A DNA stretch of 64,000 bases, taken from sequence record MW250785; one strand, given 5' to 3'. Every line of letters starts with the position of its first letter. The first letter of the stretch is position 1. The DNA is from Escherichia phage UPEC03. Positions 1 through 64,000 of the stretch are shown piece after piece. The translations under genes were made by a program, and so were the position numbers. Below the pieces are notes generated by a model that saw only the letters and a list, made by a program, of their open reading frames with translations, searched no databases and was not told where the DNA came from.

Positions 1-46
1 CCAGTAAAGGCTGTGCTGCGGCTTTCAGTTCGTCAAAAGTATACAT
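1..46 (-). CDS. hypothetical protein, 5' end only (gene runs off window start; begins MYTFDELKAAAQPLL)
   Basis: ATG at 46..44 preceded by AGGAG-like SD and a copy of the repeated GAAACGAAAC leader; rest of gene outside window. Confidence 0.3.
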   Translation of the reverse strand, partial: MYTFDELKAAAQPLL

Positions 47-125
47 GGTAAAATCTCCTAAGTGTGTTTCGTTTCTATGGGATAACTATATCAAAGCTAT
101 CCCATGAAGTCTTTAGCAAAAAGTG
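47..125 (-). promoter_or_regulatory. partial copy of repeated early promoter/leader cassette (TATAGT -10-like, GAAACGAAAC leader, SD)
   Basis: Minus-strand leader ...CCCATAGAAACGAAACACACTTAGGAGA...ATG; shares 17-mer TAGCACTTTTTGCTAAA with the cassette at 46591-46607. Confidence 0.4.
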
Positions 126-132
126 CTATTTG

Positions 133-336
133 TTAAACCCGTTTCCCTTGATACCATTTCGGGAAAACAACCCGCTCGATAAAAGTTCTTCCCAGGTTGA
201 AACTATCACCGAACAGGAGAACACCGAACAGCGGATCGCGTTTGATGTCATTTTTCCCAACAGTTTTCATTTTCCCTTCATGGATCACGGTGTCGCCCAC
301 CGTGATATCCTTGATGCTTACTTTTACATGATGCAT
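133..336 (-). CDS. hypothetical small protein
   Basis: ORF in same orientation as neighbours; no recognisable domain. Confidence 0.3.
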   Translation of the reverse strand: MHHVKVSIKDITVGDTVIHEGKMKTVGKNDIKRDPLFGVLLFGDSFNLGRTFIERVVFPKWYQGKRV

Positions 337-485
337 ACGATCACCTCTGCGAGTTTAGCAGGTTTTGCTTCTGGTCTAACTTTCAACGCATCATTCAGAT
401 TCTTTTCAACCATAACTACTGCGTCGTTTTCGTTGAAACCGTTCTTAACCAGGACTTTAACTACTTTGGCTTCTAAGTTTTTCAT
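324..485 (-). CDS. hypothetical small protein (53 aa, internal start MKNLEAK...)
   Basis: ATG directly downstream of conserved leader ...ATCGAAACGAAACAGACAAAAGGAAC; SD AAGGA. Confidence 0.4.
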   Translation of the reverse strand: MKNLEAKVVKVLVKNGFNENDAVVMVEKNLNDALKVRPEAKPAKLAEVIVCIM

Positions 486-560
486 GATGCGTTCCTTTTG
501 TCTGTTTCGTTTCGATGTGTGTAATATACTGCATATCGAAATTTGGGTCAATACCCAAAT
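486..560 (-). promoter_or_regulatory. promoter-early stem-loop (PeSL)-like cassette: hairpin ATTTGGGT-ATTG-ACCCAAAT containing -35 TTGACC, 17-nt spacer, -10 TATATT, conserved leader
   Basis: Read on minus strand; near-identical leader recurs at 46644-46680, 56187-56240, 62171-62200. Confidence 0.5.
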
Positions 561-1045
561 CAAAGAAAATCGTATTTTTCTTTTAATTTTTCGTAATACG
601 TATCCCATGCGGTTTCGTCGTTGATGATCTCAGTACCGAACCGATAAGCACGTTTGCGCAGTTCGAAACGTTCACGAATGCGCTCAACATTGATTTTCAC
701 TGATTCCGGCGTTGGTTGCCAATCTGCGCACAAATGACGATGAAACAGGGAGTTTGACAGCGGACTAAGATCGAAATCTTCGTATGCACCGTCCATGTAT
801 TCTTTACCATTACGCGCGAGGTATTCAGCACGTAATGCAGCATGACGATCGCGAAGGTATCCCAGCTTATTGTAAAAGAAGGTTACGTGTCCGGTTCCCA
901 GCGTATACACAGCAGGGATTTTTGACAGGTTGATTTTTGCCTTACCGGATAAAACGGCGTTGGGAATGCGAGGGAGTTCGCGCAGTTCTGCAATCAGGTG
1001 TTCGTTCAGCAGAAGAGAAGGATCGATTGTGTTAATACGTGTCAT
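560..1045 (-). CDS. denV: endonuclease V (pyrimidine-dimer DNA glycosylase), DenV-like
   Basis: MTRIN...ELRELPRIP...TLGTGHVTFFYNKLGYLRDRH matches T4 DenV N-terminus and core; start chosen at internal ATG (1045) with GGAGG SD. Confidence 0.85.
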   Translation of the reverse strand: MTRINTIDPSLLLNEHLIAELRELPRIPNAVLSGKAKINLSKIPAVYTLGTGHVTFFYNKLGYLRDRHAALRAEYLARNGKEYMDGAYEDFDLSPLSNSLFHRHLCADWQPTPESVKINVERIRERFELRKRAYRFGTEIINDETAWDTYYEKLKEKYDFL

Positions 1046-1071
1046 AGTTGCCTCCGTTTGGTATGTGCGCA

Positions 1072-1105
1072 ATATACAAAAAAGCCCCTTGCAATGCAAG
1101 AGGCC
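1072..1105 (-). terminator. intrinsic terminator-like hairpin (CTTGC-AAT-GCAAG) followed by U-run on minus strand
   Basis: Stem-loop immediately downstream of ORF 1113..1421; approximate coordinates. Confidence 0.45.
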
Positions 1106-1112
1106 ATTAAAA

Positions 1113-1421
1113 TTATTTTGCCAGTGGTATAAGCATCTTTCGCATACCGCCGTTTTGTGTCGCATCATACACGCGTTTAGCTTCAATAAGGGAAAGTTCG
1201 ATATGGCATGATTTTCCTTTAACATCTATATCGAAAGTTACTATACCACTTGCTACGCTTACATGAGTAAAGATAAACTCACCCGCGAAATGTTTTTGAA
1301 ACGCTTTTTCGTGATCCAGGAACCATTCAAACGCTTCCCCGTGCTGGTACAGTCTGACGATAATCATTGAAACTATGACGAAAATCAGAACTGCTGCGAC
1401 GATCGTAAGCTCTTTCATCAC
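1113..1421 (-). CDS. hypothetical membrane protein (N-terminal TM helix)
   Basis: Hydrophobic segment IVAAVLIFVIVSMIIV; no recognised domain. Confidence 0.5.
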   Translation of the reverse strand: MMKELTIVAAVLIFVIVSMIIVRLYQHGEAFEWFLDHEKAFQKHFAGEFIFTHVSVASGIVTFDIDVKGKSCHIELSLIEAKRVYDATQNGGMRKMLIPLAK

Positions 1422-1627
1422 TTGCCCCTGTTCACAGATTGACGGTGTAACGCACGGTTAATGCGTGGCGCTTGATATGGTTTCATTTTGTACGGTGTCG
1501 GATCAGAGTATTCGATCCGGTTAGGTAATGAATACATTTCAACATTTGGCTGAATCCAGCGGATTGAGTCGATTAACCCTTGAGTTAACGCACGACCGAA
1601 ACCTACACCAACTAAACATAAACGCAT
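1418..1627 (-). CDS. hypothetical protein
   Basis: ORF with 4-nt overlap to downstream gene (translational coupling pattern). Confidence 0.4.
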   Translation of the reverse strand: MRLCLVGVGFGRALTQGLIDSIRWIQPNVEMYSLPNRIEYSDPTPYKMKPYQAPRINRALHRQSVNRGK

Positions 1628-1814
1628 AATATCCCCTTACTGTGCCAGAATGTGAAGCCATTCACCCAACCACACGATCGCCTGATAAGACAACCACACC
1701 GCGCCGGACACACAAGCAATCACACCAATGATCGCGAATCCAATTAAAATGTTCAAACCTTCTTTCAAATCACCAAACATGTTTTATCCTCTTTTGTTTC
1801 AGTCCCTACAAAAT

Positions 1815-1850
1815 AACAAAGCCCCTGCACGAATGCAAGGGCTTTTTATC
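1815..1850. terminator. bidirectional GC-rich hairpin GCCCCTGCA-CGAA-TGCAAGGGC flanked by A- and T-runs
   Basis: Seen in sequence just downstream of minus-strand ORF 1849..2130. Confidence 0.55.
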
Positions 1851-2130
1851 ATAATTCGACTAACTGAGGCAATTTCAGAACCATCCCCGGAAGGATATAG
1901 CTTGCATTGCTAACGGTTTTACGGTTCAACTTAGCGATGGACTGCCAGCGCTCACCACGACCGTATAATTTTTCAGCGATTGAATACATGCTATCGCCAG
2001 GCTGAACAACATATTCATCGTATTCGACTTTAACGAACGCGGGGTTCATGAGAATGTCAAACATCTGCGCTTTTGCTTCGTTCAGTGTTTTTGCATGTAC
2101 AGTTTTACCTACAAATGATAATTTAATCAT
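1849..2130 (-). CDS. LysM-domain protein
   Basis: C-terminal YVVQPGDSMYSIAEKLYG...RWQSIAKLN...ILPGMVLKLP resembles LysM peptidoglycan-binding motif. Confidence 0.5.
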   Translation of the reverse strand: MIKLSFVGKTVHAKTLNEAKAQMFDILMNPAFVKVEYDEYVVQPGDSMYSIAEKLYGRGERWQSIAKLNRKTVSNASYILPGMVLKLPQLVEL

Positions 2131-2798
2131 CTTTTCCTCGGCAGACTCAATGGATCGGTTTCTTCTTCACTTGGGGGTTCTTCCAGCCCCAGCGCATATC
2201 TCAATGAATAGACTATCATCAAAACATCTTTCGCGCAATCGTGAATTGAATTATGCATCACAAAACCATCAAGCAACCCTTTCCGAAGAGGACAGGTCGA
2301 AGCATCACGCGTTAACAGGCGGTTTTCGATACATGTACGCACATCGCGACTATTCCAGAACACGGTCGGCATATCTTCGAAGATGTCGATCTTGCCAACC
2401 ATCTTACGCACGATATCAACCAGGATACCGCGATCGAATTCAGGGCCACGAACATAATCGAGTGATTGCCAACGGCTCACACCGTCCGCTTTCAGGTCTT
2501 CAAAGAATTGTCTGTGTCCTGCATACAGTTCCAGATCTTCCGGCGACGGTTTCAGGATTTGACGGGCTTCTTCGCTTTGTTGTTTCCACCAGGCGATTGT
2601 TCCCTGATCAGCAATACGATCAGGCTGATTGCGTAAATCAAATTTGTACTTGCGCCCCCGTGCAACCAGTTCCGCGAACGTTGGCGGGTTATGTGGATCA
2701 TCAACAAATGGAACGTATGAGAGTTCAATCACCTTCCCGTTCGGGGAAGGGCCAACCGTTTCATAATCCCATACGTAATCTACAGGTAAATGACTCAT
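2127..2798 (-). CDS. dexA: exonuclease A (DEDDh 3'-5' exonuclease), DexA-like
   Basis: WDYETVG (Exo I), HNSIHDCAKD (Exo III) and C-terminal TCPLRKGLLDGFV...LSLPRKR closely resemble T4 DexA. Confidence 0.8.
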   Translation of the reverse strand: MSHLPVDYVWDYETVGPSPNGKVIELSYVPFVDDPHNPPTFAELVARGRKYKFDLRNQPDRIADQGTIAWWKQQSEEARQILKPSPEDLELYAGHRQFFEDLKADGVSRWQSLDYVRGPEFDRGILVDIVRKMVGKIDIFEDMPTVFWNSRDVRTCIENRLLTRDASTCPLRKGLLDGFVMHNSIHDCAKDVLMIVYSLRYALGLEEPPSEEETDPLSLPRKR

Positions 2799-3106
2799 GA
2801 AGTTCTCCGCTTATACTCTTCCATGAAGTACGCCAGCGTAAGCGCAACTTCTGGGTTGATATCAAAAGTTTCAAACTCTTTGCTTTGCAAAGTCATCATA
2901 CCGAACTGACGCAGACCGGAATGATAAATTGCCTTTTCCAGACGGTTCGCGTTTTCAACAGCTTCTGTGAATTCGTCCAACACATCACGATCGATGAAAT
3001 GCGGAAGTTCTTGAACAGGGGTTTTGAAAATTAGATCTGCAATCGCTTCCGCGTGGAGGCGTGGGATCTGGATAGATATGTCTTTTTTCATGATATTAAT
3101 GTCCAT
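2795..3106 (-). CDS. hypothetical protein
   Basis: ORF, overlapping stop/start with neighbours. Confidence 0.45.
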   Translation of the reverse strand: MDINIMKKDISIQIPRLHAEAIADLIFKTPVQELPHFIDRDVLDEFTEAVENANRLEKAIYHSGLRQFGMMTLQSKEFETFDINPEVALTLAYFMEEYKRRTS

Positions 3107-3402
3107 ATGTCTTTATCTTCACGAATGTTTCGTGCCATTCGAAGGATCAGCACGATAACGCCATATTCATCATAAGTCAGTTCGACTTCTTTTGCAATAG
3201 GACTCCATGAATAACTTGGACCGTTCGGAGAATACAGAATATCGTTAGATTTTTCAATGAAGCGCAAACGGTGAATAACTTCTTGCGGATCTGCTGCGCT
3301 ATACATCCCGAACACATTGACCGCATGTGGATCTTTTTCTCGAATTTTATCGAGTGCTTCAAGAATTCGGGGAATGTCTTTTACAAGGATAGTCAATTTC
3401 AT
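3088..3402 (-). CDS. hypothetical protein
   Basis: ORF downstream of dda; SD GAGG before start. Confidence 0.45.
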   Translation of the reverse strand: MKLTILVKDIPRILEALDKIREKDPHAVNVFGMYSAADPQEVIHRLRFIEKSNDILYSPNGPSYSWSPIAKEVELTYDEYGVIVLILRMARNIREDKDIWTLIS

Positions 3403-3409
3403 AATAACC

Positions 3410-3432
3410 TCAAAAGGGGCAAAGCCCCTTAT
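3410..3432 (-). terminator. GC hairpin AAGGGGC-AAA-GCCCCTT after dda, followed by U-run
   Basis: Seen in sequence; overlaps dda stop codon. Confidence 0.5.
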
Positions 3433-4760
3433 ACATAATCAACGGTGTAACGTGCGCGGGTTACGCCCACATAGATTAACTGCTTACACAGATCGTAATC
3501 TGCGAACGCATACGCATCGCGCGTGTACATATACGCATGGTCATACGTGCTCCCCTGTGATTTGTGATACGTGCAAACCGGAAGAGGCTTAACATCCTGG
3601 AACTTGTTTTTAATCGCCCAGAACGAATGCCACGGGGCTTTATAGCCTGTTTGCTGCTTGATGCGCTTATAAGTGCTCGCAACGTAGGCCAGATAGTTAC
3701 CCAGACGGTCTTTCATCACCGGATCAACAACAACCTGAATCTGTGCTTCGGTTTCCTCTTCGAGCGATACCGTTTTCAGAAGATAGAATTCAAGTTCGAT
3801 CTTCTCGTCGCACTTCTCCGCCTTGATAACTTCCCGACGCGGGATGATCTCTAAGACTCGGATTTTTTCGTTGTTGTTATAAACAATCTCGGTGAAGATC
3901 TGCCCGTTCAACCGCATTTCCTGAACTAACGGTTCCTGCATCACGATCACTTCATCGAGAATGAACGGTTCTGTTGTTTTGTACAGGTGTTTACGGATCG
4001 TTGCGTTCAGCTTGTCTACGTTGTCGTTAGTATACGCGAACATGCGGTTCTCGATCAAGTCATCCGGCGTTTTAACACGGCGGAAATACTGACGGAGGAA
4101 GTCAACAGCGTTAGCATGTTGGAACACACCCAGATCACCGACAGACATCGGTTTCAGCATCTTACCATCACGTACAGCCCGTGAAACCTGAATAATCGGG
4201 TTCCCTTCTGCCTGACGCATGATTTTATCCATACGGATAACATCAAAGATTTCTTCATCAAAGAACGGGGAGAGTTCAACACGTCCATCGGCGTTTACCG
4301 GACGGATCTGATCTTTATCACCCAGTCCCAGAATAACAGCGTTGCTTGGAATACTGCGCCGGATGATTCGGAACAGATCCATATCAACCATCGAGACTTC
4401 TTCAACAACGAACACGCGACAGGTAGACAGATCAGGCGCTTTCTTGCCTTTCTGCTGTTCGAACACACGCAGTTCTTCGTTAGTCACAGGGCTAATCTTC
4501 AATGCAGAATGAATCGTTGTTGCGTCCATTCCCGTAGCCGCTGCTAACACGTTTTTAGCCTGGTGTGTTGGGGCAGTTAACCAAATACCGCTAATCCCCA
4601 ACCCTTTCAGAGTGTTAAAGACAAACTTAACCAGTGTTGTTTTACCAACACCAGGGCCACCCGTAATAGTTGTATGAATGGCGTTCTGGATGTTGTGGAT
4701 CACGCGATCATGCGCGGACTTCTGATCGTCGCTCAGATCATCAAATGTTAACTCGCTCAT
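3429..4760 (-). CDS. dda: Dda DNA helicase (SF1B)
   Basis: 443 aa; Walker A GGPGVGKTT; strong similarity to T4 Dda along whole length (…YVGVTRARYTVDYV C-terminus). Confidence 0.9.
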   Translation of the reverse strand: MSELTFDDLSDDQKSAHDRVIHNIQNAIHTTITGGPGVGKTTLVKFVFNTLKGLGISGIWLTAPTHQAKNVLAAATGMDATTIHSALKISPVTNEELRVFEQQKGKKAPDLSTCRVFVVEEVSMVDMDLFRIIRRSIPSNAVILGLGDKDQIRPVNADGRVELSPFFDEEIFDVIRMDKIMRQAEGNPIIQVSRAVRDGKMLKPMSVGDLGVFQHANAVDFLRQYFRRVKTPDDLIENRMFAYTNDNVDKLNATIRKHLYKTTEPFILDEVIVMQEPLVQEMRLNGQIFTEIVYNNNEKIRVLEIIPRREVIKAEKCDEKIELEFYLLKTVSLEEETEAQIQVVVDPVMKDRLGNYLAYVASTYKRIKQQTGYKAPWHSFWAIKNKFQDVKPLPVCTYHKSQGSTYDHAYMYTRDAYAFADYDLCKQLIYVGVTRARYTVDYV

Positions 4761-5044
4761 AATTTGAGTAATACCCCTTGAATTTTCGAATTCTCAATAA
4801 ACCAACGCATCTCTTTTTTCTGTTCTTCGGTTGCTGGTAGTTGCTCGGTTTTGCGGAAGAAACTGAAACGCGGTTCGTCCGGTACGTAGTTGAGTTTGCT
4901 TTCGTAGCACTTGCGGATAAAGTCTAACTTATCCTTTGCTTCTGCTGGAGTTGCAAACAGTTCCGGCGTTTTCCCGTTTTCAACGTATGGAATAGTAAAG
5001 CCGTCTTTGTCTTTCGTAACAATGATATAGTATTTGTCAATCAT
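4757..5044 (-). CDS. hypothetical protein
   Basis: ORF with 4-nt overlaps on both sides. Confidence 0.45.
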   Translation of the reverse strand: MIDKYYIIVTKDKDGFTIPYVENGKTPELFATPAEAKDKLDFIRKCYESKLNYVPDEPRFSFFRKTEQLPATEEQKKEMRWFIENSKIQGVLLKL

Positions 5045-5223
5045 TTTCGCCCCTCATAGATGACGTAGAAAAAACCTATAACCCATAGCAATGATAATAC
5101 TATCAAAGCGGCTTTTCTGTCAACACCGTTAACGTGGAAAACGCACCATCCGAAGAGATACGTTATCACCGCGCAAACGATATAAGACAAAGCAAATACG
5201 GCATGTAGCGCGGTGAGTTCCAT
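5041..5223 (-). CDS. hypothetical small membrane protein (two TM segments)
   Basis: 60 aa, hydrophobic. Confidence 0.4.
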   Translation of the reverse strand: MELTALHAVFALSYIVCAVITYLFGWCVFHVNGVDRKAALIVLSLLWVIGFFYVIYEGRK

Positions 5224-5756
5224 TAGTAGTTGTTAGCCCAACGACGCAGGTTTTCCGCCTGTTTCAGAGCATACAGCTTGTAGATGGTTTCCGCATCAAG
5301 TCCCAGCGCGAGGAACTTACACATGAAGAAGTGCCACTGGTCAATCAGTTCAAACAGGATTTCCAGTTTGTCTTCTTCTTTCATTTCTGCGAATACCTGG
5401 CTACGCAGTTCCTGGTGATTTGCTTTCCACGGTTTCCAGACACCGGAAGCCGCTTTTGCACCGCGTGACATACCGCCCAGAGCGGTGTAAAGTTCGCGGG
5501 TTTCGTCTGCGATTGCATCATCTTGCAGTTTCAGCCAGTCCAGGATCTCACCGCACGTTTTCAGGTTATCAGGGCGCGGAACCCATGAAAGGGTATCAGA
5601 CAGGCTTTGTTGTGCGTGGTTCTGGAGATCCAGCATTGATTGCAGAGGATCGCCGTTACGTGCCAGAACCTTTTGATATTCGGTATCAACAAATTCCAGA
5701 TCAGCAGGGTTAACCAGGTGCGCACAGCTATTAAAAACAGGAGTTTTATCAGTCAT
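5223..5756 (-). CDS. 56: dCTP pyrophosphatase (dCTPase/dUTPase), gp56-like
   Basis: CAHL..DPLQSMLDLQ..GGMSRGAKAASGVWKPWKA..LEILFELIDQWHF..KLYALKQAEN matches T4 gp56. Confidence 0.85.
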   Translation of the reverse strand: MTDKTPVFNSCAHLVNPADLEFVDTEYQKVLARNGDPLQSMLDLQNHAQQSLSDTLSWVPRPDNLKTCGEILDWLKLQDDAIADETRELYTALGGMSRGAKAASGVWKPWKANHQELRSQVFAEMKEEDKLEILFELIDQWHFFMCKFLALGLDAETIYKLYALKQAENLRRWANNY

Positions 5757-6250
5757 TTATTTGTCTCTTCATTATGAAAATTGCCGAAAATCTCTTTTGC
5801 GGCATCATTGTAAGCGGCTTGTGCTTCTTCAACAGTTGCAAAAGAACCCAAATGTTTTCGTTTGCCCTTATATTGAATACTTGCAGAAAATCGGTTTCCG
5901 CGAGGGTATACACCAATGGAACCGCTTGTGTTGTTTTTACGTTTGTTAATGTGATTTGCATTGTTTTCCGCTGTACTTGCTGGACGCAAGTTATCAGGAA
6001 AGTCACCAACATCAACGCCTTTGATATGGTCAATCATATCAGGGAGATACCCAAAACGCGAGTAAAATATAACACGATGACGCATATATTTCACACCTTT
6101 TGTTTCGATGCGGGTATATCCCTTTTTGGTTTTTGTCCCAGCTTCCATACCATTTTTAAGCCAGTAAACCTTTCCGGTATTGTAATCTATTCTAACCTTA
6201 GTCAGAAGATCCTTTATACCATCTATTTCTTTTTCGGACTTCGATCCCAT
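5753..6250 (-). CDS. HNH homing endonuclease with AP2 DNA-binding domain (paralogue A)
   Basis: HNH core RHRVIFYSRFGYLPDMIDHIKGVDVGDFPDNLR plus AP2-like SGSIGVY...YKGKRKHLGSFATVEEAQAAY; termini overlap genes 61 and 56. Confidence 0.8.
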   Translation of the reverse strand: MGSKSEKEIDGIKDLLTKVRIDYNTGKVYWLKNGMEAGTKTKKGYTRIETKGVKYMRHRVIFYSRFGYLPDMIDHIKGVDVGDFPDNLRPASTAENNANHINKRKNNTSGSIGVYPRGNRFSASIQYKGKRKHLGSFATVEEAQAAYNDAAKEIFGNFHNEETNK

Positions 6251-7251
6251 TGGTTGAATCTCAACTTTGCAGTTAAACCGGACACTGTATTTTCTTTCAG
6301 ATACTTAGCAATGTCTGCTTTGGTAGCACCATCACTTTTAATCATTTCGTTGATATCTTTTGACGGCCAGGGGCATTTATCCCATAAAACGACCTTTTCT
6401 CCAGCATCAATCAATTTTTTTAACCTTGCGGTAGTATCTGGATGATGTCGTTCATTGTCAAGAACCCAGACACGCATATTTTTATACGGAACATCGGACA
6501 GCGCCATTTGTCCGCCCGTAATCGCACCAGCATTATCTACAAACAGGCTATCCAGCGGCCCTTCAAGCAGGTAGACAGGTTTCAACGGATCGATGGTATC
6601 TTGACCATACACTTTCGTTGAGTGTTCACATGCTTTGATTGTCATGTATTTTGCGTTGGCATTGTCACGCAAGGCGCGTCCCTGGAATGACTCGATTTTA
6701 CCCTTTTCATCAAAGATAGGGATCACCAAACGCGGTTCATCCTTCGGTAAAGGGTATGCGTCCGCATTCACAGAGTTAACCAGGTGTTGCCATTGACGCG
6801 TAAACCAGAGGCGATCATATTTGTCTTTAGGTATGTGACGACCTGCAACATACTTAACGATAGGGTGATTTTCTGGCAACGTGTCCAGACGTTCGCAGAA
6901 CTGCAATTCAGGAATATATTTCTTTTCTTCCTTCGGCGGTTCTTCGTGCGTCTGTTTTAAATCTTTACGATCCTTGAAAGATTCCATCAAATACGCGGTA
7001 TAATCATCCGGGTAATAGTCTTTCAGAAACACAGAAAACGGCTTGCTGTAGTTGCAGTTAAAACAACCACACATCATGTGTGTGCCTCGTTTTGACGGGA
7101 ATATCCAGAAACGTTTTTTGTGCTTATCCTTCATGGAGTCGCCACAAATCGGACAACGGGAATGGATACTGAATTCTCCACCCCGTCGAACGATTTCGCT
7201 TTGTGGTAATGATCCCATGATACGAGTTGCGAACTCTATATCAAGATACAT
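6223..7251 (-). CDS. 61: DNA primase, gp61-like
   Basis: 342 aa, zinc ribbon CPICGDS...CFNCNY, TOPRIM region EGPLDSLF..., same length as T4 gp61. Confidence 0.9.
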   Translation of the reverse strand: MYLDIEFATRIMGSLPQSEIVRRGGEFSIHSRCPICGDSMKDKHKKRFWIFPSKRGTHMMCGCFNCNYSKPFSVFLKDYYPDDYTAYLMESFKDRKDLKQTHEEPPKEEKKYIPELQFCERLDTLPENHPIVKYVAGRHIPKDKYDRLWFTRQWQHLVNSVNADAYPLPKDEPRLVIPIFDEKGKIESFQGRALRDNANAKYMTIKACEHSTKVYGQDTIDPLKPVYLLEGPLDSLFVDNAGAITGGQMALSDVPYKNMRVWVLDNERHHPDTTARLKKLIDAGEKVVLWDKCPWPSKDINEMIKSDGATKADIAKYLKENTVSGLTAKLRFNQWDRSPKKK

Positions 7252-7259
7252 GTTTACCT

Positions 7260-7481
7260 CTATCGGCTAACTTCTTTCTCTGTGCCGTCTAAAGTGATTT
7301 TCCATTCATAGAATATCTTATAAAACGGATAAGGTCTAGGAATATCAACACCCGATGAAGTTTTTCTTTCGTTCGTGTACACGATCGCTGTGTCGCTCAT
7401 GTACTTGATACGGATAGGAAACCAGGTGTAATTGTTCGCAGTAACCCAGATCCGATAATTCAATGGCGGTAATGGTTTCAT
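7260..7481 (-). CDS. hypothetical protein
   Basis: ORF. Confidence 0.35.
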   Translation of the reverse strand: MKPLPPLNYRIWVTANNYTWFPIRIKYMSDTAIVYTNERKTSSGVDIPRPYPFYKIFYEWKITLDGTEKEVSR

Positions 7482-7969
7482 TCTTCACTCTTCATGATTT
7501 TACGTTTGCGTTTATGCGGACGTGTAGAACCCAGAACCTTCGGCCCTTTGTTCGTGATCGCGCCTGTAGTCACACCCGAAGCAATATTATCCACACTTCC
7601 GCCTGAATCACCTGCAACCATTTCTTCGTTGAGTCTTTCGCGAAGTTCTGGGAGGTTCATCATGATTTCTTCGTGATCTTGCTCGGTCAGGTTCCAGCGG
7701 CTCCGTAACGAGTCATAAGCACTTGTAAGGTTCATGAACCCAGACATATAAGGAACCGCGTTTAAACGGCGCTTGATGTGTCTCACAGAGCGATGGAATG
7801 GGGAATATGCTTCCAGTTCTTCCTTCGTTTTCGGGTTTTTCAATACTTCCCCTTGACCGTCGATGATACCCAGCTTGTAAGCCGTCCATTCAGTCCAGGG
7901 CTTTTTCAGTAGGCGAATCATTCGCACACTGTAGGTTAAATCCATGTTTTTGATTAATTGATCGCTCAT
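7478..7969 (-). CDS. hypothetical protein with basic C-terminal tail (RPHKRKRK)
   Basis: ORF, no recognised domain. Confidence 0.45.
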   Translation of the reverse strand: MSDQLIKNMDLTYSVRMIRLLKKPWTEWTAYKLGIIDGQGEVLKNPKTKEELEAYSPFHRSVRHIKRRLNAVPYMSGFMNLTSAYDSLRSRWNLTEQDHEEIMMNLPELRERLNEEMVAGDSGGSVDNIASGVTTGAITNKGPKVLGSTRPHKRKRKIMKSEE

Positions 7970-7974
7970 AGTCT

Positions 7975-8760
7975 TTACTCTATTGTGAAAGTGAAAAGGT
8001 TTTGCGCGGGTTCTGGCTCCGGTTCGGGGAATTCCATACAGACAACTTCACACATCGGTTTCACGCCTTTCCATTCTTCCAGATAATATCCGGTATCAAT
8101 GCCGCAACCTGGTTGCATTTCAAGGCCAGTTTCATCAAGAAACTTTTTGCATTTCGATGTTGTCGTTGATTCGTCCTGTTGGAAATAACGCCGTCCAGAG
8201 TAACGAAAATTCGCGGACATCTGCGGGAGAATGAACGTACCCGCACGGGCAATCTGTGAAGCACGTTCAATCACTTTATATTCAAATTCCGCGCCCGTAT
8301 ACTTACCCTTAAAATTGGATGTCTTTATCTTGCCGAAAGGTGGATTGCTGATCGCCATATCAAACAGAGTATCAAACTCCGTCGTTAACGCGTCTGCGTT
8401 AATCCAGGTCGCTTCCGGTACGATACGCTTACCCAACTTATAGTATGTATGGTTTAACTCAACACAGACGATTTCACGCGGTTTGGCGTACATCATCATA
8501 TGAAGCATCGCGAAGGATAGTCCACCGATACCCGCGCACAGGTCAACAACGCTTCCACTGGTACAAGCATCAATCGTGAAATCGCGAGCAAGTCCGATCG
8601 GGGTAAAGAATGCACCCAGTTCAGAGTTATTCGTAAATGCACCTTCATGGAAGTTTTCGATAATGAATAATTTTTCGTCGTAGGTTAGCGCCTTGTCAGA
8701 CTCCACCAGATCCATTATCTTGTTGTGTTGTTTGGTTTCCGCTTTCGTTAACTTCGCCAT
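7975..8760 (-). CDS. putative N6-adenine DNA methyltransferase (amino-MTase, gamma-type motif order)
   Basis: Motif X FFTP, motif I VVDLCAGIGGLS, motif IV NPPFGK in that order. Confidence 0.65.
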   Translation of the reverse strand: MAKLTKAETKQHNKIMDLVESDKALTYDEKLFIIENFHEGAFTNNSELGAFFTPIGLARDFTIDACTSGSVVDLCAGIGGLSFAMLHMMMYAKPREIVCVELNHTYYKLGKRIVPEATWINADALTTEFDTLFDMAISNPPFGKIKTSNFKGKYTGAEFEYKVIERASQIARAGTFILPQMSANFRYSGRRYFQQDESTTTSKCKKFLDETGLEMQPGCGIDTGYYLEEWKGVKPMCEVVCMEFPEPEPEPAQNLFTFTIE

Positions 8761-9091
8761 TGGCTTTTTCCGGTAATAAGAACAGAGGGGTAGATTCTAC
8801 CACATCAAAGCCCCAGTCATCAACAATATTGCTTTCCCAGTCGCGGGTTTCCCACGGGCTGCAAATCCACTTATACACCCCAGCAGGATCTTCAACCTGT
8901 TCAGGCATACCCAGCATTTCCGCATTGATACCTTCGTCCAAATAACCAGGATGAATATTAGGCCAACGCATGATATCAACATAGCCTTTGTCATCAACCG
9001 ATACGATCCATTCTGAACGATACGGGCTTTCGAACTCCGGTTCTTCGTCTGGGTATGCTGCAACTAAAATATCGTGTAATAAATCACTCAT
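8696..9091 (-). CDS. hypothetical acidic protein
   Basis: ORF; 65-nt overlap with downstream MTase start suggests one of the starts is later. Confidence 0.4.
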   Translation of the reverse strand: MSDLLHDILVAAYPDEEPEFESPYRSEWIVSVDDKGYVDIMRWPNIHPGYLDEGINAEMLGMPEQVEDPAGVYKWICSPWETRDWESNIVDDWGFDVVESTPLFLLPEKANGEVNESGNQTTQQDNGSGGV

Positions 9092-9354
9092 TTCACTAAC
9101 CCCTCTTTAACGCCCTCTTTCATGGCTTTCAGAACACCGATAAAAGCGTCTTTGCCACCGATAGCGCCGATGATAAGCATCAGGACACCAACACAACCCG
9201 CTAAACCGATTCTGAACAGGTTCCAGGCAAACGGGATAGCCAGAAGCACTAACCACGGGAACGGAAAGCCCATAAGTGCGTTTAGAACCAGTAAGATAAA
9301 AGCGATTGCAAGTTTCATGATGTCCTCCTTTGTTTGTTTAGAATAAGGTATCAC
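9088..9354 (-). CDS. hypothetical membrane protein
   Basis: Multiple hydrophobic helices. Confidence 0.45.
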   Translation of the reverse strand: MIPYSKQTKEDIMKLAIAFILLVLNALMGFPFPWLVLLAIPFAWNLFRIGLAGCVGVLMLIIGAIGGKDAFIGVLKAMKEGVKEGLVK

Positions 9355-9389
9355 CTTTCGAGAAGGATTGCAATACCTACAGATACAAA

Positions 9390-9412
9390 AAAGCCCCTTT
9401 CGGGGCTTAATT
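9390..9412. terminator. GC hairpin AGCCCC-TTTC-GGGGCT with flanking A/T runs
   Basis: Seen in sequence. Confidence 0.5.
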
Positions 9413-9413
9413 T

Positions 9414-9668
9414 TTATGCTTTGTTGATTAGATACCGAAGAACGTTTTTGGCCTGAACTTCGTTACAGCAGAGTTTGAATTCTGGGTCGATTGGGAGGAA
9501 GCCCCAGAGGAAATCAACGCTACCTTCAACATCTGCTTTCCCGCTTTTCAGCATTTCAACCAGCAAACCTCTGTTTACTACGCTGTTCACTACCGCATCG
9601 AAATAACCCGCGCTGAAATCCAGTTCTGGGTTCATCACTTCGTCGTATGGGTTGTTCAGTAAGTTCAT
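9414..9668 (-). CDS. hypothetical protein
   Basis: ORF. Confidence 0.45.
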   Translation of the reverse strand: MNLLNNPYDEVMNPELDFSAGYFDAVVNSVVNRGLLVEMLKSGKADVEGSVDFLWGFLPIDPEFKLCCNEVQAKNVLRYLINKA

Positions 9669-9747
9669 TTGGTATCTCCTAATCAGTTTTGTTGTCTACG
9701 GGAGTCATATTATCACAATCAGAACTCCCGTCAACCCCTAATCAGGA

Positions 9748-9957
9748 TTATTTTGCGTTTTTTGCAATCCAGAGAGAAAGTTTAGGGAACACGTTTGCCA
9801 TTGCTACCACAAACAGAACCCAGAAAGCCAGCTTAATCACACCGATCACGATCAGAGGGGAGAACACAATCCACCAGGAAGCATTTGCCATAACCCCGAT
9901 TGCTGCCAGTTTCAGAGACAGGAGGATCAGGAACACAATAACGAGAATCTTTTTCAT
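9748..9957 (-). CDS. hypothetical small membrane protein
   Basis: 69 aa, two hydrophobic helices. Confidence 0.45.
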   Translation of the reverse strand: MKKILVIVFLILLSLKLAAIGVMANASWWIVFSPLIVIGVIKLAFWVLFVVAMANVFPKLSLWIAKNAK

Positions 9958-9990
9958 TTCACTATACCTTTGATTGGGGCCGAAGCCCCG

Positions 9991-11430
9991 TTAAAATTGA
10001 ATGTCTGTACTATTTGCTACTTCGGCTAACTTACTGCTTCGGTTAGTCTCAGCTTGTTTTACCATAGCACCTTGTGCTTCTTCAAGCGTTTTCGGCATCT
10101 GACGACCTTTATAATCAGATTGGAACCCGATATCGCTGTTGTCGGTATCCATCCAGCGTTGATTACCCTTGCGCACTTCGAGTTTGAAGTGGTTAAAGTG
10201 GTTCTTATCGCCGTAACGGGATTTGATCTGCTTGAACAACTGCAATCCCTGATCAGCTAACTCGTCGGTCTCGATCACAGCTAACATAAAGTCAGCGGTA
10301 GCTGGAAGACCAGCAGATTCGGCAACGTCGCCCATGCTGATATCAGAAGCATCCCACGCGGCGCGGGTAGTCTGCGCACCAGTCCACATTACGGTATTTG
10401 TTTCAACAGCCAAACCGCGAAGTTCTTCGGCAATCGCTTTAACCAGGATGTATGTGTTTTCCGCCCCGCGTACACGGGTAGAAGCACAGATCCCCAGGTA
10501 GTCAACAATAATCACATCAGGTACGAAACTCTTCTTCAATTTAAGCTCTTTAATCAGCGCTTTGAAGTGGTTCGCGTTCGCCCCTGCTGTTGGGTATTGC
10601 TTAACGATTAAACGCCCGACCTTCGACTGTTTGAGGCGTTCCATACGGTTCTTATAGTCCGCATAGGTGATGTTCCCGTTGTCGATATCGTCCATCGCAA
10701 CATCAAGCAGGTTAGCGTCAATACGTTTAGAACAAACGTGTTCAGCCATTTCCATACTGATATACAGGACGTTTTTACCTGATTGCAGGTAATCAGCAGC
10801 GAGAGAACAAAGCCCCAGAGATTTACCAACGTTAACACCAGCCATTAAGATGTTCAATGTTCCACGTTCTGCGCCGCCTTTGGTAATGGCGTTCAGGATC
10901 GGGATATTGAAAGCAATCTTCATCGCTTTGGACTGGTAAAGCATCCAGCGTTTTTCGTAGTCTTCGAAGTAATCATGACCGACCGAACTATCGAAGCTAA
11001 TCGCTAACGCTTCCGCCATGATGTCAGGGATTGCCCCAACGTCAGGGATTTTGTTGTTGCGTTCGCCAGCAGGTTTTTCAGCATTCGCCTGGATCTCAAT
11101 TGCACGGGACAGAGCGCGATACATTGCCTTGTCGCGACAATAGGTTTCCGTTTCTTTCATCAACCATTCCAGATCTTCCGGCGCATTTTTCATGCTGCGG
11201 ATCATCTTTTTGGTATCTTCGTAGACTACATCACTCAGGCTCTTTTTGTCCAGAGCTACTTCTAAAGCAGTTTGTGAAGGAATGCTGTTGAATTCCTGTA
11301 CGTGCTTATCCATCAAATCAAAGAGAATCTGCGCGTTCCCTTCGAAATATTCACGGCGTAAATGGGGCCACGCCTGAACAAAATACGTACCATTAAAAAC
11401 CAGATTTGAAAATATTGTTTCGACGATCAT
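9991..11430 (-). CDS. 41: replicative DNA helicase (DnaB-like), gp41
   Basis: 479 aa; Walker A GVNVGKS; N-terminal and C-terminal similarity to T4 gp41. Confidence 0.9.
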   Translation of the reverse strand: MIVETIFSNLVFNGTYFVQAWPHLRREYFEGNAQILFDLMDKHVQEFNSIPSQTALEVALDKKSLSDVVYEDTKKMIRSMKNAPEDLEWLMKETETYCRDKAMYRALSRAIEIQANAEKPAGERNNKIPDVGAIPDIMAEALAISFDSSVGHDYFEDYEKRWMLYQSKAMKIAFNIPILNAITKGGAERGTLNILMAGVNVGKSLGLCSLAADYLQSGKNVLYISMEMAEHVCSKRIDANLLDVAMDDIDNGNITYADYKNRMERLKQSKVGRLIVKQYPTAGANANHFKALIKELKLKKSFVPDVIIVDYLGICASTRVRGAENTYILVKAIAEELRGLAVETNTVMWTGAQTTRAAWDASDISMGDVAESAGLPATADFMLAVIETDELADQGLQLFKQIKSRYGDKNHFNHFKLEVRKGNQRWMDTDNSDIGFQSDYKGRQMPKTLEEAQGAMVKQAETNRSSKLAEVANSTDIQF

Positions 11431-11439
11431 TGTTACCTC

Positions 11440-11745
11440 TTAAACCAGATTAGCGAACATCTGAAAGAAATTATACAGCTTTACTTTCAACGCCGCCCAT
11501 AAGGTCTTTTCAGGCTTTGGGAGATTAGGCTTGATCTGCGCGTAGATTGCATCGTGAACCAGCGGAATCAGTTTTTCTTTGTCTTCTTCCGGCGTACTGA
11601 ATTCGACTTTCAGGCCGTTATCCCAATACACCTTATGGATGTACACTAAGTGTGCAACATCGTTTTCATCGTTGATCAACAGTTCTTGAATAACGTCCTG
11701 CATTGCTTCATCAAGAATGTTTTTTGTTTTTTGTTCAATGTCCAT
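11440..11745 (-). CDS. hypothetical protein at the position of T4 gene 40 (between uvsX and 41)
   Basis: Synteny only (T4 uvsX-40-41 operon). Confidence 0.4.
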   Translation of the reverse strand: MDIEQKTKNILDEAMQDVIQELLINDENDVAHLVYIHKVYWDNGLKVEFSTPEEDKEKLIPLVHDAIYAQIKPNLPKPEKTLWAALKVKLYNFFQMFANLV

Positions 11746-11785
11746 GATTCACCTATTAAAAGGGGGCAAAGCCCCCAGTTGTTTA

Positions 11786-12934
11786 TTACTCTTCTGACAT
11801 ATCCACATCATCAGGGATATCGTCATCGAGATCAAATTTATTTGACGGTTCTACTTCATCGTCAGAATAAAGATCTTCGAGTGCTGCCCCGTCAGTGATC
11901 TCTTTGTCAGGAATACGGTACTTATCCTGAATAGCATCAAGGAATGGTTGGTGAGTGAACAGAGGTTTCCAGAACTCAATAGAGTTGGTTTCCGATTCAC
12001 GCCATTTCTTTTCTTCCAGTTCAAGTTCGCCCGTTTCCGTGTTCAGGAACGCACGACCGCGCCAGCCTTTCGTTGGAGTCTGAACGAAGTTCATTTCCAT
12101 AGCCAGATCCAGAAGACCAGAGAACATACTGATACCGCCCTCATAGGTAACATGAAGCGGGAATTTGGATTTCTCTTTCACGAAACGAGATTTCTCGATG
12201 TTCATGATGAAGTCATAACCGACAACTTCCGTACCTTCTTTCACCTGCTGTTTGCCCAGGATGATCGCGGTATCTGCGGAATACATCAGACCAGTACCAC
12301 CAGAAATGACTTTCTTGCTGTACATTTCTTGTGTGTCGTATGTGTGACAGATACACACCATTGGAATATCCAGATCCGCCAGGTAAGGCGTAACCATACG
12401 GAACATACCTTTAAGTGCTTTAGCGCGGGTCATGTCCTGTTTGTCGTTGTCAGACAGGGCATCAGCCAGTTCTTTTTTACTCGCGGTGTTGCCTACAGAG
12501 TCCACGAAAATGATCACTTTGTCGCCACGTTCCAGCGCGTTAAGCTGGCTCACAACGTCATTTCGAAGTTGCTCAACTGTCGTGATACGAGTATACACCA
12601 CACGATCGGGGTCAACGCCCATTGATTTCAGGTAAGACTTAGTTACGCCTTTCTCTGAATCGTAGAACAGACACACAGCATCCTCATTCGCTTTGAGGTA
12701 CGCCGCAACCGTCACCAGCCCCAGATTCGATTTAAAGTGTTTTGACGGACCAGCAAACAGAGTTAAGCCGGAAGTCAGACCACCATCGAAAGCGCCGGAC
12801 AGCGCCAGGTTCAGGATCGGTACACGGGTTCGAGTTTTGGTGATGTTATTGAAAACATCGCTTTCAGACAGAATTGACGCAGATTGACTATTCGAGTTTT
12901 TGATCAGTTTTTTCAGGAGTGCTTTATTAGACAT
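11786..12934 (-). CDS. uvsX: UvsX recombinase (RecA-like)
   Basis: 382 aa; RecA-fold motifs; close similarity to T4 UvsX. Confidence 0.9.
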   Translation of the reverse strand: MSNKALLKKLIKNSNSQSASILSESDVFNNITKTRTRVPILNLALSGAFDGGLTSGLTLFAGPSKHFKSNLGLVTVAAYLKANEDAVCLFYDSEKGVTKSYLKSMGVDPDRVVYTRITTVEQLRNDVVSQLNALERGDKVIIFVDSVGNTASKKELADALSDNDKQDMTRAKALKGMFRMVTPYLADLDIPMVCICHTYDTQEMYSKKVISGGTGLMYSADTAIILGKQQVKEGTEVVGYDFIMNIEKSRFVKEKSKFPLHVTYEGGISMFSGLLDLAMEMNFVQTPTKGWRGRAFLNTETGELELEEKKWRESETNSIEFWKPLFTHQPFLDAIQDKYRIPDKEITDGAALEDLYSDDEVEPSNKFDLDDDIPDDVDMSEE

Positions 12935-12987
12935 TTATTTTTCCGGTTTATATACACGCATAATATTTTCCTCACAAATTTATATAA

Positions 12988-13006
12988 ATGGGGCATTTCT
13001 GCCCCG
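12988..13006 (-). terminator. GC hairpin GGGGCA-TTTC-TGCCCC after gene 43, U-rich 3' side on minus strand
   Basis: Seen in sequence. Confidence 0.55.
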
Positions 13007-13013
13007 TCAGGTC

Positions 13014-15719
13014 TTACCAGTCATCACCAAACAGAGTGTTCAGGGATGTGCGTTTTTCGTAATCAATTTTACATGCTTCCGTGATGTTTTGCAACGGACT
13101 AATCACATGTTTTTCAAATAATCCGCCGTAGTCTACCCACTTCAAAATATCTTCTTCGATCTCAGTTGGTAAACGCGTACCGGATTGCCATGCGATGCAA
13201 TCAGCTTGCCACGGGTTTTTATCTCGCAACGGCAGAACCATCACCTTTTCACCTTCCATGATCGGGGTGATTCCTTGAATACCCTTCGTATGGCGGTTAA
13301 AGAACAGAACGCCTTTGATGTGGTTTGGTGTCCCTTTGATTGGGAAGCCAGCACCATCATTATATTTTGAGATATTATTAGCAGATGATACACCAGCTAT
13401 TTCTCGGTAGTCAAGTGCCTTATACTCTTCTTCAAATACTTTGAAGTGTTCGTGTAAGGATTCTTCACCTTCTTGCAGGATGCGACGGATCGCTTCTTTC
13501 AAGAACTTTTTAACCGCTGTCGGTGTACTGCTTCGCTGGGTTTCCATTCCCATGATCTTTAATTTAGGCTTCTCGTAACGGGTTCCTTCGGAGTCCCATA
13601 CGTTAGCCGCATATCGTTTCTTCGCCGTCCAGAAACTACCCAAACCTTTCGATCCCAGAGGTGGCCCAGAAATGATTTCGCGATCCATAAACATCAGGTG
13701 TTCGACGTTGTTCATGTACTCGCAAAGTTCACGGTAGCCCTTATCAATGATAGGTTCCATGCGTTCTTTACTGAACTTATCCAGGAAGTCAACCCAATGG
13801 TTGTTATCCCTGAACTTACTTTCACCGCCGACTTTCGCGATCACGTTGTCCATGCAAACATAAATGGAGTCGGTGTCACAGTAACGCACGTATGCGTAAT
13901 CCGTGGTGTTGCACAGTTCGTTAAGGTATTCGTTAACCTTACGCTCAATCCACTGAATAGCCAACTGCCCGAACATGGTGATCGCGCTGGCGTTTCGAAT
14001 ATCGAAGTAACGGAAATGTTCGTTACCCAACGCACCATAAAGGGAGTTGATACTGATTTTACGGTTAAGCTGTGCGGTGTTCGCCTGTGCGATTTTCTTC
14101 TCACACACTTTCTTCACGGCTTTAAGCATTTGCTTAGACAGCGTTTTCAGTACAGCTTTTGATTCATCACCGAAATCTTCGTAGAACTCGAAATCAGGGT
14201 TGATCATTTGGTTGTGCGCGTCTGTCAGGTGTTCGAGTTCGTGCTTAATCAGTTCGAGATTTCGCTCACCCGCCATCATTCGTTTTTTCCACGCCTTACG
14301 CTGATCAAATACTTTCTTGATCTCGACCGGAATCACGCCTTTAACATCGCGTCGGAACATCCACCCGTTAGGAGAGCAGCTAAATTCGTCGCTAGGACGC
14401 GGCGCAGTCTTATTGATGTATTCATGCATCGGACGCACTGCAAAGCTGTTAGCGATTGTCTCAGGGCTTATATTCACCTGTCGGATGATAGATGGATACA
14501 GACTGGTTAAGTCGAACGATACAATGTAACGGTATGGAGCGACAACCGGATCTTTAACGTATGCACCATCATACGGCGTTTTAGTATGGCGTTTGTTTTC
14601 TGGGATTACTTTCTTCTCTTCACGTAGAGAGTTGTAAATGATTGCGTCCCACGTTTTAAGCGGCGACATAACCCCAGGGAAGTTGATTTTCGCGTAGTAC
14701 GCTACAGACAGAACCAGTTCGATAAAGTTTCGTTTACCGTCGATATCCAACACGCGGATAACGTCAACGATGTTGTACGTGATGTATTTCTGGTGATCCG
14801 CTTGACGAAGTTCAGACAGCGAACCTTCATAATCAACTTTGCTTTTACCTGTTTCGAACTCAGCGATCGCACCCAGAGAGTAAGACGGTTGCGGGGTGAA
14901 ACTGAATTTCTTATAGAGATCCATTCCATCCATTTGAGCAACGCCGTAAATCTCATAGCCCAGTTGTTCGTTCCCGTAATGGTCGGTTGTTGTCTTCGCA
15001 GTCACTTTCCCGAACGGGCTGAAATGACGAACAACGTTTTGCCCGAAGATGTTCAGGTAACGGGTGATGATATACGCAATATCGAACTTGTTTGAGTTCC
15101 AGCCCGTAACAATAACAGGCGTCCGCTCTTTCCAGTCTTTGATATAAGCCGACAACAGCGACTTTTCGGTCTGGAATGAACGGTAAACAATTTTCTTCAA
15201 GTCTTCTTCGCTGATCTCGTTTTCGGTATCAACTTTCGACGCTACCCATTCATCTAACCCGCCCTCGACCAGATCGTACACAAAGAATTTATCTTCAACG
15301 CTGTCATAGTGTGTGATTGCGTCGATAGCATATTTTGCTTCGCGGGGATCAGGGAATTCAGGCGCGGTAACTTCGATATCAAGTGAAGCAATGCGGATCT
15401 TGTCGCGGTCGTATTCGATTTCCTTTCTGTAGGCATCGGATATATACGCCAGCCTGAAATCATCCATGCCTAGCGCTTCCATGCCTACATCTTTCATTCG
15501 CTGCATCCAGTTTTTTGCTTCTTTGATGCTTTCGAAGTTCTTTTTGATGCAGGTCTTGCCGTAAATGTCGCGATATGGCGAGTCTACACCCGCCATAGCG
15601 TGTTGAAACATTGTAGGCGCATATTTTGTTTTGCGAACCTGTTCGCGTCCCTCAGAGTCAATGAAGCGCTCGTAGATGTGATCGCCCATTTGCTCAACGG
15701 ATAGATAAAATTCATTCAT
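13014..15719 (-). CDS. 43: DNA polymerase (family B), gp43
   Basis: 901 aa; N-terminus MNEFYLSVEQMGDHIYERFID...TKYAPTMFQH parallels T4 gp43; exo and pol motifs (YCDTDS). Confidence 0.95.
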   Translation of the reverse strand: MNEFYLSVEQMGDHIYERFIDSEGREQVRKTKYAPTMFQHAMAGVDSPYRDIYGKTCIKKNFESIKEAKNWMQRMKDVGMEALGMDDFRLAYISDAYRKEIEYDRDKIRIASLDIEVTAPEFPDPREAKYAIDAITHYDSVEDKFFVYDLVEGGLDEWVASKVDTENEISEEDLKKIVYRSFQTEKSLLSAYIKDWKERTPVIVTGWNSNKFDIAYIITRYLNIFGQNVVRHFSPFGKVTAKTTTDHYGNEQLGYEIYGVAQMDGMDLYKKFSFTPQPSYSLGAIAEFETGKSKVDYEGSLSELRQADHQKYITYNIVDVIRVLDIDGKRNFIELVLSVAYYAKINFPGVMSPLKTWDAIIYNSLREEKKVIPENKRHTKTPYDGAYVKDPVVAPYRYIVSFDLTSLYPSIIRQVNISPETIANSFAVRPMHEYINKTAPRPSDEFSCSPNGWMFRRDVKGVIPVEIKKVFDQRKAWKKRMMAGERNLELIKHELEHLTDAHNQMINPDFEFYEDFGDESKAVLKTLSKQMLKAVKKVCEKKIAQANTAQLNRKISINSLYGALGNEHFRYFDIRNASAITMFGQLAIQWIERKVNEYLNELCNTTDYAYVRYCDTDSIYVCMDNVIAKVGGESKFRDNNHWVDFLDKFSKERMEPIIDKGYRELCEYMNNVEHLMFMDREIISGPPLGSKGLGSFWTAKKRYAANVWDSEGTRYEKPKLKIMGMETQRSSTPTAVKKFLKEAIRRILQEGEESLHEHFKVFEEEYKALDYREIAGVSSANNISKYNDGAGFPIKGTPNHIKGVLFFNRHTKGIQGITPIMEGEKVMVLPLRDKNPWQADCIAWQSGTRLPTEIEEDILKWVDYGGLFEKHVISPLQNITEACKIDYEKRTSLNTLFGDDW

Positions 15720-16029
15720 TACGGTTTTCTTTCTCCGTGTTTAATCGTGACAGGAATGATACCCCAGCCAGCTTGGTCAGATCAAGCGAGCGTTGCGCTA
15801 ATTTGTGATAGCGTTGGGTGTCAGGCCGATTTAGTTGTTCAACTAGCACGGTATATTCTTCCATGATGCGAGTATAGAACTTAGGGAAGTGATCCCGCGC
15901 GTATGCGTAGGTGCGCAGATCAGAGAGATTGCAAGTAAGAGACAGTTTGATGTCTTCGCTATGCAGACGGTTGATCAAGTGATCGCCGGATTCAATAGCT
16001 TTGATGATTTCTTCAATACGAATTTTCAT
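15712..16029 (-). CDS. hypothetical protein
   Basis: ORF between regA and gene 43. Confidence 0.45.
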   Translation of the reverse strand: MKIRIEEIIKAIESGDHLINRLHSEDIKLSLTCNLSDLRTYAYARDHFPKFYTRIMEEYTVLVEQLNRPDTQRYHKLAQRSLDLTKLAGVSFLSRLNTEKENRNE

Positions 16030-16065
16030 AATTTAGTCCTCACAAGTGGTGTACAACCAATATAA

Positions 16066-16094
16066 CAAAGCCCCTGCATTTCTGCAAGGGCTTT
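16066..16094 (-). terminator. GC hairpin after regA
   Basis: AAGCCCCTGCA-TTTC-TGCAAGGGCTT, T/A runs flanking. Confidence 0.5.
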
Positions 16095-16097
16095 TGA

Positions 16098-16466
16098 TTA
16101 ATGACCGATCCGGTACTTGTATTTCAAAGTCCATTCAGCTTTTTGTGCGTGAGTCAGTACGCGGAAGTTGTTCTCTTCGGAGAATTTCAGATCCGGCGTA
16201 AGGATGGAAACCATACCCCACTCTTCCAGAAGTCGCGCAATGTTATTGCGGCGCAGTTCGTCATCTTCGGTCATGTCAACCTGGCGACCGTCCAGCTTCA
16301 ACAGTTCTTTGAAGTGTACGATAAAATAACGCCCTTGTTTCTGTAGGATGTGGCAAGACTGCCACAACATTTTCTTTTTGTTATTTGCGATCCCGATGCG
16401 GGTCAGCGTTTCGCGAATTTTCAGGAAACTGTCATCGCTGGACAGTTTAATTTCGAGCATGTTCAT
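16098..16466 (-). CDS. regA: translational repressor RegA
   Basis: 122 aa (same as T4 RegA); position downstream of 62/44/45. Confidence 0.8.
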   Translation of the reverse strand: MNMLEIKLSSDDSFLKIRETLTRIGIANNKKKMLWQSCHILQKQGRYFIVHFKELLKLDGRQVDMTEDDELRRNNIARLLEEWGMVSILTPDLKFSEENNFRVLTHAQKAEWTLKYKYRIGH

Positions 16467-16469
16467 ACA

Positions 16470-17042
16470 TCACCATTTCTTTATTAGTTGTTCAACCTTT
16501 TTCTGGTCGGTTTTATTTTTCACAACATCAGCCAACACAGATAAAGCAACTTTCATATTTTTCCGCTTCCACTCGTCCAGTTTTTCAAGCTGTTTGAGTT
16601 CTTCGTAATATTCCATTGCTATACATGTATTTACACCGTATCGTTTTTGGAGAACATGAAGGATAACTTTCATTTCGTTATCTTCGGTGAGTTTAGCCCA
16701 CGCCCCGAACCGCTTACCTTTGCGCACCGTATGCAGGTAATAATCAAAGTGCGCCTGGTCTGGTAAACCGGAACCGATCATATTCATCGTGTATGCAGGA
16801 ATCAGCGTTTCGATATGCTGGCTCATTGCATTGTCGATGAAAAACTTATCGTATGAATCAAGGGCAGAGATCCGTAATGGTGTCTTCCCGTTGTTCAGTT
16901 CTTCGAGCACCATAAACAAGGTGTTTTCCTTGTCTTTGGTGTACTCTTTCACAAGTTCTTCGATCTTGTCCCAGTCTTTAGAACGCCAGGCCGCTTCATG
17001 TTCGTTCAGTTCTTCTTCATCGAGAAAAGCAGCCAGTGACAT
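16470..17042 (-). CDS. 62: clamp loader small subunit gp62
   Basis: Similarity to T4 gp62 (NEHEAAWRSKDW...MNMIGSGL...GKRFGAWAKL); start at MSLAAF. Confidence 0.8.
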   Translation of the reverse strand: MSLAAFLDEEELNEHEAAWRSKDWDKIEELVKEYTKDKENTLFMVLEELNNGKTPLRISALDSYDKFFIDNAMSQHIETLIPAYTMNMIGSGLPDQAHFDYYLHTVRKGKRFGAWAKLTEDNEMKVILHVLQKRYGVNTCIAMEYYEELKQLEKLDEWKRKNMKVALSVLADVVKNKTDQKKVEQLIKKW

Positions 17043-17044
17043 TT

Positions 17045-18043
17045 TTAAGCCTCCCACGCGAGGGTAAGCATTAAGCCCATGAACAGGTATTGCAGGTGAA
17101 TCTCTTTGTTCACTGCCAGCCCGTACTGTGCGTTGTTTTCGCCTACTGCCTGAATGAGTGCAACCTTAGATTCGTTGGTGACGATCGGGTATACCGCATC
17201 CAGAAGTTTAGCCAGGAAAGTTTCATACTCAGGCGCGTACTTGATTGCTTCGGCTCGCAGTGCTTTGAAGTTCTTCGCTTTAAGCCCCTCAATTACTGGT
17301 GTGATATCCGAACCAACAATCTCAGACAGAATACCAGCATCAATTTTGCCGCGCTTAGAATAGAACCCAAGAGCTTTAACGATGGATCGCGCGTCTGGGT
17401 AGTGCTTCTTAACGAATCCGGCGATCACCTGCTGGTCATATTCGATTTTCTCGATTTCGAGGATACCGAAACAGCGTTTGATCATTTGCTTCATCAGTTC
17501 AACGCGTTCTTCCTTCGACGGGGAACCGAACTTGACTACCGGACAGCGGGAGATCAGCGCAGGGTGAATCCCGTTGATGTTGTTCGCGGTGATCATAACA
17601 GTAACGTTCTTGCTGTACGCTTCGATAAAGCTACGCATGTGCTTCTGTGCTTCTGCCATGCCTGGGCGATCGAATTCGTCAATCAGAATGATTTTACCGC
17701 CTTTCTTCTGCGTCATAGAGGACGCGTAACGATCCAGTTCGTTACGGATGAAGTTCACACCACAATCGGAACCGTTGACAAACATCACTTCCGCATCAAC
17801 TTCGTTAGCCAGAACCAGCGCCAGCGTTGTTTTACCCGTACCTGGGGAATCAGAAACCAGAGTCATGTTGTCGATTCGTCCAGACTTGATGAAGCCGCGC
17901 ATCGTCGCTTTATCAGCAGCAGGGAGAATGCATTCATCGATCGTCGTCGGGCGATAGCGCTGATCCCATGCGAATTCTTCGGGAGACTGGGAGATTTTGC
18001 CGTATTTGGTTTCGATTAACTGTACGTTTTCACTAAGTTCCAT
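17045..18043 (-). CDS. 44: clamp loader large subunit gp44 (AAA+)
   Basis: Walker A SPGTGKTT, 332 aa. Confidence 0.9.
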   Translation of the reverse strand: MELSENVQLIETKYGKISQSPEEFAWDQRYRPTTIDECILPAADKATMRGFIKSGRIDNMTLVSDSPGTGKTTLALVLANEVDAEVMFVNGSDCGVNFIRNELDRYASSMTQKKGGKIILIDEFDRPGMAEAQKHMRSFIEAYSKNVTVMITANNINGIHPALISRCPVVKFGSPSKEERVELMKQMIKRCFGILEIEKIEYDQQVIAGFVKKHYPDARSIVKALGFYSKRGKIDAGILSEIVGSDITPVIEGLKAKNFKALRAEAIKYAPEYETFLAKLLDAVYPIVTNESKVALIQAVGENNAQYGLAVNKEIHLQYLFMGLMLTLAWEA

Positions 18044-18107
18044 AATATTACCTTCAATTGATTATCAAAAAGGGGCTTAACGCCCCTTGTGTACTACTTT
18101 GTTTATC

Positions 18108-18779
18108 TTACTTGAACTGGCTGGTTGCTTCAAGTACCACTACATACGCAACGCCGTTTTCGGACGAGAATTTCGCAGCGCCGCGAGAAGAGATTTCAAC
18201 TTTGTAATCGCTGTTGATGAACTGCATGTTGTCAATCTTCATATCGAAGTTGAACATGTTATCACCTTCGTAATCGCCCACTTCCACAGAGAAGGTTGAC
18301 TGGCTTTCTTTACTTTTCGCGGTGATTACCAGCTTGCCGTTGATTGGCTCAACAGACAGGTCGGTCAGTTTCATCATGCGTGACGCTTTGATCAGTTTTT
18401 CGAAATCGTTCGCGCTAATCTGGAAAATCAGATCCGCAACTGGCATTTCCAGACGCTTCTTAGGCTGTACGATTGTGGTTGGATCGCTTGAACGCTCAAC
18501 GATTTTCATTTTCTCACCACGAATGACGATTTCGCCAGTGGACAGATCGTGAGTTACTTCGGCATCAGTGCCTACAACGTTCAGCATGTTCAGGAATGAG
18601 TTCAGATCGTAGATACCTACATCTTCGTCAATTACGTCAGAAATCGTTGCTTCTGCGTAAACTACGCTGTTGATGGATTTCGTCATAATGAACGAACCCT
18701 TTTTCAGCATTACAGACGGGTTGATCTGGGAGAAGTTTTTCAGGATGTCGATCGTTTGTTTAGAGAATTTCATATTCAA
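18108..18779 (-). CDS. 45: sliding clamp gp45
   Basis: 223 aa; MKFSKQTIDILKNFSQINPSVMLKKGSFIMT parallels T4 gp45. Confidence 0.9.
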   Translation of the reverse strand: MNMKFSKQTIDILKNFSQINPSVMLKKGSFIMTKSINSVVYAEATISDVIDEDVGIYDLNSFLNMLNVVGTDAEVTHDLSTGEIVIRGEKMKIVERSSDPTTIVQPKKRLEMPVADLIFQISANDFEKLIKASRMMKLTDLSVEPINGKLVITAKSKESQSTFSVEVGDYEGDNMFNFDMKIDNMQFINSDYKVEISSRGAAKFSSENGVAYVVVLEATSQFK

Positions 18780-18793
18780 CCTATAGTTTTCAA

Positions 18794-19078
18794 TTAGGCA
18801 AAAGTGCCGTTAATCAGGGATTCTACAACGCGATCCGCCGCATTGTCAAGGAATTCTTTGCTTTTGGATTCTGTGATTTTCGTACCCGCTTCGCGAGCGT
18901 CGTGAATCAATCCGGTATGTACTGCGCTTACTGCTTCGTCGATCCGTTTGTAATGCTCAAAGCGTTCAGCTTGAGGCATCGCACGGAAAATCTCTTTGAT
19001 GTTTTCCGGCACTTTACCTACCCAGGATTTGCGAACGTTGTTCAGATGCGCTACATATACGTTTTGTTCTAAATTCAT
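18794..19078 (-). CDS. hypothetical protein (occupies the position of T4 rpbA upstream of gene 45)
   Basis: Synteny only. Confidence 0.35.
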   Translation of the reverse strand: MNLEQNVYVAHLNNVRKSWVGKVPENIKEIFRAMPQAERFEHYKRIDEAVSAVHTGLIHDAREAGTKITESKSKEFLDNAADRVVESLINGTFA

Positions 19079-19099
19079 ATCTACCTCAAACTTTCAAAT

Positions 19100-19117
19100 T
19101 GGGGGCTTTCGCCCCCG
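19100..19117 (-). terminator. GC hairpin GGGGGC-TTTC-GCCCCC after gene 32
   Basis: Seen in sequence. Confidence 0.5.
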
Positions 19118-19123
19118 TAAGCA

Positions 19124-20104
19124 TTACAGATCCAGCAGTTTATCCAGGTCGTCATCACCGGAACCACCTTCCAGATCAAACGGAGGGGTATTATCATCTT
19201 CCGGTACGCTTCCGCCTACGTTCAGTTGACTTACGCCACCAGATTCTTTAGCACCTTTGGACTGGTTGCCATTATCGAAGTTTTTCAGTTCGTTGTCAAA
19301 TGAGTTCAGTTCTGAATCCAGATCCGCACCAGCGCTTGCGCCAGCACCCATTGCAGCACCACCGAATACTTTGGTGAACTTCGCGGTCAATTCCGCAGTC
19401 GGTTTGAACTGGTCTGGTGCAGTGATTGGACGCAGATCGCTCATACCTTCGAAGATTTCTTTCTGACGCGCTTCGTCTTCGATGCCTTTGATTGGGACAG
19501 GAACACCAAATTTGCTGTCGTCGTAGTTAGGCCAGTCGCCTACTTTCTTCGCGGTCAGGGTGAAGTTAGCGCCACCAAACGGACAGGTTACAGCAACACC
19601 TGGTTCATCCAGATCTGGGTTCCCCGCGATAGCCGCAGTGATTTTATCCATGATCTTTTTACCGAAGCGGAACTTAAACACCTTACCTTCGTTTTCTGGG
19701 TGCATTGGATCTTTAACCACCAGAATGTTCGCCCAGAACGATTGTTTACGTCCGATCATACCCAGTGTTTTTTCGGCTTCGCTGCCTTTCACTTTCGCTT
19801 TTTCGAACAGATCGTTTTCAGAGATATACTGACACACAGGGCAAGCATCGTAATCGCCGTGGGTAGACGGGCAGTTTTCGATGAACCACTGGTTATTCTT
19901 TTTGAATGAATGGTTGACGATACGCACGAACGCCAGTTCATCATCAGATCGGTTAGGCAGGAAGCGGATCACCGCAGAACCGTTTTTCTGTGCATCGACA
20001 CCGAGTTTCCACTCTTTTTCATCTTTCTGGAAGCCGGATGAACCTTTCAGAGCGGCGACTTGTTCTTGCAGTTTGGTTGGATCTTGACGTTTAAAGAATG
20101 ACAT
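19124..20104 (-). CDS. 32: single-stranded DNA-binding protein gp32
   Basis: EWKLGVDAQKNGSAVIRFLP...HGDYDACPVC and acidic C-terminal tail, as in T4 gp32. Confidence 0.9.
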   Translation of the reverse strand: MSFFKRQDPTKLQEQVAALKGSSGFQKDEKEWKLGVDAQKNGSAVIRFLPNRSDDELAFVRIVNHSFKKNNQWFIENCPSTHGDYDACPVCQYISENDLFEKAKVKGSEAEKTLGMIGRKQSFWANILVVKDPMHPENEGKVFKFRFGKKIMDKITAAIAGNPDLDEPGVAVTCPFGGANFTLTAKKVGDWPNYDDSKFGVPVPIKGIEDEARQKEIFEGMSDLRPITAPDQFKPTAELTAKFTKVFGGAAMGAGASAGADLDSELNSFDNELKNFDNGNQSKGAKESGGVSQLNVGGSVPEDDNTPPFDLEGGSGDDDLDKLLDL

Positions 20105-20107
20105 ATG

Positions 20108-20773
20108 TTATTTCTCGTTTAAGTTAATTAAAGTTTGTTTCATTAAGTTTCGGTATTTTACGATTTCTTCGTTACTGATTTCAACTAATTTTCTGTATGC
20201 GTTTAGTTTTTTACTAAATTCATTCCAGACGAAATCCGTTGCGATTTCATCGTGTTTATTTATGATGTCTAAAAACGAGTCGAGGATCAAGAATGATTCA
20301 TAAGAAATCACCCCAGACTGTACGAGTTTGCTGATATACGAGGTTGATGATTTGACGCTATACTGAAACACCGTTGAGAGGGGAATACCTTTCATGCGGG
20401 AAAATTCATACAGGTTTTTTACATCGTCCACGAAAATATTATCAATTCGCCTCAACTTGCCTATGTATTGACGATAAAACACGATCGTATCTTCGTCTAC
20501 ATCCCCGACCCAGAAGTCGGGGTTAGCTACCATGTTGGAGAGAAGTATAAGATATATTTCTTTAAATGTAAACCTTTCGGCTAACTTTTTGAAAAAATAC
20601 TTATCTCTTCTCTTTTCGAACGCTTTTTCAGTGATCTTTATTTCCCATTTGTACTTGATCGCGTCATACTTCCCAGCAAAGTGATTTTTCATCACCAGAT
20701 ACAGTTTGTATACCGCGATCGGTTTCAAACGGGAATTAGCGTCTGAACTGTCAAACGGGGTTTTAAATTTCAC
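20108..20773 (-). CDS. 59: helicase loader gp59
   Basis: VYKLYLVMKNHFAGKYDAIKY...KRRDKYFFKKL closely parallels T4 gp59. Confidence 0.85.
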   Translation of the reverse strand: MKFKTPFDSSDANSRLKPIAVYKLYLVMKNHFAGKYDAIKYKWEIKITEKAFEKRRDKYFFKKLAERFTFKEIYLILLSNMVANPDFWVGDVDEDTIVFYRQYIGKLRRIDNIFVDDVKNLYEFSRMKGIPLSTVFQYSVKSSTSYISKLVQSGVISYESFLILDSFLDIINKHDEIATDFVWNEFSKKLNAYRKLVEISNEEIVKYRNLMKQTLINLNEK

Positions 20774-21021
20774 ATGAAATCATCCAGTGTTTGCGTCGTC
20801 GCGTGGTCTTTAGCCACAGAAGGACGCAGCAGATTGTTTTTAATGGCTTCGTCGCTAATCTTGTCGATGATCGCTTTCGGTACGGTTTTGGACAGCATAG
20901 CATAATCAATGCTGTTTTCGTCCATCCATTGTAACGTAGCTTCCATGTAGGTTGCCCCCTCAGAGGCAACCAGATTTTCGATATACAAGCCGACTTCGGT
21001 TTTGTTTCCGATTTCGCTCAT
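20770..21021 (-). CDS. 33: late transcription co-activator gp33
   Basis: YMEATLQWMDENSI...IIDKISDEAIKNNLLRPSV parallels T4 gp33. Confidence 0.75.
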   Translation of the reverse strand: MSEIGNKTEVGLYIENLVASEGATYMEATLQWMDENSIDYAMLSKTVPKAIIDKISDEAIKNNLLRPSVAKDHATTQTLDDFM

Positions 21022-21022
21022 A

Positions 21023-21286
21023 TTACGCCTTATCGATCACATCGTACAGTTCGATAAGTTCGTTGTTCTGTTCTTCGAACGCGGTACGTGCCTGTTCGTG
21101 ATACAGTTTGAACAGCTTGCCGAAGGTTTTACCGTCGATACCATAATCCGTTTTCGCTTTGGATTTGATGTCTTTGAAAGAACCCTGGAAATGTTCGATC
21201 TGAGTTTTAACGTTCGACGCTTCTTTGATCAGTTCTTTAACCGCTTTAGCGATGTCTGGGTTTTCTTGCAGTAATTCTACACTCAT
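21023..21286 (-). CDS. dsbA: dsDNA-binding protein DsbA
   Basis: ELIKEAS...GIDGKTFGKLFKLYHE...ELYDV parallels T4 DsbA (89 aa). Confidence 0.7.
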   Translation of the reverse strand: MSVELLQENPDIAKAVKELIKEASNVKTQIEHFQGSFKDIKSKAKTDYGIDGKTFGKLFKLYHEQARTAFEEQNNELIELYDVIDKA

Positions 21287-21295
21287 TTTGTTACC

Positions 21296-22231
21296 TCAAA
21301 AGTCACTTAGTTTTTCATACATACGGGTAAGTTTGCATTCCATGAAGTATTTCTCCATTTTTGCTTTGTTCCCGATTTTTGGAGCATTGTACGCTTCTTC
21401 GATTGCCGTTGCAACATCTTTCGGAATAAAATCAAAGTCGCGAAGTTCTTCGTTTTCTCTGTAGCGGATCGCCCACTCTTCGGGCATACCCACGGTCGGA
21501 TCGTCCGCTTCCAGCCAGGCTTCGAGTTCAGCAGCCCTGATTTGTGGGGCGCGTTCTCCTTCAACCTTCGTAACAATATAGTCATTTCGCATTTTAATGC
21601 AAGCGATACTATCTTTTTTATCGCCCTTGATGATCTTCATGCGCAAATCGTTACGAGGTGAACCATATTTCGGTGTAACCCATTTCTTTTGGGTTGGCGA
21701 CCACTGACGCACACCCTGATATTTTTGAAGGGCTGCAAAGTCACCATCAGCAGAAACGATCAGGACACGTTTACCTTAGGATACCGCTTTACGCGTCACC
21801 ACACCGATCACGTCATCGGCTTCTGCGAAGTCAACACGGATACCTTTGTACGGTAAATTAGCACGGATTTCATCGTATGTCGGGTGAAGGAAACCATTCA
21901 GGCGATCCCAGTCCCAATCCGATGCTTCTTGTTCCATTTTTCGTTTCTTTTTGTAGTACCAGGCTTTACTTCTGCGCCAATACTTGTTATCATCAAAGGC
22001 TAGAACAATTTCAGGGTACTCACCTTTGAATTTAACCACATTGTGACGAATGGTGTCAAGCACTATGTGACGAACAATTTGTTGGTTGATGTCATTCTGG
22101 TCTTTCGGCTTGAAGTTGTTCATCAACGTTGCTACCGAAAGGTTTGAAATATCTATACACATCACATCAACAGGATCATCGTCATTGCTCATTAAGCTGT
22201 TCAGGTTGAACATACTTGCAAATGAAGACAT
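21296..22231 (-). pseudogene. rnh: RNase H (5'-3' exonuclease, rnh) reading frame interrupted by a single in-frame TAA at 21776-21778
   Basis: ORF 21776..22276 matches T4 RNase H N-terminal half, ORF 21296..21712 the C-terminal half; both in the same frame, the 63 nt between them translate to GKRVLIVSADGDFAALQKYQGV which aligns to T4 RNase H. Confidence 0.75.
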
Positions 22232-22308
22232 TTCAATACCTCGTTGTTGTTGAATGAAACTGATTATAGTGATCACTTTTTCAAAGTCAATAGATCATTT
22301 CAAAAATC

Positions 22309-22462
22309 TGAGCGAAGCGAAGGACACGAACGTAGTGAGTGTCTATGTACTGAATGTACGTTTTAATATTTTTATATTTTATATATAGAGAAAACAGTAC
22401 ATTTCCGTATACTTTTTAACCAGTTTTAACTATCCGTTTCGCTTCGCTCACGGAAGCGCTTC
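22309..22462. repeat. 13-bp inverted repeat TGAGCGAAGCGAA (22309-22321 / 22438-22450) flanking an AT-rich 115-bp core, plus adjacent 10-bp palindrome GAAGCGCTTC
   Basis: Seen in sequence in the divergent intergenic region between rnh (-) and gene 55 (+). Confidence 0.5.
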
Positions 22463-22500
22463 GCGCTGATTTTATTAAATAATATAGATTGGAAGTAGGT

Positions 22501-22529
22501 TTGAAACACCTGATTCAATCGGCTATAAT
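22501..22529 (+). promoter_or_regulatory. sigma70-type promoter TTGAAA-17-TATAAT upstream of gene 55
   Basis: Consensus-like -35/-10 with 17-nt spacer, ~25 nt upstream of GGAG SD and ATG 22555. Confidence 0.6.
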
Positions 22530-22554
22530 GAATGTATTCAATTTGGAGAATATA

Positions 22555-23070
22555 ATGACTACAAAGATTTATGCAGATAATGATAAGCTGTATCCAGTTA
22601 TGTGTAAGTGGAAACAGCAAATCCGTGAAACTGGTGATCGTAAGATGCCGGATGAACTCGGTATTGCGATTATGAACATTGCTCACGGTTTGGCACGTCG
22701 ATACAACTTCAACCGTTATTCCGAAGACTGGAAAATGGATATGATCGATGATGGAATTTCGGCAACGATTTCCGGCCTTCATAACTTTGACGAAACCAAA
22801 TATACAAACGTCTACGGTTACATCAACAAGGCTTGCTGGCAAGCGTTTGTAACTCGTATTCTCTACGAGAAGAAAGAGAACGCGAAGAAATACAAATACT
22901 TCCTGGAACATGTCTATGACAGCGATGATACTGATATGACCACGATAGCCGATGAAACTTTCATTCAGGATATCCATGACAAACTTAATCAGTATGAAGA
23001 GTCCGCGAAAAAACCCAAAGATAAAATCGAGGTTGTGGACGAATCGCCAACATTGGAAATGTTTCTATGA
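22555..23070 (+). CDS. 55: late-promoter sigma factor gp55
   Basis: GLARRYNFNRYSEDWKMDMIDDGI...GLHNFDETKYTNVYGYI...DETFIQDIHDKLNQYEES parallels T4 gp55. Confidence 0.85.
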   Translation: MTTKIYADNDKLYPVMCKWKQQIRETGDRKMPDELGIAIMNIAHGLARRYNFNRYSEDWKMDMIDDGISATISGLHNFDETKYTNVYGYINKACWQAFVTRILYEKKENAKKYKYFLEHVYDSDDTDMTTIADETFIQDIHDKLNQYEESAKKPKDKIEVVDESPTLEMFL

Positions 23071-23294
23071 AAATTAAAATTGACCTGAACAAAATTTTAG
23101 CAGATGCTAACGACGAAATTGATCTGCTTCCTTACCTTGTGAAATTAGAGTTGCAGAGCTTAGGGATTCCGATTATCATCGACCCTACAGATGTACGAGA
23201 TCCAGACTTCCAGATAACAGAAGGTCGTCTGGACTATGTAATAAACGCCGAAACAATGATCATGGAGATCACTTACTATGAACGTGCAGCATGA
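23067..23294 (+). CDS. hypothetical protein
   Basis: ORF. Confidence 0.4.
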   Translation: MKIKIDLNKILADANDEIDLLPYLVKLELQSLGIPIIIDPTDVRDPDFQITEGRLDYVINAETMIMEITYYERAA

Positions 23295-23622
23295 AGTAAT
23301 CGACGAAGTACACCAAAAATCAGCGCTGGATCTTCGTGAAGAAGAACTGGACTCCATCAAGGGTACACGCATTGAACAGGAAGCCCTACGCAAAGCGCAA
23401 AAGTTCATGCGGAAGAACAAAGCGGAATGGAAGCGACTGCATAAACACGCAGAGAACGCACTCTTCGAAGGTAACAAAGAGCAGTACGTATACGCGATCA
23501 AAAAGATGCGTGATATGCTCAAGCAACCATACAACGATGAACTGATTGAAACGATGTGGATCACTTCGAACCAACAGTTGAAAGACCTGTTCATCATGGC
23601 TTCTGAAAAATACGGCAAATAA
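23278..23622 (+). CDS. hypothetical protein
   Basis: ORF. Confidence 0.45.
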   Translation: MNVQHEVIDEVHQKSALDLREEELDSIKGTRIEQEALRKAQKFMRKNKAEWKRLHKHAENALFEGNKEQYVYAIKKMRDMLKQPYNDELIETMWITSNQQLKDLFIMASEKYGK

Positions 23623-23645
23623 ACCCCTTCGGGGGTTTTGAGGTT
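23620..23645 (+). terminator. GC hairpin AACCCC-TTCG-GGGGTT followed by T-run
   Basis: Seen in sequence. Confidence 0.55.
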
Positions 23646-23648
23646 TAT

Positions 23649-24668
23649 ATGAACTATGTTTTAATTGGGGATACCCATGCCGGACTTCGCCAGGATAACC
23701 CATGGAACGAAGAAAACCTGTATGCGGTATTCAAACAGATCGTAGAGTATTGCAAAGAACACGGGATCACGCGCGGCTTCCATGCTGGCGACTTCTTCGA
23801 CGTTCGAAAAGCAACCACACAAACGACAATGAATTTTGTTCGTGAAAAGCTGGTTCCTCTTCTGATTGAGGCGGGGATCACTCTGGATGTTCTTGTCGGC
23901 AACCACGATTGCCAATTTAAGGACAAAATACACCCCAACGCGCCACGCGAGATACTAAGTCAATACGAATGCTTTAATGTCATCGACGAACCGACCACGG
24001 TTGATTTAGGTGGCGGAAATTCGATTGACCTGATCCCGTGGATTTGTCAGGAAAACAGCCAGCGTATTTTTGACTACATCAAACAATCGAAAGCTAACTT
24101 TTGTTTGGGACACTTCGAACTGTCTGGTTACTATTTCTACAAGAACAGCAAAGCCGATCATGGGCTGGAACCTGATTTCTTGAAGAAGTACGATCGTGTT
24201 TACTCTGGACACTATCACCACGCTAACGAAGGTGACAACGTGTTTTACATCGGTACGCCTCTGACTATGAGCGCGAACGACGAAGACGAAACACGCGGTT
24301 TCTATGTGTTTACGGGCAAGCCTGAATTGACTTTCATCGCTAACCCTGTGTGCCACCATCGCCGGATCATGTATCCAGCACAGAAAGATGTTGATCTTGA
24401 ACAGTTCCGCAACTGCGCGGTGCGTCTGATTGTTAGTGAAATTGATCAGGGGCTTGCAAAGTTCCAAACCAAAATCGAAGAAATTGCCTATGAAATCAAC
24501 ATCATAGACAAAGTTAAAACAGATTCAGATGTCGATACCGACTTTGAAATCAAAACCGTTCGTGGGCTTATCACTGAGTATGTCGCCAACATGCAGATCA
24601 CCGACGATGAAAAAGAGGAAGTGAATAAGCTGATCAGCGAACTATACGCGGAGGTGTCAAGTGCATAG
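23649..24668 (+). CDS. 47: recombination endonuclease subunit gp47 (Mre11-like)
   Basis: 339 aa; phosphoesterase motifs GDTHAG, GDFFDVRKA, GNHD; co-linear with T4 gp47. Confidence 0.9.
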   Translation: MNYVLIGDTHAGLRQDNPWNEENLYAVFKQIVEYCKEHGITRGFHAGDFFDVRKATTQTTMNFVREKLVPLLIEAGITLDVLVGNHDCQFKDKIHPNAPREILSQYECFNVIDEPTTVDLGGGNSIDLIPWICQENSQRIFDYIKQSKANFCLGHFELSGYYFYKNSKADHGLEPDFLKKYDRVYSGHYHHANEGDNVFYIGTPLTMSANDEDETRGFYVFTGKPELTFIANPVCHHRRIMYPAQKDVDLEQFRNCAVRLIVSEIDQGLAKFQTKIEEIAYEINIIDKVKTDSDVDTDFEIKTVRGLITEYVANMQITDDEKEEVNKLISELYAEVSSA

Positions 24669-24942
24669 CCGTTATGATGAATATTTCGGGGCGAACCCCC
24701 GATATTCTCACCTGTTGCGTATGTTGGGAATGAAACACATCATTTCCACATCCAACGAAGCAGGGGAAACCAGCGCAGTTTGTTTGACCATCATGAAGGG
24801 TGCATGGCATTCATCACGAACATGGTCAATATTCATGCTTGATACACTGGACGACGATACTCTATCATATAGTATTGATTCATCAGTTGTTCAAATGATC
24901 ACTGAATTATGTGAACGGATTTTAAATGAAACTAAAAACTAA
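24661..24942 (+). CDS. hypothetical protein
   Basis: ORF between 47 and HNH gene, overlaps both. Confidence 0.35.
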   Translation: MHSRYDEYFGANPRYSHLLRMLGMKHIISTSNEAGETSAVCLTIMKGAWHSSRTWSIFMLDTLDDDTLSYSIDSSVVQMITELCERILNETKN

Positions 24943-25456
24943 ATCACATGGAGGTGGAAACCGAACAATTGATGATGAAATTTCTTCAATAAATGAACTA
25001 CTTCCTATGTTGGATGTTGATGTTGTATTAGGAAAGATATACTGGAAAAACTCACCTCGTAAGAGCGTCCCTGCTGGAACTGAAGCAGGGAGTAAGACAA
25101 AACATGGTTACGTTGCTATCGGGTATAAAAAGACGTATTATAGACGACATCGAATAATATTTTACGTCGCTAATGGTTATCTTCCTCTCGTAGTAGATCA
25201 CAAACACGGTGTTGAATCTGGTGATGGAATAGATAACCTGCAAGACATCACGCAACAACAAAACTCCGTTAAAATGAGAATGAGTAGAAGGAATTCTTCT
25301 GGGTTTAGAGGGGTTTCCTTTCACCAAAAATCAGGAAAATGGCAATCATGTATTGTGTATAATAGAAAAACAATATATCTTGGTTTGTATGAAACACCAG
25401 AACTTGCACATAGTGCATATACAGACAAGCGAAAAGAATTATTTGGTGAAATATGA
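24926..25456 (+). CDS. HNH homing endonuclease with AP2 domain (paralogue B)
   Basis: RRHRIIFYVANGYLPLVVDHKHGVESGDGIDNLQ + AP2-like SGFRGVSF...GLYETPELAHSAY; inserted between genes 47 and 46 with ATGA overlap to 46. Confidence 0.8.
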   Translation: MKLKTKSHGGGNRTIDDEISSINELLPMLDVDVVLGKIYWKNSPRKSVPAGTEAGSKTKHGYVAIGYKKTYYRRHRIIFYVANGYLPLVVDHKHGVESGDGIDNLQDITQQQNSVKMRMSRRNSSGFRGVSFHQKSGKWQSCIVYNRKTIYLGLYETPELAHSAYTDKRKELFGEI

Positions 25457-27144
25457 AATTAAATTTCCGTAAAATTAAGTATCAAAATATTCTGTCGGTC
25501 GGGAACACCCCGATCGAACTGGAATTTGATACGGCAAAGAAAACCCTGATCACGGGGAAAAACGGTGGCGGTAAATCGACACTGATCGAGGCGTTAACCT
25601 ATGCCCTGTTCGGTAAATCATTCCGCGATCTAAAAGTCGGGCAGTTGGTGAACAGCGTCAACAAAAAGAAATGCCTGGTTGAACTGGAAATCGAATACGG
25701 GAAAGACTCGTACAAAGTGGTGCGCGGACAAAAGCCGAAGGTGTTCGAGATCTGGAAGAACGGTGAGAAGTTGCCGGAAGACTCCGCAGCAGGTGATTAT
25801 CAGGCACAGCTTGAATCTATGCTGAACATCAACCTTGTGGGCTTCAAACAGGTTATCGTTCTGGGTACAGCGGGTTACACCCCATTCATGGAACTGAAAA
25901 CCCCAGAACGCCGGAAACTGGTTGAAGATTTGCTGTCTCTGTCCGTCATCAGTGAAATGGATAAGCTGAACAAGTCATACATTCGCGGTGTTAATCAGCA
26001 GTTGGATACGCTCTCAATGCAGGGTAATCACATCCAGCAGCAGATCGCAACACATCAGCGCTTCATTGACGAACAGCGAGCGAAAGCGAACCAGAACAAC
26101 GCCCGATACAAAGAGATCTATGATAGCCACGTAGAAACCGCAAAGAACATCAAAGCACAGCTTATGCAGTTGCAAGCGGAGATTGCGGAATCGGTGATCA
26201 CTGGAGAAGACCGGACGGAAGATATCAACAAACTCCGTGACGGTTATTCGCGGCTCTCAATGACTGTAGAACAGTTTAAAAAGCTGGAGGTGATGTATCA
26301 GAAAGGCGGTGAGTGTCCGGCCTGTAAGCAAGCGATTAAACCCACTCCTGAGCGTATGGCGGAGATCGCAGAGAACATCAAAGCGGGCACACAACGTTTA
26401 ACCCTGATCAAAACCAAACAGGACGAGTTACAAGGGATCATGAATGACTTGCTGCAACAGCAACGCGCACTCAATGCCCTGAAAACCAAATATGAAGCCC
26501 TGAAAGGTACTCTGCAAAACGAAGTTGCCAATGCTAAACGAGCACAGGCGATCATGGAACAGGCAAGCGCGGAAGTAGTCATTGATGAAGAACCCGTGAA
26601 GCAGTTGCAACAGCAGGAAGCAGAACTGAACGAAAAACGACAAGGCTACGTCAAGGAAAAATACATTCGTGGTATTGTTACTGATATGTTGAAAGATTCC
26701 GGCGTTAAGGCCAGCATTGTTAAGCGCTATATTCCGTACTTCAACAAACAGATAGCATATTATCTGGATCTGTTGGGTGCGGATTACCAGTTCACTTTAG
26801 ATGACGAGTTCAACGAATCGATCAAATCACTGGGGCGCGATGATTTCAGTTATGCGTCATTCAGTCAAGGCGAACGTGCTCGCATCAACTTGTCTATTCT
26901 GTTCACATGGCGTGACGTGACAAGTAAAGTATCAGGCGTGGATCTGTCTCTGCTGATTATGGACGAAGTTTTCGATAACGCTCTTGATAAAGAAGGTGCG
27001 TTTGCTGTAGGGGCTGTTCTGAATGGTATTGATGGTAATATCATGGTGATTAGCCACAACGATTTAGACCCTGGTGATTTCGATCGTCATATCGTCATGG
27101 CTAAATTGGGGCGCTTCTCGAAGATGGAAATCAAGAAGTCTTAA
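25453..27144 (+). CDS. 46: recombination endonuclease subunit gp46 (Rad50/SbcC-like ATPase)
   Basis: 563 aa; Walker A GKNGGGKST, coiled coil with CPAC zinc hook, C-terminal signature; co-linear with T4 gp46. Confidence 0.9.
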   Translation: MKLNFRKIKYQNILSVGNTPIELEFDTAKKTLITGKNGGGKSTLIEALTYALFGKSFRDLKVGQLVNSVNKKKCLVELEIEYGKDSYKVVRGQKPKVFEIWKNGEKLPEDSAAGDYQAQLESMLNINLVGFKQVIVLGTAGYTPFMELKTPERRKLVEDLLSLSVISEMDKLNKSYIRGVNQQLDTLSMQGNHIQQQIATHQRFIDEQRAKANQNNARYKEIYDSHVETAKNIKAQLMQLQAEIAESVITGEDRTEDINKLRDGYSRLSMTVEQFKKLEVMYQKGGECPACKQAIKPTPERMAEIAENIKAGTQRLTLIKTKQDELQGIMNDLLQQQRALNALKTKYEALKGTLQNEVANAKRAQAIMEQASAEVVIDEEPVKQLQQQEAELNEKRQGYVKEKYIRGIVTDMLKDSGVKASIVKRYIPYFNKQIAYYLDLLGADYQFTLDDEFNESIKSLGRDDFSYASFSQGERARINLSILFTWRDVTSKVSGVDLSLLIMDEVFDNALDKEGAFAVGAVLNGIDGNIMVISHNDLDPGDFDRHIVMAKLGRFSKMEIKKS

Positions 27145-27841
27145 ACTTGCAGTTGTCAAAATGCCATCGTTTCATATTGGTGGCATCACCAACTTTAGCG
27201 CAATGGGGGCAAGTTAATTGCTCCCTTTTCTTTTGTATTTTTCTGTCTGGGTTCTGGGTACAATATGGAATATGGCTGTTCAAGTAATGCACTGTCGATT
27301 CTGTACCACAATGAGGACAAGAACCGCGATCTGATACTACGTTGCTGTTTTTATGTGCTCGCATGACTCCTGCAAATGCATTCACTTTCCCTTCATTGCC
27401 TGGCTTGTGCTTGCAGTTGTCGAAGTGCCAGCGGTTCATATTACCTACTAAGCCGGACGTATTGCAATGAGGACACGTAACCCTGTTCTGTTGAAGTTTG
27501 GCCTGTCTCATGCGTAAGCGTGTCTCTTCGCTGAACTCTTTTTGTTTCTGGGCTTCAAGTGCTTTTTCTTTTAACCATCCATAGCGGCGGTTTGCTGTAC
27601 GCGCAGACGATCGAGAAGTGCCGACTGTAAGCATGTTAGCAGCATAAATTAGTTTATGGTTGCCTGGATACATCTTAACCAATAGCAGATGTGCTATGAA
27701 ATGTTGACGTGCTGACAGTTCAACCAGATTTTCGGGATCGTCCGATCCTCCCATACATTTTGGAACGATGTGATGTTTCTCTTTGTACTTTGCATCCGTT
27801 CCGGTAGTCATGAGTTGTTCGTAAATCTTATGATAATTCAT
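27131..27841 (-). CDS. HNH endonuclease with repeated CxxC zinc-finger modules
   Basis: HHIVPKCMGGSDDPENLVELSARQHFIAH HNH core; three CPHC...W(H)FDNCK repeats; 3' end overlaps 3' end of gene 46 convergently. Confidence 0.75.
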   Translation of the reverse strand: MNYHKIYEQLMTTGTDAKYKEKHHIVPKCMGGSDDPENLVELSARQHFIAHLLLVKMYPGNHKLIYAANMLTVGTSRSSARTANRRYGWLKEKALEAQKQKEFSEETRLRMRQAKLQQNRVTCPHCNTSGLVGNMNRWHFDNCKHKPGNEGKVNAFAGVMRAHKNSNVVSDRGSCPHCGTESTVHYLNSHIPYCTQNPDRKIQKKREQLTCPHCAKVGDATNMKRWHFDNCKFKTS

Positions 27842-27889
27842 GATGATGAACCCTGTTTGATAGTCCGTTAGATACCCCTATTTAGGAAC

Positions 27890-28087
27890 ATGATTATGTT
27901 AGAACGTGAATTTGATTTAAAGACCTCTCCCGAAGTGGAGAGGTTTTATCTCCATAATGAACTATTGGAAGAAAAACATGTAGTTACAATGGCAGATGTT
28001 GAGGAAGCATTCAAAGATAACCCCATTGAATTGACACGCATCAAGAATAATAAATCTTCGGTGTGGTTCCTCGAAAAAATCTATTGA
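27890..28087 (+). CDS. hypothetical small protein
   Basis: ORF. Confidence 0.3.
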   Translation: MIMLEREFDLKTSPEVERFYLHNELLEEKHVVTMADVEEAFKDNPIELTRIKNNKSSVWFLEKIY

Positions 28088-28112
28088 CAGCAAAACATAA
28101 ATACCTTAAAGT
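28084..28112 (+). promoter_or_regulatory. candidate sigma70-type promoter TTGACA-17-TAAAGT upstream of J-domain gene
   Basis: Perfect -35, weak -10; followed by GAGG SD and ATG 28159. Confidence 0.4.
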
Positions 28113-28158
28113 TGCCCGTGTACTGAGTTACATGGGCTTTTATTTTGAGGAACGGAAA

Positions 28159-29859
28159 ATGATTAACGAACAAATGTCACACAGCGAAGCATTGAAGATT
28201 TTGGGCGCTACTGGCGACGAATCTAAAGCTGAACTGTCAAAGCTCTTTAAACGTGCTTCTCTGCGCAATCACCCCGACCGTGGTGGTAGCACTGAACTCA
28301 TGCAGAAAATCAACCAGGCGTATGACGTTGTAACCAAAACAAACAGCGCTGGTAAAACTTACAGTGATGTTCGCGCAGAACACGCAGCAAACAAAAAAGC
28401 ATGGGAAGAAAAATTTGCAGCGTATTTCGTGGTTGCGAAAAACTATTTCAGCACGAAATTCAACGCGCAAGAGTTCGCGGAATACTTCACGAAATTCACC
28501 GGACAACCAACAACCTATACTCAGTCAATCAGCGAAGTTCGCGGTCATACTGTTCACGCGACATATCGTTTCACCTCTGGTGATGCGTTCTTTGACTTCT
28601 CTTTCTCTTGTCAACCGCCGAACGGTCAAGGTTTAGCAGCGCCGGACGCGTCCGCACTGGGTAGCGTATCGGTTAATACTCTGGTTCTGGTTGGTACGAA
28701 GAAACACAAAATGGCAAGCCGTGATTACCAATGGGGCAAGAACCCAGACAAAATCACGCCGGAAAGCCTGTTCCCTGCTAAGAAACTGGAATCCATCTTT
28801 AGCCCGACTAAGAAGGATCTCAAGTTCAAACGCGCAGACTACATGACATCCTTTGCCCGTATCTTGGGTGCGAAGGTTAGCGGTAACGATGTTATTGTTG
28901 ATGTTGGACACTATAAAGTTCACTTCTACCGTCACGTATTCATGCGTAAAGGCGCGTATGTGTTCCAGTATGTTGTTGACCCAACTGTGAACAAATTCAA
29001 ACCTGCTGAACGTCTGAAAGGTACTATGCTGGAAGATGAAGACGGTGCATGTCTGGATATGATCATCGACACTTTCAAAGAAATGCAGAAAGTGAAACCA
29101 GACGCAAGCGGCATCGCAGCGGTAATCGACCGGATGAACGCAGAGTTTGCAGCGGGGCATCGTTCAGCATCTTTTGTTAAACGTACCGCACAGCAAGCAG
29201 CAGCACCAGCGCCGGAAGAGAAACCAAAACGCACCGTTAACCGCATCAATAAAGATGACTATTTCAACGCACTGAAACAAGCAGGGGCAACATTCCGCAG
29301 TAACTACGGTGAGTTTGATAACGGCGCGGGTTTGACTTTCCACTTCAAACGCGAGATCAGCAACCGCAAAGGTTTCTGGAGTTTCAGCAGCTTTGATTTC
29401 ATGCACTCCGGTCAGAAACATGTGGAATGGTTGAAAGATATCGACATTGATGAGGATAGCAAAGGCGCAAGTATCGGTTTGCTGGTTGATACCCTGAAAC
29501 AACTTCGTGGTGTTGCTGACTGGTACACAGCCCGTAAGATCCTTGAAGGTATGCGTGATAACTTCAAGGCTGGTAAATTCTCCGCACCTCATGTGAAGAA
29601 AGAAGCCGAACAGAAACGCACTGAAACGCAAGCTAAGGACGAGTTAGGCGCACAGCCTACGAAACCACAGGCAGCGAATAAAGAATCCCCAGCGGTTGAT
29701 AAGGCGCATCAGGCACAGATGGATCGTGAGAAGTCACAGATGAATGCAACCATTCGTTCTATGCTCTCTGCCCTGGTTAAAGCCGGACGCAAAGACACGC
29801 CGGAAGAAATTAAAAAAGCAGTCGATGAAGCAATCGCTCTTTGGCGCTTGAAACACTAA
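28159..29859 (+). CDS. J-domain (DnaJ-like) protein, Rki-like
   Basis: N-terminal J domain ALKILGATGDESKAELSKLFKRASLRNHPDRGG...INQAYDVV with HPD motif; ~490-aa C-terminal region without recognisable domain. Confidence 0.8.
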   Translation: MINEQMSHSEALKILGATGDESKAELSKLFKRASLRNHPDRGGSTELMQKINQAYDVVTKTNSAGKTYSDVRAEHAANKKAWEEKFAAYFVVAKNYFSTKFNAQEFAEYFTKFTGQPTTYTQSISEVRGHTVHATYRFTSGDAFFDFSFSCQPPNGQGLAAPDASALGSVSVNTLVLVGTKKHKMASRDYQWGKNPDKITPESLFPAKKLESIFSPTKKDLKFKRADYMTSFARILGAKVSGNDVIVDVGHYKVHFYRHVFMRKGAYVFQYVVDPTVNKFKPAERLKGTMLEDEDGACLDMIIDTFKEMQKVKPDASGIAAVIDRMNAEFAAGHRSASFVKRTAQQAAAPAPEEKPKRTVNRINKDDYFNALKQAGATFRSNYGEFDNGAGLTFHFKREISNRKGFWSFSSFDFMHSGQKHVEWLKDIDIDEDSKGASIGLLVDTLKQLRGVADWYTARKILEGMRDNFKAGKFSAPHVKKEAEQKRTETQAKDELGAQPTKPQAANKESPAVDKAHQAQMDREKSQMNATIRSMLSALVKAGRKDTPEEIKKAVDEAIALWRLKH

Positions 29860-29875
29860 CTGGTTATGCTATAAT
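29848..29875 (+). promoter_or_regulatory. sigma70-type promoter TTGAAA-16-TATAAT
   Basis: Seen in sequence immediately before the hairpin at 29876-29907. Confidence 0.55.
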
Positions 29876-29907
29876 GGGAACTGTTGAAAAGCAGTTCCCT
29901 TTTTTAT
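29876..29907 (+). terminator. hairpin GGGAACTG-TTGAAAA-GCAGTTCCC followed by TTTTTT
   Basis: Seen in sequence after J-domain gene. Confidence 0.6.
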
Positions 29908-29916
29908 GAGGTGAGT

Positions 29917-30144
29917 ATGATTATTCAGGTATCGGTTCAGGGTAACACTCTGACAGTAACCAATTCCATTATGACCGCTATGGCTGCATGTCGTGATTAT
30001 GTGATGTCAAACCCTCCGGTAACGGAAATTCTGGAAATTGATGTATGGGAAGACGGTGTGATCGAAGAATCCTTTGGGTTCACTCCGTTAGAAGAAGATT
30101 TACGCAAAATGGAACAATGGTTATGGCAAACTGTACCCCAATGA
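29917..30144 (+). CDS. hypothetical protein
   Basis: ORF with GAGGTGAG SD. Confidence 0.4.
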   Translation: MIIQVSVQGNTLTVTNSIMTAMAACRDYVMSNPPVTEILEIDVWEDGVIEESFGFTPLEEDLRKMEQWLWQTVPQ

Positions 30145-30398
30145 AACTACCAAAACACACAACCCTGTTAACCCGCGAAAAACTCCATTCTGTTGAATGG
30201 AGTCCGTTAGATGTGATGGTTTTCGATCTGGAATCCAAAATCATTAACGAGCATGTTAACGGATTGAGTATCTTTTCTGTTGAATTTGGAAAGATTCGCG
30301 GGTATAATGAATCCTGTAAAGACAAATTGCGTGTCATGGTTGAAGCTATGGGCTACATCGTGACTATTGAAGACAACAAAATGTGGATCGCGCTATGA
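30141..30398 (+). CDS. hypothetical protein
   Basis: ATGA start/stop overlap with upstream gene. Confidence 0.4.
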   Translation: MKLPKHTTLLTREKLHSVEWSPLDVMVFDLESKIINEHVNGLSIFSVEFGKIRGYNESCKDKLRVMVEAMGYIVTIEDNKMWIAL

Positions 30399-30976
30399 GC
30401 AAAGTAAAAGCAGTTTTCGCCGTTGGTCATGATATGTACGAAGTGGACTATGCTTTCGGTTATGAACAGGGTTTGCCGTGGGGCCACTGCAAAGAGGATT
30501 TGCAGAACTTCAAAGCAGAAACCGCAAATAGCGTCCTGATCATGGGTGCGAACACTTTTACTTCTCTGCCTGGTAAATTGCCAGGGCGAGTTCATTGCGT
30601 TCTGTCTGCGTCCGGTCAACGTCTGGTAACGAAGAACGGGAATACCGCTGATTACATCATCCACGGCGGCGGGTTGTCTGCTGCAATCGACGTGATGAAA
30701 GCAACGCATCCAGATAGTGATGTGTGTATCATTGGCGGTAAGGGGTTGCTTCTGGAAGCAATCAATAATAAACTGGTTGATGAAGTGGTTGTGACCCACA
30801 TTTACGGACATCATGCATATAATGCACCCGCGTTTAAACGTGATGTTTCGTTCACTGTTCCTGAATTCTGCGAAGCGGTTCTGAAATATGAACTGACCGA
30901 TTTCAAAATTCAACAGATCGAATCAAACGAACGCGTCAGAAAAATTATCGTCGATCGACATACGAAAAAGGCATAA
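30395..30976 (+). CDS. frd: dihydrofolate reductase
   Basis: 193 aa; GLPWG..KEDLQNFKAET...IMGANTF.SLP matches T4 Frd. Confidence 0.85.
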   Translation: MSKVKAVFAVGHDMYEVDYAFGYEQGLPWGHCKEDLQNFKAETANSVLIMGANTFTSLPGKLPGRVHCVLSASGQRLVTKNGNTADYIIHGGGLSAAIDVMKATHPDSDVCIIGGKGLLLEAINNKLVDEVVVTHIYGHHAYNAPAFKRDVSFTVPEFCEAVLKYELTDFKIQQIESNERVRKIIVDRHTKKA

Positions 30977-30977
30977 A

Positions 30978-31832
30978 ATGAAACAATATCTTGATATCGT
31001 CAACACCGTTCTAACACACGGTACTGAATCAACCGATCGTACTGGTGTTGGTACACTGCGCATCTTCGGGATGCAAGCACGTTGGAACCTCGCAGAAGGT
31101 TTCCCAGCTACTACCAGCAAACAGCTATTCTTCAAACCGTGTAAGCATGAATTACAATGGTTCCTCGAAGGTTCTACCAACGTGGAAACACTGCGTAAAA
31201 TGACGTGGGGTGAAGATAGCGATAAGCGGACGATCTGGGACGATAACTACGAAAATCAGGCTAAAGCGCTGGGTTATACGCATGGTTATCTGGGGCCGAT
31301 CTACGGGCATCAATGGCGCTCGTTTGGTGAGGAAGGTTCTTTTTATGGTGTTGACCAGATTGCAAAAATCATCGAACAACTGAAAACCACACCAGACGAT
31401 CGCGGGATCATCGTTTCCGCATGGAACCCTGTTGATCTGGATGATATGGCTCTGCGTCCGTGTCACTGTTTCTTCCAGTTCGTCGTAATCAACGGTAAAC
31501 TGTCTCTACAGTGGTATCAGCGTTCAGTTGATGTCTTCTTAGGGTTGCCGTTCAATATCGCCTCCTACGCTCTCCTGACGCATATTATCGCTGATATTTG
31601 CGGGTATGAAGTGGGCGATCTGGTTTGGACTGGCGGTGATGTCCATATCTACAAAAACGCAGTAGAACAAGCGAAAGAGTTGTTGAAGCCGGAACGCGCA
31701 CCGCTTCCACTTCCGACCCTCGTAATGCCGAAGGTAAATAGCTTACTTGATTTGGATCAAGAATTCTTTGACTCCATCCATTTGAAAGACTATAATCACC
31801 ACGGCTCGCTAAAAGCAGCTATGGCAGTATAA
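30978..31832 (+). CDS. td: thymidylate synthase
   Basis: DRTGVGT...AWNP...PCHCFFQF...QRSVDVFLGLPFNIASYALLTH; no intron. Confidence 0.9.
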   Translation: MKQYLDIVNTVLTHGTESTDRTGVGTLRIFGMQARWNLAEGFPATTSKQLFFKPCKHELQWFLEGSTNVETLRKMTWGEDSDKRTIWDDNYENQAKALGYTHGYLGPIYGHQWRSFGEEGSFYGVDQIAKIIEQLKTTPDDRGIIVSAWNPVDLDDMALRPCHCFFQFVVINGKLSLQWYQRSVDVFLGLPFNIASYALLTHIIADICGYEVGDLVWTGGDVHIYKNAVEQAKELLKPERAPLPLPTLVMPKVNSLLDLDQEFFDSIHLKDYNHHGSLKAAMAV

Positions 31833-31835
31833 ACA

Positions 31836-31860
31836 AAGGGGGCGAAAGCCCCTTTCTTAA
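31836..31860 (+). terminator. GC hairpin GGGGGC-GAAA-GCCCCC + T-run
   Basis: Seen in sequence after td. Confidence 0.55.
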
Positions 31861-31872
31861 CAAGGTAAGATA

Positions 31873-34119
31873 ATGAGTGATATTAAAACAGTAGTGAAGT
31901 CTTCTGGCGTAAGTCAAACGTTCGAAAAAGAAAAACTGTTCAAAGTCCTTAATTGGGCGAGTATTGGAAGAAATATTGATGTTAACGCATTCCTTGAAAG
32001 TGTCGTTGACCTGCTTCGTGATGGTATGACTACCAAACAGATCCAGGCTGTAGCGATCAAGTATGCAGCGGATCGAATCTCCGCAAAAGAACCTGACTGG
32101 CAGTATGTAGCGGCTAACCTCGAAATGTTCGCCCTTCGTAAAACCGTTTACGGGCAGTTTGACCCGATTCCGTTCTACGACCACATCGCTAATCTGGTTC
32201 TCGCTGGGAAATACGATAAAGAAATCCTGGCAAAATGGACTCCAGCGGAGATTGATTATCTGGAATCGAAAATCAATCACGATAAAGATTTTGAATTTTC
32301 GTATGCTGGCGTTCAGCAGTTGATCGGGAAATATCTGTTACAGGATCGCACGTCCGGCGACATCTACGAAACACCACAGTATGCATTCATGCTGATCGCG
32401 ATGTGTCTGCATCAGGACGAAAAACACGCTGATAAAATCAGTCATGTGGTTGACTTCTATAACGCAATTTCGGATCGTAAACTGTCATTACCTACGCCTA
32501 TTATGGCGGGTGTGCGTACTCCTACGCGTCAGTTCTCCAGTTGTGTTGTAATCGAATCTGGTGATTCTCTGGGTTCTCTGAACGCTGTTACGTCCGCGAT
32601 CGTGAAATATATCTCTCAACGTGCGGGTATCGGTGTCAACGCCGGACACATTCGCGCTATGGGTTCAAAAATCCGTGGTGGTGAAGCAGTCCATACAGGC
32701 GTTATCCCGTTCTGGAAACACATTCAGACGGCGGTTAAATCCTGTTCACAGGGCGGTGTTCGTGGTGGTGCAGCAACCCTGTATTATCCGATCTGGCATC
32801 TTGAAGTTGAAAACCTGCTGGTTCTGAAAAATAACCGTGGTGTTGAAGAAAACCGTATTCGTCACCTGGACTATGGCGTACAGCTTAACGATTTGATGTA
32901 TAAGCGTTTAATCAATAACGATTACATCACCCTGTTCAGCCCTGACGTTGCAAACGATCGCCTGTATGACGCGTTCTATCAAGCGGATCAGAGTGAGTTT
33001 GAAGAACTCTATACCAGTCTGGAAAAAGACCCAACGGTACGCAAGAAACGCATCAAAGCGGTAGATCTGTTCCAGTTGCTTGTTCAGGAACGCGCACAGA
33101 CCGGACGCAAATACATTTTCAACAGTCATCACGTAAACCAGCAGGGTAGTTTCTCTGTTCCGGTTCGTATGTCGAACCTGTGTTGTGAAATCGCGATCCC
33201 AACTTCACCACTGGACGACGATGATAAACTGGCTGGCGAAATTGGACTGTGTACGCTTATGGCGATCGTTCTCGATAATGCCGATATAAGCGAATTCCCA
33301 GCCCTTACACGCATCGCAGTACGCGCACTGGATAACCTGCTGGATTATCAGAACTACCCTGTTGCAGCGGCTCTGAAAGCCAAACAGCGTCGTTCTCTGG
33401 GTGTTGGTATTACTAACTATGCATCATGGCTGGCAAGCAACTATTGCGACTACTCCGAAGCATACGCCGGAAACGTTCATGAGTTGATGGAAGCGTTTCA
33501 ATTTAACCTGCTGGTTGCCTCTATGGAACTCGCACAGGAACGCGGTGCATGTGGACTGTTCCACGAAACGAAATATGCACAAGGGCTGTTGCCTATTGAC
33601 TGGTACTGCAAAAACGTTGATGAACTGGCAGCGCCTGTGTATAACTGCGACTGGGAATGGTTACGCGGTGAAATTAAAAAACACGGTTTGCGTAACTCAA
33701 CGCTTTCTGCTTTAATGCCTTGTGAAAGTAGCTCGCAGGTAAGTAACTCAACTAACGGGATCGAACCTCCGCGCGGCCCTGTGAGTGTGAAATCTTCGAA
33801 AGAAGGTTCATTCAATCAGGTAGTACCAAACCAGAATAATCAGATTGACTTCTATGATTATCTCTGGACAATGGCAAAACGTGGAAACAAAGGTTATCTG
33901 TCGCACGTAGCGGTTATGCAGAAGTTTGTTGATCAGGCTATCTCTGCAAACACAAACTATGATCCGGCTAACTTCCCAGATGGTAAAGTGAAATCTGAAA
34001 TCATCCTTGAAGATCTGCTGTATGCAAACTATTTCGGCATCAAAACGCTGTACTACCACAACACCCGTGACGGTGCAGGTGAGGAAGAAGCGGAAGATTG
34101 CGAAGGTTGCAAAATTTGA
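31873..34119 (+). CDS. nrdA: ribonucleotide reductase large subunit (class Ia)
   Basis: 748 aa; ATP-cone N-terminus, catalytic NLCCEI, C-terminal CEGCKI. Confidence 0.95.
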   Translation: MSDIKTVVKSSGVSQTFEKEKLFKVLNWASIGRNIDVNAFLESVVDLLRDGMTTKQIQAVAIKYAADRISAKEPDWQYVAANLEMFALRKTVYGQFDPIPFYDHIANLVLAGKYDKEILAKWTPAEIDYLESKINHDKDFEFSYAGVQQLIGKYLLQDRTSGDIYETPQYAFMLIAMCLHQDEKHADKISHVVDFYNAISDRKLSLPTPIMAGVRTPTRQFSSCVVIESGDSLGSLNAVTSAIVKYISQRAGIGVNAGHIRAMGSKIRGGEAVHTGVIPFWKHIQTAVKSCSQGGVRGGAATLYYPIWHLEVENLLVLKNNRGVEENRIRHLDYGVQLNDLMYKRLINNDYITLFSPDVANDRLYDAFYQADQSEFEELYTSLEKDPTVRKKRIKAVDLFQLLVQERAQTGRKYIFNSHHVNQQGSFSVPVRMSNLCCEIAIPTSPLDDDDKLAGEIGLCTLMAIVLDNADISEFPALTRIAVRALDNLLDYQNYPVAAALKAKQRRSLGVGITNYASWLASNYCDYSEAYAGNVHELMEAFQFNLLVASMELAQERGACGLFHETKYAQGLLPIDWYCKNVDELAAPVYNCDWEWLRGEIKKHGLRNSTLSALMPCESSSQVSNSTNGIEPPRGPVSVKSSKEGSFNQVVPNQNNQIDFYDYLWTMAKRGNKGYLSHVAVMQKFVDQAISANTNYDPANFPDGKVKSEIILEDLLYANYFGIKTLYYHNTRDGAGEEEAEDCEGCKI

Positions 34120-34123
34120 TTCA

Positions 34124-34147
34124 ATGCCCCTTCGGGGGCTTTTTATA
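34124..34147 (+). terminator. GC hairpin GCCCC-TTCG-GGGGC + T-run
   Basis: Seen in sequence after nrdA. Confidence 0.5.
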
Positions 34148-34157
34148 AGGTAAATCC

Positions 34158-35333
34158 ATGTTAACTGTAATGAACACAAACCCAGATCACAAACACTTAG
34201 AACAGCCTATGTTCTTTGGTGAGGATACGGGCGTAGCACGATACGAAGAACAGAAACACCGTGTATTCGAAACCCTGACTGAAAAACAACTGTCATTCTT
34301 CTGGCGACCGGAAGAAGTGGATCTGTCGATCGACCGTATGCAGTACGCGAAAATGCCGGAACACGAAAAAATCATTTTCGATTCGAACCTGCAATATCAA
34401 ACCCTGTTGGATACCATTCAGGGGCGCGGCCCTAACCTGGCTTTCCTCCCTATCGCTTCCGATGTCTCAATGGAAACGTGGATCGAAACATGGGCGTTCA
34501 GTGAAACAATTCATAGCCGCAGTTATACGCACATTCAGCGCAATTTACACATCGACCCGTCGAAAGAGTTCGATAAAATTCTGCGCAACGAAGCGATCAT
34601 GAAACGTTCGGCTTCCATGACAAAATACTACGATGACCTGATCGCAGAATGTCACGAACTGAAAAACATTGTGCTCAAAATCGAAATGTTAACGTCCCAC
34701 GGATACCCAGACGAATCGATCGCAGAGTACGAAAAGAAACGCAAAGAGCAAATGCGTAAATGCAAGGTTGCTCTATACCTGTGTATGCACGCTGTCAACG
34801 CTCTGGAAGCGATCCGCTTCTACGTGTCGTTTACCTTCACGTTCAACTTTGCCGAACAAGGCAAGATGGAAGGTAACGCGAAGATCATGCGTCTGATTGC
34901 CCGTGATGAAGCACTTCACCAGAAAGGCACTCAAAGCAAGATCCGACTCTGGCAGATGGGTAAAGATGACCCAGAAATGGCGGAAATCGCTTACCAGTAC
35001 GAAGAGGAAGCGACAAAGATTTTCCTGGAAGTATACGAACAGGAAAAAGAATGGGCTGAACACCTGTTCTCTATCGGTGATGTAGACGGCGTATCCCTGA
35101 AAAGTACGATCGCTTATATCGAACACCTGACAGATCAGCGTATGCGAGCGGTTGGCTTGCAGTCTCCATTTAAACCAACGCCGAACCCGTATCCGTGGAT
35201 GAACAAATGGTTGAAGTCTGACAACGTACAGGTAGCCCCACAGGAAGTAGAAGTGAGTTCTTACCTGGTTGGCAACCTCAACACCGAGATCAGCGACGAA
35301 TCCTATGCAAAATGGCGACAAAAATACGCTTGA
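34158..35333 (+). CDS. nrdB: ribonucleotide reductase small subunit
   Basis: 391 aa; diiron/tyrosyl radical family; no intron. Confidence 0.9.
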   Translation: MLTVMNTNPDHKHLEQPMFFGEDTGVARYEEQKHRVFETLTEKQLSFFWRPEEVDLSIDRMQYAKMPEHEKIIFDSNLQYQTLLDTIQGRGPNLAFLPIASDVSMETWIETWAFSETIHSRSYTHIQRNLHIDPSKEFDKILRNEAIMKRSASMTKYYDDLIAECHELKNIVLKIEMLTSHGYPDESIAEYEKKRKEQMRKCKVALYLCMHAVNALEAIRFYVSFTFTFNFAEQGKMEGNAKIMRLIARDEALHQKGTQSKIRLWQMGKDDPEMAEIAYQYEEEATKIFLEVYEQEKEWAEHLFSIGDVDGVSLKSTIAYIEHLTDQRMRAVGLQSPFKPTPNPYPWMNKWLKSDNVQVAPQEVEVSSYLVGNLNTEISDESYAKWRQKYA

Positions 35334-35616
35334 TTGTCGCGTCGTAAACAAGTATAAAGGTAGCTGGGATGTCGATATTCAGAGAGGTACGAAATTCGGC
35401 AATCCCTTCTACAAGGGAACACGGGCTGAAAACATAATGAACTTCATCCCGTATTTCCAAAACTTGATTCGAACTGGCGTGATCACAATCGACGAACTGA
35501 AAGCATTGGACGGGAAGCGGTTAGGATGTACATGCAAACCTCTACCGTGCCACGGTGATTATATTGCTCACTGCGTCAATGTGTTGACCGGAAAGGTGAA
35601 TAAGTTGGATATATAA
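35305..35616 (+). CDS. small protein with GNPF ... CxC...PCHGD motif (DUF4326-like)
   Basis: Motif-level resemblance only; start chosen at internal ATG. Confidence 0.4.
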   Translation: MQNGDKNTLDCRVVNKYKGSWDVDIQRGTKFGNPFYKGTRAENIMNFIPYFQNLIRTGVITIDELKALDGKRLGCTCKPLPCHGDYIAHCVNVLTGKVNKLDI

Positions 35617-36014
35617 TGGACGATGTAACATTTGGTGTAATATTTCCTTTGCGTCTGGGTTCAGACAAGAGGATAGACCGGAGTTTCGTTAAATGTGGCG
35701 AATTCCGGCATTGTGTGTATTTTATTGAAATTGACGGTCGGATAGTGTATGTTGGAAAATGTCGTGATTTGTGGAAGCGGTTAGACACATACCGCAATTC
35801 GAAATACTGGCGGGAAGCAAACCCCAGTAATATTCTGAAAACCGCACGTCTGGAAATGGCAATCAAAAAACGTAAGCGTGTAAATCTTATCGTGACAACA
35901 CACGATGAAGACACATATCATGATTTTGAAATAAACATGATCCGAAAAATCAATCCTGAATGGAACAAACAGCACTATGACAAAGCTAACCAAAAATCAG
36001 AAAACCCTCTTTGA
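35616..36014 (+). CDS. GIY-YIG nuclease-domain protein (short, homing-endonuclease-like)
   Basis: VYFIEIDGRIVYVGKCRDLWKRLDTY resembles GIY-x10-YIG motif with conserved R and downstream E/N; lacks long DNA-binding tail. Confidence 0.5.
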   Translation: MDDVTFGVIFPLRLGSDKRIDRSFVKCGEFRHCVYFIEIDGRIVYVGKCRDLWKRLDTYRNSKYWREANPSNILKTARLEMAIKKRKRVNLIVTTHDEDTYHDFEINMIRKINPEWNKQHYDKANQKSENPL

Positions 36015-37134
36015 CCAGTTGATGAAACTGTGTAACGAAAGCGAATGCTTCTACTTCATTGATCAAAAAACTGTGATGCAAACCAATGTTCGCATCTTTA
36101 ACTATCGCATGGCGAGCTATTCCGACTGGTTAAAACCTGGTGCGCTGGAATGTCGCGGCATCATGTTTGTAATGGATGGGGATACCCCCGTAAAACTCGC
36201 CAGTCGCCCTATGGAGAAGTTTTTCAACTATGCCGAGGTAAAGGCATGGGAAGCGCTGAAAGCCTCTCCTGTGACGATTGGTGAAACCGTAGTGGATGTG
36301 ATGATTAAGGAAGATGGTTCCCTGATCTCCACCTTCTGTGATTCCGGCTATCTGGGCGTTAAGTCTAAAGCATCCGTTCAATCTGAACAGGCTATGGACG
36401 CTATGAGCGTGATCCAGACTAACCGCGCATTGTTCGACCGCCTGACCGAACTGGTTAACGATGGTTTCACAGTCAACATGGAATACGTCGCACCGACAAA
36501 CCGTATTGTAATTGGCTATCAGGAACCAGCAGTGGTGATCCTGAACATCCGTAATAACGACACGGGCGAATATGTCGATTATCAGGATATCTTCGCAGAT
36601 GGTGTATTACGTCCGTTCCTGGTTGAGCGCGAGAAAATCGAAATCACCGATCTGGATGCGTTCATTACCGAAGCCTACACGAAAGAAGGTTTCGAGGGTT
36701 ACGTGATCAAAACTGATAAAGGTTTTGTGAAAGCGAAAACCAACTGGTATGTAAACCTTCACCGCACTAAGGATAGCATCAACAATAATAAGGATCTGTT
36801 CTTAAATATTGTTGAAAATACCGTCGATGACCTGAAACAAATGTTCCTCGATGATATGTACGCACTCAAGAAGATCGACGCGTTCGAAACGTTATTCCTT
36901 GATAGTCTGAATCGTCTGACTGCAAAAGCATTCCAGGCAATCGAAGACACGAAAGGCAAATCACGCAAAGATTACGCGATCGCCCTGAGCGCTGACTTAA
37001 CCCCTGACGGTCGTATTATCTTCGGGCCTATGATGCGTTATTTCGATGATACCGATAAGCAAAAGCTGGTCGATAACATCGTTGCATTAATGGCGAAGAA
37101 CTACGAACAGTTTATACCGGAAGAATATAAATGA
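35977..37134 (+). CDS. rnlA: RNA ligase 1
   Basis: YSDWLKPGALECRGIMFVMDGDTPVKLASRPMEKFFN parallels T4 Rnl1 (gene 63). Confidence 0.85.
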   Translation: MTKLTKNQKTLFDQLMKLCNESECFYFIDQKTVMQTNVRIFNYRMASYSDWLKPGALECRGIMFVMDGDTPVKLASRPMEKFFNYAEVKAWEALKASPVTIGETVVDVMIKEDGSLISTFCDSGYLGVKSKASVQSEQAMDAMSVIQTNRALFDRLTELVNDGFTVNMEYVAPTNRIVIGYQEPAVVILNIRNNDTGEYVDYQDIFADGVLRPFLVEREKIEITDLDAFITEAYTKEGFEGYVIKTDKGFVKAKTNWYVNLHRTKDSINNNKDLFLNIVENTVDDLKQMFLDDMYALKKIDAFETLFLDSLNRLTAKAFQAIEDTKGKSRKDYAIALSADLTPDGRIIFGPMMRYFDDTDKQKLVDNIVALMAKNYEQFIPEEYK

Positions 37135-37457
37135 CATTACCAGCCTTTCCAAAGTTAACTTCTTTGGTGTGGCCTGTCATTGTAGCCCTGTCTTTGGCAG
37201 GGCTTTTGTACATGACAATCACGCTAAAGAGCGAAAACGATCAATTGGCTAAAGATATCAAAGAGTTACAGGCTGATATCAAAAAAGTCAAAGAGACAAA
37301 CAACACCAATACGGTGATCTATGTCGAACAGAAAGCGAAGGATCAGCAGTTGGTCAAGGATGCCGGACGTAAAGACCTGCTGTTCAAGAAACCAGGACTG
37401 ATCGAAATCAAGATCAACAAGTCCTTCGAAGAGTATATGGCGGAGTACGACAAATGA
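37131..37457 (+). CDS. inner-membrane spanin (i-spanin, Rz-like)
   Basis: N-terminal TM helix + coiled-coil periplasmic region; located upstream of pseT as T4 pseT.3. Confidence 0.6.
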   Translation: MTLPAFPKLTSLVWPVIVALSLAGLLYMTITLKSENDQLAKDIKELQADIKKVKETNNTNTVIYVEQKAKDQQLVKDAGRKDLLFKKPGLIEIKINKSFEEYMAEYDK

Positions 37458-37771
37458 AAATTGCAACGATAGCCCTTGTTCTGGGCGTTCTGTTGGTTGG
37501 GTGTGCGGAGAAGCCCCCAGAAAAGATTTTGCCTACACTCCCCGCTAAGGTGAATCCGGTGAATGTGAAATGGAAAGTGGTTGCAGAAGTCCGAGAGATT
37601 GACGGTAAAAAATACCTTGTCATGCCTTATGACGGAAACCCATACGTTGCCCTTTCATATCCCGATTCGTTAATCTTCCGTAGCTGGATGAATGACGTTA
37701 AGCGTCAGAAAGACCAGACGGATAACATTCTGTGTACCGTGGGATACCCTGAGAAATGCAAGTCAAAATAA
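37454..37771 (+). CDS. outer-membrane spanin lipoprotein (o-spanin, Rz1-like)
   Basis: Lipoprotein signal LVLGVLLVGC (lipobox) ; adjacent to i-spanin. Confidence 0.6.
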   Translation: MKIATIALVLGVLLVGCAEKPPEKILPTLPAKVNPVNVKWKVVAEVREIDGKKYLVMPYDGNPYVALSYPDSLIFRSWMNDVKRQKDQTDNILCTVGYPEKCKSK

Positions 37772-37925
37772 TCAAGTCATTTTTCCGTGACATAACCGAA
37801 GGAAAGGTTTATGATGCGAAGAAGGACAAAGAAGGTCTCTGGATCGAAAATGACTGGAACCGTGATATGTGGCTCAATCTAACGAATGAGCATAACAAAG
37901 AACTGATTGAATATGAGATTGTGAA

Positions 37926-38813
37926 ATGAATCTGTTTATTACTGTAGGCGTACCAGGTAGCGGGAAAACTACATGGGCGAAAGAAAAAGCGCGTCAACTG
38001 GGGAACACGCTGACTGTTTCCCGTGACGATATCCGCAAAACCCTTTACTGTGCTGGCGGTGATCTGACTAACTACCGATTCACCGAAGAGAAAGAACTGT
38101 TTGTTTGCCGTGTGCAAGAAGATACAGTTCGTAATGCCCTGGCGAGTGGAAAGAACGTTATCGTTCACAATACCCATTTACACCAAAAAGATCATGATGT
38201 GTGGCGAGAGATCGCGAAAGAGTTCAATGCTGATTTCCATATCGAATGGATTGATGCCGATATCGTAGAACTCCTGAAACGCAACCATAAACGCGGTGTG
38301 AATGCTCTACCTGTTTCCCGTGTCTGGGCGATGTTCGAACAGTACCGTAAACTCCGTGGCTGGGTTCCGGCTATGAGCTATGCAGATCCGAGCAAACCGA
38401 AATGCGTTATCTTCGACGTTGACGGGACATTAACCAAAGTTGGACAACGTAGCCCGTATGACTTCACGAAGGTTATCAACGATCCGCCTAACCCTCCTGT
38501 TCAAGAACTGTTCAGGATGTATAAGGCCGCTGGTTATGCCTGTGTTGTTGTGTCTGGGCGTGAGGGTACTGCACAGTGCGCACATGATACCGCTGCAAGC
38601 CTGATCGGGTACGATATTGACCTGAGTGATGGTATCTACATGCGCGAAGAAGGTGATCATCGTCACGATTTCCACGTAAAAGAGCAAATACTTGTTGAAA
38701 AGATTCTCGATAAGTATTATCCTGTTCTTGCAGTGGACGACAGGGATACACCAGTCGGGATGTGGCGAATGAACGGTATCCCATGTTTCCAGGTTGATTA
38801 CGGCGACTTCTAA
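37926..38813 (+). CDS. pseT: polynucleotide 5'-kinase/3'-phosphatase
   Basis: P-loop GVPGSGKTT, HAD phosphatase DVDGTL; co-linear with T4 Pnk. Confidence 0.9.
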   Translation: MNLFITVGVPGSGKTTWAKEKARQLGNTLTVSRDDIRKTLYCAGGDLTNYRFTEEKELFVCRVQEDTVRNALASGKNVIVHNTHLHQKDHDVWREIAKEFNADFHIEWIDADIVELLKRNHKRGVNALPVSRVWAMFEQYRKLRGWVPAMSYADPSKPKCVIFDVDGTLTKVGQRSPYDFTKVINDPPNPPVQELFRMYKAAGYACVVVSGREGTAQCAHDTAASLIGYDIDLSDGIYMREEGDHRHDFHVKEQILVEKILDKYYPVLAVDDRDTPVGMWRMNGIPCFQVDYGDF

Positions 38814-38873
38814 AAACAGTTGACAGTGAAGTGCGGGTGTGATAAGATACCCGCACAAACAAAGGAGAATATT

Positions 38874-39140
38874 ATGGTTATTCGTGAAAATGAAAATGTG
38901 ATGGTTGAACTGGGTGATCGTGTTAAAGTTGAGAATCCTGTTGAACTTCAACTGAAACTCAACCAGTTAGGCCAGCGCATTGCTGATAAAATTCCTGCTG
39001 GTTATACAGTGAAGATTGTCCGCGATGGTCAGTTCTCCTTCCTCCTGGGTATTTTGAGTCAACGCAACATCGTTGAACAACAGTTCGGGATTCAGTGGAA
39101 TCCGGTAACTAAATTCGTAACATGGGCGGCAGTATTATGA
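38874..39140 (+). CDS. hypothetical protein
   Basis: AAGGAG SD, ORF. Confidence 0.4.
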   Translation: MVIRENENVMVELGDRVKVENPVELQLKLNQLGQRIADKIPAGYTVKIVRDGQFSFLLGILSQRNIVEQQFGIQWNPVTKFVTWAAVL

Positions 39141-39391
39141 GTGACAAAATCAGAAAGATCCATCAAGCATGGTTCTGTACTGAACCAACGATGCTTCGGT
39201 ATGGTTGTGTGTTTGGGTTGGTTGATAATGATCCGCAACAGGACATTGCAACAAGTCCGGTTGTTGAATACGCGATTCCGGCGAACAAATCGTTTGTTGA
39301 AGTAGTGACACGTTCAGGTACTACGTATCACATCGTTAACCCTGATAACGATTTCATCAAAGACATTCTGAAATATATGGATGACCGTTAA
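39122..39391 (+). CDS. hypothetical protein
   Basis: ORF. Confidence 0.4.
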   Translation: MGGSIMSDKIRKIHQAWFCTEPTMLRYGCVFGLVDNDPQQDIATSPVVEYAIPANKSFVEVVTRSGTTYHIVNPDNDFIKDILKYMDDR

Positions 39392-39921
39392 TGAAATTCA
39401 AAGTAATGAATATGCTGAGAGCAATCGATCGGAGTCAACGTTCTCAATGTATTTCGAATCGTGTAGGTGCTATTATCGCGATGGGTGGTCGTGCCGTCGC
39501 GTGGGGAGAAAATAATACGGTTGACCTTGATTGTCGTTGCAACTCATGCAACAATCATATGGTGAATGATGACGGTAAACTGAAAGCGGTTGATCGTCCT
39601 GAACATTCAGCGTGGTCAAACGATAACGAAATTCATGCAGAAATGAAAGCGCTATTGAGTGCGCACACAAGAGGTGTTATACTCAAAGATGCAGCACTTT
39701 ACACAACTGCATCGCCTTGCCCTAACTGCGCGAAACATATCGAATGGTATGTTGCTAGCGGGGCGATTACATCGGTGTATTATCTCGATAAATACGATCG
39801 TGGTAATGATGAATGGATTTCACGCTTGCAGAAATATGGCTGTGTCGTGGAACAAATTAAACGGGAAGAGTTAGAATCGTTTATCGACTTTTCCAAAGTA
39901 GTGTTTAACAACAATGAGTAA
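39391..39921 (+). CDS. cd: dCMP deaminase
   Basis: HAEM...PCPNC zinc-binding deaminase motifs. Confidence 0.85.
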   Translation: MKFKVMNMLRAIDRSQRSQCISNRVGAIIAMGGRAVAWGENNTVDLDCRCNSCNNHMVNDDGKLKAVDRPEHSAWSNDNEIHAEMKALLSAHTRGVILKDAALYTTASPCPNCAKHIEWYVASGAITSVYYLDKYDRGNDEWISRLQKYGCVVEQIKREELESFIDFSKVVFNNNE

Positions 39922-40270
39922 AGAAATGTCTGAACTGAAAGTAAAAGCATCCGGCGAATATGTGATCATCGAAGCTACTGCGCGTCCGCAGGGTTCCGAA
40001 ATCAAATCTGAATCTGGTATCGTGGTTGGTGTACGCCAGCACGGGGAACAACCTTTTTATGGTAAAGTTGTTTCTGTAGGCGTAGACGTTCCAGCAGAAG
40101 CGGCAGAACGAATCCTGGGTAAATATATCCCACTGCCAAGCGCTCACATGGCGAATGTTCCTGACCCTGATCTGGTTGCGGGTTACATTTCCGAAAAAGA
40201 AGCAAAAGAGAAGGAAACAAAATACGTTTCCGCACATTACAAAGCAATCCAGGCAATCTACGAGATCTAA
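39914..40270 (+). CDS. 31: co-chaperonin gp31 (GroES-like)
   Basis: GEYVIIEA...ESGIVVG parallels T4 gp31. Confidence 0.8.
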   Translation: MSKEMSELKVKASGEYVIIEATARPQGSEIKSESGIVVGVRQHGEQPFYGKVVSVGVDVPAEAAERILGKYIPLPSAHMANVPDPDLVAGYISEKEAKEKETKYVSAHYKAIQAIYEI

Positions 40271-40272
40271 AA

Positions 40273-40524
40273 ATGGCTAAATCAATTCAAGCAATTATCG
40301 CTGATACCGTCAGCAAATCCAAAAAGCTGTTCGACAAAGGCGAAATTCTGGAAGCCCCGACGCGTATTGACGTAATGACATCAATGATCATTGATGCGCA
40401 TCAGGGTAAACTAAAATCCCGTGCCGATGAAGTCATGGCGTACATCGTCCAGTTCGAAGACGTATGTAAGTACGCGAAAGATGTTGATCCGCTGGTTCGC
40501 GAAATCTATCGCAAACAGTTCTAA
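40273..40524 (+). CDS. hypothetical protein (position and size of T4 rIII)
   Basis: Synteny/size only. Confidence 0.35.
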   Translation: MAKSIQAIIADTVSKSKKLFDKGEILEAPTRIDVMTSMIIDAHQGKLKSRADEVMAYIVQFEDVCKYAKDVDPLVREIYRKQF

Positions 40525-40531
40525 AAATTCC

Positions 40532-40608
40532 GGCCCTTTAGCTTAATTGGTTAGAGCGGGTGACTCATAATCGCGCGGTTGCTGGTTCGAATCCAGCAGG
40601 GGCCACCA
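40532..40608 (+). tRNA. tRNA with CAU anticodon (Met, or Ile if lysidine-modified), encoded CCA
   Basis: Acceptor GGCCCTT/AGGGGCC, T-arm GCTGG-TTCGAAT-CCAGC, anticodon loop CTCATAA; hand-folded. Confidence 0.75.
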
Positions 40609-40613
40609 AATAC

Positions 40614-40689
40614 GCAGGTGTAGTTCAATTGGTAGAATATCTGGTTTCCATCCAGATTGTTGAGGGTTCGAGTCCCTTCACCTGCTCCA
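40614..40689 (+). tRNA. tRNA-Gly (UCC), encoded CCA
   Basis: Acceptor GCAGGTG/CACCTGC, anticodon arm TCTGG-TTTCCAT-CCAGA, T-loop TTCGAGT; hand-folded. Confidence 0.8.
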
Positions 40690-40838
40690 ATTCGGGTGCG
40701 TAGCGCAATGCCGTTAAATGGTTCGGAATATGCAACCTTATCGTATGCGATAGGCTCTGTTGGTATCCGGTAATAGGTTCCCCGGAATGCGGGGTGAAGT
40801 AAAGAAACTTCCAGCCCACAAATTTAAAAGAGAAAAAT

Positions 40839-41258
40839 ATGAAAGGTCTCCAAAAGCTGTTTGAGTTAACCCCAAAAATTCGCGAAATCGTCGCTGCATC
40901 AACTGAAAAAGAAATCAACGGTAAATTGATGAAACTGTTTACCGAAGAAATCACTGATTTCGATAAAGAATATCGTAAAGCGTTCGATGCGTATTCTGTT
41001 GATGGTTTCTTTGCATCACCGCAGGTGAATAGCAAACATGAATATCATCGACGATTCTTTGACTGGTCGATCGTCAATATCGTTCGACGAACTGATATCG
41101 AACCTACGAACCATCAGTTGATCTCTATGGATTCTTCTGTGTTCTTTATCCAGTATCTTATTACTGGTGGATTTAAAGCAGAAGGTATTCCGTTCTACAA
41201 CGAAGCTCTGGAAGAAGAATTCGCAGAAGCGTATAAGTATATCAAAGCAGTTCGTTAA
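40839..41258 (+). CDS. hypothetical protein
   Basis: ORF. Confidence 0.45.
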   Translation: MKGLQKLFELTPKIREIVAASTEKEINGKLMKLFTEEITDFDKEYRKAFDAYSVDGFFASPQVNSKHEYHRRFFDWSIVNIVRRTDIEPTNHQLISMDSSVFFIQYLITGGFKAEGIPFYNEALEEEFAEAYKYIKAVR

Positions 41259-41300
41259 TCAACAGGCTATCTTCGGATAGCCTTTTTTCTGGAGAAGCAC

Positions 41301-41870
41301 ATGCGCTTTTTAAAATACGCAAGCTGGTTTGTACTGGTTCCCCTGGATATTCTGTCCGGTGTTCTGGCTATTCTGCTGGCTCCTTTCGTGGTTCCGTTCT
41401 ACAGTGACGAAACAGGACATTTGCCTAAAGGGTTCCGTTGGATGGAAACATTCGATAACCCGATCGATGGTGATGGTGGACATATCCGGCGTTGGGCTAA
41501 CATCCGGTATCACTTAGGCGCTCTGGGTGTGTATGCGCAGCGTGTAGGCTGGTTGTGGCGTAACAAGGCGTACAACTTCGCTTATAACGTCTTAGGGCGT
41601 GAAGCACAATCAGACTTCGACTGGAAGGGAAACCCGAAAACAGAAGGTGGTTCCGACCCATCACGTCACGGTTATCTGTTGATGTGGAATGATTCGGCAT
41701 GGGGGCTTTATGTCTTCAAACCGTGGCTTAAAGTCGGAAAGGTTCAGTTCTGCTTACGCGTGTATTGCGGGTGGAAACTGAAACAGGAAGTAACTGACCC
41801 TAACGGGCTGGATCGTGCAATGCTGGCGTTCCATATCAACCCGTTACGTTATTATGTCGTAGAAAGGTAA
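41301..41870 (+). CDS. hypothetical membrane protein
   Basis: N-terminal TM helix. Confidence 0.45.
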
Positions 41871-41874
41871 TACA

Positions 41875-42237
41875 ATGAAAGCATATCAGATTTTAGAAGG
41901 TTTACACACTGGTACAATCTACCTGGAAGAAGGTAATGATGTTCGTGTGGTGGTATCCAAAACCCTCGAAATGGATTCAGTGATCGGTAAAGCTCGCGTT
42001 GCTCCATTCGCAAAACGTGAAGTCGATATTGAATTTCAACCCACTGTTAAAGTGGAAGGTGGACAACACTTAAACGTAAACGTGTTGCGCCGTGAAACTC
42101 TGGAAGACGCTGTGAAGCATCCAGAAAAATACCCACAGTTAACGATCCGTGTGTCCGGCTATGCAGTGCGTTTCAATTCACTGACTCCTGAACAACAGCG
42201 CGACGTTATCGCCCGAACCTTTACAGAGAGTCTATAA
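41875..42237 (+). CDS. grcA: autonomous glycyl-radical cofactor (GrcA/YfiD-like)
   Basis: C-terminal ...[61 protein letters not shown] with RVSGY glycyl-radical motif. Confidence 0.85.
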
Positions 42238-42518
42238 TGGCGATTGAAGACGTACAGGGCTATAAGCCCCATTCAAAAGAAAAGATCGACAAAGTAAACC
42301 ACATCAAGGCCGCTGAAATTGCCCTGGGCGAAATCTTCAAAGAACTGGATGAAGAGTATTCAAGCGATTACGCGGTATCAGATACCGATTCATTCACCAC
42401 AGAAGAACTCGATGCGATGCTTGAACGTGTCCATCAAATCCAACTGGCGAAAGACCGACTGAAAGAAGCCTCTATGTGGGCGTGTCGTGCGGTGTTCCAG
42501 CCAGAAGAAAAGTATTAA
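42237..42518 (+). CDS. hypothetical protein
   Basis: ORF, ATGA-type coupling. Confidence 0.4.
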   Translation: MAIEDVQGYKPHSKEKIDKVNHIKAAEIALGEIFKELDEEYSSDYAVSDTDSFTTEELDAMLERVHQIQLAKDRLKEASMWACRAVFQPEEKY

Positions 42519-42526
42519 AATCCAGC

Positions 42527-42553
42527 CGTTGCCGAAAGGTAGCGGCTTTTTTC
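42527..42553 (+). terminator. hairpin CCGTTGCC-GAAA-GGTAGCGG + TTTTTT
   Basis: Seen in sequence. Confidence 0.55.
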
Positions 42554-42643
42554 GTTTTTATGCAAAATAATGCTTGCACTGAATCAGGCTTTCTTGTATC
42601 TTTAACCACGTAGGCAAGACAACTTAACTTTGAGGATGACATT

Positions 42644-42937
42644 ATGAAAACTTACAACATGAAAGAACTGGTTTGCTTCAACACTCGTCGTGAAGCCCGT
42701 GCGTATGTTCTGGCGGCTGGTAAGAATACCTCTGCTGTAATCGACCTGGGTACTGATAAAGCTGTTGGCGCACGTTGGGCTGCTGTTGTGGTTATCGCTG
42801 CTCCTGTGACTCCTGTTAAAACTCTGGTTCTGGGTGCGCGTAAAGCCGAAACTCTGAAAACCAGCACTTGCGGGGCGGGTGGTGTTCATAATGTTACGGT
42901 CATTCGAAAAAGATCTTTTAATCGAGTCGGTGTATGA
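42644..42937 (+). CDS. hypothetical protein
   Basis: ORF. Confidence 0.35.
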   Translation: MKTYNMKELVCFNTRREARAYVLAAGKNTSAVIDLGTDKAVGARWAAVVVIAAPVTPVKTLVLGARKAETLKTSTCGAGGVHNVTVIRKRSFNRVGV

Positions 42938-43027
42938 AGGTATACGGGGAAAACATAAAGAACAATCTCCGAAGAGATTGATGTAATCAATGAATTTCTA
43001 TGTAGACCATACGTTAAGAGAGTTATT

Positions 43028-43468
43028 ATGAATATTGGTAGTGGTGATTCATACCCATCATGCGCATTGAGCAACTTCGCCCCGCATCCGTTTACGTTTG
43101 ACGGGGTAGAATGTGCATCAATGGAGGGCTTTTTACAAAGTCTGAAATTCAGCAATCCAGATATGCAAGCGCATGTGTGTACGCTGGTTGGTAAAGCCGC
43201 CAAGTTCAAAGGCAAGAAAAAGAAATGGTATCGCGATCAGACCCTATACTGGAAGGGTATGCCGATTCACCGTGAATCAGAAGCATATCAAATCCTGATT
43301 GAAAACGCGTACAATGCTCTTTTCCTGAATGACGGGTTCCGCCGTGCGCTGGCTGCAACCGGAAAAAGTACCTTGACTCATTCAATGGGAAAGAATAAGA
43401 TGAATGAAACGGTACTCACTGAACGTGAGTTTGTCCGAAATTTAACCCGATTGAGAGATCTGTTATGA
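43028..43468 (+). CDS. NADAR-domain (YbiA-like) protein
   Basis: CALSNFAPHPFTFDGVECASMEGFLQSLKF resembles the NADAR signature. Confidence 0.6.
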   Translation: MNIGSGDSYPSCALSNFAPHPFTFDGVECASMEGFLQSLKFSNPDMQAHVCTLVGKAAKFKGKKKKWYRDQTLYWKGMPIHRESEAYQILIENAYNALFLNDGFRRALAATGKSTLTHSMGKNKMNETVLTEREFVRNLTRLRDLL

Positions 43469-43743
43469 TAGGTTATAAAGATTATGATGAAAGAGTAGAA
43501 TGCGCGTTCCTGTTCAAAGGCGCGATTAACCCGTTGGCATTACTCCACGCACAGGGTGCTTTGAGTTCTACCCTGATTATGGGTGTTATCTACAAAGCAG
43601 GTGTGTATTACGTTACCATCGGCGCAAACAACATTAACGTGATCAACAGCTACGTTGAAAAATGTAAGCTGAAAGATATTGTGTTCGATAAAGTCGAAAT
43701 GGATGTTCCAGGCTTCGACGCTGTTTATATGTACAAGGGCTGA
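43465..43743 (+). CDS. hypothetical protein
   Basis: ORF. Confidence 0.4.
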   Translation: MIGYKDYDERVECAFLFKGAINPLALLHAQGALSSTLIMGVIYKAGVYYVTIGANNINVINSYVEKCKLKDIVFDKVEMDVPGFDAVYMYKG

Positions 43744-43745
43744 TA

Positions 43746-43991
43746 ATGAGTTACGTAATTTATTTCGATTGTTCGGATCTTGATCCTTTCGTTCTGCAAC
43801 AGGCAAAGAAATATCATCAAGATATCACTGGTATCAGTGTCACGAACGATGATATGCTGTGCATCGAATTTGATTATTATCGTACATTTGAGCGTGACAA
43901 ATTCCTTGCGGATATTGAAGCGTTTAAAGTACCCTTTTCTTTGATCGTTATGAGGTTAAATCTTGAAACCAGTTATTCTTACCGACATTGA
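43746..43991 (+). CDS. hypothetical protein
   Basis: ORF. Confidence 0.4.
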   Translation: MSYVIYFDCSDLDPFVLQQAKKYHQDITGISVTNDDMLCIEFDYYRTFERDKFLADIEAFKVPFSLIVMRLNLETSYSYRH

Positions 43992-44568
43992 CGGGATCGC
44001 CGTAAAATGGCAGTCGGGGTTGCCGTTCTTTTTGTCTAAACACAACATGCCGACCGATATCGCGCTGGATATGGTTACGGATGAAAAGTTCCGCGATATG
44101 ACCGAAATCTTCGGGTGTGATCACCAACTGGCGAAAATTCTCATGGAAGAATACAACAACAGTTCGTTTATTCGCTATCTAAGCGCGTATGACGATGCGT
44201 TAATTGTTATCAACCGTCTGAAAGCCAAATATGATTTTGTGGCTGTCACGGCGCTGGGAACCACTCCTACGGCAAGCCTTAACCGTATTGCAAACCTGAA
44301 CACGCTGTTCCCTTCTGCATTCAAAGAGGTTTGTGTTGTCGGTCACGGCGAAACGAAAGTACATCGTTACCTGGAAGCCAAAGCAAAATATGGCGATCGT
44401 TTAGTATGTTTCATTGATGACCTTGCAGTAAACTTGAATGAGTGTCATAACGTCATCAGTCAGTTGCCGTTATTCCATATGTTGCGTGGCGAACGTAGTG
44501 AACCGAGTGTACCTCATACTAAAGTGAATAACTGGCATGAAATTGAAAAAGCAATTGAGAACTCTTGA
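43963..44568 (+). CDS. HAD-superfamily hydrolase (possible deoxynucleotide 5'-monophosphatase)
   Basis: Motif I LTDIDGI, C-terminal FIDD. Confidence 0.45.
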   Translation: MKPVILTDIDGIAVKWQSGLPFFLSKHNMPTDIALDMVTDEKFRDMTEIFGCDHQLAKILMEEYNNSSFIRYLSAYDDALIVINRLKAKYDFVAVTALGTTPTASLNRIANLNTLFPSAFKEVCVVGHGETKVHRYLEAKAKYGDRLVCFIDDLAVNLNECHNVISQLPLFHMLRGERSEPSVPHTKVNNWHEIEKAIENS

Positions 44569-45088
44569 TGAAGAAACGCAAGGTATAGAAAACCTACTAC
44601 AATGTATTCGAGTAGAACCAGAAACCGGAAAATGTTTCTGGTTGGAAAAGAGAAGTAATAAAATTCCTGCTGGAAGTGAAGCAGGTTCTTTTCATAAATC
44701 AAGTGGATATACGCGAATAAAATTCGAAAATGCGATGTACATCCGGTCACGGGTGATATTTTATTACGTTAATGGTTATCTTCCAGTGATGGTTGACCAT
44801 GTTCACGGTGTTGAATGCGGTGATATGATTTCTAATCTAAGGGAGTCCAATCAGGTAACAAATCAACAAAACCGCACACGGAATAAAAATAATACCGTTG
44901 GGTTTAAGGGCGTGTCATTCAACAAGAAATCGCAAAAATATAGCGCCAAAATCACTTTACATGGAGTGACTAAGTGGTTAGGATTTTATGATTCTGCCGA
45001 GGAAGCAAGTGAAGCATATAAGGCCAAAGCACTCGTTTCCTTTACACATAATGAAAGGTACTTAAATGATCTTACAGATTCTAAATGA
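44537..45088 (+). CDS. HNH homing endonuclease with AP2 domain (paralogue C)
   Basis: RSRVIFYYVNGYLPVMVDHVHGVECGDMISNLR + AP2-like VGFKGVSF...GFYDSAEEASEAY; overlaps both flanking genes. Confidence 0.8.
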   Translation: MKLKKQLRTLDEETQGIENLLQCIRVEPETGKCFWLEKRSNKIPAGSEAGSFHKSSGYTRIKFENAMYIRSRVIFYYVNGYLPVMVDHVHGVECGDMISNLRESNQVTNQQNRTRNKNNTVGFKGVSFNKKSQKYSAKITLHGVTKWLGFYDSAEEASEAYKAKALVSFTHNERYLNDLTDSK

Positions 45089-46589
45089 ACTCGCTTCGAC
45101 TCTGAAAATTTCAGAGAAGGAAGCGATCCTGAAACGTAATGCAGGTAATGATCTGCTGAAAGAGATTTTCCGCATTACGTACACGAAACAGATTATGTTT
45201 CACATTAAGAAGTTTCCGCAGGTGGACGGTAAGCCAGGCACAACCCCGCTATCGAATGCTATCGCGGATTTGATGTCTGATTTGGCAACGCGAAAATATA
45301 CGGGCAACGCAGCCCGTGATCGTCTGCTGGATATCGTATCATCGGTGAACGAGAATGATCGCGAAGTGCTTCGCCGTATCATTAACCGCGATCTGGAATG
45401 TGGTGCTGGTACAACGTTACCGAACCGCGTATGGAAGAAACTCATTCCAGAACAGCCTCAATGCCTCGCTACGCCGTTTAGTGAGAAAGCCTTAAAACGT
45501 ATTCGCTTCCCTGCTTACTCGCAGCTTAAAGCCGATGGTGCGCGTTGTATGTCCGATCTGTTAGAGAATCAGATCCGCAAAGCAACCCGCGCGGGAAATG
45601 AGTATGAAGGTTTGGTGAATCTGGACAAGGATCTGAAAAAGATTCGTGAATATCTGGGTTATGATGTTGTACTTGATGGAGAACTGATTTATGTCCCTGC
45701 TGAAAAAACTGCTGTCGTTCCTTCAAACAGCGTTCCATTTAGTCTTGCTGGGTTTATGGGCGATGACGACGATTCTGTTTCTGACCTTGTGGCAGATGTT
45801 AGGCGGGAAGCTACCGAGAACGAGACACAAGCGGAAGCGAAACGCGAAGAGGGCAACGGGATTGTAAACAAATCCCTGAAAGGTACTATCAGCGACGAAG
45901 AACAGCGCAATATCGTTTATGTTGTCTGGGATATCGTACCGTATGAAGTATACTATGGCGATGCTCCGAGTGTTCAACCATATTGCGATCGTTTCTCTAT
46001 CCTGGAAGGTGCGCTGGCTGGCTCTGGTGTAACATCGGTTAAGTTGATCCCTTCTATCCTGGTGCAGAACTACGCGGAAGCGAAAAAGGATTACAACAAT
46101 TACCGCAATGACGGTAAAGAGGGTTCAATCCTGAAAAACGTTGATTTCAAATGGAAGGATTCACGCGTTGCGGATCAGGTGAAGTTGAAGAACAAAACCC
46201 CGATTGAACTGCGAATCATCGACGTGTACGAACACACCAAAGAAGCTCATAAGGTCGGAGGGTTCGTGGTTGAGGACTTATCAGGAGAAGCCAGAACAAA
46301 CACAGGTTCCGGTCTGACTGATACGGACTACCGATACGATGAAGACGGTATTAACCGCGTGTACATCCCGTTAGAAGAACGTGGTGAACTGGATCGCGAA
46401 TACATCATGGCGAACAAAGATGACTATATCGGCGCTATCGTCGAAATGGAAGTTGACGGACTCCAGAAGTCTAAAACGCGTAAGAAGGGCGAACCTGAGT
46501 TCAGTTTCTTCTTGCCAATCATCAAGAAGATCCGACGCGATAAGACCGAACCGGATGATATTCACGTTATCTTCGCTGATCTGTTTTAA
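45066..46589 (+). CDS. 30: ATP-dependent DNA ligase gp30
   Basis: MILQILNELAS...FPAYSQLKADGARC (adenylation Lys)...co-linear with T4 DNA ligase. Confidence 0.9.
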   Translation: MILQILNELASTLKISEKEAILKRNAGNDLLKEIFRITYTKQIMFHIKKFPQVDGKPGTTPLSNAIADLMSDLATRKYTGNAARDRLLDIVSSVNENDREVLRRIINRDLECGAGTTLPNRVWKKLIPEQPQCLATPFSEKALKRIRFPAYSQLKADGARCMSDLLENQIRKATRAGNEYEGLVNLDKDLKKIREYLGYDVVLDGELIYVPAEKTAVVPSNSVPFSLAGFMGDDDDSVSDLVADVRREATENETQAEAKREEGNGIVNKSLKGTISDEEQRNIVYVVWDIVPYEVYYGDAPSVQPYCDRFSILEGALAGSGVTSVKLIPSILVQNYAEAKKDYNNYRNDGKEGSILKNVDFKWKDSRVADQVKLKNKTPIELRIIDVYEHTKEAHKVGGFVVEDLSGEARTNTGSGLTDTDYRYDEDGINRVYIPLEERGELDREYIMANKDDYIGAIVEMEVDGLQKSKTRKKGEPEFSFFLPIIKKIRRDKTEPDDIHVIFADLF

Positions 46590-46605
46590 ATAGCACTTTT
46601 TGCTA

Positions 46606-46680
46606 AAAAGCCCCTTGCATGAGTAAGGGGCTTTTGTTATATTACAAACATCGAAACGAAACAGACAAAAGGAACATCCC
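46606..46680 (+). promoter_or_regulatory. PeSL-like cassette: terminator hairpin containing -35 TTGCAT, 17-nt spacer, -10 TATATT, conserved leader ACAAACATCGAAACGAAACAGACAAAAGGAAC
   Basis: Seen in sequence; best-preserved copy. Confidence 0.55.
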
Positions 46681-46953
46681 ATGCAAATCACTAAAGAACT
46701 CGAAGGCAAAGTAATCGTTCTGGTAAATGAAGACCGTTTGGCACAACTGGGTAACGGTGGTGAAAAACTGCCAGCGGACGCACTCGAAAGCCTTTCTAAA
46801 ATGCGTGTGATGCGTGTTACTGACGGTTGGGTTACTTGTCTGCCTCTGAACGACGAAGACAAAGCCGTATACGATGCACAAGCGGATTCATGGGATATCG
46901 AAGTACCTCTGGTAAACATCGAAGTTGAAGAGTGCTACGAAATCGAAAAATAA
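46681..46953 (+). CDS. hypothetical acidic protein
   Basis: ORF directly after cassette. Confidence 0.45.
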   Translation: MQITKELEGKVIVLVNEDRLAQLGNGGEKLPADALESLSKMRVMRVTDGWVTCLPLNDEDKAVYDAQADSWDIEVPLVNIEVEECYEIEK

Positions 46954-47014
46954 TGCTTGCTTACTGGGTAATGTAGTGGTACATTACCCATATCGAAACG
47001 AAAGGAGAAACATC
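46930..47014 (+). promoter_or_regulatory. cassette variant: -35 TTGCTT, spacer containing perfect 10-bp inverted repeat GGGTAATGTA/TACATTACCC, -10 TACATT, leader ATATCGAAACGAAAGGAG
   Basis: Seen in sequence. Confidence 0.5.
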
Positions 47015-47194
47015 ATGAAAATTATGCACACTGCAAATCAACTTCAAAACGGCAACTACGCTATCCACGATGCTATCGGTGCGCTGGTTGGGGTTTATCT
47101 TCATGGTATCAAACTCCTTGAAGTAAGTGGGAATACCTTTTATGGTGTTGAAAACATCGAAGCAGCGATGGAAATTATCGGTGACCTGAAATGA
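47015..47194 (+). CDS. hypothetical small protein
   Basis: ORF from internal ATG with AAGGAG SD. Confidence 0.4.
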   Translation: MKIMHTANQLQNGNYAIHDAIGALVGVYLHGIKLLEVSGNTFYGVENIEAAMEIIGDLK

Positions 47195-47382
47195 GTAAGA
47201 AACTCGAAATATTCGAAACTATCAGCGAAGACCCTAATCATCGCTGGTGCTGTGCGAAAACTGGTTTTGATGCTGCATGGGGTGATACTCCAGAACAGGC
47301 GCGTAAAAACTGGGAACACCAACAATTGTTTTTTGCCTGTCGGGTTCCTACCAATTATGAGGGGAGTCAATTGTTAGCATGA
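47191..47382 (+). CDS. hypothetical small protein
   Basis: ORF. Confidence 0.35.
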   Translation: MSKKLEIFETISEDPNHRWCCAKTGFDAAWGDTPEQARKNWEHQQLFFACRVPTNYEGSQLLA

Positions 47383-47675
47383 AAAATAAAGAATATGACC
47401 CAATAGAAGTTAAAGAGCGGTTATCGGTAGCAAGAAGATTCCTTGAATCTATCGACCCTGATAAACTTGGAAAATGCCCTGATACGATTTGCCTTAATTG
47501 TGGGCGATCCGTAATGGTTGGAAAGTGCTGTGATAATCAGAATATCGTTATCATGGACAGGAAAGAAGTTTCACCGGAAGTATGGGATCGGATTCAAGAG
47601 ATCATCAAAAACCCACCTGAACCGACGAAACGTTTACGCGAACTTATGAGCAGGAAACCACGTTATGAAAAATGA
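47379..47675 (+). CDS. hypothetical protein with Cys-rich zinc-ribbon-like motif (CPDTICLNCG...KCC)
   Basis: ORF. Confidence 0.4.
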   Translation: MKNKEYDPIEVKERLSVARRFLESIDPDKLGKCPDTICLNCGRSVMVGKCCDNQNIVIMDRKEVSPEVWDRIQEIIKNPPEPTKRLRELMSRKPRYEK

Positions 47676-48039
47676 ACCAAGTAAAACTATCCGCCTGATC
47701 CGTTGGGAAGGGCAAGAAATCCGTTATGAAGACGACGACCGCGAATTCGTCCATGAAATGCTTGCGCATAATCTGGGATTCAAAAACGCCGCACTGGTGA
47801 TGATGCAACAAACCAGCGATGAAGACACCTGGCAATGCGTCATTCTCGATCTGGACAAAAACAAGGAATACACCGAAGATGAACTGTTTGCGCTCACAGA
47901 GAACGCTACAGCGCGTCAGAAGTGCTTCATGATCGATATGCCTCGCGAGAACTACGAGAATATCAAGAAAGCCCGTAAACAGAACAAGAACAACGTGTTC
48001 GACCTGTTCATGGGCTATCATGAAGAAACTACGGCCTAA
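47665..48039 (+). CDS. hypothetical protein
   Basis: ORF. Confidence 0.4.
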   Translation: MKNEPSKTIRLIRWEGQEIRYEDDDREFVHEMLAHNLGFKNAALVMMQQTSDEDTWQCVILDLDKNKEYTEDELFALTENATARQKCFMIDMPRENYENIKKARKQNKNNVFDLFMGYHEETTA

Positions 48040-49139
48040 GCCTCACTTGTTTTGCTGGTGTCGTTAGTAGCCGCTGCCACCTGTACACATTCCAATGTTT
48101 GCAGGTGGAAATCTTTTGATACGTCGCGGACACATTCAACGATCAGATACTTCCCTGAATATTCATCCCCTAACACCTCAATCAATGCCCCCACTTTAAC
48201 ATCCATTCGACCCTGATTGATATCAAACCGAATACGTTTTTCATAGCTGGATAACGTCTGACACTTCACAGCCTGGAACGGTTGACCCTGTTTGTCTGGG
48301 TTCTGGAAGTTGTTCTCATATACCGCGTTTCTGTTCATGGTGATCCATGCGTTTTCAATATCGGTACTCGCAAGGATATCACTATACAGTTTTTTATCCG
48401 TCATCGAGAAACTAAAGAAACTTGCATCCCCTAACAGGGTAGTGTTATCCTTATGGGTAATGTATTCACCTTTCGTGAATACCAAAGCGTCACCTAAAAA
48501 CGGGTTACTTACGTTGAACTTGTAAGCCTTTAACGGGGTTTGTGCGAGGATCTCCGTATTGCTTTTCATAAAGATACCGGAACCATCTTCCCACAGATAA
48601 CAGAAGTCAGACGAATCTACGCTCTGCCCGTTGTCACGGATGTAATCAAACACGGTTTCATACGTCCCGCTCAGGCAAGCCGGAGGAATACGCACGTTTG
48701 ATGCGTCGATATGCGGCGTGATCAACTTCATATCGTTATACAGTGCCGTCATGCACTCTGTAATCGTCTGTACGGCGTTGTTACTGAACGAACGGGAAAA
48801 CTTACGACGAAACACCGTATGCACCGGAGAAAGGTTTAGGCGCAGTATAGAGCGGTTCATATCATCGGTTTCGACGTTTGAATACAGAACACCGTAGTAA
48901 TGCTGTTCTAACGTTTCGTTATACTGGAAGGATACCTGAATAATCGGTTTTTCTGTCAACTGATAGATTAACTGGTTATCATAGATCTGCATCAATGTTT
49001 CAGAAGTACCGTTAATGATGGTTTTCTCACTCATTGAGACAAGGGCAGGTAACAATTCAAGATAGACGTTATCAGCGAACTTTTCATATGTTGGATATAA
49101 TTTAACCGACACGACGCGGTTTATAACTTTACTGGACAT
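48036..49139 (-). CDS. 27: baseplate hub subunit, gp27-like
   Basis: Size 367 aa and position divergent from gp28-29-48-54; loose similarity to T4 gp27 segments. Confidence 0.5.
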   Translation of the reverse strand: MSSKVINRVVSVKLYPTYEKFADNVYLELLPALVSMSEKTIINGTSETLMQIYDNQLIYQLTEKPIIQVSFQYNETLEQHYYGVLYSNVETDDMNRSILRLNLSPVHTVFRRKFSRSFSNNAVQTITECMTALYNDMKLITPHIDASNVRIPPACLSGTYETVFDYIRDNGQSVDSSDFCYLWEDGSGIFMKSNTEILAQTPLKAYKFNVSNPFLGDALVFTKGEYITHKDNTTLLGDASFFSFSMTDKKLYSDILASTDIENAWITMNRNAVYENNFQNPDKQGQPFQAVKCQTLSSYEKRIRFDINQGRMDVKVGALIEVLGDEYSGKYLIVECVRDVSKDFHLQTLECVQVAAATNDTSKTSEA

Positions 49140-49201
49140 TAGACATCCTCCCTTTATATTCTATTTACTAAATAGTAAATATCGGGATACTTGAGGCGAT
49201 C

Positions 49202-49780
49202 ATGAAAGAGAAGAAAAACACACTTGATAAATTTATGGTTACGCGTTTAAACATCAAGAACAGCAAAAATAAAGTAGTCACGTTGCCTACTGGTGAACAG
49301 GTTACGATCCCCCGTCTGGGCTATCGTCATTTCACCCAGATTAAAGCAATGAAAGACCCAATGCAGTTGCTTGAGTATATCATCAAAGAGATTCAACCGC
49401 GCGAATTAACCGCAGCAGAAACCGAATTCCTTTTGATTCACCTGCATTATCACAATGACGATAAAGCAATGGCGATACTGAAAGAGATCGGTATTAATCT
49501 GGATGATATGAAAATCAGCGAAGCTAAGTATGAACATACTTTTGATAACCTTCGATTGGTCTTCAATAAACCGACCCTAATGCTGGATGATCTGGCATTA
49601 CTGCTTAAAGAAGCGTATGACAACGGGAAGCCGATCGAACTGACGGACGAAAACCGTATTCAATTAATTAACTGCCTGTATCGTTATGAATATGACGATG
49701 TAAAACGTGGCGTACTCCAGGAAGTCTATATTGTGCATGAGGGGAAAACCATTAAAGGGCTTAACATCATCGGTGAATGA
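49202..49780 (+). CDS. baseplate hub distal subunit, gp28-like
   Basis: Position immediately upstream of gp29; size 192 aa. Confidence 0.45.
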   Translation: MKEKKNTLDKFMVTRLNIKNSKNKVVTLPTGEQVTIPRLGYRHFTQIKAMKDPMQLLEYIIKEIQPRELTAAETEFLLIHLHYHNDDKAMAILKEIGINLDDMKISEAKYEHTFDNLRLVFNKPTLMLDDLALLLKEAYDNGKPIELTDENRIQLINCLYRYEYDDVKRGVLQEVYIVHEGKTIKGLNIIGE

Positions 49781-51525
49781 TAATGGCTAGCAATCCATAT
49801 TTTAACGAAGAACAACGTCGCCGGATGCAGAATCCACCAAAACCACAGGCGCAACCGACTGTTCGTAAGATCCAGGCAACGTTAGATAAAGATTCGATGC
49901 GCGAGTTAAAGGATATCAATGATAATACCCTTGAAACCGCGCTGAATACACTGGACATCAAAGACAGTGTGAAATCCTTTGAGGATCGTTTCAAAGAGAA
50001 ATTCGCTGGCTTCCAGGAACAATACGAACAGGATCAGCAACCACTTGCTGAACAGTTGCCCGATTTTGTTGGGCCAGCGCGTCCACCATCATTAACAGAC
50101 AACAGCACAACCAGTGTTGATAACTCCGTCAGTGTATCGAACCAGCATAACCCATTTGCGAAAATCGAAACATACACCGGAACGATTGCAGAAGCAATCA
50201 CCAAGTTTATCGAACTCGCTGAAAAGAAACCAGCCCCCGCGCCGGAACCTGAACCAGTACCGGAAGAGGAACCGGAGGTCGATCGGGACAAGAAGAAGAT
50301 CCGCGATAAGGATAAAGACGAGAAGAAATTCAGCAAGAAAGTATTGTCTTTGCTGGGTGCAATCAAGGATAATACATCCGGTCTTCTGGCTCGCTTTATC
50401 GGTTATTCTCTCGAAGCGCTGGCGAAGTTTGCAAAATGGACTCTGATTATCGGTAGTATCGTATTTGCGATCGACGTACTGAGTAAGGTTGTTCAGAAGT
50501 GGTTCCAGGATATTCTTGCAGAGGGTGAAGCCTCGAAAGATTTGTTTGGTTCATACTTCGGGAATATCAAAACCCTTGCTGAGAAAATCAACGAAGGTCT
50601 GCAAAACTTTGATATGAGTAATTTGGGCGAATCGCTGAAAAACTTGTTCCTTGAACCGTTTAAGGTTCTGGGCGATACCATCAAAACCGCAATCACGGAA
50701 GGTATCGGTAATCTGATTTACGCTCTGGGTGAATATACCGGATCTGAAACAATTACCAACGCCGGACGCGGAATGAAAGTATCAGCACTGCGCGACAAAC
50801 AAAAATACGGTCTTGAAATTGATCCCGATGACCTGATTCTGCTGAAACAGCAGGAGATCCAGGATCAGAATGATAAAGTGGTTGAGGCACGTTCTAAGGT
50901 TGTCGAACAGGTTAAGGCTACCCAGGGCGCATTCTCATATAGTTTCGGACAGCAAACAGACGCACAGAAAGCATTGTCTAAGCAATTGGAACAGATGCGC
51001 GATCGTGTGGCTATTGAAGAAAAGATCACCGAAGAGAAGAAGAAAGAACTGAAAGCATTGCAGGAAAACCCCGCACTGTTACAGGCTGAGGTTGATAAAG
51101 AGAATACCGCTAATCGTAAGCGCGTGGACGAAACCAAACAGATCGAAGCCGCGCAAGCGAAAGCGAAACCTAAAGCGGATAATGAATTCGATCAGGGCGA
51201 TGAAATCCTGAACAAAGACAATCTGACGGGCAACGATAAAAAGGTAATGGAAAAACTCATAGAATCGCTTGAAGAGAAAAACAACTCCAAGAAACTTGAC
51301 GAAGACGATAGCGAACGATTCCGCTCAATGCTTGACCAGTGGCAGAACAAGATCGCCGCAGTACCGGAAAGCAGTGCAAGTATTGACAAGCAACCGGAAG
51401 CAGTGAAAGCCCCTGTTCAGCCTACAACGCCTAACAGCGTTCAGGTCAACAACAAAACAGTAAACAACACGGTTCAGCATTCAGTACAACGAACTGACCG
51501 TAAATCATTGATTGCATTAGCTTAA
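49777..51525 (+). CDS. 29: baseplate hub / tail-length determinant, gp29-like
   Basis: 582 aa (T4 gp29 590), charged coiled-coil-rich middle, upstream of gp48/gp54. Confidence 0.65.
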   Translation: MIMASNPYFNEEQRRRMQNPPKPQAQPTVRKIQATLDKDSMRELKDINDNTLETALNTLDIKDSVKSFEDRFKEKFAGFQEQYEQDQQPLAEQLPDFVGPARPPSLTDNSTTSVDNSVSVSNQHNPFAKIETYTGTIAEAITKFIELAEKKPAPAPEPEPVPEEEPEVDRDKKKIRDKDKDEKKFSKKVLSLLGAIKDNTSGLLARFIGYSLEALAKFAKWTLIIGSIVFAIDVLSKVVQKWFQDILAEGEASKDLFGSYFGNIKTLAEKINEGLQNFDMSNLGESLKNLFLEPFKVLGDTIKTAITEGIGNLIYALGEYTGSETITNAGRGMKVSALRDKQKYGLEIDPDDLILLKQQEIQDQNDKVVEARSKVVEQVKATQGAFSYSFGQQTDAQKALSKQLEQMRDRVAIEEKITEEKKKELKALQENPALLQAEVDKENTANRKRVDETKQIEAAQAKAKPKADNEFDQGDEILNKDNLTGNDKKVMEKLIESLEEKNNSKKLDEDDSERFRSMLDQWQNKIAAVPESSASIDKQPEAVKAPVQPTTPNSVQVNNKTVNNTVQHSVQRTDRKSLIALA

Positions 51526-51536
51526 AGGAAATTTAA

Positions 51537-52622
51537 ATGAAAATTACAGTATTGCAAGACACTGTACAATCATTTGCTGAAATCAAAAATGCTGGCATCC
51601 CCTCTGGGGGTGCTGCAACAACTAAAAACGCGTTGACTCAACCGATCGTAACAGCGGAATTTCCTTCCCAACGTGCAGCAGGTATTGATAACGCTTATAA
51701 TGCATCAAGCCTGTATAATAACGGCTTGCTGTTCACAGCATATGATTTCACGGGTGGACTTGCACCAGGCAGTAAAGACAACTACCGCTCATTACGTCAG
51801 GCAGCACAGAACGCGCAACAGATCCTTAGTGCCAACACTGGGAACGTTCGATACAAACAGGTTTTGAATACCCGTACTATGGGTACACTTAACCCCATTT
51901 GTCAAATACTTTTACCGCGAAGCCTGAACGATAACGAAGTGAACTCACACCGTTATCAGGATGCAACCGATAGTATTGTTGCTAAAGGTTTATCCCGTGC
52001 GGTATCAAACGTTATCTGGGGCGCTGTAGAATCCGTTTCTGGTGGTATTCTGGCAGACCGTAGGGAAGCAATCGACATCGGTACGAAAGCAGCGTTTCAA
52101 GGCTCTGATAAGCGCACAAAGATGTATTACAATACATTCGTTATCGAAAGCCGTTATGACCTGCTGGAACTGATTAAAATCTATTACCTGTTCACGGTGC
52201 TGGGTTATGGTACTACTTCTGGCGGTACTCCAGCAGAATTAGCCGGACTGGTTAAACAAGCGTATAATTCCAGCGCTTCGAAGGTTGCAAACGTTTTTGC
52301 ACCATCAACAAACCAGACGACAGCAAGCGATTTCAACGGCAGCATCGGGGATCAGATTGTTGACTTCGTATCGAACGTTGAAGTTATTAAATCGCCTCCT
52401 GTGTGGTTTATTCGTGACTTCCAGACAGGTGACAGTTTGCGGTTCCCTCATTCCACGTTCGGGCCAGCAGGTATTACCAGCGTTCGTTTCGGGCGTACAA
52501 TGGACAACATTGTAAATACGTTGAGAGAATCACCGAACACCCCGATCGCAGTTGAAATCGAAATTCAGTTTATGGAACTGATCGATATGCGTCAGGATTC
52601 GATTTTTGATACGCAGTATTAA
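51537..52622 (+). CDS. 48: baseplate tail-tube junction protein gp48
   Basis: 361 aa, immediately upstream of gp54 as in T4. Confidence 0.7.
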   Translation: MKITVLQDTVQSFAEIKNAGIPSGGAATTKNALTQPIVTAEFPSQRAAGIDNAYNASSLYNNGLLFTAYDFTGGLAPGSKDNYRSLRQAAQNAQQILSANTGNVRYKQVLNTRTMGTLNPICQILLPRSLNDNEVNSHRYQDATDSIVAKGLSRAVSNVIWGAVESVSGGILADRREAIDIGTKAAFQGSDKRTKMYYNTFVIESRYDLLELIKIYYLFTVLGYGTTSGGTPAELAGLVKQAYNSSASKVANVFAPSTNQTTASDFNGSIGDQIVDFVSNVEVIKSPPVWFIRDFQTGDSLRFPHSTFGPAGITSVRFGRTMDNIVNTLRESPNTPIAVEIEIQFMELIDMRQDSIFDTQY

Positions 52623-52631
52623 GGGGGAACA

Positions 52632-53495
52632 ATGTTCTATAGCGTAGATGAATTTTTGTCAGGAATGGCAAATAGAGACTTTCAGCGAAGCAACCTGTTT
52701 AGTGTTGTATTCGCAACCAGTCCTGCATCACGCATTCTCGACAGCACGATCGGGAGTATCCGCGATACTTTAATAGATGGTACTATGAGTTCCATTAACG
52801 CGAATAACCCGAACGAGTTCATGAACGCTATTACAGGGGGCGTAAGCAAGCTATTCAGCTATACAGTTGATAAAGCTATTATGTCCCTGAACAAAACAGG
52901 TTTCAGTAAAATCATGGGGGCGTTAAGCCCTCGTTTAATTACTTCCCTGTTTGGTGATAGTGTTTACGGACAGATGCTAACAGAATTCCGTGACAAAATG
53001 ATGTATAATATGGGGTTGAGCATCGTTGGTGTTCAGTTGCCTGGCAAAACGCTGGGTTATGAATACGTGTATAATGGCGGTGTACCCCAGATCCGATTCA
53101 CCCGACCGGAGAATGGAGAATTATCACTAACGTTCCGTGTGGATTCAGAAGCGCGTAACCTGAAAGTATTCAACGAATGGTTATCGGCTATTCGCGATGA
53201 TATTACAGGCCAGTTCGCATTCATTGATGAAGTATCAAGCGCGATCCAGGTAAACTTACACAATCGCGATGGTGTCCCGCACAGCACGTATGTATTCCAG
53301 AAGTGTTTGCCTGTTAAAGTCAGCAACCCAGAACTGAGTTATGAAAGCAATAACGAAATCTGGACATTCACTGTTGACTTTGCATATAAAACAGGCTGGC
53401 TTGTCGAAGCAGATAAAGAAGGTTGGGACGGATTCAAACAATCACTTATCGAAGGGGCAGCAATTGCCGTTCGTGGTGTGGTTACAGGACAATAA
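52632..53495 (+). CDS. 54: baseplate tail-tube initiator gp54
   Basis: N-terminus ...ANRDFQRSNLFSVVFATSP... parallels T4 gp54 (NADFQRNNMFSCVFATTP). Confidence 0.85.
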   Translation: MFYSVDEFLSGMANRDFQRSNLFSVVFATSPASRILDSTIGSIRDTLIDGTMSSINANNPNEFMNAITGGVSKLFSYTVDKAIMSLNKTGFSKIMGALSPRLITSLFGDSVYGQMLTEFRDKMMYNMGLSIVGVQLPGKTLGYEYVYNGGVPQIRFTRPENGELSLTFRVDSEARNLKVFNEWLSAIRDDITGQFAFIDEVSSAIQVNLHNRDGVPHSTYVFQKCLPVKVSNPELSYESNNEIWTFTVDFAYKTGWLVEADKEGWDGFKQSLIEGAAIAVRGVVTGQ

Positions 53496-53515
53496 GGGGC
53501 GAAAGCCCCTTTTGA
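53493..53515 (+). terminator. GC hairpin AAGGGGC-GAAA-GCCCCTT + T-run
   Basis: Seen in sequence after gp54. Confidence 0.5.
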
Positions 53516-53522
53516 GGTTAAA

Positions 53523-54266
53523 ATGATTGACATAATCCGCGTAAAACTCCCAGGTGGAGTGAAGCGATTCCCTATGTTTACCGTGCGCGATCAATTGAGT
53601 TTCTTACTCACAAGCGCGGACATGGAAGGGAAGACGCTCACAGAACAGCAAGAAATGCTGGATGAAATTTTAGATATTCTGTATCCGGGTTATTCCCGCA
53701 CCGAACAGGAAAACATTTTCACTAAGGTGTATTGTGTATCGTTCGGTAAGAACGCAATCAAGATCCGAATCAAAGGCAGCAGCGGACAATCAGAAGCATT
53801 CATGCATGTAACTGATTACGTTTTGCAAAATGAATATGCCCTTGATGATTCGCTTACTCTGGGATTCAAATTCCCGAAACATCGTAACAACAGTGAACAA
53901 TTATTCCTTGAATGTATCCAGTATGTCAAGCAGGACGGCGAAAGATACGAATGGAATGCATTAGACGAGGATACAAAGAACGCGATCCTGGATCTGGTGT
54001 CTATTGAAGATATGGAAAATATCGTTAAACTGTTACGCAAGTCCTGTCATGTTACCGTGCGTGATATTGAGTTCAGCGACTTATTGACACTGTACAAAAT
54101 CCTGTTCAACAAATCAGAACTGAATGAGTTCTTCAAAACCAACTATTTGTTAAATAAGAATACCGTACAGATTGAACCTATAATGAATGGAAGCCCGATG
54201 GAACGTTCAATTTACGTTGCATTGCTGGCAGAAGACTTGAAACGAAAAGAGAATGCAAATGCGTAA
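53523..54266 (+). CDS. putative baseplate hub assembly protein (gp51-like by size/position)
   Basis: 247 aa; location in baseplate cluster next to gp25. Confidence 0.35.
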   Translation: MIDIIRVKLPGGVKRFPMFTVRDQLSFLLTSADMEGKTLTEQQEMLDEILDILYPGYSRTEQENIFTKVYCVSFGKNAIKIRIKGSSGQSEAFMHVTDYVLQNEYALDDSLTLGFKFPKHRNNSEQLFLECIQYVKQDGERYEWNALDEDTKNAILDLVSIEDMENIVKLLRKSCHVTVRDIEFSDLLTLYKILFNKSELNEFFKTNYLLNKNTVQIEPIMNGSPMERSIYVALLAEDLKRKENANA

Positions 54267-54816
54267 ACATACCCCCCGACATATCCCAAAATATAATGTG
54301 ACTTATCGCCCGTTAACCATTGGCGATCTTGATGATACGGATAACTTCATCATTGAAGGTGATGTGTTCAGGCATCAGCGCGATTATGTTTACATTATGG
54401 CTCTGTTCGACAGTATCAACAAAGAGACTGTAGATCTCCAAATCAAATGCCCTGAATGCGGGGAACTGATTAAGTTTGTGCTCAACCGTCATCATATCAT
54501 GGTGGATGAATACGAAGAAAAGCTGTATGGCAATGAGATCAAGATTTCAGTTGAACCACGTCGCACCGGAAAGGAAGAGTTACCCGAACTGATTAAGTTT
54601 GTTGTCATCGACGGTGAACAAATCTTATGGGATGACTGTAAAGAGTCAGAGAAAGAAGCCGTTCTGGATAGTATCGACTATCCGGTCTTTAAATCAATAA
54701 ATAGCGCCCTGGATAAGCCAGCAATCGTTGCAAACATTCCGGTAAGGTGTTCGTGTGGCTACGAGCATATCGTTGCACTGAGAGGCTTAGAGGCGTTTCT
54801 AAAGGTGGTTGGATAA
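54253..54816 (+). CDS. putative baseplate hub protein with zinc-ribbon motifs (gp26-like by position)
   Basis: CPECG...CSCG pairs; adjacent to gp25. Confidence 0.35.
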   Translation: MQMRKHTPRHIPKYNVTYRPLTIGDLDDTDNFIIEGDVFRHQRDYVYIMALFDSINKETVDLQIKCPECGELIKFVLNRHHIMVDEYEEKLYGNEIKISVEPRRTGKEELPELIKFVVIDGEQILWDDCKESEKEAVLDSIDYPVFKSINSALDKPAIVANIPVRCSCGYEHIVALRGLEAFLKVVG

Positions 54817-55210
54817 AATGGGTGTTAACCTTCGCTTACTGTATAGCGATATCGATCCCAACTTAACAAAAGACTGGAACAATGACGTAACCGCCTCGAA
54901 AGGGGCGGCAGCGGTAAAGAATAGTCTGATCGGTATCGTAACAACACAAAAAGGCACACGGCCTTTCGATAGCAACTTTGGTTGTGAGATCGGGGAACAG
55001 ATTTTCGAGAACATGAACCCGCTAACAGCGGAAGCAGTAAGGACTTCGATTGTCTCCGCGATCCGCACATACGAACCCCGTGTTTACAATCTGGATGTTG
55101 AAGTGATTCCGCAGTATGACGAAAACGCAATCACCGTGACGATTTACTACAGCATCATTGATGAACCGGAAGAAGTAGAAAGAATCAAACTCCAGCTATC
55201 ATCCTCATAA
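54809..55210 (+). CDS. 25: baseplate wedge protein gp25
   Basis: LYSDIDPNLTKDWNNDV...KNSLIGIVTTQKGTRPFDSNFGCEIGEQIFENMNPLTAEAV...IKLQLSSS closely parallels T4 gp25. Confidence 0.9.
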   Translation: MDKMGVNLRLLYSDIDPNLTKDWNNDVTASKGAAAVKNSLIGIVTTQKGTRPFDSNFGCEIGEQIFENMNPLTAEAVRTSIVSAIRTYEPRVYNLDVEVIPQYDENAITVTIYYSIIDEPEEVERIKLQLSSS

Positions 55211-55233
55211 CAAAAAGCCCCTTTCGGGGCTTT
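55211..55233. terminator. bidirectional hairpin AAAAGCCCC-TTTC-GGGGCTTTT between convergent genes
   Basis: Seen in sequence. Confidence 0.6.
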
Positions 55234-55235
55234 TC

Positions 55236-55733
55236 TTATTCCATCACGATCCAGCCCATTAGCTGTTGATATCGCAATTCGAACGGGGTGATGAAAGAGC
55301 GGTTATTGATAACCTTCGTCCCGTTGTAGGACTTAATCACTTCTTCACCACGAAGTACATATTCGTATACTTCGTCCATAGTGTCGTAACGCACTTCTTC
55401 GACTTCGAAGCAGAAGTTGGAATATTCAATCATCCCGATCTTGTTCGCGTAACGACGTTCGATACAACCCTGTTTTTCAATCTGAGTAATCGCAGTATCA
55501 ATGAACTGCGCAAGTGCTTGCATGAAATTACCACATTCGACTTCACGGCCCCCGCTTGAGATAGCCAGGTAAACGCGGTTCAATCCATCATTACCGATGT
55601 AGCCGATGCAATCGCCACCGATATTAACAGCCCACACTTTACCCATTGGCCCCATACCCATTCTGTTCTCACTACGAGAAACACCTTTCAGTAACAGTGC
55701 CATGATACCGCCGCGAACGTAATTCATTTTCAT
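55236..55733 (-). CDS. hypothetical protein
   Basis: 165 aa ORF, no recognised domain. Confidence 0.4.
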   Translation of the reverse strand: MKMNYVRGGIMALLLKGVSRSENRMGMGPMGKVWAVNIGGDCIGYIGNDGLNRVYLAISSGGREVECGNFMQALAQFIDTAITQIEKQGCIERRYANKIGMIEYSNFCFEVEEVRYDTMDEVYEYVLRGEEVIKSYNGTKVINNRSFITPFELRYQQLMGWIVME

Positions 55734-55743
55734 GATAAGCCCC

Positions 55744-55974
55744 TTATTTTTTCAGGTTGATTAACCAAGATGGTTGGGTTTCTAAACTAACCGCTTTCCA
55801 AGCATATGCAACACTATAACCGGAATACGTCTGACATACAACAGCATTTTCATTTAAATATTTCACTTTGTGATTTGCCTCTTGTTCATCCAGGGCAGCA
55901 CACACGATATTCTTTTCATACACCCCGCCGTTTGGCTGGATAATGGTTTCTTCAATCAGATAAACGCTGTTCAT
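55744..55974 (-). CDS. hypothetical small protein
   Basis: ORF. Confidence 0.35.
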   Translation of the reverse strand: MNSVYLIEETIIQPNGGVYEKNIVCAALDEQEANHKVKYLNENAVVCQTYSGYSVAYAWKAVSLETQPSWLINLKK

Positions 55975-56186
55975 GCTAATTCCTTCTCGATTGCTTCGAT
56001 GATGTGGAGAACGTAACCGTTCAGTTCTTTTGCTTTATCAGCGGCTTCAACCATACCGTAACGAGGAACTTCTAAAACGTTCGCACCTTCGAGCAGGTTG
56101 CTTTCGATGTCTACGATTACGTAGCTCTCACCGATTACTGCGCCTTTTCTCCAGTCTTTTACGAACTTCATCATTTTAGCTTTCAT
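55971..56186 (-). CDS. hypothetical small protein (start MKAKMMKF)
   Basis: ATG directly after conserved leader copy. Confidence 0.4.
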   Translation of the reverse strand: MKAKMMKFVKDWRKGAVIGESYVIVDIESNLLEGANVLEVPRYGMVEAADKAKELNGYVLHIIEAIEKELA

Positions 56187-56265
56187 GTTCTCGTTCCTTT
56201 TGGCTGTTCCGTTTCGATATGTGTAATATAACAAAGCCCTCACCGAGAGGCAAGGGCTTTTTTGA
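56187..56265 (-). promoter_or_regulatory. PeSL-like cassette (hairpin with -35 TTGCCT, -10 TATATT, leader ACACATATCGAAACGGAACAGCCAAAAGGAAC)
   Basis: Read on minus strand. Confidence 0.5.
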
Positions 56266-56266
56266 T

Positions 56267-56557
56267 TTAATGCATAAAAGATTTGACGTACTTCACGATT
56301 TCTTCACGACACATATCGACCGGAGTATCCTCTGCAATAGCAGCATGACAGAAGATTTCACCATCCAGCCAGAACGATAGCATGTACTGAATATCCCGAC
56401 CTTCGTTTTCTTTCTGGTGTTTCTTGATGCGATCAAATGCATCATCCATACTTTCGGTAGCTGTAAGCATTTCAGATTCACCCGCTACAGCAGCCATTTC
56501 CCCAGCTTCATCACTGAATTCGCTTTCCAGTTCTTCCCAGTATACTATCGTTATCAT
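56267..56557 (-). CDS. hypothetical highly acidic small protein
   Basis: 96 aa rich in E/D. Confidence 0.4.
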   Translation of the reverse strand: MITIVYWEELESEFSDEAGEMAAVAGESEMLTATESMDDAFDRIKKHQKENEGRDIQYMLSFWLDGEIFCHAAIAEDTPVDMCREEIVKYVKSFMH

Positions 56558-56690
56558 GGATTACCCCAAACAGATTTTACATTTACAGAGAGGACATTCC
56601 GCCTCTTTAACGCGCAAGCGCTTTGTTGCTGTTCGCTTCGCTGTGTTGTGATCATACACATGCAAACAGCGATAACAGATCACCAATCGT

Positions 56691-57164
56691 TTAGCCGTCA
56701 TAACCACCACCGCAACGAACATCACCTTCAATGAACAGTTCGCGGTTATCTCTCAGGAGATTGTATTTCTTTTCGAGTTCCGGCCCGAATGCGTCCGCGT
56801 CGTCATACCAGTCATAGTTATAACTTCCGGTTTCCTCGTCGTATTCCGGTTCGTCGCCGCACTCATTGAAGTGAACGATTTTAACATCATCCAGATTCAG
56901 TTCTTTCAGCTTGTCCCAGATGCGGGTTATTTCGACGCTATTACATCCGAACGCTTCCAGTGTGATTGTACCGTCATCATGTACTTGAGGAACACCCCAG
57001 CGCGGACGATGATGAATTTCGGTGATCATATCCATCAGCGATTCAACGTTTGACTCACCGTAAATCTTTGCAACTTCCTGTTCTTTACCAGGGCGGACAA
57101 GTCCTATCCCGATAATGAAACTACTGCTTGAGCTATTGCTCACGAACCCAGAACGGATCTTCAT
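56691..57164 (-). CDS. hypothetical protein, paralogue 1 with N-terminal MKIRSGFVSNSSSSSFI motif
   Basis: First 17 residues identical to ORF 60599..61111, remainder unrelated. Confidence 0.5.
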   Translation of the reverse strand: MKIRSGFVSNSSSSSFIIGIGLVRPGKEQEVAKIYGESNVESLMDMITEIHHRPRWGVPQVHDDGTITLEAFGCNSVEITRIWDKLKELNLDDVKIVHFNECGDEPEYDEETGSYNYDWYDDADAFGPELEKKYNLLRDNRELFIEGDVRCGGGYDG

Positions 57165-57352
57165 CGCCTTGCCTCGTATTTCGCGTTATCTGCGATTTTC
57201 TCATGATACAGGTTGTATGACAACACCAGCGGGATACAAGCTACTATAAGCCCGATGATAGCCAGTTGATATTCGCGTTTATCGAACGCCATGAATGTAA
57301 TCGTAGCGCCCAGAATAAACACACCTAACGCAATGATGAAGAATAATGTCAT
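57161..57352 (-). CDS. hypothetical small membrane protein (two TM helices)
   Basis: ORF with 4-nt overlaps on both sides. Confidence 0.4.
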   Translation of the reverse strand: MTLFFIIALGVFILGATITFMAFDKREYQLAIIGLIVACIPLVLSYNLYHEKIADNAKYEARR

Positions 57353-57975
57353 TTTGGCAGGGTATCCATTTCACGAGATTTTGCTTTCAGGATGTCAATC
57401 ACAGTAGTCATCGCCTGTTCTACATCACCATCATAGTGAACCAGGAATGTTTTGTGAAGTCCCATGATCAGACGATTGATGATATAAGCCATTTCTGACG
57501 GTAACAGTTTACCATTCTGGCGATCGTACTTTCCAAACAAGCGGTAGAGTTCTGCGCTGTTGCCTGGCTTCTCAATGCTGAAATTATGCATCCCAGACAG
57601 AATACCATCCAGATACAGAACAGTTTTGTTATCACTACGCAGGTGTCCGCCGACCTTGTAGTAGTTGCTGAATACATACGGTTTTTCGCGGATATCTTCG
57701 ATATCGAAATCACCATGATCTTCGATGTTGCCAACATGGGCGAAGAAATGATGATCTTCCAGTTCGAGAAGGATTGCACCCTTTTTGTATGGGAATCCGA
57801 CTAAATCGATCTGCCAGCCATTTTCACCGACAAAGACATCATCGACAACCACGAAATCCGGCAGCATAGGCGCGTATGCGTGGTTCTTTTCGTTGTTTTC
57901 ACGATAGGCTTGTGGTTCGGACAGATACAGGATATCGCCTTTTACAACTTCACCCCAGAATACGTTACGTGACAT
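57349..57975 (-). CDS. hypothetical protein (208 aa)
   Basis: Start moved to internal ATG with GAGGAAA SD because the longer ORF would translate through the hairpin at ~57993-58008. Confidence 0.45.
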   Translation of the reverse strand: MSRNVFWGEVVKGDILYLSEPQAYRENNEKNHAYAPMLPDFVVVDDVFVGENGWQIDLVGFPYKKGAILLELEDHHFFAHVGNIEDHGDFDIEDIREKPYVFSNYYKVGGHLRSDNKTVLYLDGILSGMHNFSIEKPGNSAELYRLFGKYDRQNGKLLPSEMAYIINRLIMGLHKTFLVHYDGDVEQAMTTVIDILKAKSREMDTLPK

Positions 57976-58016
57976 ATTATTTTCCTCAATATGCCCCCTT
58001 TCGGGGGCGGTCATTG

Positions 58017-60263
58017 TTAGATTTTGACTTCTTTTTCTTCCAGGACGATTTCACATTCGAATGATGTGGTTTCCCAGACTTTCCAGAAATCGGATGGAAT
58101 ATTATCTTCTTTCGGAAGAATATCTTTTGCAGCGATAGAAACTTTGGTTTCTTCGAAGTCCAGATCCGCGAACCATGCATGGGCTACTACAACACCGTAC
58201 ATTACGCGACTTAAACGGGCATTCAGTTTACGGACTTCCTGAATCGTTGCCTTTGTCTGCTTATCAAGATACTCGACTACCTGATCTTTGTCAAGCGCAT
58301 CCAGTTCAGATTTCACCTGATCGTAAGCCCACAGGATAATCAGGTCGCCGTTGTTCAGTTTCTTCTTACCTTCGTCACGTTTCGCGACGGTAGCCGCTAC
58401 AGCAGGAAGGGAGGAAACACCCTTGACTTTCACGTTCAGTTCTTTCGACATGTAAACATCAGTCGATTCTGTGCGCTCAACCTTCGGAGAGAACCCGTAA
58501 TCACGAATATCCTGTTCAGACAGCCATTCACCCGCTGCATCACCAAAGCGCTGTTTCAGCCCTTCTGCGTTGCGCAGTCCGATCGCGTTGTCACGGAAGA
58601 ACTTCATAACCTTCTGACGGCCTTTCAGGATTTCCAGACGCACGTTATCAGTCACGAACTCTTTACCGCTTAACCCGCGAGTCATGCCACGGTTAACCAG
58701 AGGCAGAGAGGTAAAGTCTACCAGTACCGACATACGGTCATCACCGATTTTTTCCAGCGGCTTGATAGTCAGGCCAGAAGCGCGAAGGTTTTTCAGTGTC
58801 GGAATATCAGTTTCCAGCGGCAGAACTTTCACGTTCACGATACCATCTTTAACGATGGTGAAGTTACGCACCTGCTTAGTTTCGATTTTTTCCGGCAGAC
58901 CGAATTCTTTCTGTTTGCTTTCTGGGATAGTCACATACCCTTCCAGATCCGTGTTGATGGAAATGTTAGGACGGGAACTGTTACCCACCAGATGTTTAAC
59001 CGATACTTTGGTTGTGGTCTGGGTAAATTTCGGTGTCCAGACTTCATGCGCTACCATTTGCGCCGCCAGTGCTTTACGTTCTTCTGGGATTGCAGCGTTT
59101 GCGATCTGTTCGGTCAGTTGATCCAGTGTATCATCTTCTTTCTGTACAGTCTGACGGCCTGTGCGGTTATACGCCCAGTGCTCAGAAGACAGGTCGATCA
59201 CTGTGTCAGTTTGTGCCAGCAGTTCGAGCGCATCAACCAGAGTGAACGCGTTTTCGTCTGGAACCATGTTGTAATCAATACCATCAACGAAACGCTGTGA
59301 TGGATCTACAACAGCCTGTGCAATCAGGTCTTTCGCGTTGGAGTAGTCCTGTTTGGTAAAGCAGTTGTCATACGCCTTGATCAGACGGACATCACCCAGC
59401 TTTTGAAGCACTTTCCATGCCAGATCAGGGTTCATTGTGTGCAGTGCATGATAAAGCACGACATACAGAACTTGCTGTTCGCTGGCGATGTTCGGATCGA
59501 ATCCGTCAACATCATTAATCGCGTTTTCACCCAGCGCCCAGATGTTTTTGATGTGTTCTGGAACTAGCACAACACCGTTTGCAGCGTTCAGGACATACAC
59601 GCACCCTTCGTCCAGGTAGATCGCATGGGTAGCATCAGCAACTTTGACTTCGATACGCGCGGAAGTCTGCGCGGTGATGATTTCGTTAAATGCTGGTTCG
59701 TATGCGTCGAAACCTTCAACGAATTTGTGCAATGCGTTGGTTGCTTCTGCCATTTTTTCCAGCAGAGGACGGTTTACATAATAACCGTATTCCAGGAACG
59801 CGATACTGTTGAAAGTCAGTGGCAGAACCGCACACGCTTTCAGAATATCATCGGTACGCCAGCAGTTATCATAACCATCAGTCAGGAAGATCAGGCTGTT
59901 CAGGTTGCCGTTTTCAGATTGCAGATCGGTAGCGATTTCCGCAGCCAGATTCAACGGCTCAACAAAGCCAGTACAACCCGTAGGTTTCAGGTAACGGTCG
60001 ATAGCCGCGCAGATGTTAGACAGGTCAGAGACATTGCTAACCTTCTCACCACGGAACACCGTGCCGTAATCGCCTTTGCTGGAGAAGTACAGGATCGAAA
60101 CGGTGTCATCCTGTTTAACCAGACTCGCCAGATTTGCTTTCAGGTGTTTACGGATCTTAGGCAGTTCGTTGTACATTGAACCGGATACGTCACACACGAA
60201 AACGTGGTTTGTCGGGGTTGGCTTCGATACAGCGTTTTTGAATTCGATATTTGTGATTGACAT
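58017..60263 (-). CDS. large von Willebrand factor A (vWA) domain protein, 748 aa
   Basis: N-terminal MIDAS-type motif VFVCDVSGSM (DxSxS) and downstream FLTDGYDN; C-terminal ~550 aa without recognisable domain. Confidence 0.7.
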   Translation of the reverse strand: MSITNIEFKNAVSKPTPTNHVFVCDVSGSMYNELPKIRKHLKANLASLVKQDDTVSILYFSSKGDYGTVFRGEKVSNVSDLSNICAAIDRYLKPTGCTGFVEPLNLAAEIATDLQSENGNLNSLIFLTDGYDNCWRTDDILKACAVLPLTFNSIAFLEYGYYVNRPLLEKMAEATNALHKFVEGFDAYEPAFNEIITAQTSARIEVKVADATHAIYLDEGCVYVLNAANGVVLVPEHIKNIWALGENAINDVDGFDPNIASEQQVLYVVLYHALHTMNPDLAWKVLQKLGDVRLIKAYDNCFTKQDYSNAKDLIAQAVVDPSQRFVDGIDYNMVPDENAFTLVDALELLAQTDTVIDLSSEHWAYNRTGRQTVQKEDDTLDQLTEQIANAAIPEERKALAAQMVAHEVWTPKFTQTTTKVSVKHLVGNSSRPNISINTDLEGYVTIPESKQKEFGLPEKIETKQVRNFTIVKDGIVNVKVLPLETDIPTLKNLRASGLTIKPLEKIGDDRMSVLVDFTSLPLVNRGMTRGLSGKEFVTDNVRLEILKGRQKVMKFFRDNAIGLRNAEGLKQRFGDAAGEWLSEQDIRDYGFSPKVERTESTDVYMSKELNVKVKGVSSLPAVAATVAKRDEGKKKLNNGDLIILWAYDQVKSELDALDKDQVVEYLDKQTKATIQEVRKLNARLSRVMYGVVVAHAWFADLDFEETKVSIAAKDILPKEDNIPSDFWKVWETTSFECEIVLEEKEVKI

Positions 60264-60599
60264 TTAAATTTTCTCGTATTTGAATTTTTCTAAAATTTCG
60301 TTAACTTTATTGCTTACTGCTTCGACTGTACGATCACACCCGAACTTACGCGCCAGGAGTTCAACGTATTCATCCATCGTAGTGAGTTTGGATTCTGCAA
60401 CGTCAAACGCAAGCGCATACATTACTGGATTCAATACTCGAACGATTTGGAGAGTATACTCGTTCAGTTCAAAACGTTCAAGATATTTTCGCAGAGAAAA
60501 TACATCAAACGGTGCGGGGCGATCCTGGCTAAAGGGGATCGACTCCCCTAATGCATAGCGAGGCATAACAACACAGACTTCGGTTTTTAACTTATCCAT
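60264..60599 (-). CDS. hypothetical protein
   Basis: ORF abutting vWA gene start. Confidence 0.45.
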   Translation of the reverse strand: MDKLKTEVCVVMPRYALGESIPFSQDRPAPFDVFSLRKYLERFELNEYTLQIVRVLNPVMYALAFDVAESKLTTMDEYVELLARKFGCDRTVEAVSNKVNEILEKFKYEKI

Positions 60600-61111
60600 C
60601 AGTGATGACTCTTTGATGTGTGTTCAAGGTTACGGAAGATGTTTCCATGTTCCAGTTGAGTTCCGATCGGGCCGCATTCATCGGAGTACGTGAATTCATA
60701 GATAAACACGCCGTCCTGATTGCCATACTTCGTGTTGTACTCTTCATACAACCACATTTTGATCAGAGCGTCTTTCTCTTCTGTGTCCAGATCGTACCAG
60801 TCTCGCCCGTCATACGCAAGCGCAATTTGAGGGTTTGAACGGTAGCGGGTTTCTGCGCTTTCTTCGGTTTCCCAGTCATAGCGTTTATCGTCGTAGAACG
60901 ATTCAAAGCTATTACCCAGATGACCGCCTAAGTCACGGTGAACATGATTGACCACTTCTTCCGCTGTTAACGGAGGATTGTAGTAACCGCAGTTCGGAAC
61001 GCAATCACCCATCATTTCGCGCAGGTTGTCGATATTAGTCGGATCTTTCGGGAACCGGACGATGAAACTACTTGATGAACTGTTGCTCACAAAACCAGAA
61101 CGGATTTTCAT
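60599..61111 (-). CDS. hypothetical protein, paralogue 2 with N-terminal MKIRSGFVSNSSSSSFI motif
   Basis: See 56691..57164. Confidence 0.5.
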   Translation of the reverse strand: MKIRSGFVSNSSSSSFIVRFPKDPTNIDNLREMMGDCVPNCGYYNPPLTAEEVVNHVHRDLGGHLGNSFESFYDDKRYDWETEESAETRYRSNPQIALAYDGRDWYDLDTEEKDALIKMWLYEEYNTKYGNQDGVFIYEFTYSDECGPIGTQLEHGNIFRNLEHTSKSHH

Positions 61112-61341
61112 TTTACATCCTCAAATTGTAAGTTTTCTTTGGTTGCGTTCGCAATGGCTTTTTCGTTGCTCAGTGTTACTATGCGCAGACGTTCTCCAGT
61201 AAAGCCGTCGCATTCAGTGATACTTACCCAGTCAAAAGGTTTAGCCATTTCAATCGCACGTTCCAGCGATACGGTAGAACCGACCAAATCACTAAATGTA
61301 TAGTAATCTTCGCTTAAACTTTCAACAGTATAAATTTTCAC
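61108..61341 (-). CDS. hypothetical small protein (MKIYTVESL...)
   Basis: ORF, 4-nt overlaps. Confidence 0.4.
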   Translation of the reverse strand: MKIYTVESLSEDYYTFSDLVGSTVSLERAIEMAKPFDWVSITECDGFTGERLRIVTLSNEKAIANATKENLQFEDVK

Positions 61342-61580
61342 GATACTTTACCTTTTGTTTCAGATTTCAGGACGATGTTACTGTAAGGATCTTTTGCTAC
61401 CAGTTCCCACAGGTCGCCAGGATGTTCCCCGCTACGGTAGACGGATGAACGGATGATTTCGTTAAACTTGCTCAGGGCTTCGTCTATGTCGTCATACCCG
61501 CATTTGAGAGGCTTACGGTTGCAACGAATGAAGAACATTTCGTTGGTATTCTCCCAGCGTTCGGCGTTTTTAACCTTCAT
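61338..61580 (-). CDS. hypothetical small protein
   Basis: ORF. Confidence 0.4.
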   Translation of the reverse strand: MKVKNAERWENTNEMFFIRCNRKPLKCGYDDIDEALSKFNEIIRSSVYRSGEHPGDLWELVAKDPYSNIVLKSETKGKVS

Positions 61581-61849
61581 ACCGCCTCCATTTTACCAAT
61601 GACTTCTTCGTATGTCACAGGGTTAGGTTCATAGCCGTTAGCGCCTATTGTATCGCCTACTCTGTTTCCTACTAAAGAAGCAACCGCAACTTTCTTGCCG
61701 TCTTTCCACGCAGTGAAATGCAGATTATCCGCAACATACGGGAAGGTTTCGTGATTGTTCACCGCGTCGATGCAGTCCATAACGGTATCAGACGCGCAGA
61801 TCAGATTACCAGGTTCATAATCAACCAAACATTCAACAGTGTAAATCAT
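61577..61849 (-). CDS. hypothetical small protein (MIYTVECL...)
   Basis: ORF. Confidence 0.4.
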   Translation of the reverse strand: MIYTVECLVDYEPGNLICASDTVMDCIDAVNNHETFPYVADNLHFTAWKDGKKVAVASLVGNRVGDTIGANGYEPNPVTYEEVIGKMEAV

Positions 61850-61865
61850 AATAATTTCCTCACGA

Positions 61866-61888
61866 AAAAGCCCCTTTCGGGGCTTGAT
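61866..61888 (-). terminator. GC hairpin AAAGCCCC-TTTC-GGGGCTT
   Basis: Seen in sequence. Confidence 0.5.
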
Positions 61889-61891
61889 TAA

Positions 61892-62170
61892 TCAGTGTCC
61901 GAACACACCACGAATAGACTCTGCGAACGCGTACAGTTCAGGGTTTTTCGCTTTCACTGTTTCGATTTGTTCCAGGATGTAATCTGGTTTGTATTTCGCA
62001 CCGAACCAGCAGTAAGAGAAAGAACGATCCCACATGAACACGTTGTAGTATTCACCGTTACGCACTTCAACCATCACGTAACCTGGATTAGAACCCAGCG
62101 GGTAATCTTTCAGTAGATTAAATTTCGCACCAGCGCCAGTACATCCGTTAAACAGGTCATTAAAAGTCAT
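61892..62170 (-). CDS. hypothetical small protein
   Basis: ATG after conserved leader copy. Confidence 0.4.
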   Translation of the reverse strand: MTFNDLFNGCTGAGAKFNLLKDYPLGSNPGYVMVEVRNGEYYNVFMWDRSFSYCWFGAKYKPDYILEQIETVKAKNPELYAFAESIRGVFGH

Positions 62171-62250
62171 GGTATGTTCCTTTTCAGTTTCGTTTCGGTA
62201 AAGCTAATGTATCACTATCCTGGTCAGTATGCAATGTTTAATTTTGCAAA
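62171..62250 (-). promoter_or_regulatory. cassette copy: -35 TTGCAT, 17-nt spacer, -10 TACATT, leader ...CCGAAACGAAACTGAAAAGGAAC
   Basis: Read on minus strand. Confidence 0.45.
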
Positions 62251-62760
62251 TTTACCAAAATGTTTTATCGCTTCCCGATCGTATGCTTTTGCAGCCTCGT
62301 ATTCGTCACGATAGGAACCGATATGTTTAACCTTGCCGTCAATCTTTATCTGTGCAATGTAACGTATTCCAGTAGGTTGATCACGTACACATACACCCTT
62401 GAATCGACTGGTTGCTACTCTTCGTTTAGTCCGGTTCTGACAGTTTCGGGATTGATCCGCTTCACGCAAGTTATCAATCCCGTCGCCAGCCTCAACACCA
62501 TTTTTATGATCAATCACATCAGGCAGTTTTCCGGTTGCAACGTAGTAGATGATTCGATGACGTAGATATCCTTTGCTTTTGAAATAAACGCGGGTATATC
62601 CTCCTTTAATCTTCGAACCTACTTCCTTTCCGATCAAGTCAGAACGTTTGTGTGACGTTCGTATAATTGTCCCCGTTTGTATATCAACAGAAACAGTTTT
62701 AAGGAATTCGTCAATTCCTTTCTGTTCTTCTTCGATTGTTCTTAGTCCGTTGTGTGACAT
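62224..62760 (-). CDS. HNH homing endonuclease with AP2 domain (paralogue D)
   Basis: RHRIIYYVATGKLPDVIDHKNGVEAGDGIDNLR + AP2-like SRFKGVCV...HIGSYRDEYEAAKAY; overlaps 3' end of C5-MTase gene. Confidence 0.8.
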   Translation of the reverse strand: MSHNGLRTIEEEQKGIDEFLKTVSVDIQTGTIIRTSHKRSDLIGKEVGSKIKGGYTRVYFKSKGYLRHRIIYYVATGKLPDVIDHKNGVEAGDGIDNLREADQSRNCQNRTKRRVATSRFKGVCVRDQPTGIRYIAQIKIDGKVKHIGSYRDEYEAAKAYDREAIKHFGKFAKLNIAY

Positions 62761-63665
62761 AACACCTTCTTGATTTGTTTTGCTATAGCCTCGATTACTG
62801 GTATTGAAACAGAATTACCTGCTTGTTTATACGCTTGCATCTTGCTTTTGTTGATAATAAACGAATCTGGGAAACCCTGCAAACGAAAACACTCACGGGG
62901 AGTAAGTCTTCGGGGGTTCTTTCCTTCCTGCAATACCAGACATTGAACACCATCTTTATAGTAATTTGCAGTGATAGTCCCAGTGTGCGTAGAATCGCTT
63001 GTGACGGCCTGATAACCGAAACCCTTACCGTTTGCCTTATTTCGTTCCTTACGCTCTCTAAAGCCCTTCCATGCGTTATCTGACAGGGTGAACGAATCAT
63101 CAGCATCTTCGAGGATGTCGCCTACGCGTGTAGGGGTACGCGGGGGAACCGGAAACGAAAAGAATACATCATCCAGGAAGCAGACAATAAACACGCGTTC
63201 CCGTCTTTGGGGTAGTCCGAAATCCTTTGTGTTCAGGCGTTGATAGAATACGTTATATCCTTCGGCCTCCAGAAGCCCGTAAATCGTTTTAAACGTCTTC
63301 CCCTTGTCATGGGTTAGCAGTTCAGGCACGTTCTCAAAGAACAACACACGGGGCTTTTTAGCGCGTATAATGCGGAGGATTTCGAAGAACACCGTACCGC
63401 GTACATCATCAAAGCCCAGTTTCAATCCGGCTTTACTGAACGCCTGACACGGGAACCCCGCGAGCAGGATATCATGATCAGGTACTTTGTTTTCATCAAT
63501 GGCGAATAGATCACCCTGTAGGTTATCATCGCCCCAGTTTTCGATATATGTTTGCTGTGCGAACTTGTCGATTTCAGACGTTAAAAGGCATTCGACACCG
63601 CCGAACGCCTTATCAAATCCTAATCGAACCCCGCCCACACCAGCGCAGAGGTCAATTATTTTCAT
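62742..63665 (-). CDS. DNA (cytosine-5)-methyltransferase (Dcm-like)
   Basis: Motif I DLCAGVGG, motif IV GFPCQAFS, motif VI ENV, motif VIII QRRERVFIV, motif X GNSV. Confidence 0.8.
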   Translation of the reverse strand: MKIIDLCAGVGGVRLGFDKAFGGVECLLTSEIDKFAQQTYIENWGDDNLQGDLFAIDENKVPDHDILLAGFPCQAFSKAGLKLGFDDVRGTVFFEILRIIRAKKPRVLFFENVPELLTHDKGKTFKTIYGLLEAEGYNVFYQRLNTKDFGLPQRRERVFIVCFLDDVFFSFPVPPRTPTRVGDILEDADDSFTLSDNAWKGFRERKERNKANGKGFGYQAVTSDSTHTGTITANYYKDGVQCLVLQEGKNPRRLTPRECFRLQGFPDSFIINKSKMQAYKQAGNSVSIPVIEAIAKQIKKVLCHTTD

Positions 63666-63931
63666 ACGTCAAAATCAATCTCGTCGATTTTGTATGAGTT
63701 TTCGTCAATGTCCGCCCATAGGGTTACATTAACGTGTTTGCTATCTTCGTACAACTGGCGACCATCAATCCCGCCCGTGTAATTGCTTTCGGTACGTTCA
63801 GTAACTTCCAGTCGGAGGCTATCGCGCATGATCTGAACAACAGCCTGTTCCAGTGTAACTGCGTCTGGGTTTTTGGTATCGCCCAGTACAACATCTTTAA
63901 CGTTCAAAATAATATCAGTCATTAGTGCCAC
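63662..63931 (-). CDS. hypothetical acidic protein
   Basis: ORF with 4-nt overlap. Confidence 0.4.
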   Translation of the reverse strand: MALMTDIILNVKDVVLGDTKNPDAVTLEQAVVQIMRDSLRLEVTERTESNYTGGIDGRQLYEDSKHVNVTLWADIDENSYKIDEIDFDV

Positions 63932-64000
63932 TCCGTTTTAATACCATGTCGGTATGCGTCAATCCCCAGCGGGGTAATCAGCAACCATGCTTTCGAATTA

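Follow-up and report, generated by a model that had tools for sequence, protein, structure and literature searches.

A conserved N-terminal tag on unrelated phage proteins and its genomic linkage to a radical-SAM/SPASM enzyme

Two genes with an identical start

In the window, by which the whole analysed stretch of 64,000 nucleotides from Escherichia phage UPEC03 is meant, two genes on the minus strand, ORF A (56691..57164) and ORF B (60599..61111), encode tagged proteins of 157 and 170 amino acids, respectively. The tag comprises codons 1–17 and reads MKIRSGFVSNSSSSSFI in both ORF A (57114..57164, minus strand) and ORF B (61061..61111, minus strand). A gene for a vWA-domain protein of 748 amino acids (58017..60263, minus strand; Pfam VWA, VWA_2 and VWA_3 at residues 21–176) lies between them. 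No third copy of the tag is present in the window or in the rest of the genome of Cronobacter phage leE, a close relative that is 98.6% identical across the 5 kb around ORFs A and B.

The bodies that follow the tag belong to different classes. That of ORF A is described by the pattern GDEPEYD...YNYD...G(A/G)G(Y/R)(N/D)G-COOH and includes an acidic motif, GDEPEYDEETGSYNYDWYDD (residues 103–122; 56799..56858, minus strand), which is conserved in the body class both in alignments and in the individual sequences read. It ends in the glycine-rich C-terminus CGGGYDG (56694..56714, minus strand), and similar ends are found in several other body classes. The body of ORF B (phrog_7397) follows the pattern Y[SA]D..G...(L/M)EHGNIFR...SHH-COOH and carries a C-terminal block (residues 142–170; 60602..60688, minus strand) that is conserved in alignments, one of them of 125 sequences, in which D144, H155 and F159 are invariant and the terminal H170 is nearly so.

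A sequence-only reading of this DNA had described the two ORFs as identical over their first 17 residues and unrelated afterwards, and both parts of that description hold. A BLASTP alignment of the two proteins is confined to residues 1–18, and a profile-profile comparison of their families to residues 1–35, with similarity undetectable beyond approximately residue 35. In the tag itself the two genes differ at 7 of 17 codons (9 of 51 nucleotides), and all seven codon changes are synonymous, including one switch between the serine codon families (AGC versus TCA); from codon 18 on, all codons are non-synonymous. Control by T4-type late promoters was rejected because TATAAATA occurs nowhere in the window, and sigma-70-like sites in the window are at chance level.

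A large superfamily of tagged proteins

The hallmark of the family is the sequence MK[ITV]RxGFVSNSSS[STAC]SF[IV][IV] at the extreme N-terminus, which ORFs A and B match exactly and which is invariant in all of their homologues. Searches for further proteins headed by this motif, together with profile searches, return thousands of tagged proteins. With the profile of the ORF B family at least 6,891 protein clusters are found at E≤1, a lower bound since the count was made among the 8,000 candidates listed, and a Pfam domain occurs in none of them. At the DNA level, a degenerate pattern of the tag matches at least 120 stretches in viral contigs of 6–548 kb, with up to 6 matches per stretch among the matches listed. 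These pattern-matched stretches, L001–L004 and the window together yielded 246 complete tagged ORFs; the 240 that extend at least 30 residues past the tag fall into 65 BLASTP body clusters. In a second sample, chosen independently of the tag, 253 tagged ORFs form 70 body clusters, and here R4 and S11 are present in all 253 members and N10 in 252. The tag is thus a shared module on different bodies, as had been suspected from the two ORFs alone, and 65–70 body classes are not linked to each other by BLAST. Glycine-rich C-termini that resemble each other, such as GGYDG, GAGRNG, GGNDN and GTRYC, are found in many of them.

Tagged proteins are approximately 65–300 amino acids long and occur in up to 10 copies per locus. 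Their carriers are large phages and some bacterial chromosomes or islands, many of them from anoxic habitats. For ORF A 35 close relatives were found. An exhaustive search with a profile of its body only yielded 36 representatives, and 25 of the 27 that were fetched and read have the tag at their start. A partial match of ORF A to phrog_132, annotated as head-tail adaptor, covers only residues 77–148 (E 4.5e-9); the gene is located among small non-structural genes instead of head or tail genes, and the relatives of its body, where read, are with few exceptions small tagged proteins, so that an identity as head-tail adaptor was rejected.

The synonymous differences within the tag are relevant to the question whether the shared 51 nucleotides could result from a recent duplication or gene conversion, or could represent an element that acts at the DNA or RNA level, for example a cassette for regulation or recombination. 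Such an origin would be in line with the 82% identity of the two copies and with the start of both ORFs in ATGA overlaps with an upstream ORF. However, none of the nine nucleotide differences changes the peptide, each serine position of the tag uses both TCN and AGY codons (30–58% TCN among the 253 members), and the peptide stays the same in hosts of many different bacterial phyla. We assign next to no probability to a DNA-level origin, which, as far as codons can tell, is already effectively refuted, and the earlier proposal that selection acts on the peptide is borne out.

Neither the two ORFs nor 79 diverse members have a match in Pfam, NCBIfam or PADLOC, so the tag does not turn out to be the start of a known family, and no description was found in the literature on the motif string, on phage radical-SAM/SPASM systems or on radical-SAM genes of the RB43 group. 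Judged by its sequences, the superfamily is very large and unannotated.

Genomic linkage to a radical-SAM/SPASM enzyme

In the neighbourhood of the tagged genes one enzyme family recurs. When four enzymes encoded next to tagged genes in bacteria were combined into an HMM, the family was detected in 81 of approximately 190 tag-seeded loci, which makes it by far the commonest recurrent neighbour. The enzyme matches Pfam Radical_SAM and SPASM. Among proteins of known structure it is closest to the peptide cross-linking maturase SuiB, with a match that spans almost the full length (E 1e-9); SkfB, BtrN and PqqE come next. Between the enzyme gene and the tagged ORF closest to it there are, in the median, 284 nt in viral loci and 0 nt in genome loci; in 68 of 68 cases both lie on the same strand. 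A 137-residue tagged protein is encoded immediately 5′ of the enzyme in Veillonella, Acetatifactor, Lachnobacterium and an Acidobacteriota MAG. The bacterial cassette comprises MBL, trypsin-NACHT, a protein of 136 residues, the 137-residue tagged protein, the radical-SAM enzyme and a protein of 304 residues.

The linkage is also observed in the reverse direction. Among 72 viral loci not of the RB43 type that were found via the enzyme alone, 65 (90%) have one or more tagged ORFs in the 10 kb on either side of the enzyme, and 7 have none there. The number of tagged ORFs per locus has a median of 3.5 and a maximum of 10; without exception, the 269 ORFs are on the same strand as the enzyme. Every other gene family is present in at most 12 of 70 enzyme-seeded loci, and no recurrent protease or transporter was found near the enzyme in these loci. 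In 50,697 records of cultured phages the enzyme is found in 172, ORF A in 173 and ORF B in 174, with matching counts per genus and within one and the same clade; the main occurrence of the enzyme beyond the ORF A/B clade is in Vibrio phage D479, which has five tagged ORFs within 12 kb of it. Tagged genes and enzyme are thus reciprocally linked; a genome usually has a single dedicated enzyme, with between one and ten tagged genes alongside.

The clade of the window phage has two tagged genes, ORFs A and B, and deviates from this pattern in distance. In phage leE, ORF A is gp117, ORF B gp122 and the enzyme gp166, all on one strand, and approximately 20 kb separate ORF B from the enzyme gene, which follows farther on in the leftward block that also holds ORFs A and B. 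Likewise, RB43-type phages (L199–L206) have no tagged ORF within 10 kb on either side of the enzyme, whereas elsewhere the median distance is 0–284 nt. The enzyme of the RB43-type/leE clade also has an unusual Cx8CxxC cluster motif. As the enzyme gene lies outside the window, its link to the tag could not have been seen in the sequence-only reading, which had suggested in general terms a targeting, processing or binding module; of these, reciprocal co-occurrence with the enzyme points to processing. The emphasis which that reading placed on the vWA gene is poorly supported. The gene does sit between ORFs A and B, but this proximity recurs in one other lineage only, an unrelated 307-kb contig in which a vWA homologue lies approximately 4 kb from an enzyme/tag cluster, and a specific functional link to the tag system was therefore rejected. 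Nine further loci encode small vWA proteins. The vWA gene is a neighbour at most weakly linked to the tag system, and its membership in it is uncertain.

The genomic context also bears on a possible role in targeting. In phage T4 the internal proteins IPI, IPII, IPIII and Alt, otherwise unrelated small proteins, share a capsid-targeting N-terminus of approximately 10–17 residues, and by analogy the tag could be a signal that loads diverse cargo into the virion or another compartment. The window indeed belongs to a T4-like phage, the tag is an identical short sequence in several copies and strictly N-terminal, and many genomes carry numerous paralogues with hypervariable bodies. Its sequence is different from that of the T4 signal, however, and the conserved (L/I)xE site of the prohead protease is absent after the tag in both families and in the superfamily logo. 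The genes belong to leftward-running blocks made up of small non-structural genes and do not sit with the head genes; the tag also occurs in bacterial chromosomal cassettes with no virion genes nearby, and its constant partner is the radical-SAM enzyme and not a capsid or portal gene. In view of the missing cleavage site and the unsuitable context, a capsid-targeting signal was rejected, and targeting in general is highly improbable.

A putative protein-modification system

The association of tag and enzyme suggests an undescribed protein-modification system, and on this genomic basis the tag is probably the recognition and modification site of the radical-SAM/SPASM maturase. We infer that the tag is a substrate instead of a mere docking or partner element, and the chemistry and biological role proposed below are likewise inferred.

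AlphaFold models of ORF A (pLDDT 85, pTM 0.79) and ORF B (pLDDT 85) are consistent with an accessible tag. The most conserved residues (1–11) are predicted to be unstructured in both models, while the remainder is modelled with confidence: pLDDT values are below 50 for residues 1–11 of ORF A and for residues 1–6 and 8–10 of ORF B, and the first β-strand comprises residues 12–23 and 13–20, respectively. In both models SSSFIV, which makes up the second half of the tag, is built into the core as an integral β-strand, so that the tag is not a detachable leader. A PP-loop or flavodoxin-like phosphate loop was rejected, as the serines of the tag are followed by a β-strand and not by a helix. A Foldseek search with ORF A against BFVD gives no significant match, the best being an AdoMet decarboxylase proenzyme with an E-value of 0.13, and searches of PDB sequences with ORFs A and B return chance matches only.

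According to the proposed mechanism, docking and modification would both take place at the flexible N-terminal ~11 residues and at the run of serines that leads into the first β-strand. The enzyme would abstract a hydrogen atom and thereby cross-link, oxidise or epimerise the tag, and the variable body would carry the protein-specific function.

The incorporation of SSSFIV in a core strand also argues against a substrate role, as do the distance of approximately 20 kb and the unusual cluster motif in the leE clade, the seven enzyme-seeded loci with no tagged ORF nearby, and the fact that the tag fits none of the known recognition motifs compared. The tagged proteins could instead assist the enzyme as partners or confer its specificity as subunits. 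In a broader form of this idea, the tag would belong intrinsically to a single ancient domain and have a structural or ligand-binding role there, for example as a serine-rich loop that binds phosphate or metal beside a glycine- or histidine-rich C-terminal end; the bodies would be homologues diverged beyond recognition, which the enzyme would engage as partners, carriers or specificity subunits and not as substrates. The first core β-strand formed by tag residues 12/13–20/23 in both models, the similar glycine-rich C-termini of many body classes, and the possibility that D144, H155 and the terminal histidine of the ORF B class form a site with the tag are all compatible with such a domain. We consider it unlikely, though with an appreciable chance of being correct, and give preference to the tag as a substrate.

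Several known systems resemble this preferred arrangement in part. As in the RiPP radical-SAM/SPASM maturases (SuiB–SuiA streptide, SkfB, PqqE–PqqA), one enzyme is encoded beside one or more genes sharing a short conserved recognition sequence, and as in multi-precursor RiPP systems this sequence is common to several putative substrate genes of one enzyme. Unlike RiPP precursors, which are short peptides, the partners appear from their models to be full-size folded proteins of 65–300 amino acids in approximately 70 unrelated body classes. Moreover, the tag is located at the extreme N-terminus and continues into a core β-strand in place of a cleavable leader, and neither a protease or exporter nor a PqqD-like recognition domain was found at the tagged systems, which are carried mostly by large lytic phages. 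In acting on a short conserved serine-containing motif of proteins instead of peptides, the enzyme would be similar to the anaerobic sulfatase-maturating enzyme and to QhpD, which staples QhpC, but its putative substrates are dozens of unrelated proteins and not a single enzyme family. A sulfatase-type formylglycine motif was rejected, as (C/S)xPxR is absent from the tag. The glycyl-radical motif RVxG[FYW] is paired with radical-SAM activating enzymes and sits in a buried C-terminal loop. The tag comes close to it with R4-x-G6-F7-V8, in which a basic residue precedes Gly-aromatic; it likewise has a radical-SAM partner, and many of its carriers live in anoxic habitats, but its arginine is one position out of register, it forms a flexible N-terminal tail, and its partner has a SPASM domain, unlike enzymes of the PFL-activase type.

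Paralogue expansions with hypervariable bodies, together with the location of the bacterial version beside Avs-like STAND/protease genes, suggest a possible role in conflict between phage and host. Tentatively, large phages of many host phyla and some bacterial Avs-like defence islands may employ a tag-and-modify strategy, in which one enzyme covalently modifies the invariant tag on up to ten structurally unrelated small proteins per genome and the modified tag serves as the warhead, staple or handle of a diversifying conflict arsenal. If true, this would be a counterpart, at the level of proteins, of the multi-precursor RiPP pathways and would add a new class to the post-translational modifications of viruses, and folded, diverse proteins with an N-terminal tag would be a new class of substrates for SPASM radical-SAM enzymes. 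The system would be compact and testable in cultured phages, with one enzyme and two substrates in phages of the RB43, RB16, KP15 and GAP161 type and one enzyme and at least five substrates in Vibrio phage D479. The 16-residue tag could then serve as a genome-mining marker for such systems, and the shared tag and enzyme would provide a first functional handle on thousands of phage proteins that have no assigned function.

Two proteins with one N-terminus

The window phage is T4-like, of the RB43/RB16/GAP161 type (Pseudotevenvirus), with 98.6% identity over 5 kb to Enterobacter phage EC-W1 and the Cronobacter phages leN and leE. Its ORF list contains ORF A (56691..57164, minus strand, 157 aa) and ORF B (60599..61111, minus strand, 170 aa), which lie in a tightly packed leftward block and the starts of which each overlap the preceding ORF in an ATGA. 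As the sequence-only reading had stated, the first 17 residues of both proteins are identical (MKIRSGFVSNSSSSSFI); this shared start is referred to here as the tag, and the remainder of a tagged protein as its body. Seven of the 17 tag codons differ (9 of 51 nt), all seven synonymously and one of them by an AGC/TCA serine switch, and from codon 18 onward the difference is non-synonymous at every codon. BLASTP aligns residues 1–18 only, in agreement with the claim that the proteins are unrelated past the tag, and with hhalign residues 1–35 alone align between the two family profiles. The earlier observation of a shared start is fully confirmed.

No match to ORF A or ORF B is found in Pfam, NCBIfam, PADLOC or the PDB sequences. 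The function-less phrog_7397 matches ORF B over its full length and ORF A over residues 1–20 only. Homologue searches show that the ORF B family is very large (proteins of 154–285 aa), a profile search retrieving at least 6,891 clusters at E≤1 among the best 8,000 candidates, with no Pfam domain in these 6,891. Its N-terminus is invariant at R4, G6, F7, S9, N10, S11–13 and F16, the middle is hypervariable in sequence and variable in length, and a C-terminal block, Y[SA]D..G...(L/M)EHGNIFR...SHH-COOH, is conserved. The ORF A family is narrow (35 clusters), with the body motifs GDEPEYD...YNYD...DWF and a C-terminal end G(A/G)G(Y/R)(N/D)G. When 1.84 billion proteins were searched exhaustively by HMMER with the ORF A body devoid of its tag, 36 representatives emerged; 25 of the 27 fetched start with the tag, and the remaining two seem to be fusions or to have mis-called starts. 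ORF A residues 77–148 partially match phrog_132 ('head-tail adaptor'), apparently the source of the 'head-tail adaptor' label carried by ORF A homologues in some Klebsiella phage records (H9, H33, H47). A structural role for ORF A is supported neither by its gene context nor by the relatives of its body.

The tag as a modular, multi-copy element

Further ORFs headed by the motif, which the sequence-only reading had proposed to look for, are abundant in viral contigs. In the whole genome of leE, ORF A and ORF B are the only tagged ORFs. Tandem paralogues surround distant members, with four tagged ORFs on a 188-kb contig and seven on the 153-kb contig L004; on a T4-like contig, just one ORF of 113 aa stands between a B-like and an A-like ORF. 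When viral contigs are scanned with a degenerate DNA pattern that represents the tag, at least 120 stretches on contigs of 6–548 kb match, with up to six matches per stretch among the matches listed. The listed stretches, together with loci L001–L004 and the window, yielded 246 complete tagged ORFs of 20–305 aa (median 132 aa), 227 of which have a glycine exactly five residues past the start codon. BLASTP sorts the bodies of 240 of these ORFs, those in which the tag is followed by 30 residues or more, into 65 clusters, among which are Cys-rich zinc-ribbon-like proteins and several classes with a glycine-rich C-terminus. Among 79 tagged representatives no Pfam match was found, and PHROGs gave phrog_7397 only, apart from phrog_132 for ORF A itself.

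An independent sample of 253 tagged ORFs, found via a neighbouring enzyme instead of the tag, gives the logo M1 K2 [ITV]3 R4 x5 G6 F7 V8 S9 N10 S11 S12 S13 [STAC]14 S15 F16 [IVCL]17-18. The ORF filter did not demand R4, which is present in all 253. Both TCN and AGY codons are used at each serine position. Together with the synonymous differences between ORF A and ORF B, this bears out the claim of a selected peptide and demonstrates selection at the peptide level; a DNA-level explanation of the shared start is excluded by the codon data. The bodies of the 253 ORFs form 70 clusters. The tag is a modular N-terminal element in front of about 70 unrelated body classes, as anticipated from its occurrence on two different bodies.

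Linkage to a radical-SAM/SPASM enzyme

Of about 190 tag-seeded loci, 81 contain a member of one radical-SAM/SPASM family according to an HMM built from four bacterial neighbour enzymes; no other neighbour recurs nearly as often. The median distance to the nearest tagged ORF is 284 nt in viral loci and 0 nt in genomes, and both genes are on the same strand in 68 of 68 cases. In the reverse test, the enzyme alignment alone served as query against viral contigs and gave 80 loci. At least one tagged ORF lies within ±10 kb in 65 of the 72 (90%) that are not RB43-type; within this distance the loci contain a median of 3.5 and a maximum of 10 tagged ORFs, all 269 on the strand of the enzyme. No other gene family near the enzyme exceeds 12 of 70 enzyme-seeded loci. 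One of the two commonest, each in 12, is a predicted nucleotidyltransferase of ∼335 aa (GSxLYG...SDxD), found at 7403-8404 of locus L108 and as leE gp131 (76048..77049); in the RB43-type clade it lies a few kb beyond ORF B.

Among 50,697 cultured phage records, tblastn with a phage copy of the enzyme finds 172 carriers, whose genus counts are essentially equal to those of the 173 records with ORF A and the 174 with ORF B. The main additional carrier is Vibrio phage D479, for which the prediction of tagged genes was borne out by five such genes within 12 kb upstream of the enzyme. In leE, ORF A (gp117), ORF B (gp122) and the enzyme (gp166; 92,684-93,835) belong to one leftward block. On conversion of the leE positions to window coordinates, the enzyme comes to lie at about 81–82 kb, past the window end. 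These data establish a reciprocal and tight linkage of the tag to one radical-SAM/SPASM family in phages and bacteria.

The RB43-type clade enzyme, known from outside the window (L194:32684-33835, which is leE gp166, and L003:11272-12420), scores above the Pfam SPASM threshold and keeps all conserved blocks of the other members, with Cx8CxxC (C-NGPAGKL-C-GF-C) replacing CxxxCxxC. The match to the gene comes in two pieces in RB43 and leB, whose annotations have two CDSs there, pointing to an insertion or frameshift. Homing endonucleases adjoin the radical-SAM gene in L003 and D479; in the window, a homing-endonuclease-like ORF, a putative homing endonuclease in the leE annotation, runs over the end of a C5 DNA methyltransferase gene (62224..62760 and 62742..63665). 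By profile, the nearest solved structure is SuiB, the streptide Lys-Trp cross-linking maturase (near full length, E 1e-9); SkfB, BtrN and PqqE come next. The best NCBIfam matches are the peptide maturases MftC, WgkB and PqqE, all far under the family cut-offs.

By analogy with SPASM maturases, which act on conserved motifs, we infer that the enzyme docks at the tag and modifies it there. Possible chemistry would include an aromatic-to-Cβ cross-link with F7 or F16, serine oxidation, or epimerisation. The R-x-G-F string recalls the glycyl-radical fingerprint, yet is out of register. A plausible alternative, to which we give roughly one chance in five, is that the tag belongs intrinsically to the structure of the proteins or binds a ligand, and that the tagged proteins are partners of the enzyme instead of substrates.

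The vWA gene (58017..60263, minus strand, 748 aa), described earlier as bracketed by ORF A and ORF B, is weakly associated with the enzyme and tag, and the bracketing is probably incidental. The 748-aa protein turns up again close to an enzyme/tag cluster on one unrelated contig, and nine other loci have small vWA proteins. In this jumbo-phage contig (L260; IMGVR_UViG_3300037110_000087, 307 kb), a 742-aa ORF (3475-5703), apparently the phmmer-detected homologue, lies ∼4 kb upstream of a radical-SAM enzyme that has five tagged ORFs around it. The phage-like contig L004 encodes an 834-aa protein with the major-vault-protein domains Vault_3 and MVP_shoulder (13581-16085) and a DUF2828/DUF7788 (TROVE/vWA-like) protein (6520-8037). 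The T4 late-promoter consensus TATAAATA is absent from the window (1..64000; about 2 expected by chance), despite the presence of baseplate genes.

Bacterial cassettes and the nature of the system

In bacterial and archaeal genome assemblies, 69 stretches carry the tag DNA pattern; many of them are probably mis-binned phage contigs. Long contigs (0.3–2.6 Mb) with the tag include those of Veillonella parvula, Acetatifactor muris, a Pirellulales MAG and an Acidobacteriota MAG; in Lachnobacterium bovis the pattern lies on a 27-kb contig. The A-vWA-B order with near-identical proteins also appears in a Flagellimonas marina assembly (NZ_JBHSCL010000010.1, 178,077 bp), on a contig that resembles an RB43-type enterobacterial phage genome and is probably a contaminant. 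A virion-targeting signal is an unlikely role for the tag, given the occurrence in bacterial chromosomes, the absence of a cleavage site and the wrong genomic context.

In Veillonella, Acetatifactor, Lachnobacterium and the Acidobacteriota MAG, the radical-SAM enzyme with its SPASM domain comes immediately after a tagged protein of 137 aa (MKIRNGFVTNSSSTSF...), and an ORF of ∼136 aa lies upstream of the pair. An ORF of ∼300–330 aa follows the enzyme in the inspected Veillonella and Acetatifactor loci. In the scanned Veillonella locus, an Avs1a/LmuA-like MBL protein and a 925-aa trypsin-NACHT (Avs-like) protein come before the group; the latter has homologues in 14 loci. In Acetatifactor, size-matched ORFs precede the group. 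The order in the scanned Veillonella locus is MBL protein, trypsin-NACHT protein, 136-aa ORF, tagged protein, enzyme and ∼300-aa ORF, and the cassette loci are three of V. parvula (L138, L145, L171) and one each of A. muris (L125) and L. bovis (L165). A DMP19-like protein lies upstream of the Veillonella cassette, and other genomes contain ORFs matching cassette members by size. The conserved cassette may be an undescribed defence-island module.

Pfam, NCBIfam and PADLOC contain no model for the tagged proteins, and PHROGs covers the family by two fragments only, function-less or mis-annotated. A literature search of incomplete coverage found neither the motif in print nor a description of the system, so that an earlier description is possible. 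Paralogue expansion, hypervariable bodies and the Avs-like bacterial neighbours hint at a role in phage-host conflict. The system is best read as a radical-SAM/SPASM maturase with a cognate family of motif-bearing putative substrates, unusual in that these presumed substrates are folded, diverse, multi-copy phage proteins.

Follow-up and report, generated by a model that had tools for sequence, protein, structure and literature searches.

How a phage can encode both a homologue of gp56, the dCTPase used by T-even phages to keep unmodified dCTP out of their DNA, and a C5-cytosine DNA methyltransferase is the question raised by this locus of Escherichia phage UPEC03 (record MW250785), which also carries a methyltransferase of the N6-adenine type. 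A sequence-only reading had offered two answers: either cytosine is not replaced by hmC in this phage, or the C5 enzyme has another substrate or role. The DNA analyzed here, called the window throughout, is a stretch of 64 kb from a genome of ~178 kb. The remainder was represented by Enterobacter phage EC-F1, whose genome is complete (178,070 bp) and 98.5-98.8% identical to the window; Pseudotevenvirus-type records (e.g., EC-F1 and Citrobacter phage Citrof4) are 98-99% identical to it. Our overall reading, held with a probability of about 0.85, is that the DNA contains cytosine, that site loss and orphan methyltransferases counter restriction, and that the gp56 homologue does not serve to exclude dCTP.

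The C5-cytosine methyltransferase gene

62742-63665, minus strand: C5-cytosine DNA methyltransferase, read as an orphan; 307 amino acids, methylase domain of the SsoII/Ecl18kI family without an N-terminal HTH

The product of this gene matches Pfam PF00145 end to end, with residues 1-300 aligned to profile positions 1-324 (E 3.3e-92; 309.8 bits, cut-off 22), and scores 317.8 bits against TIGR00675 (cut-off 100.65). Its catalytic motifs are complete, namely motif IV PCQ with the Cys nucleophile, motif VI ENV, motif VIII QxRxR (here QxRER), motif IX RE and motif X GNSV, which are found in the strings GFPCQAFS, FFENVP, QRRERVF, LTPRECFRLQGFP and QAGNSVSIPV. They are retained in 21-22 of the 22 clusters of the phage clade. 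In motif I the GxGG is kept, but Phe is replaced by Cys (DLCAGVGG) in 22/22 phage-clade clusters, whereas 96 of 97 other homologues have Phe. Also fixed in the phage clade at otherwise invariant positions are the replacements of ENVK by ENVP and, in motif X, of QFGNSV by QAGNSV.

The Slopekvirus gene KP27_137, like the KP15 gene labelled 'Dcm', is an orthologue with 85% amino-acid identity and the same neighbourhood, and the comparison with KP27_137 gave a dN/dS of 0.086. Compared with KP27_137, the gene in the window is overlapped at its 3' end by an HNH homing-endonuclease gene, which alters the last five residues. The other neighbours are small hypothetical genes, and the G+C content of the gene is 46.4% (window, 44.6%). 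The full-length domain match, the kept motifs and the purifying selection suggest that the enzyme is functional.

The gene had been described as a complete Dcm-type C5-MTase. Its completeness is borne out by the profile matches and motifs, while the label Dcm-type applies only generically: the protein scores 191.8 bits against the Dcm subfamily model NF007772, far under the cut-off of 710 bits, and the Vsr partner is missing, since no Vsr was found by tblastn in EC-F1 or the window. A nuclease resembling R.Ecl18kI gave no tblastn match in EC-F1 and no significant one in the window (best E 0.70). The HTH region is missing as well. M.Ecl18kI has 379 amino acids with an N-terminal HTH region of 71 residues (HTH_3 at residues 9-63), while the phage enzyme starts at motif I; in the SsoII/Ecl18kI family this region autoregulates the restriction-modification operon (PMC3978073). 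As it has no regulatory domain, partner nuclease or Vsr, we read the C5 enzyme as an orphan anti-restriction methylase.

Predicted target sequence

The C5 enzyme is 54% identical across the methylase domain to the M.SsoII/M.Ecl18kI/M.Kpn2kI group (M.Ecl18kI and M.Kpn2kI are encoded by plasmids pECL18 and pKPN2), and the catalytic parts are of the same size. These methylases reside on small enterobacterial plasmids, and their host range overlaps that of the phage (Klebsiella, Enterobacter, E. coli, Shigella). Unlike them, the phage enzyme has no partner nuclease, and motifs I, VI, VIII and X have changed in its clade. The nuclease Ecl18kI cleaves CCNGG (PMC2577355). Identity is likewise 54% to M.SpyI of the Streptococcus pyogenes mef(A) element, over residues 2-302 and including the target-recognition domain; its product is C(m5C)NGG according to PMC6597129. 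The plasmid methylases likewise yield C(m5C)NGG. M.SpyI is also located on a phage-like element, but has its own N-terminal extension of 100 residues and lies beside McrB/LlaJI-type restriction subunits (PMC4260502). A Morganella homologue with 61% identity adjoins a truncated Ecl18kI-like nuclease gene. Three other bacterial homologues sit after a gene of the GmrSD family, a context that is uninformative on the target sequence.

The target-recognition domain is 48% (M.SsoII/M.Ecl18kI/M.Kpn2kI) and 41% identical to CCNGG enzymes with small gaps only, compared with 21% for E. coli Dcm and 18% for M.HhaI. M.HhaI (GCGC), the top sequence match in the PDB, was discarded as a predictor of specificity, since the likeness lies in the catalytic core. 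E. coli Dcm and the EcoRII methylase (CCWGG) belong to the same class as the phage enzyme. In the target-recognition domain, the C5 enzyme, Dcm and the CCNGG enzymes have the motifs GxGFGY and YYKDG in common, and a phage enzyme that methylates the inner C would confer EcoRII resistance just as Dcm does (PMC3620542). However, identity to Dcm is 36% overall, and the phage enzyme has neither the Dcm insertions nor the Dcm N-terminal extension. By this kinship, the predicted target is most likely the inner C of CCNGG or of its CCWGG subset.

Restriction-site avoidance

Depletion in the phage genome exceeds 4-fold for 20 of 96 palindromic sites, and 15 six-base palindromes, including the HindIII, PstI, BamHI, KpnI and SacII sites, are absent; among 73 testable sites in bases 1-50,000 of T4, none is depleted to that level. 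Such heavy purging of type II sites fits DNA with ordinary cytosine. GATC, with an observed/expected ratio of 0.96, is not depleted, and the genome has a Dam orthologue. There are ~325 CCNGG sites in the 178 kb; the ratio is 0.71 for CCWGG (311 sites) and 0.11 for CCSGG (14 sites, 130 expected), and as a basis for deciding between CCNGG and CCWGG as the target these statistics are ambiguous.

A depletion that is strong for CCSGG and lacking for CCWGG is easier to explain if CCWGG alone is protected. The C5 enzyme might accordingly be equivalent to Dcm in function, with CCWGG as its only target, and unprotected CCSGG sites would have been purged by a genome that deletes such sites elsewhere. 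The sharing of GxGFGY and YYKDG with Dcm is in line with this proposal, as is the finding that the DNA of KP15 and KP27, phages whose methyltransferase orthologue is 85% identical, resists EcoRII despite ~280 sites (PMC3620542). Host Dcm could also explain that resistance, and the same paper credits the host enzyme in a siphovirus without a methylase (PMC3620542). Against CCWGG-only methylation stand the target-recognition domain, which is much nearer to the CCNGG enzymes than to Dcm, the missing Dcm insertions, the low score against the Dcm subfamily model and the missing Vsr. Other forces may moreover have depleted CCSGG, for instance enzymes specific for CCSGG or a McrA-type system that restricts C(m5C)GG. 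We regard restriction of the target to CCWGG as less likely than not, with an appreciable chance of being correct.

Other possible roles of the C5 enzyme

It is far less probable that the C5 protein is non-canonical, i.e., that it transfers a group other than methyl, takes part in the 'unknown modification' of KP27 or acts on a substrate other than sites in double-stranded DNA. Such a role could be indicated by residues peculiar to the clade that lie within or beside the motifs for AdoMet binding and catalysis (Cys for Phe in motif I, Pro for Lys after ENV, Ala for Phe in motif X), and the resistance of KP27 DNA to EcoRI, NsiI, SnaBI and DpnI is unexplained (PMC3620542, PMC5219037). However, every catalytic residue is kept together with a target-recognition domain of the SsoII type, and KP15 has the same gene, yet KP15 DNA is degraded by DpnI while KP27 DNA resists it (PMC3620542, PMC5219037). 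The gene thus does not track the KP27 phenotype. Taken together, the fixed motif replacements, the purge of CCSGG but not of CCWGG and the KP27 resistances allow a small probability that the enzyme differs in specificity or in its use of the cofactor. It would then be no plain methylase and could contribute to a further kind of DNA modification in Pseudotevenvirus and Slopekvirus phages, which we consider improbable. No methylome or LC-MS study of Pseudotevenvirus or Slopekvirus was found in the literature.

The window also encodes a homologue of the T4 endonuclease DenA:

35616-36014, plus strand: DenA (endonuclease II)-like gene; 29% identical to T4 DenA (E 9e-8), phrog_1111 'endonuclease'

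The presence of this gene despite the lack of hmC gives some substance to an idea raised as speculation in PMC8056088, namely that the methyltransferase chiefly shields the cytosine DNA of the phage from its own DenA homologue and that host restriction is secondary. Site-specific methylation of only ~325 CCNGG sites cannot cover the whole genome, nothing ties the sites of endonuclease II to CCNGG, and the closest kin of the C5 enzyme are methylases of restriction-modification systems; we consider this role very unlikely.

The second methyltransferase

7975-8760, minus strand: NPPF amino-methyltransferase with N6-adenine-type fold; 261 amino acids

Description of this product as an N6-adenine-type MTase was correct: motif I is followed by motif IV (N/D)PP(Y/F), here NPPF, on a Rossmann fold. 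RNA and DNA enzymes score alike among the fold matches, and a separate target-recognition domain is not visible. Related genes are located in early regions of phages and prophages next to ERF, VRR-NUC and Lar, a context that favours DNA, so the substrate is probably DNA. Like T4 Dam, a D12-class adenine methylase acting on GATC, the protein is a phage orphan amino-methyltransferase from the region of replication genes, but it is not the orthologue of T4 Dam: BLASTP gave no alignment between the two, and PF02086 is not matched. The true Dam orthologue is encoded beyond the window; its gene occupies 28049-28900 of EC-F1, and the product matches PF02086 and is 54% identical to T4 Dam.

The gp56 homologue and the dTMP pathway

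5223-5756, minus strand: gp56 homologue, NTP pyrophosphohydrolase of the dCTPase/dUTPase type; 177 amino acids, 46% identical to T4 gp56

30383-30976, plus strand: frd, dihydrofolate reductase; 41% identical to T4 Frd

30978-31832, plus strand: td, thymidylate synthase; TIGR03284 308 bits, match to T4 Td (1TIS)

39391-39921, plus strand: cd, dCMP deaminase; phrog_174 (E 1.5e-44), 31% identical to T4 Cd

The likeness of this protein to gp56 was confirmed by its identity to T4 gp56, which extends over the full length (E 4e-54), and by a match to phrog_173, 'NTP pyrophosphohydrolase', in PHROGs. PHROGs and the direct comparison with T4 gp56 were the only means of identification, as Pfam and NCBIfam gave no match and a PDB sequence search gave nothing useful. 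The homologue shares the acidic helix motifs DExRE and ELxD with T4 gp56, and its gene has the T4 map position, with dda on one side and the primase gene on the other. To our knowledge, gp56 has neither a solved structure nor mutational mapping by which sequence differences between hmC and non-hmC phages could be interpreted.

In T4, gp56 is one of a set of proteins, together with gp42, gp1 and the glucosyltransferases, that keep dC out of DNA. As shown below, the search of EC-F1 and the window found none of gp42, alpha-gt, beta-gt, alc and denB, and total exclusion of dCTP therefore cannot be the task of the homologue. Gene 56 has homologues in nearly all T4 relatives, those that make hmC and those that do not (PMC2993671, Table 4), and an earlier paper has noted that the RB43 group combines gene 56 with a C5 methylase (PMC8056088). 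Given this near-universal distribution, the paradox that the earlier reading implied, of a C5-MTase beside gp56, is not a real one. The homologue most likely acts as a dUTPase/dCTPase alongside Cd, Td, Frd and dNMP kinase.

The td gene is the only member of the thymidylate-synthase family found in the window or the full EC-F1 genome. A td homologue modifying dCMP in the manner of XP12 or of hmC synthesis was considered and rejected: the score against TIGR03284 is 308 bits, the best match among solved structures is T4 Td (1TIS, E 1.3e-89), and the Asn of 'PFNIASY', a marker of dUMP specificity, is retained. The gene is a true thymidylate synthase and not a dCMP hydroxymethylase.

Cytosine or hmC in the phage DNA

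11786-12934, minus strand: uvsX recombinase; 55% identical to T4 UvsX

12935-13013, no strand: intergenic gap between uvsX and gene 43; 79 bp

13014-15719, minus strand: gene 43 DNA polymerase; 54% identical to T4 gp43 over 906 amino acids

At the position at which T4 has segA, beta-gt, 42, imm and imm.1, the earlier reading had seen no genes at all, and the 79-bp gap between uvsX and gene 43 indeed holds only a terminator-like hairpin (13005-12990) and AT-rich sequence. The search for gene 42 and the glucosyltransferases in the remaining genome was run on EC-F1. With T4 proteins as queries, tblastn on its complete genome recovered every positive control (gp56, Dam, gp43, UvsX, Cd, Frd and DenA) and none of gp42, alpha-gt, beta-gt, alc, denB and arn. 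In EC-F1 and the window together, the sole match to gp42 (dCMP hydroxymethylase) was td, with 22% identity, neither glucosyltransferase gave a match better than E 0.6, and alc, denB and arn gave none at E ≤ 1. The absence of the last three genes agrees with the entry for Pseudotevenvirus in PMC12115623 (Table 4), which lists dCTPase as present and hmC, denB and alc as absent.

The literature on this phage group agrees with cytosine that is not hmC (PMC2993671, PMC12115623, PMC3620542, PMC8056088). Phages of the RB43, RB16 and KP15 types have a gene 56 homologue with Dam and C5 methylase genes, and no gene 42 or glucosyltransferases (PMC2993671, PMC3620542, PMC5219037, PMC8056088, PMC12115623); the set in KP15/KP27 and the RB43 group is the same as here, with the gp56 homologue and Dam but no 42, alpha-gt or beta-gt (PMC3620542, PMC5219037, PMC8056088). 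In KP15 and KP27 no hmC genes were found, and DpnI cuts KP15 DNA while EcoRV cuts KP27 DNA (PMC3620542). Together with the lack of hmC genes in EC-F1, the genuine td and the purged type II sites, these reports strongly support ordinary cytosine in the DNA of this Pseudotevenvirus-type T4 relative, the first of the two answers outlined above. That hmC or another base replaces cytosine through genes outside the window, with an inactive or redundant methyltransferase, is almost certainly wrong: it could appeal to a view of just 64 kb of ~178 kb and to the presence of both gp56 and DenA homologues, but it is contradicted by the complete EC-F1 genome, by massive site avoidance that a hypermodified genome would not need, by the cleavage of KP15 and KP27 DNA and by the strong purifying selection on the methyltransferase.

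A proposed anti-restriction strategy of this T4 relative

According to the model that we propose, two classical anti-restriction strategies would replace the hmC and glucosyl-hmC of T-even phages, namely wholesale loss of sites and methylation by several orphan methyltransferases. With S-adenosylmethionine, the C5 enzyme would methylate the inner cytosine of CCNGG or CCWGG, modifying <1% of cytosines (~650 of ~79,000 if both strands of all 325 CCNGG sites were methylated), and this may protect progeny DNA from CCNGG/CCWGG restriction enzymes encoded by small plasmids and chromosomes of the Klebsiella, Enterobacter, Citrobacter and Cronobacter hosts. The 7975-8760 product would be a separate orphan methyltransferase of the N6-adenine type, probably acting on DNA. 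The gp56 homologue may keep dUTP out of DNA and channel deoxycytidine nucleotides to dTMP synthesis, with Cd linking the gp56-derived dCMP to dUMP and dTMP synthesis.

The combination of genes is real, yet it is already on record for this phage group; the finding is an ordinary one and, with the gene set published, carries little weight as a discovery. The modest addition made here is the target prediction and the view of the C5 enzyme as a stripped-down relative of the CCNGG methylases (SsoII/Ecl18kI/Kpn2kI) that plasmids in the hosts of this phage carry. A gp56 homologue is an unsafe marker for hmC DNA. Therapy-relevant phages of Klebsiella, Enterobacter and Cronobacter appear to rely on site loss and at least four orphan methyltransferases, two of them outside the window, which bears on their host range and on the choice of restriction enzymes for typing their DNA.

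Relatives and genes of interest

Megablast searches with window positions 61000-64000 and 1-24000 returned approximately 40 to 60 complete phage genomes at 95-99% identity, including Enterobacter phage EC-F1, Citrobacter phage Citrof4, Klebsiella phage iPHaGe-KPN-11i, and Cronobacter phages GAP161 and leE. These relatives are ∼177-181 kb each and are placed by NCBI in the Straboviridae (Pseudotevenvirus); the Klebsiella Slopekvirus group (KP15, KP27) forms a larger set at 80-90% identity. The G+C content is ∼44-46% throughout. T4 proteins were used as tblastn queries against the window and the complete EC-F1 genome (178,070 bp, joined from five pieces; 98.5-98.8% identity to the window). The three genes named in the sequence-only reading are all present:

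62742-63665, minus strand: C5 methylase, 307 aa, complete; full-length match to Pfam PF00145 (E 3.3e-92), TIGR00675
7975-8760, minus strand: second methyltransferase (NPPF enzyme), 261 aa; AdoMet motif I and NPPF motif
5223-5756, minus strand: gp56 homologue, 177 aa; 46% full-length identity to T4 gp56 (E 4e-54)

Gene content and site avoidance indicate ordinary cytosine

One alternative of the sequence-only reading was that cytosine is not replaced by hydroxymethylcytosine (hmC) in this phage, and a scan for gene 42 and glucosyltransferase genes bears this out. The tblastn searches of EC-F1 and the window gave matches for T4 gp56, Dam, gp43, UvsX, Cd, Frd, and DenA but not for gp42, alpha-gt, beta-gt, alc, denB, or arn. 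The sole gp42 match (22% identity, E 1e-4) is td (30978-31832), which passes the thymidylate-synthase equivalog model TIGR03284, has T4 Td (1TIS) as its nearest solved structure (E 1.3e-89), and retains the Asn of ‘PFNIASY’. In thymidylate synthases, this Asn selects dUMP and not dCMP. Therefore, td is excluded as a dCMP hydroxymethylase or methylase, leaving no dCMP-acting enzyme of either type among the matches.

The interval between uvsX (11786-12934, minus strand) and gene 43 (13014-15719, minus strand) is indeed free of genes. Where T4 has segA, beta-gt, 42, imm, and imm.1, the 79 bp here (12935-13013) contain a GC-rich terminator-like hairpin and its T-run (13005-12990, minus strand). 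The stretch directly after the hairpin, TATATAAAT, resembles a T4-type late promoter.

Ordinary cytosine DNA also fits the pattern of site loss. Of the 96 palindromes of 4-6 bp for which 15 or more copies are expected in EC-F1, 20 were depleted more than 4-fold; none of the 73 testable sites in bases 1-50,000 of T4 was equally depleted. Fifteen hexamers (16-78 copies expected) are wholly missing from EC-F1, namely AAGCTT, CTGCAG, GGATCC, GGTACC, CCGCGG, TCCGGA, CAGCTG, GCATGC, AGTACT, CACGTG, ACCGGT, CGTACG, GACGTC, GCGCGC, and GGCGCC, which include the HindIII, PstI, BamHI, KpnI, SacII, PvuII, SphI, and ScaI sites. GGWCC occurs at 0.06 of expectation and GGSCC at near 0.9. Site loss of this extent marks a genome open to attack by ordinary type II enzymes.

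The literature agrees with this assignment. The Pseudotevenvirus entry lists a dCTPase as present and hmC, denB, and alc as absent (PMC12115623, Table 4). No hmC genes were found in KP15 or KP27, DpnI degrades KP15 DNA almost completely, and EcoRV cuts KP27 DNA (PMC3620542). A DenA (endonuclease II) homologue adjoining nrdB (35616-36014, plus strand) is kept despite the ordinary cytosine; how a phage with such a homologue spares its own DNA is a question also posed in PMC8056088.

The C5 enzyme as a predicted CC(N/W)GG-group methylase

The PCQ, ENV, QRRER, RE, and GNSV catalytic motifs are intact in the C5 enzyme and are retained in 21-22 of the 22 protein clusters of its phage clade. The KP27 orthologue, KP27_137, shares 85% amino-acid identity, and the dN/dS of 0.086 at a dS of ∼1.4 indicates a gene that is old in the clade and subject to strong purifying selection, with a G+C content (46.4%) in line with the genome. 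The 22 phage clusters carry DLCAG for DLFAG (motif I), ENVP for ENVK (motif VI), QRRER for QNRER, and QAGNSV for QFGNSV (motif X), at positions that are invariant or nearly so in ∼97 bacterial homologues, M.Ecl18kI, M.SpyI, Dcm, and M.HhaI.

The 379-aa methylases of the Ecl18kI/Kpn2kI/SsoII systems, encoded on pECL18 (Enterobacter cloacae), pKPN2 (Klebsiella pneumoniae), and 4.2-kb Shigella and E. coli plasmids, are 54% identical to the C5 enzyme over residues 2-302; M.SpyI (408 aa, S. pyogenes mef(A) element) is likewise 54% identical. When these sequences were aligned together, the target-recognition domain (residues 162-251) shared 48% identity with that of M.Ecl18kI and 41% with that of M.SpyI, with small gaps only, but just 21% with that of E. 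coli Dcm and 18% with that of M.HhaI. The latter, although the top match among solved structures, was rejected as a guide to specificity since the likeness is limited to the catalytic core. M.SsoII and M.Ecl18kI have an HTH regulatory region (PMC3978073), whereas the phage protein starts at motif I and has none. No gene for an Ecl18kI-like nuclease or for Vsr was found by tblastn in EC-F1 or the window. Judged by its sequence, the C5 enzyme is an orphan that falls into the CC(N/W)GG methylase group.

A 61%-identical methylase in a Morganella morganii P2-like prophage is preceded by a 156-aa ORF for a truncated nuclease that is 45% identical to R.Ecl18kI, matching only over residues 123-228; the pair looks like a decayed or truncated CCNGG-type restriction-modification system. 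In bacterial and metagenomic contigs, homologues with 58-60% identity lie directly downstream of a GmrSD-family (DUF262/DUF1524) gene. This gene pair is conserved, with an extra RRXRR/HNH gene at one locus, and may be an uncharacterised methylase-nuclease module.

An HNH_3/AP2-type homing-endonuclease gene (62224-62760, minus strand) overlaps the last 19 bases of the C5 gene and looks like a free-standing insertion. It occurs in some relatives only; in genomes that lack it, the alignment spans 82% of the 3-kb query, and their methylase aligns to residue 302 only and ends differently (...KKVLCHTTD in the window vs ...KKALA in KP27). A second HNH/AP2 gene (5753-6250, minus strand), 42% identical to the first, occupies the slot where T4 has dam and overlaps its neighbours on either side, the gp56 homologue and the primase gene. 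It is found in Citrof4 but not in EC-F1, where the flanking genes are 7 bases apart.

Predicted target of the C5 methylase

Ecl18kI cleaves at CCNGG (PMC2577355), and the statement in PMC6597129 that cites Euler 2007 gives C(m5C)NGG as the M.SpyI product. Homology favours CCNGG over CCWGG, and we predict CCNGG as the target with a probability of roughly 60%. A target restricted to CCWGG is a less probable, though still plausible, alternative suggested by site counts in EC-F1: CCWGG is nearly kept (311 sites vs 436 expected, 0.71), while CCSGG is depleted approximately 10-fold (14 vs 130, 0.11), the pattern expected were CCWGG alone protected. This depletion sits uneasily with the CCNGG specificity predicted from homology. 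However, the loss of CCSGG has other possible causes, as it could be purged by CCSGG-specific restriction enzymes, or McrA-type restriction could target the C(m5C)GG that would arise from methylation at CCNGG.

KP15 and KP27 DNA resist EcoRII despite 276-279 sites (PMC3620542), which is compatible with either target and could also be caused by host Dcm. KP27 DNA is also reported to resist EcoRI, NsiI, SnaBI, and DpnI despite many sites; KP15 has the same methylase genes, yet its DNA is degraded by DpnI (PMC3620542, PMC5219037). A nucleotidyltransferase gene, KP27_140, is located three genes upstream of the C5 methylase, just past the window's end.

Further methyltransferases

The NPPF enzyme shows no similarity to T4 Dam. 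A confident structure model (pLDDT 89.5) supports its description as N6-adenine-type, with fold matches that do not separate DNA from RNA as the substrate. The family is found at >50% identity across many phages and prophages. Since such homologues in Pseudomonas and Salinisphaera lambdoid prophages lie in early regions beside ERF recombinase, VRR-NUC, and Lar-like restriction-alleviation genes, a DNA anti-restriction role is favoured. Beyond the window, EC-F1 encodes two more orphan methyltransferases side by side (27213-28900), a D12-class Dam orthologue (PF02086; 54% identity with the T4 enzyme) and a PF01555 N4/N6 (beta-class) methylase. Counting the pair in the window, the phage type encodes at least four methyltransferases.

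The gp56 homologue does not imply hmC

As in T4, the gp56 gene is placed between dda and the primase gene. Homologues are present in 1,396 phage records, so gene 56 is not diagnostic of hmC. Alongside Cd (39391-39921), Td, Frd, and a dNMP kinase, the simplest role of the protein would be twofold: that of a dUTPase, as the EC-F1 annotation contains no second dUTPase gene, and that of converting dCTP and dCDP to dCMP to feed dTMP synthesis.

RB43-group phages have been noted explicitly to carry a C5 methylase alongside homologues of dCTPase and DenA (PMC8056088); the gene set is already known from the group to which this phage belongs. Gene 42 is restricted to certain lineages, while gene 56 is found in nearly all T4 relatives (PMC2993671, Table 4), and the apparent paradox of a dCTPase alongside a C5 methylase therefore dissolves.
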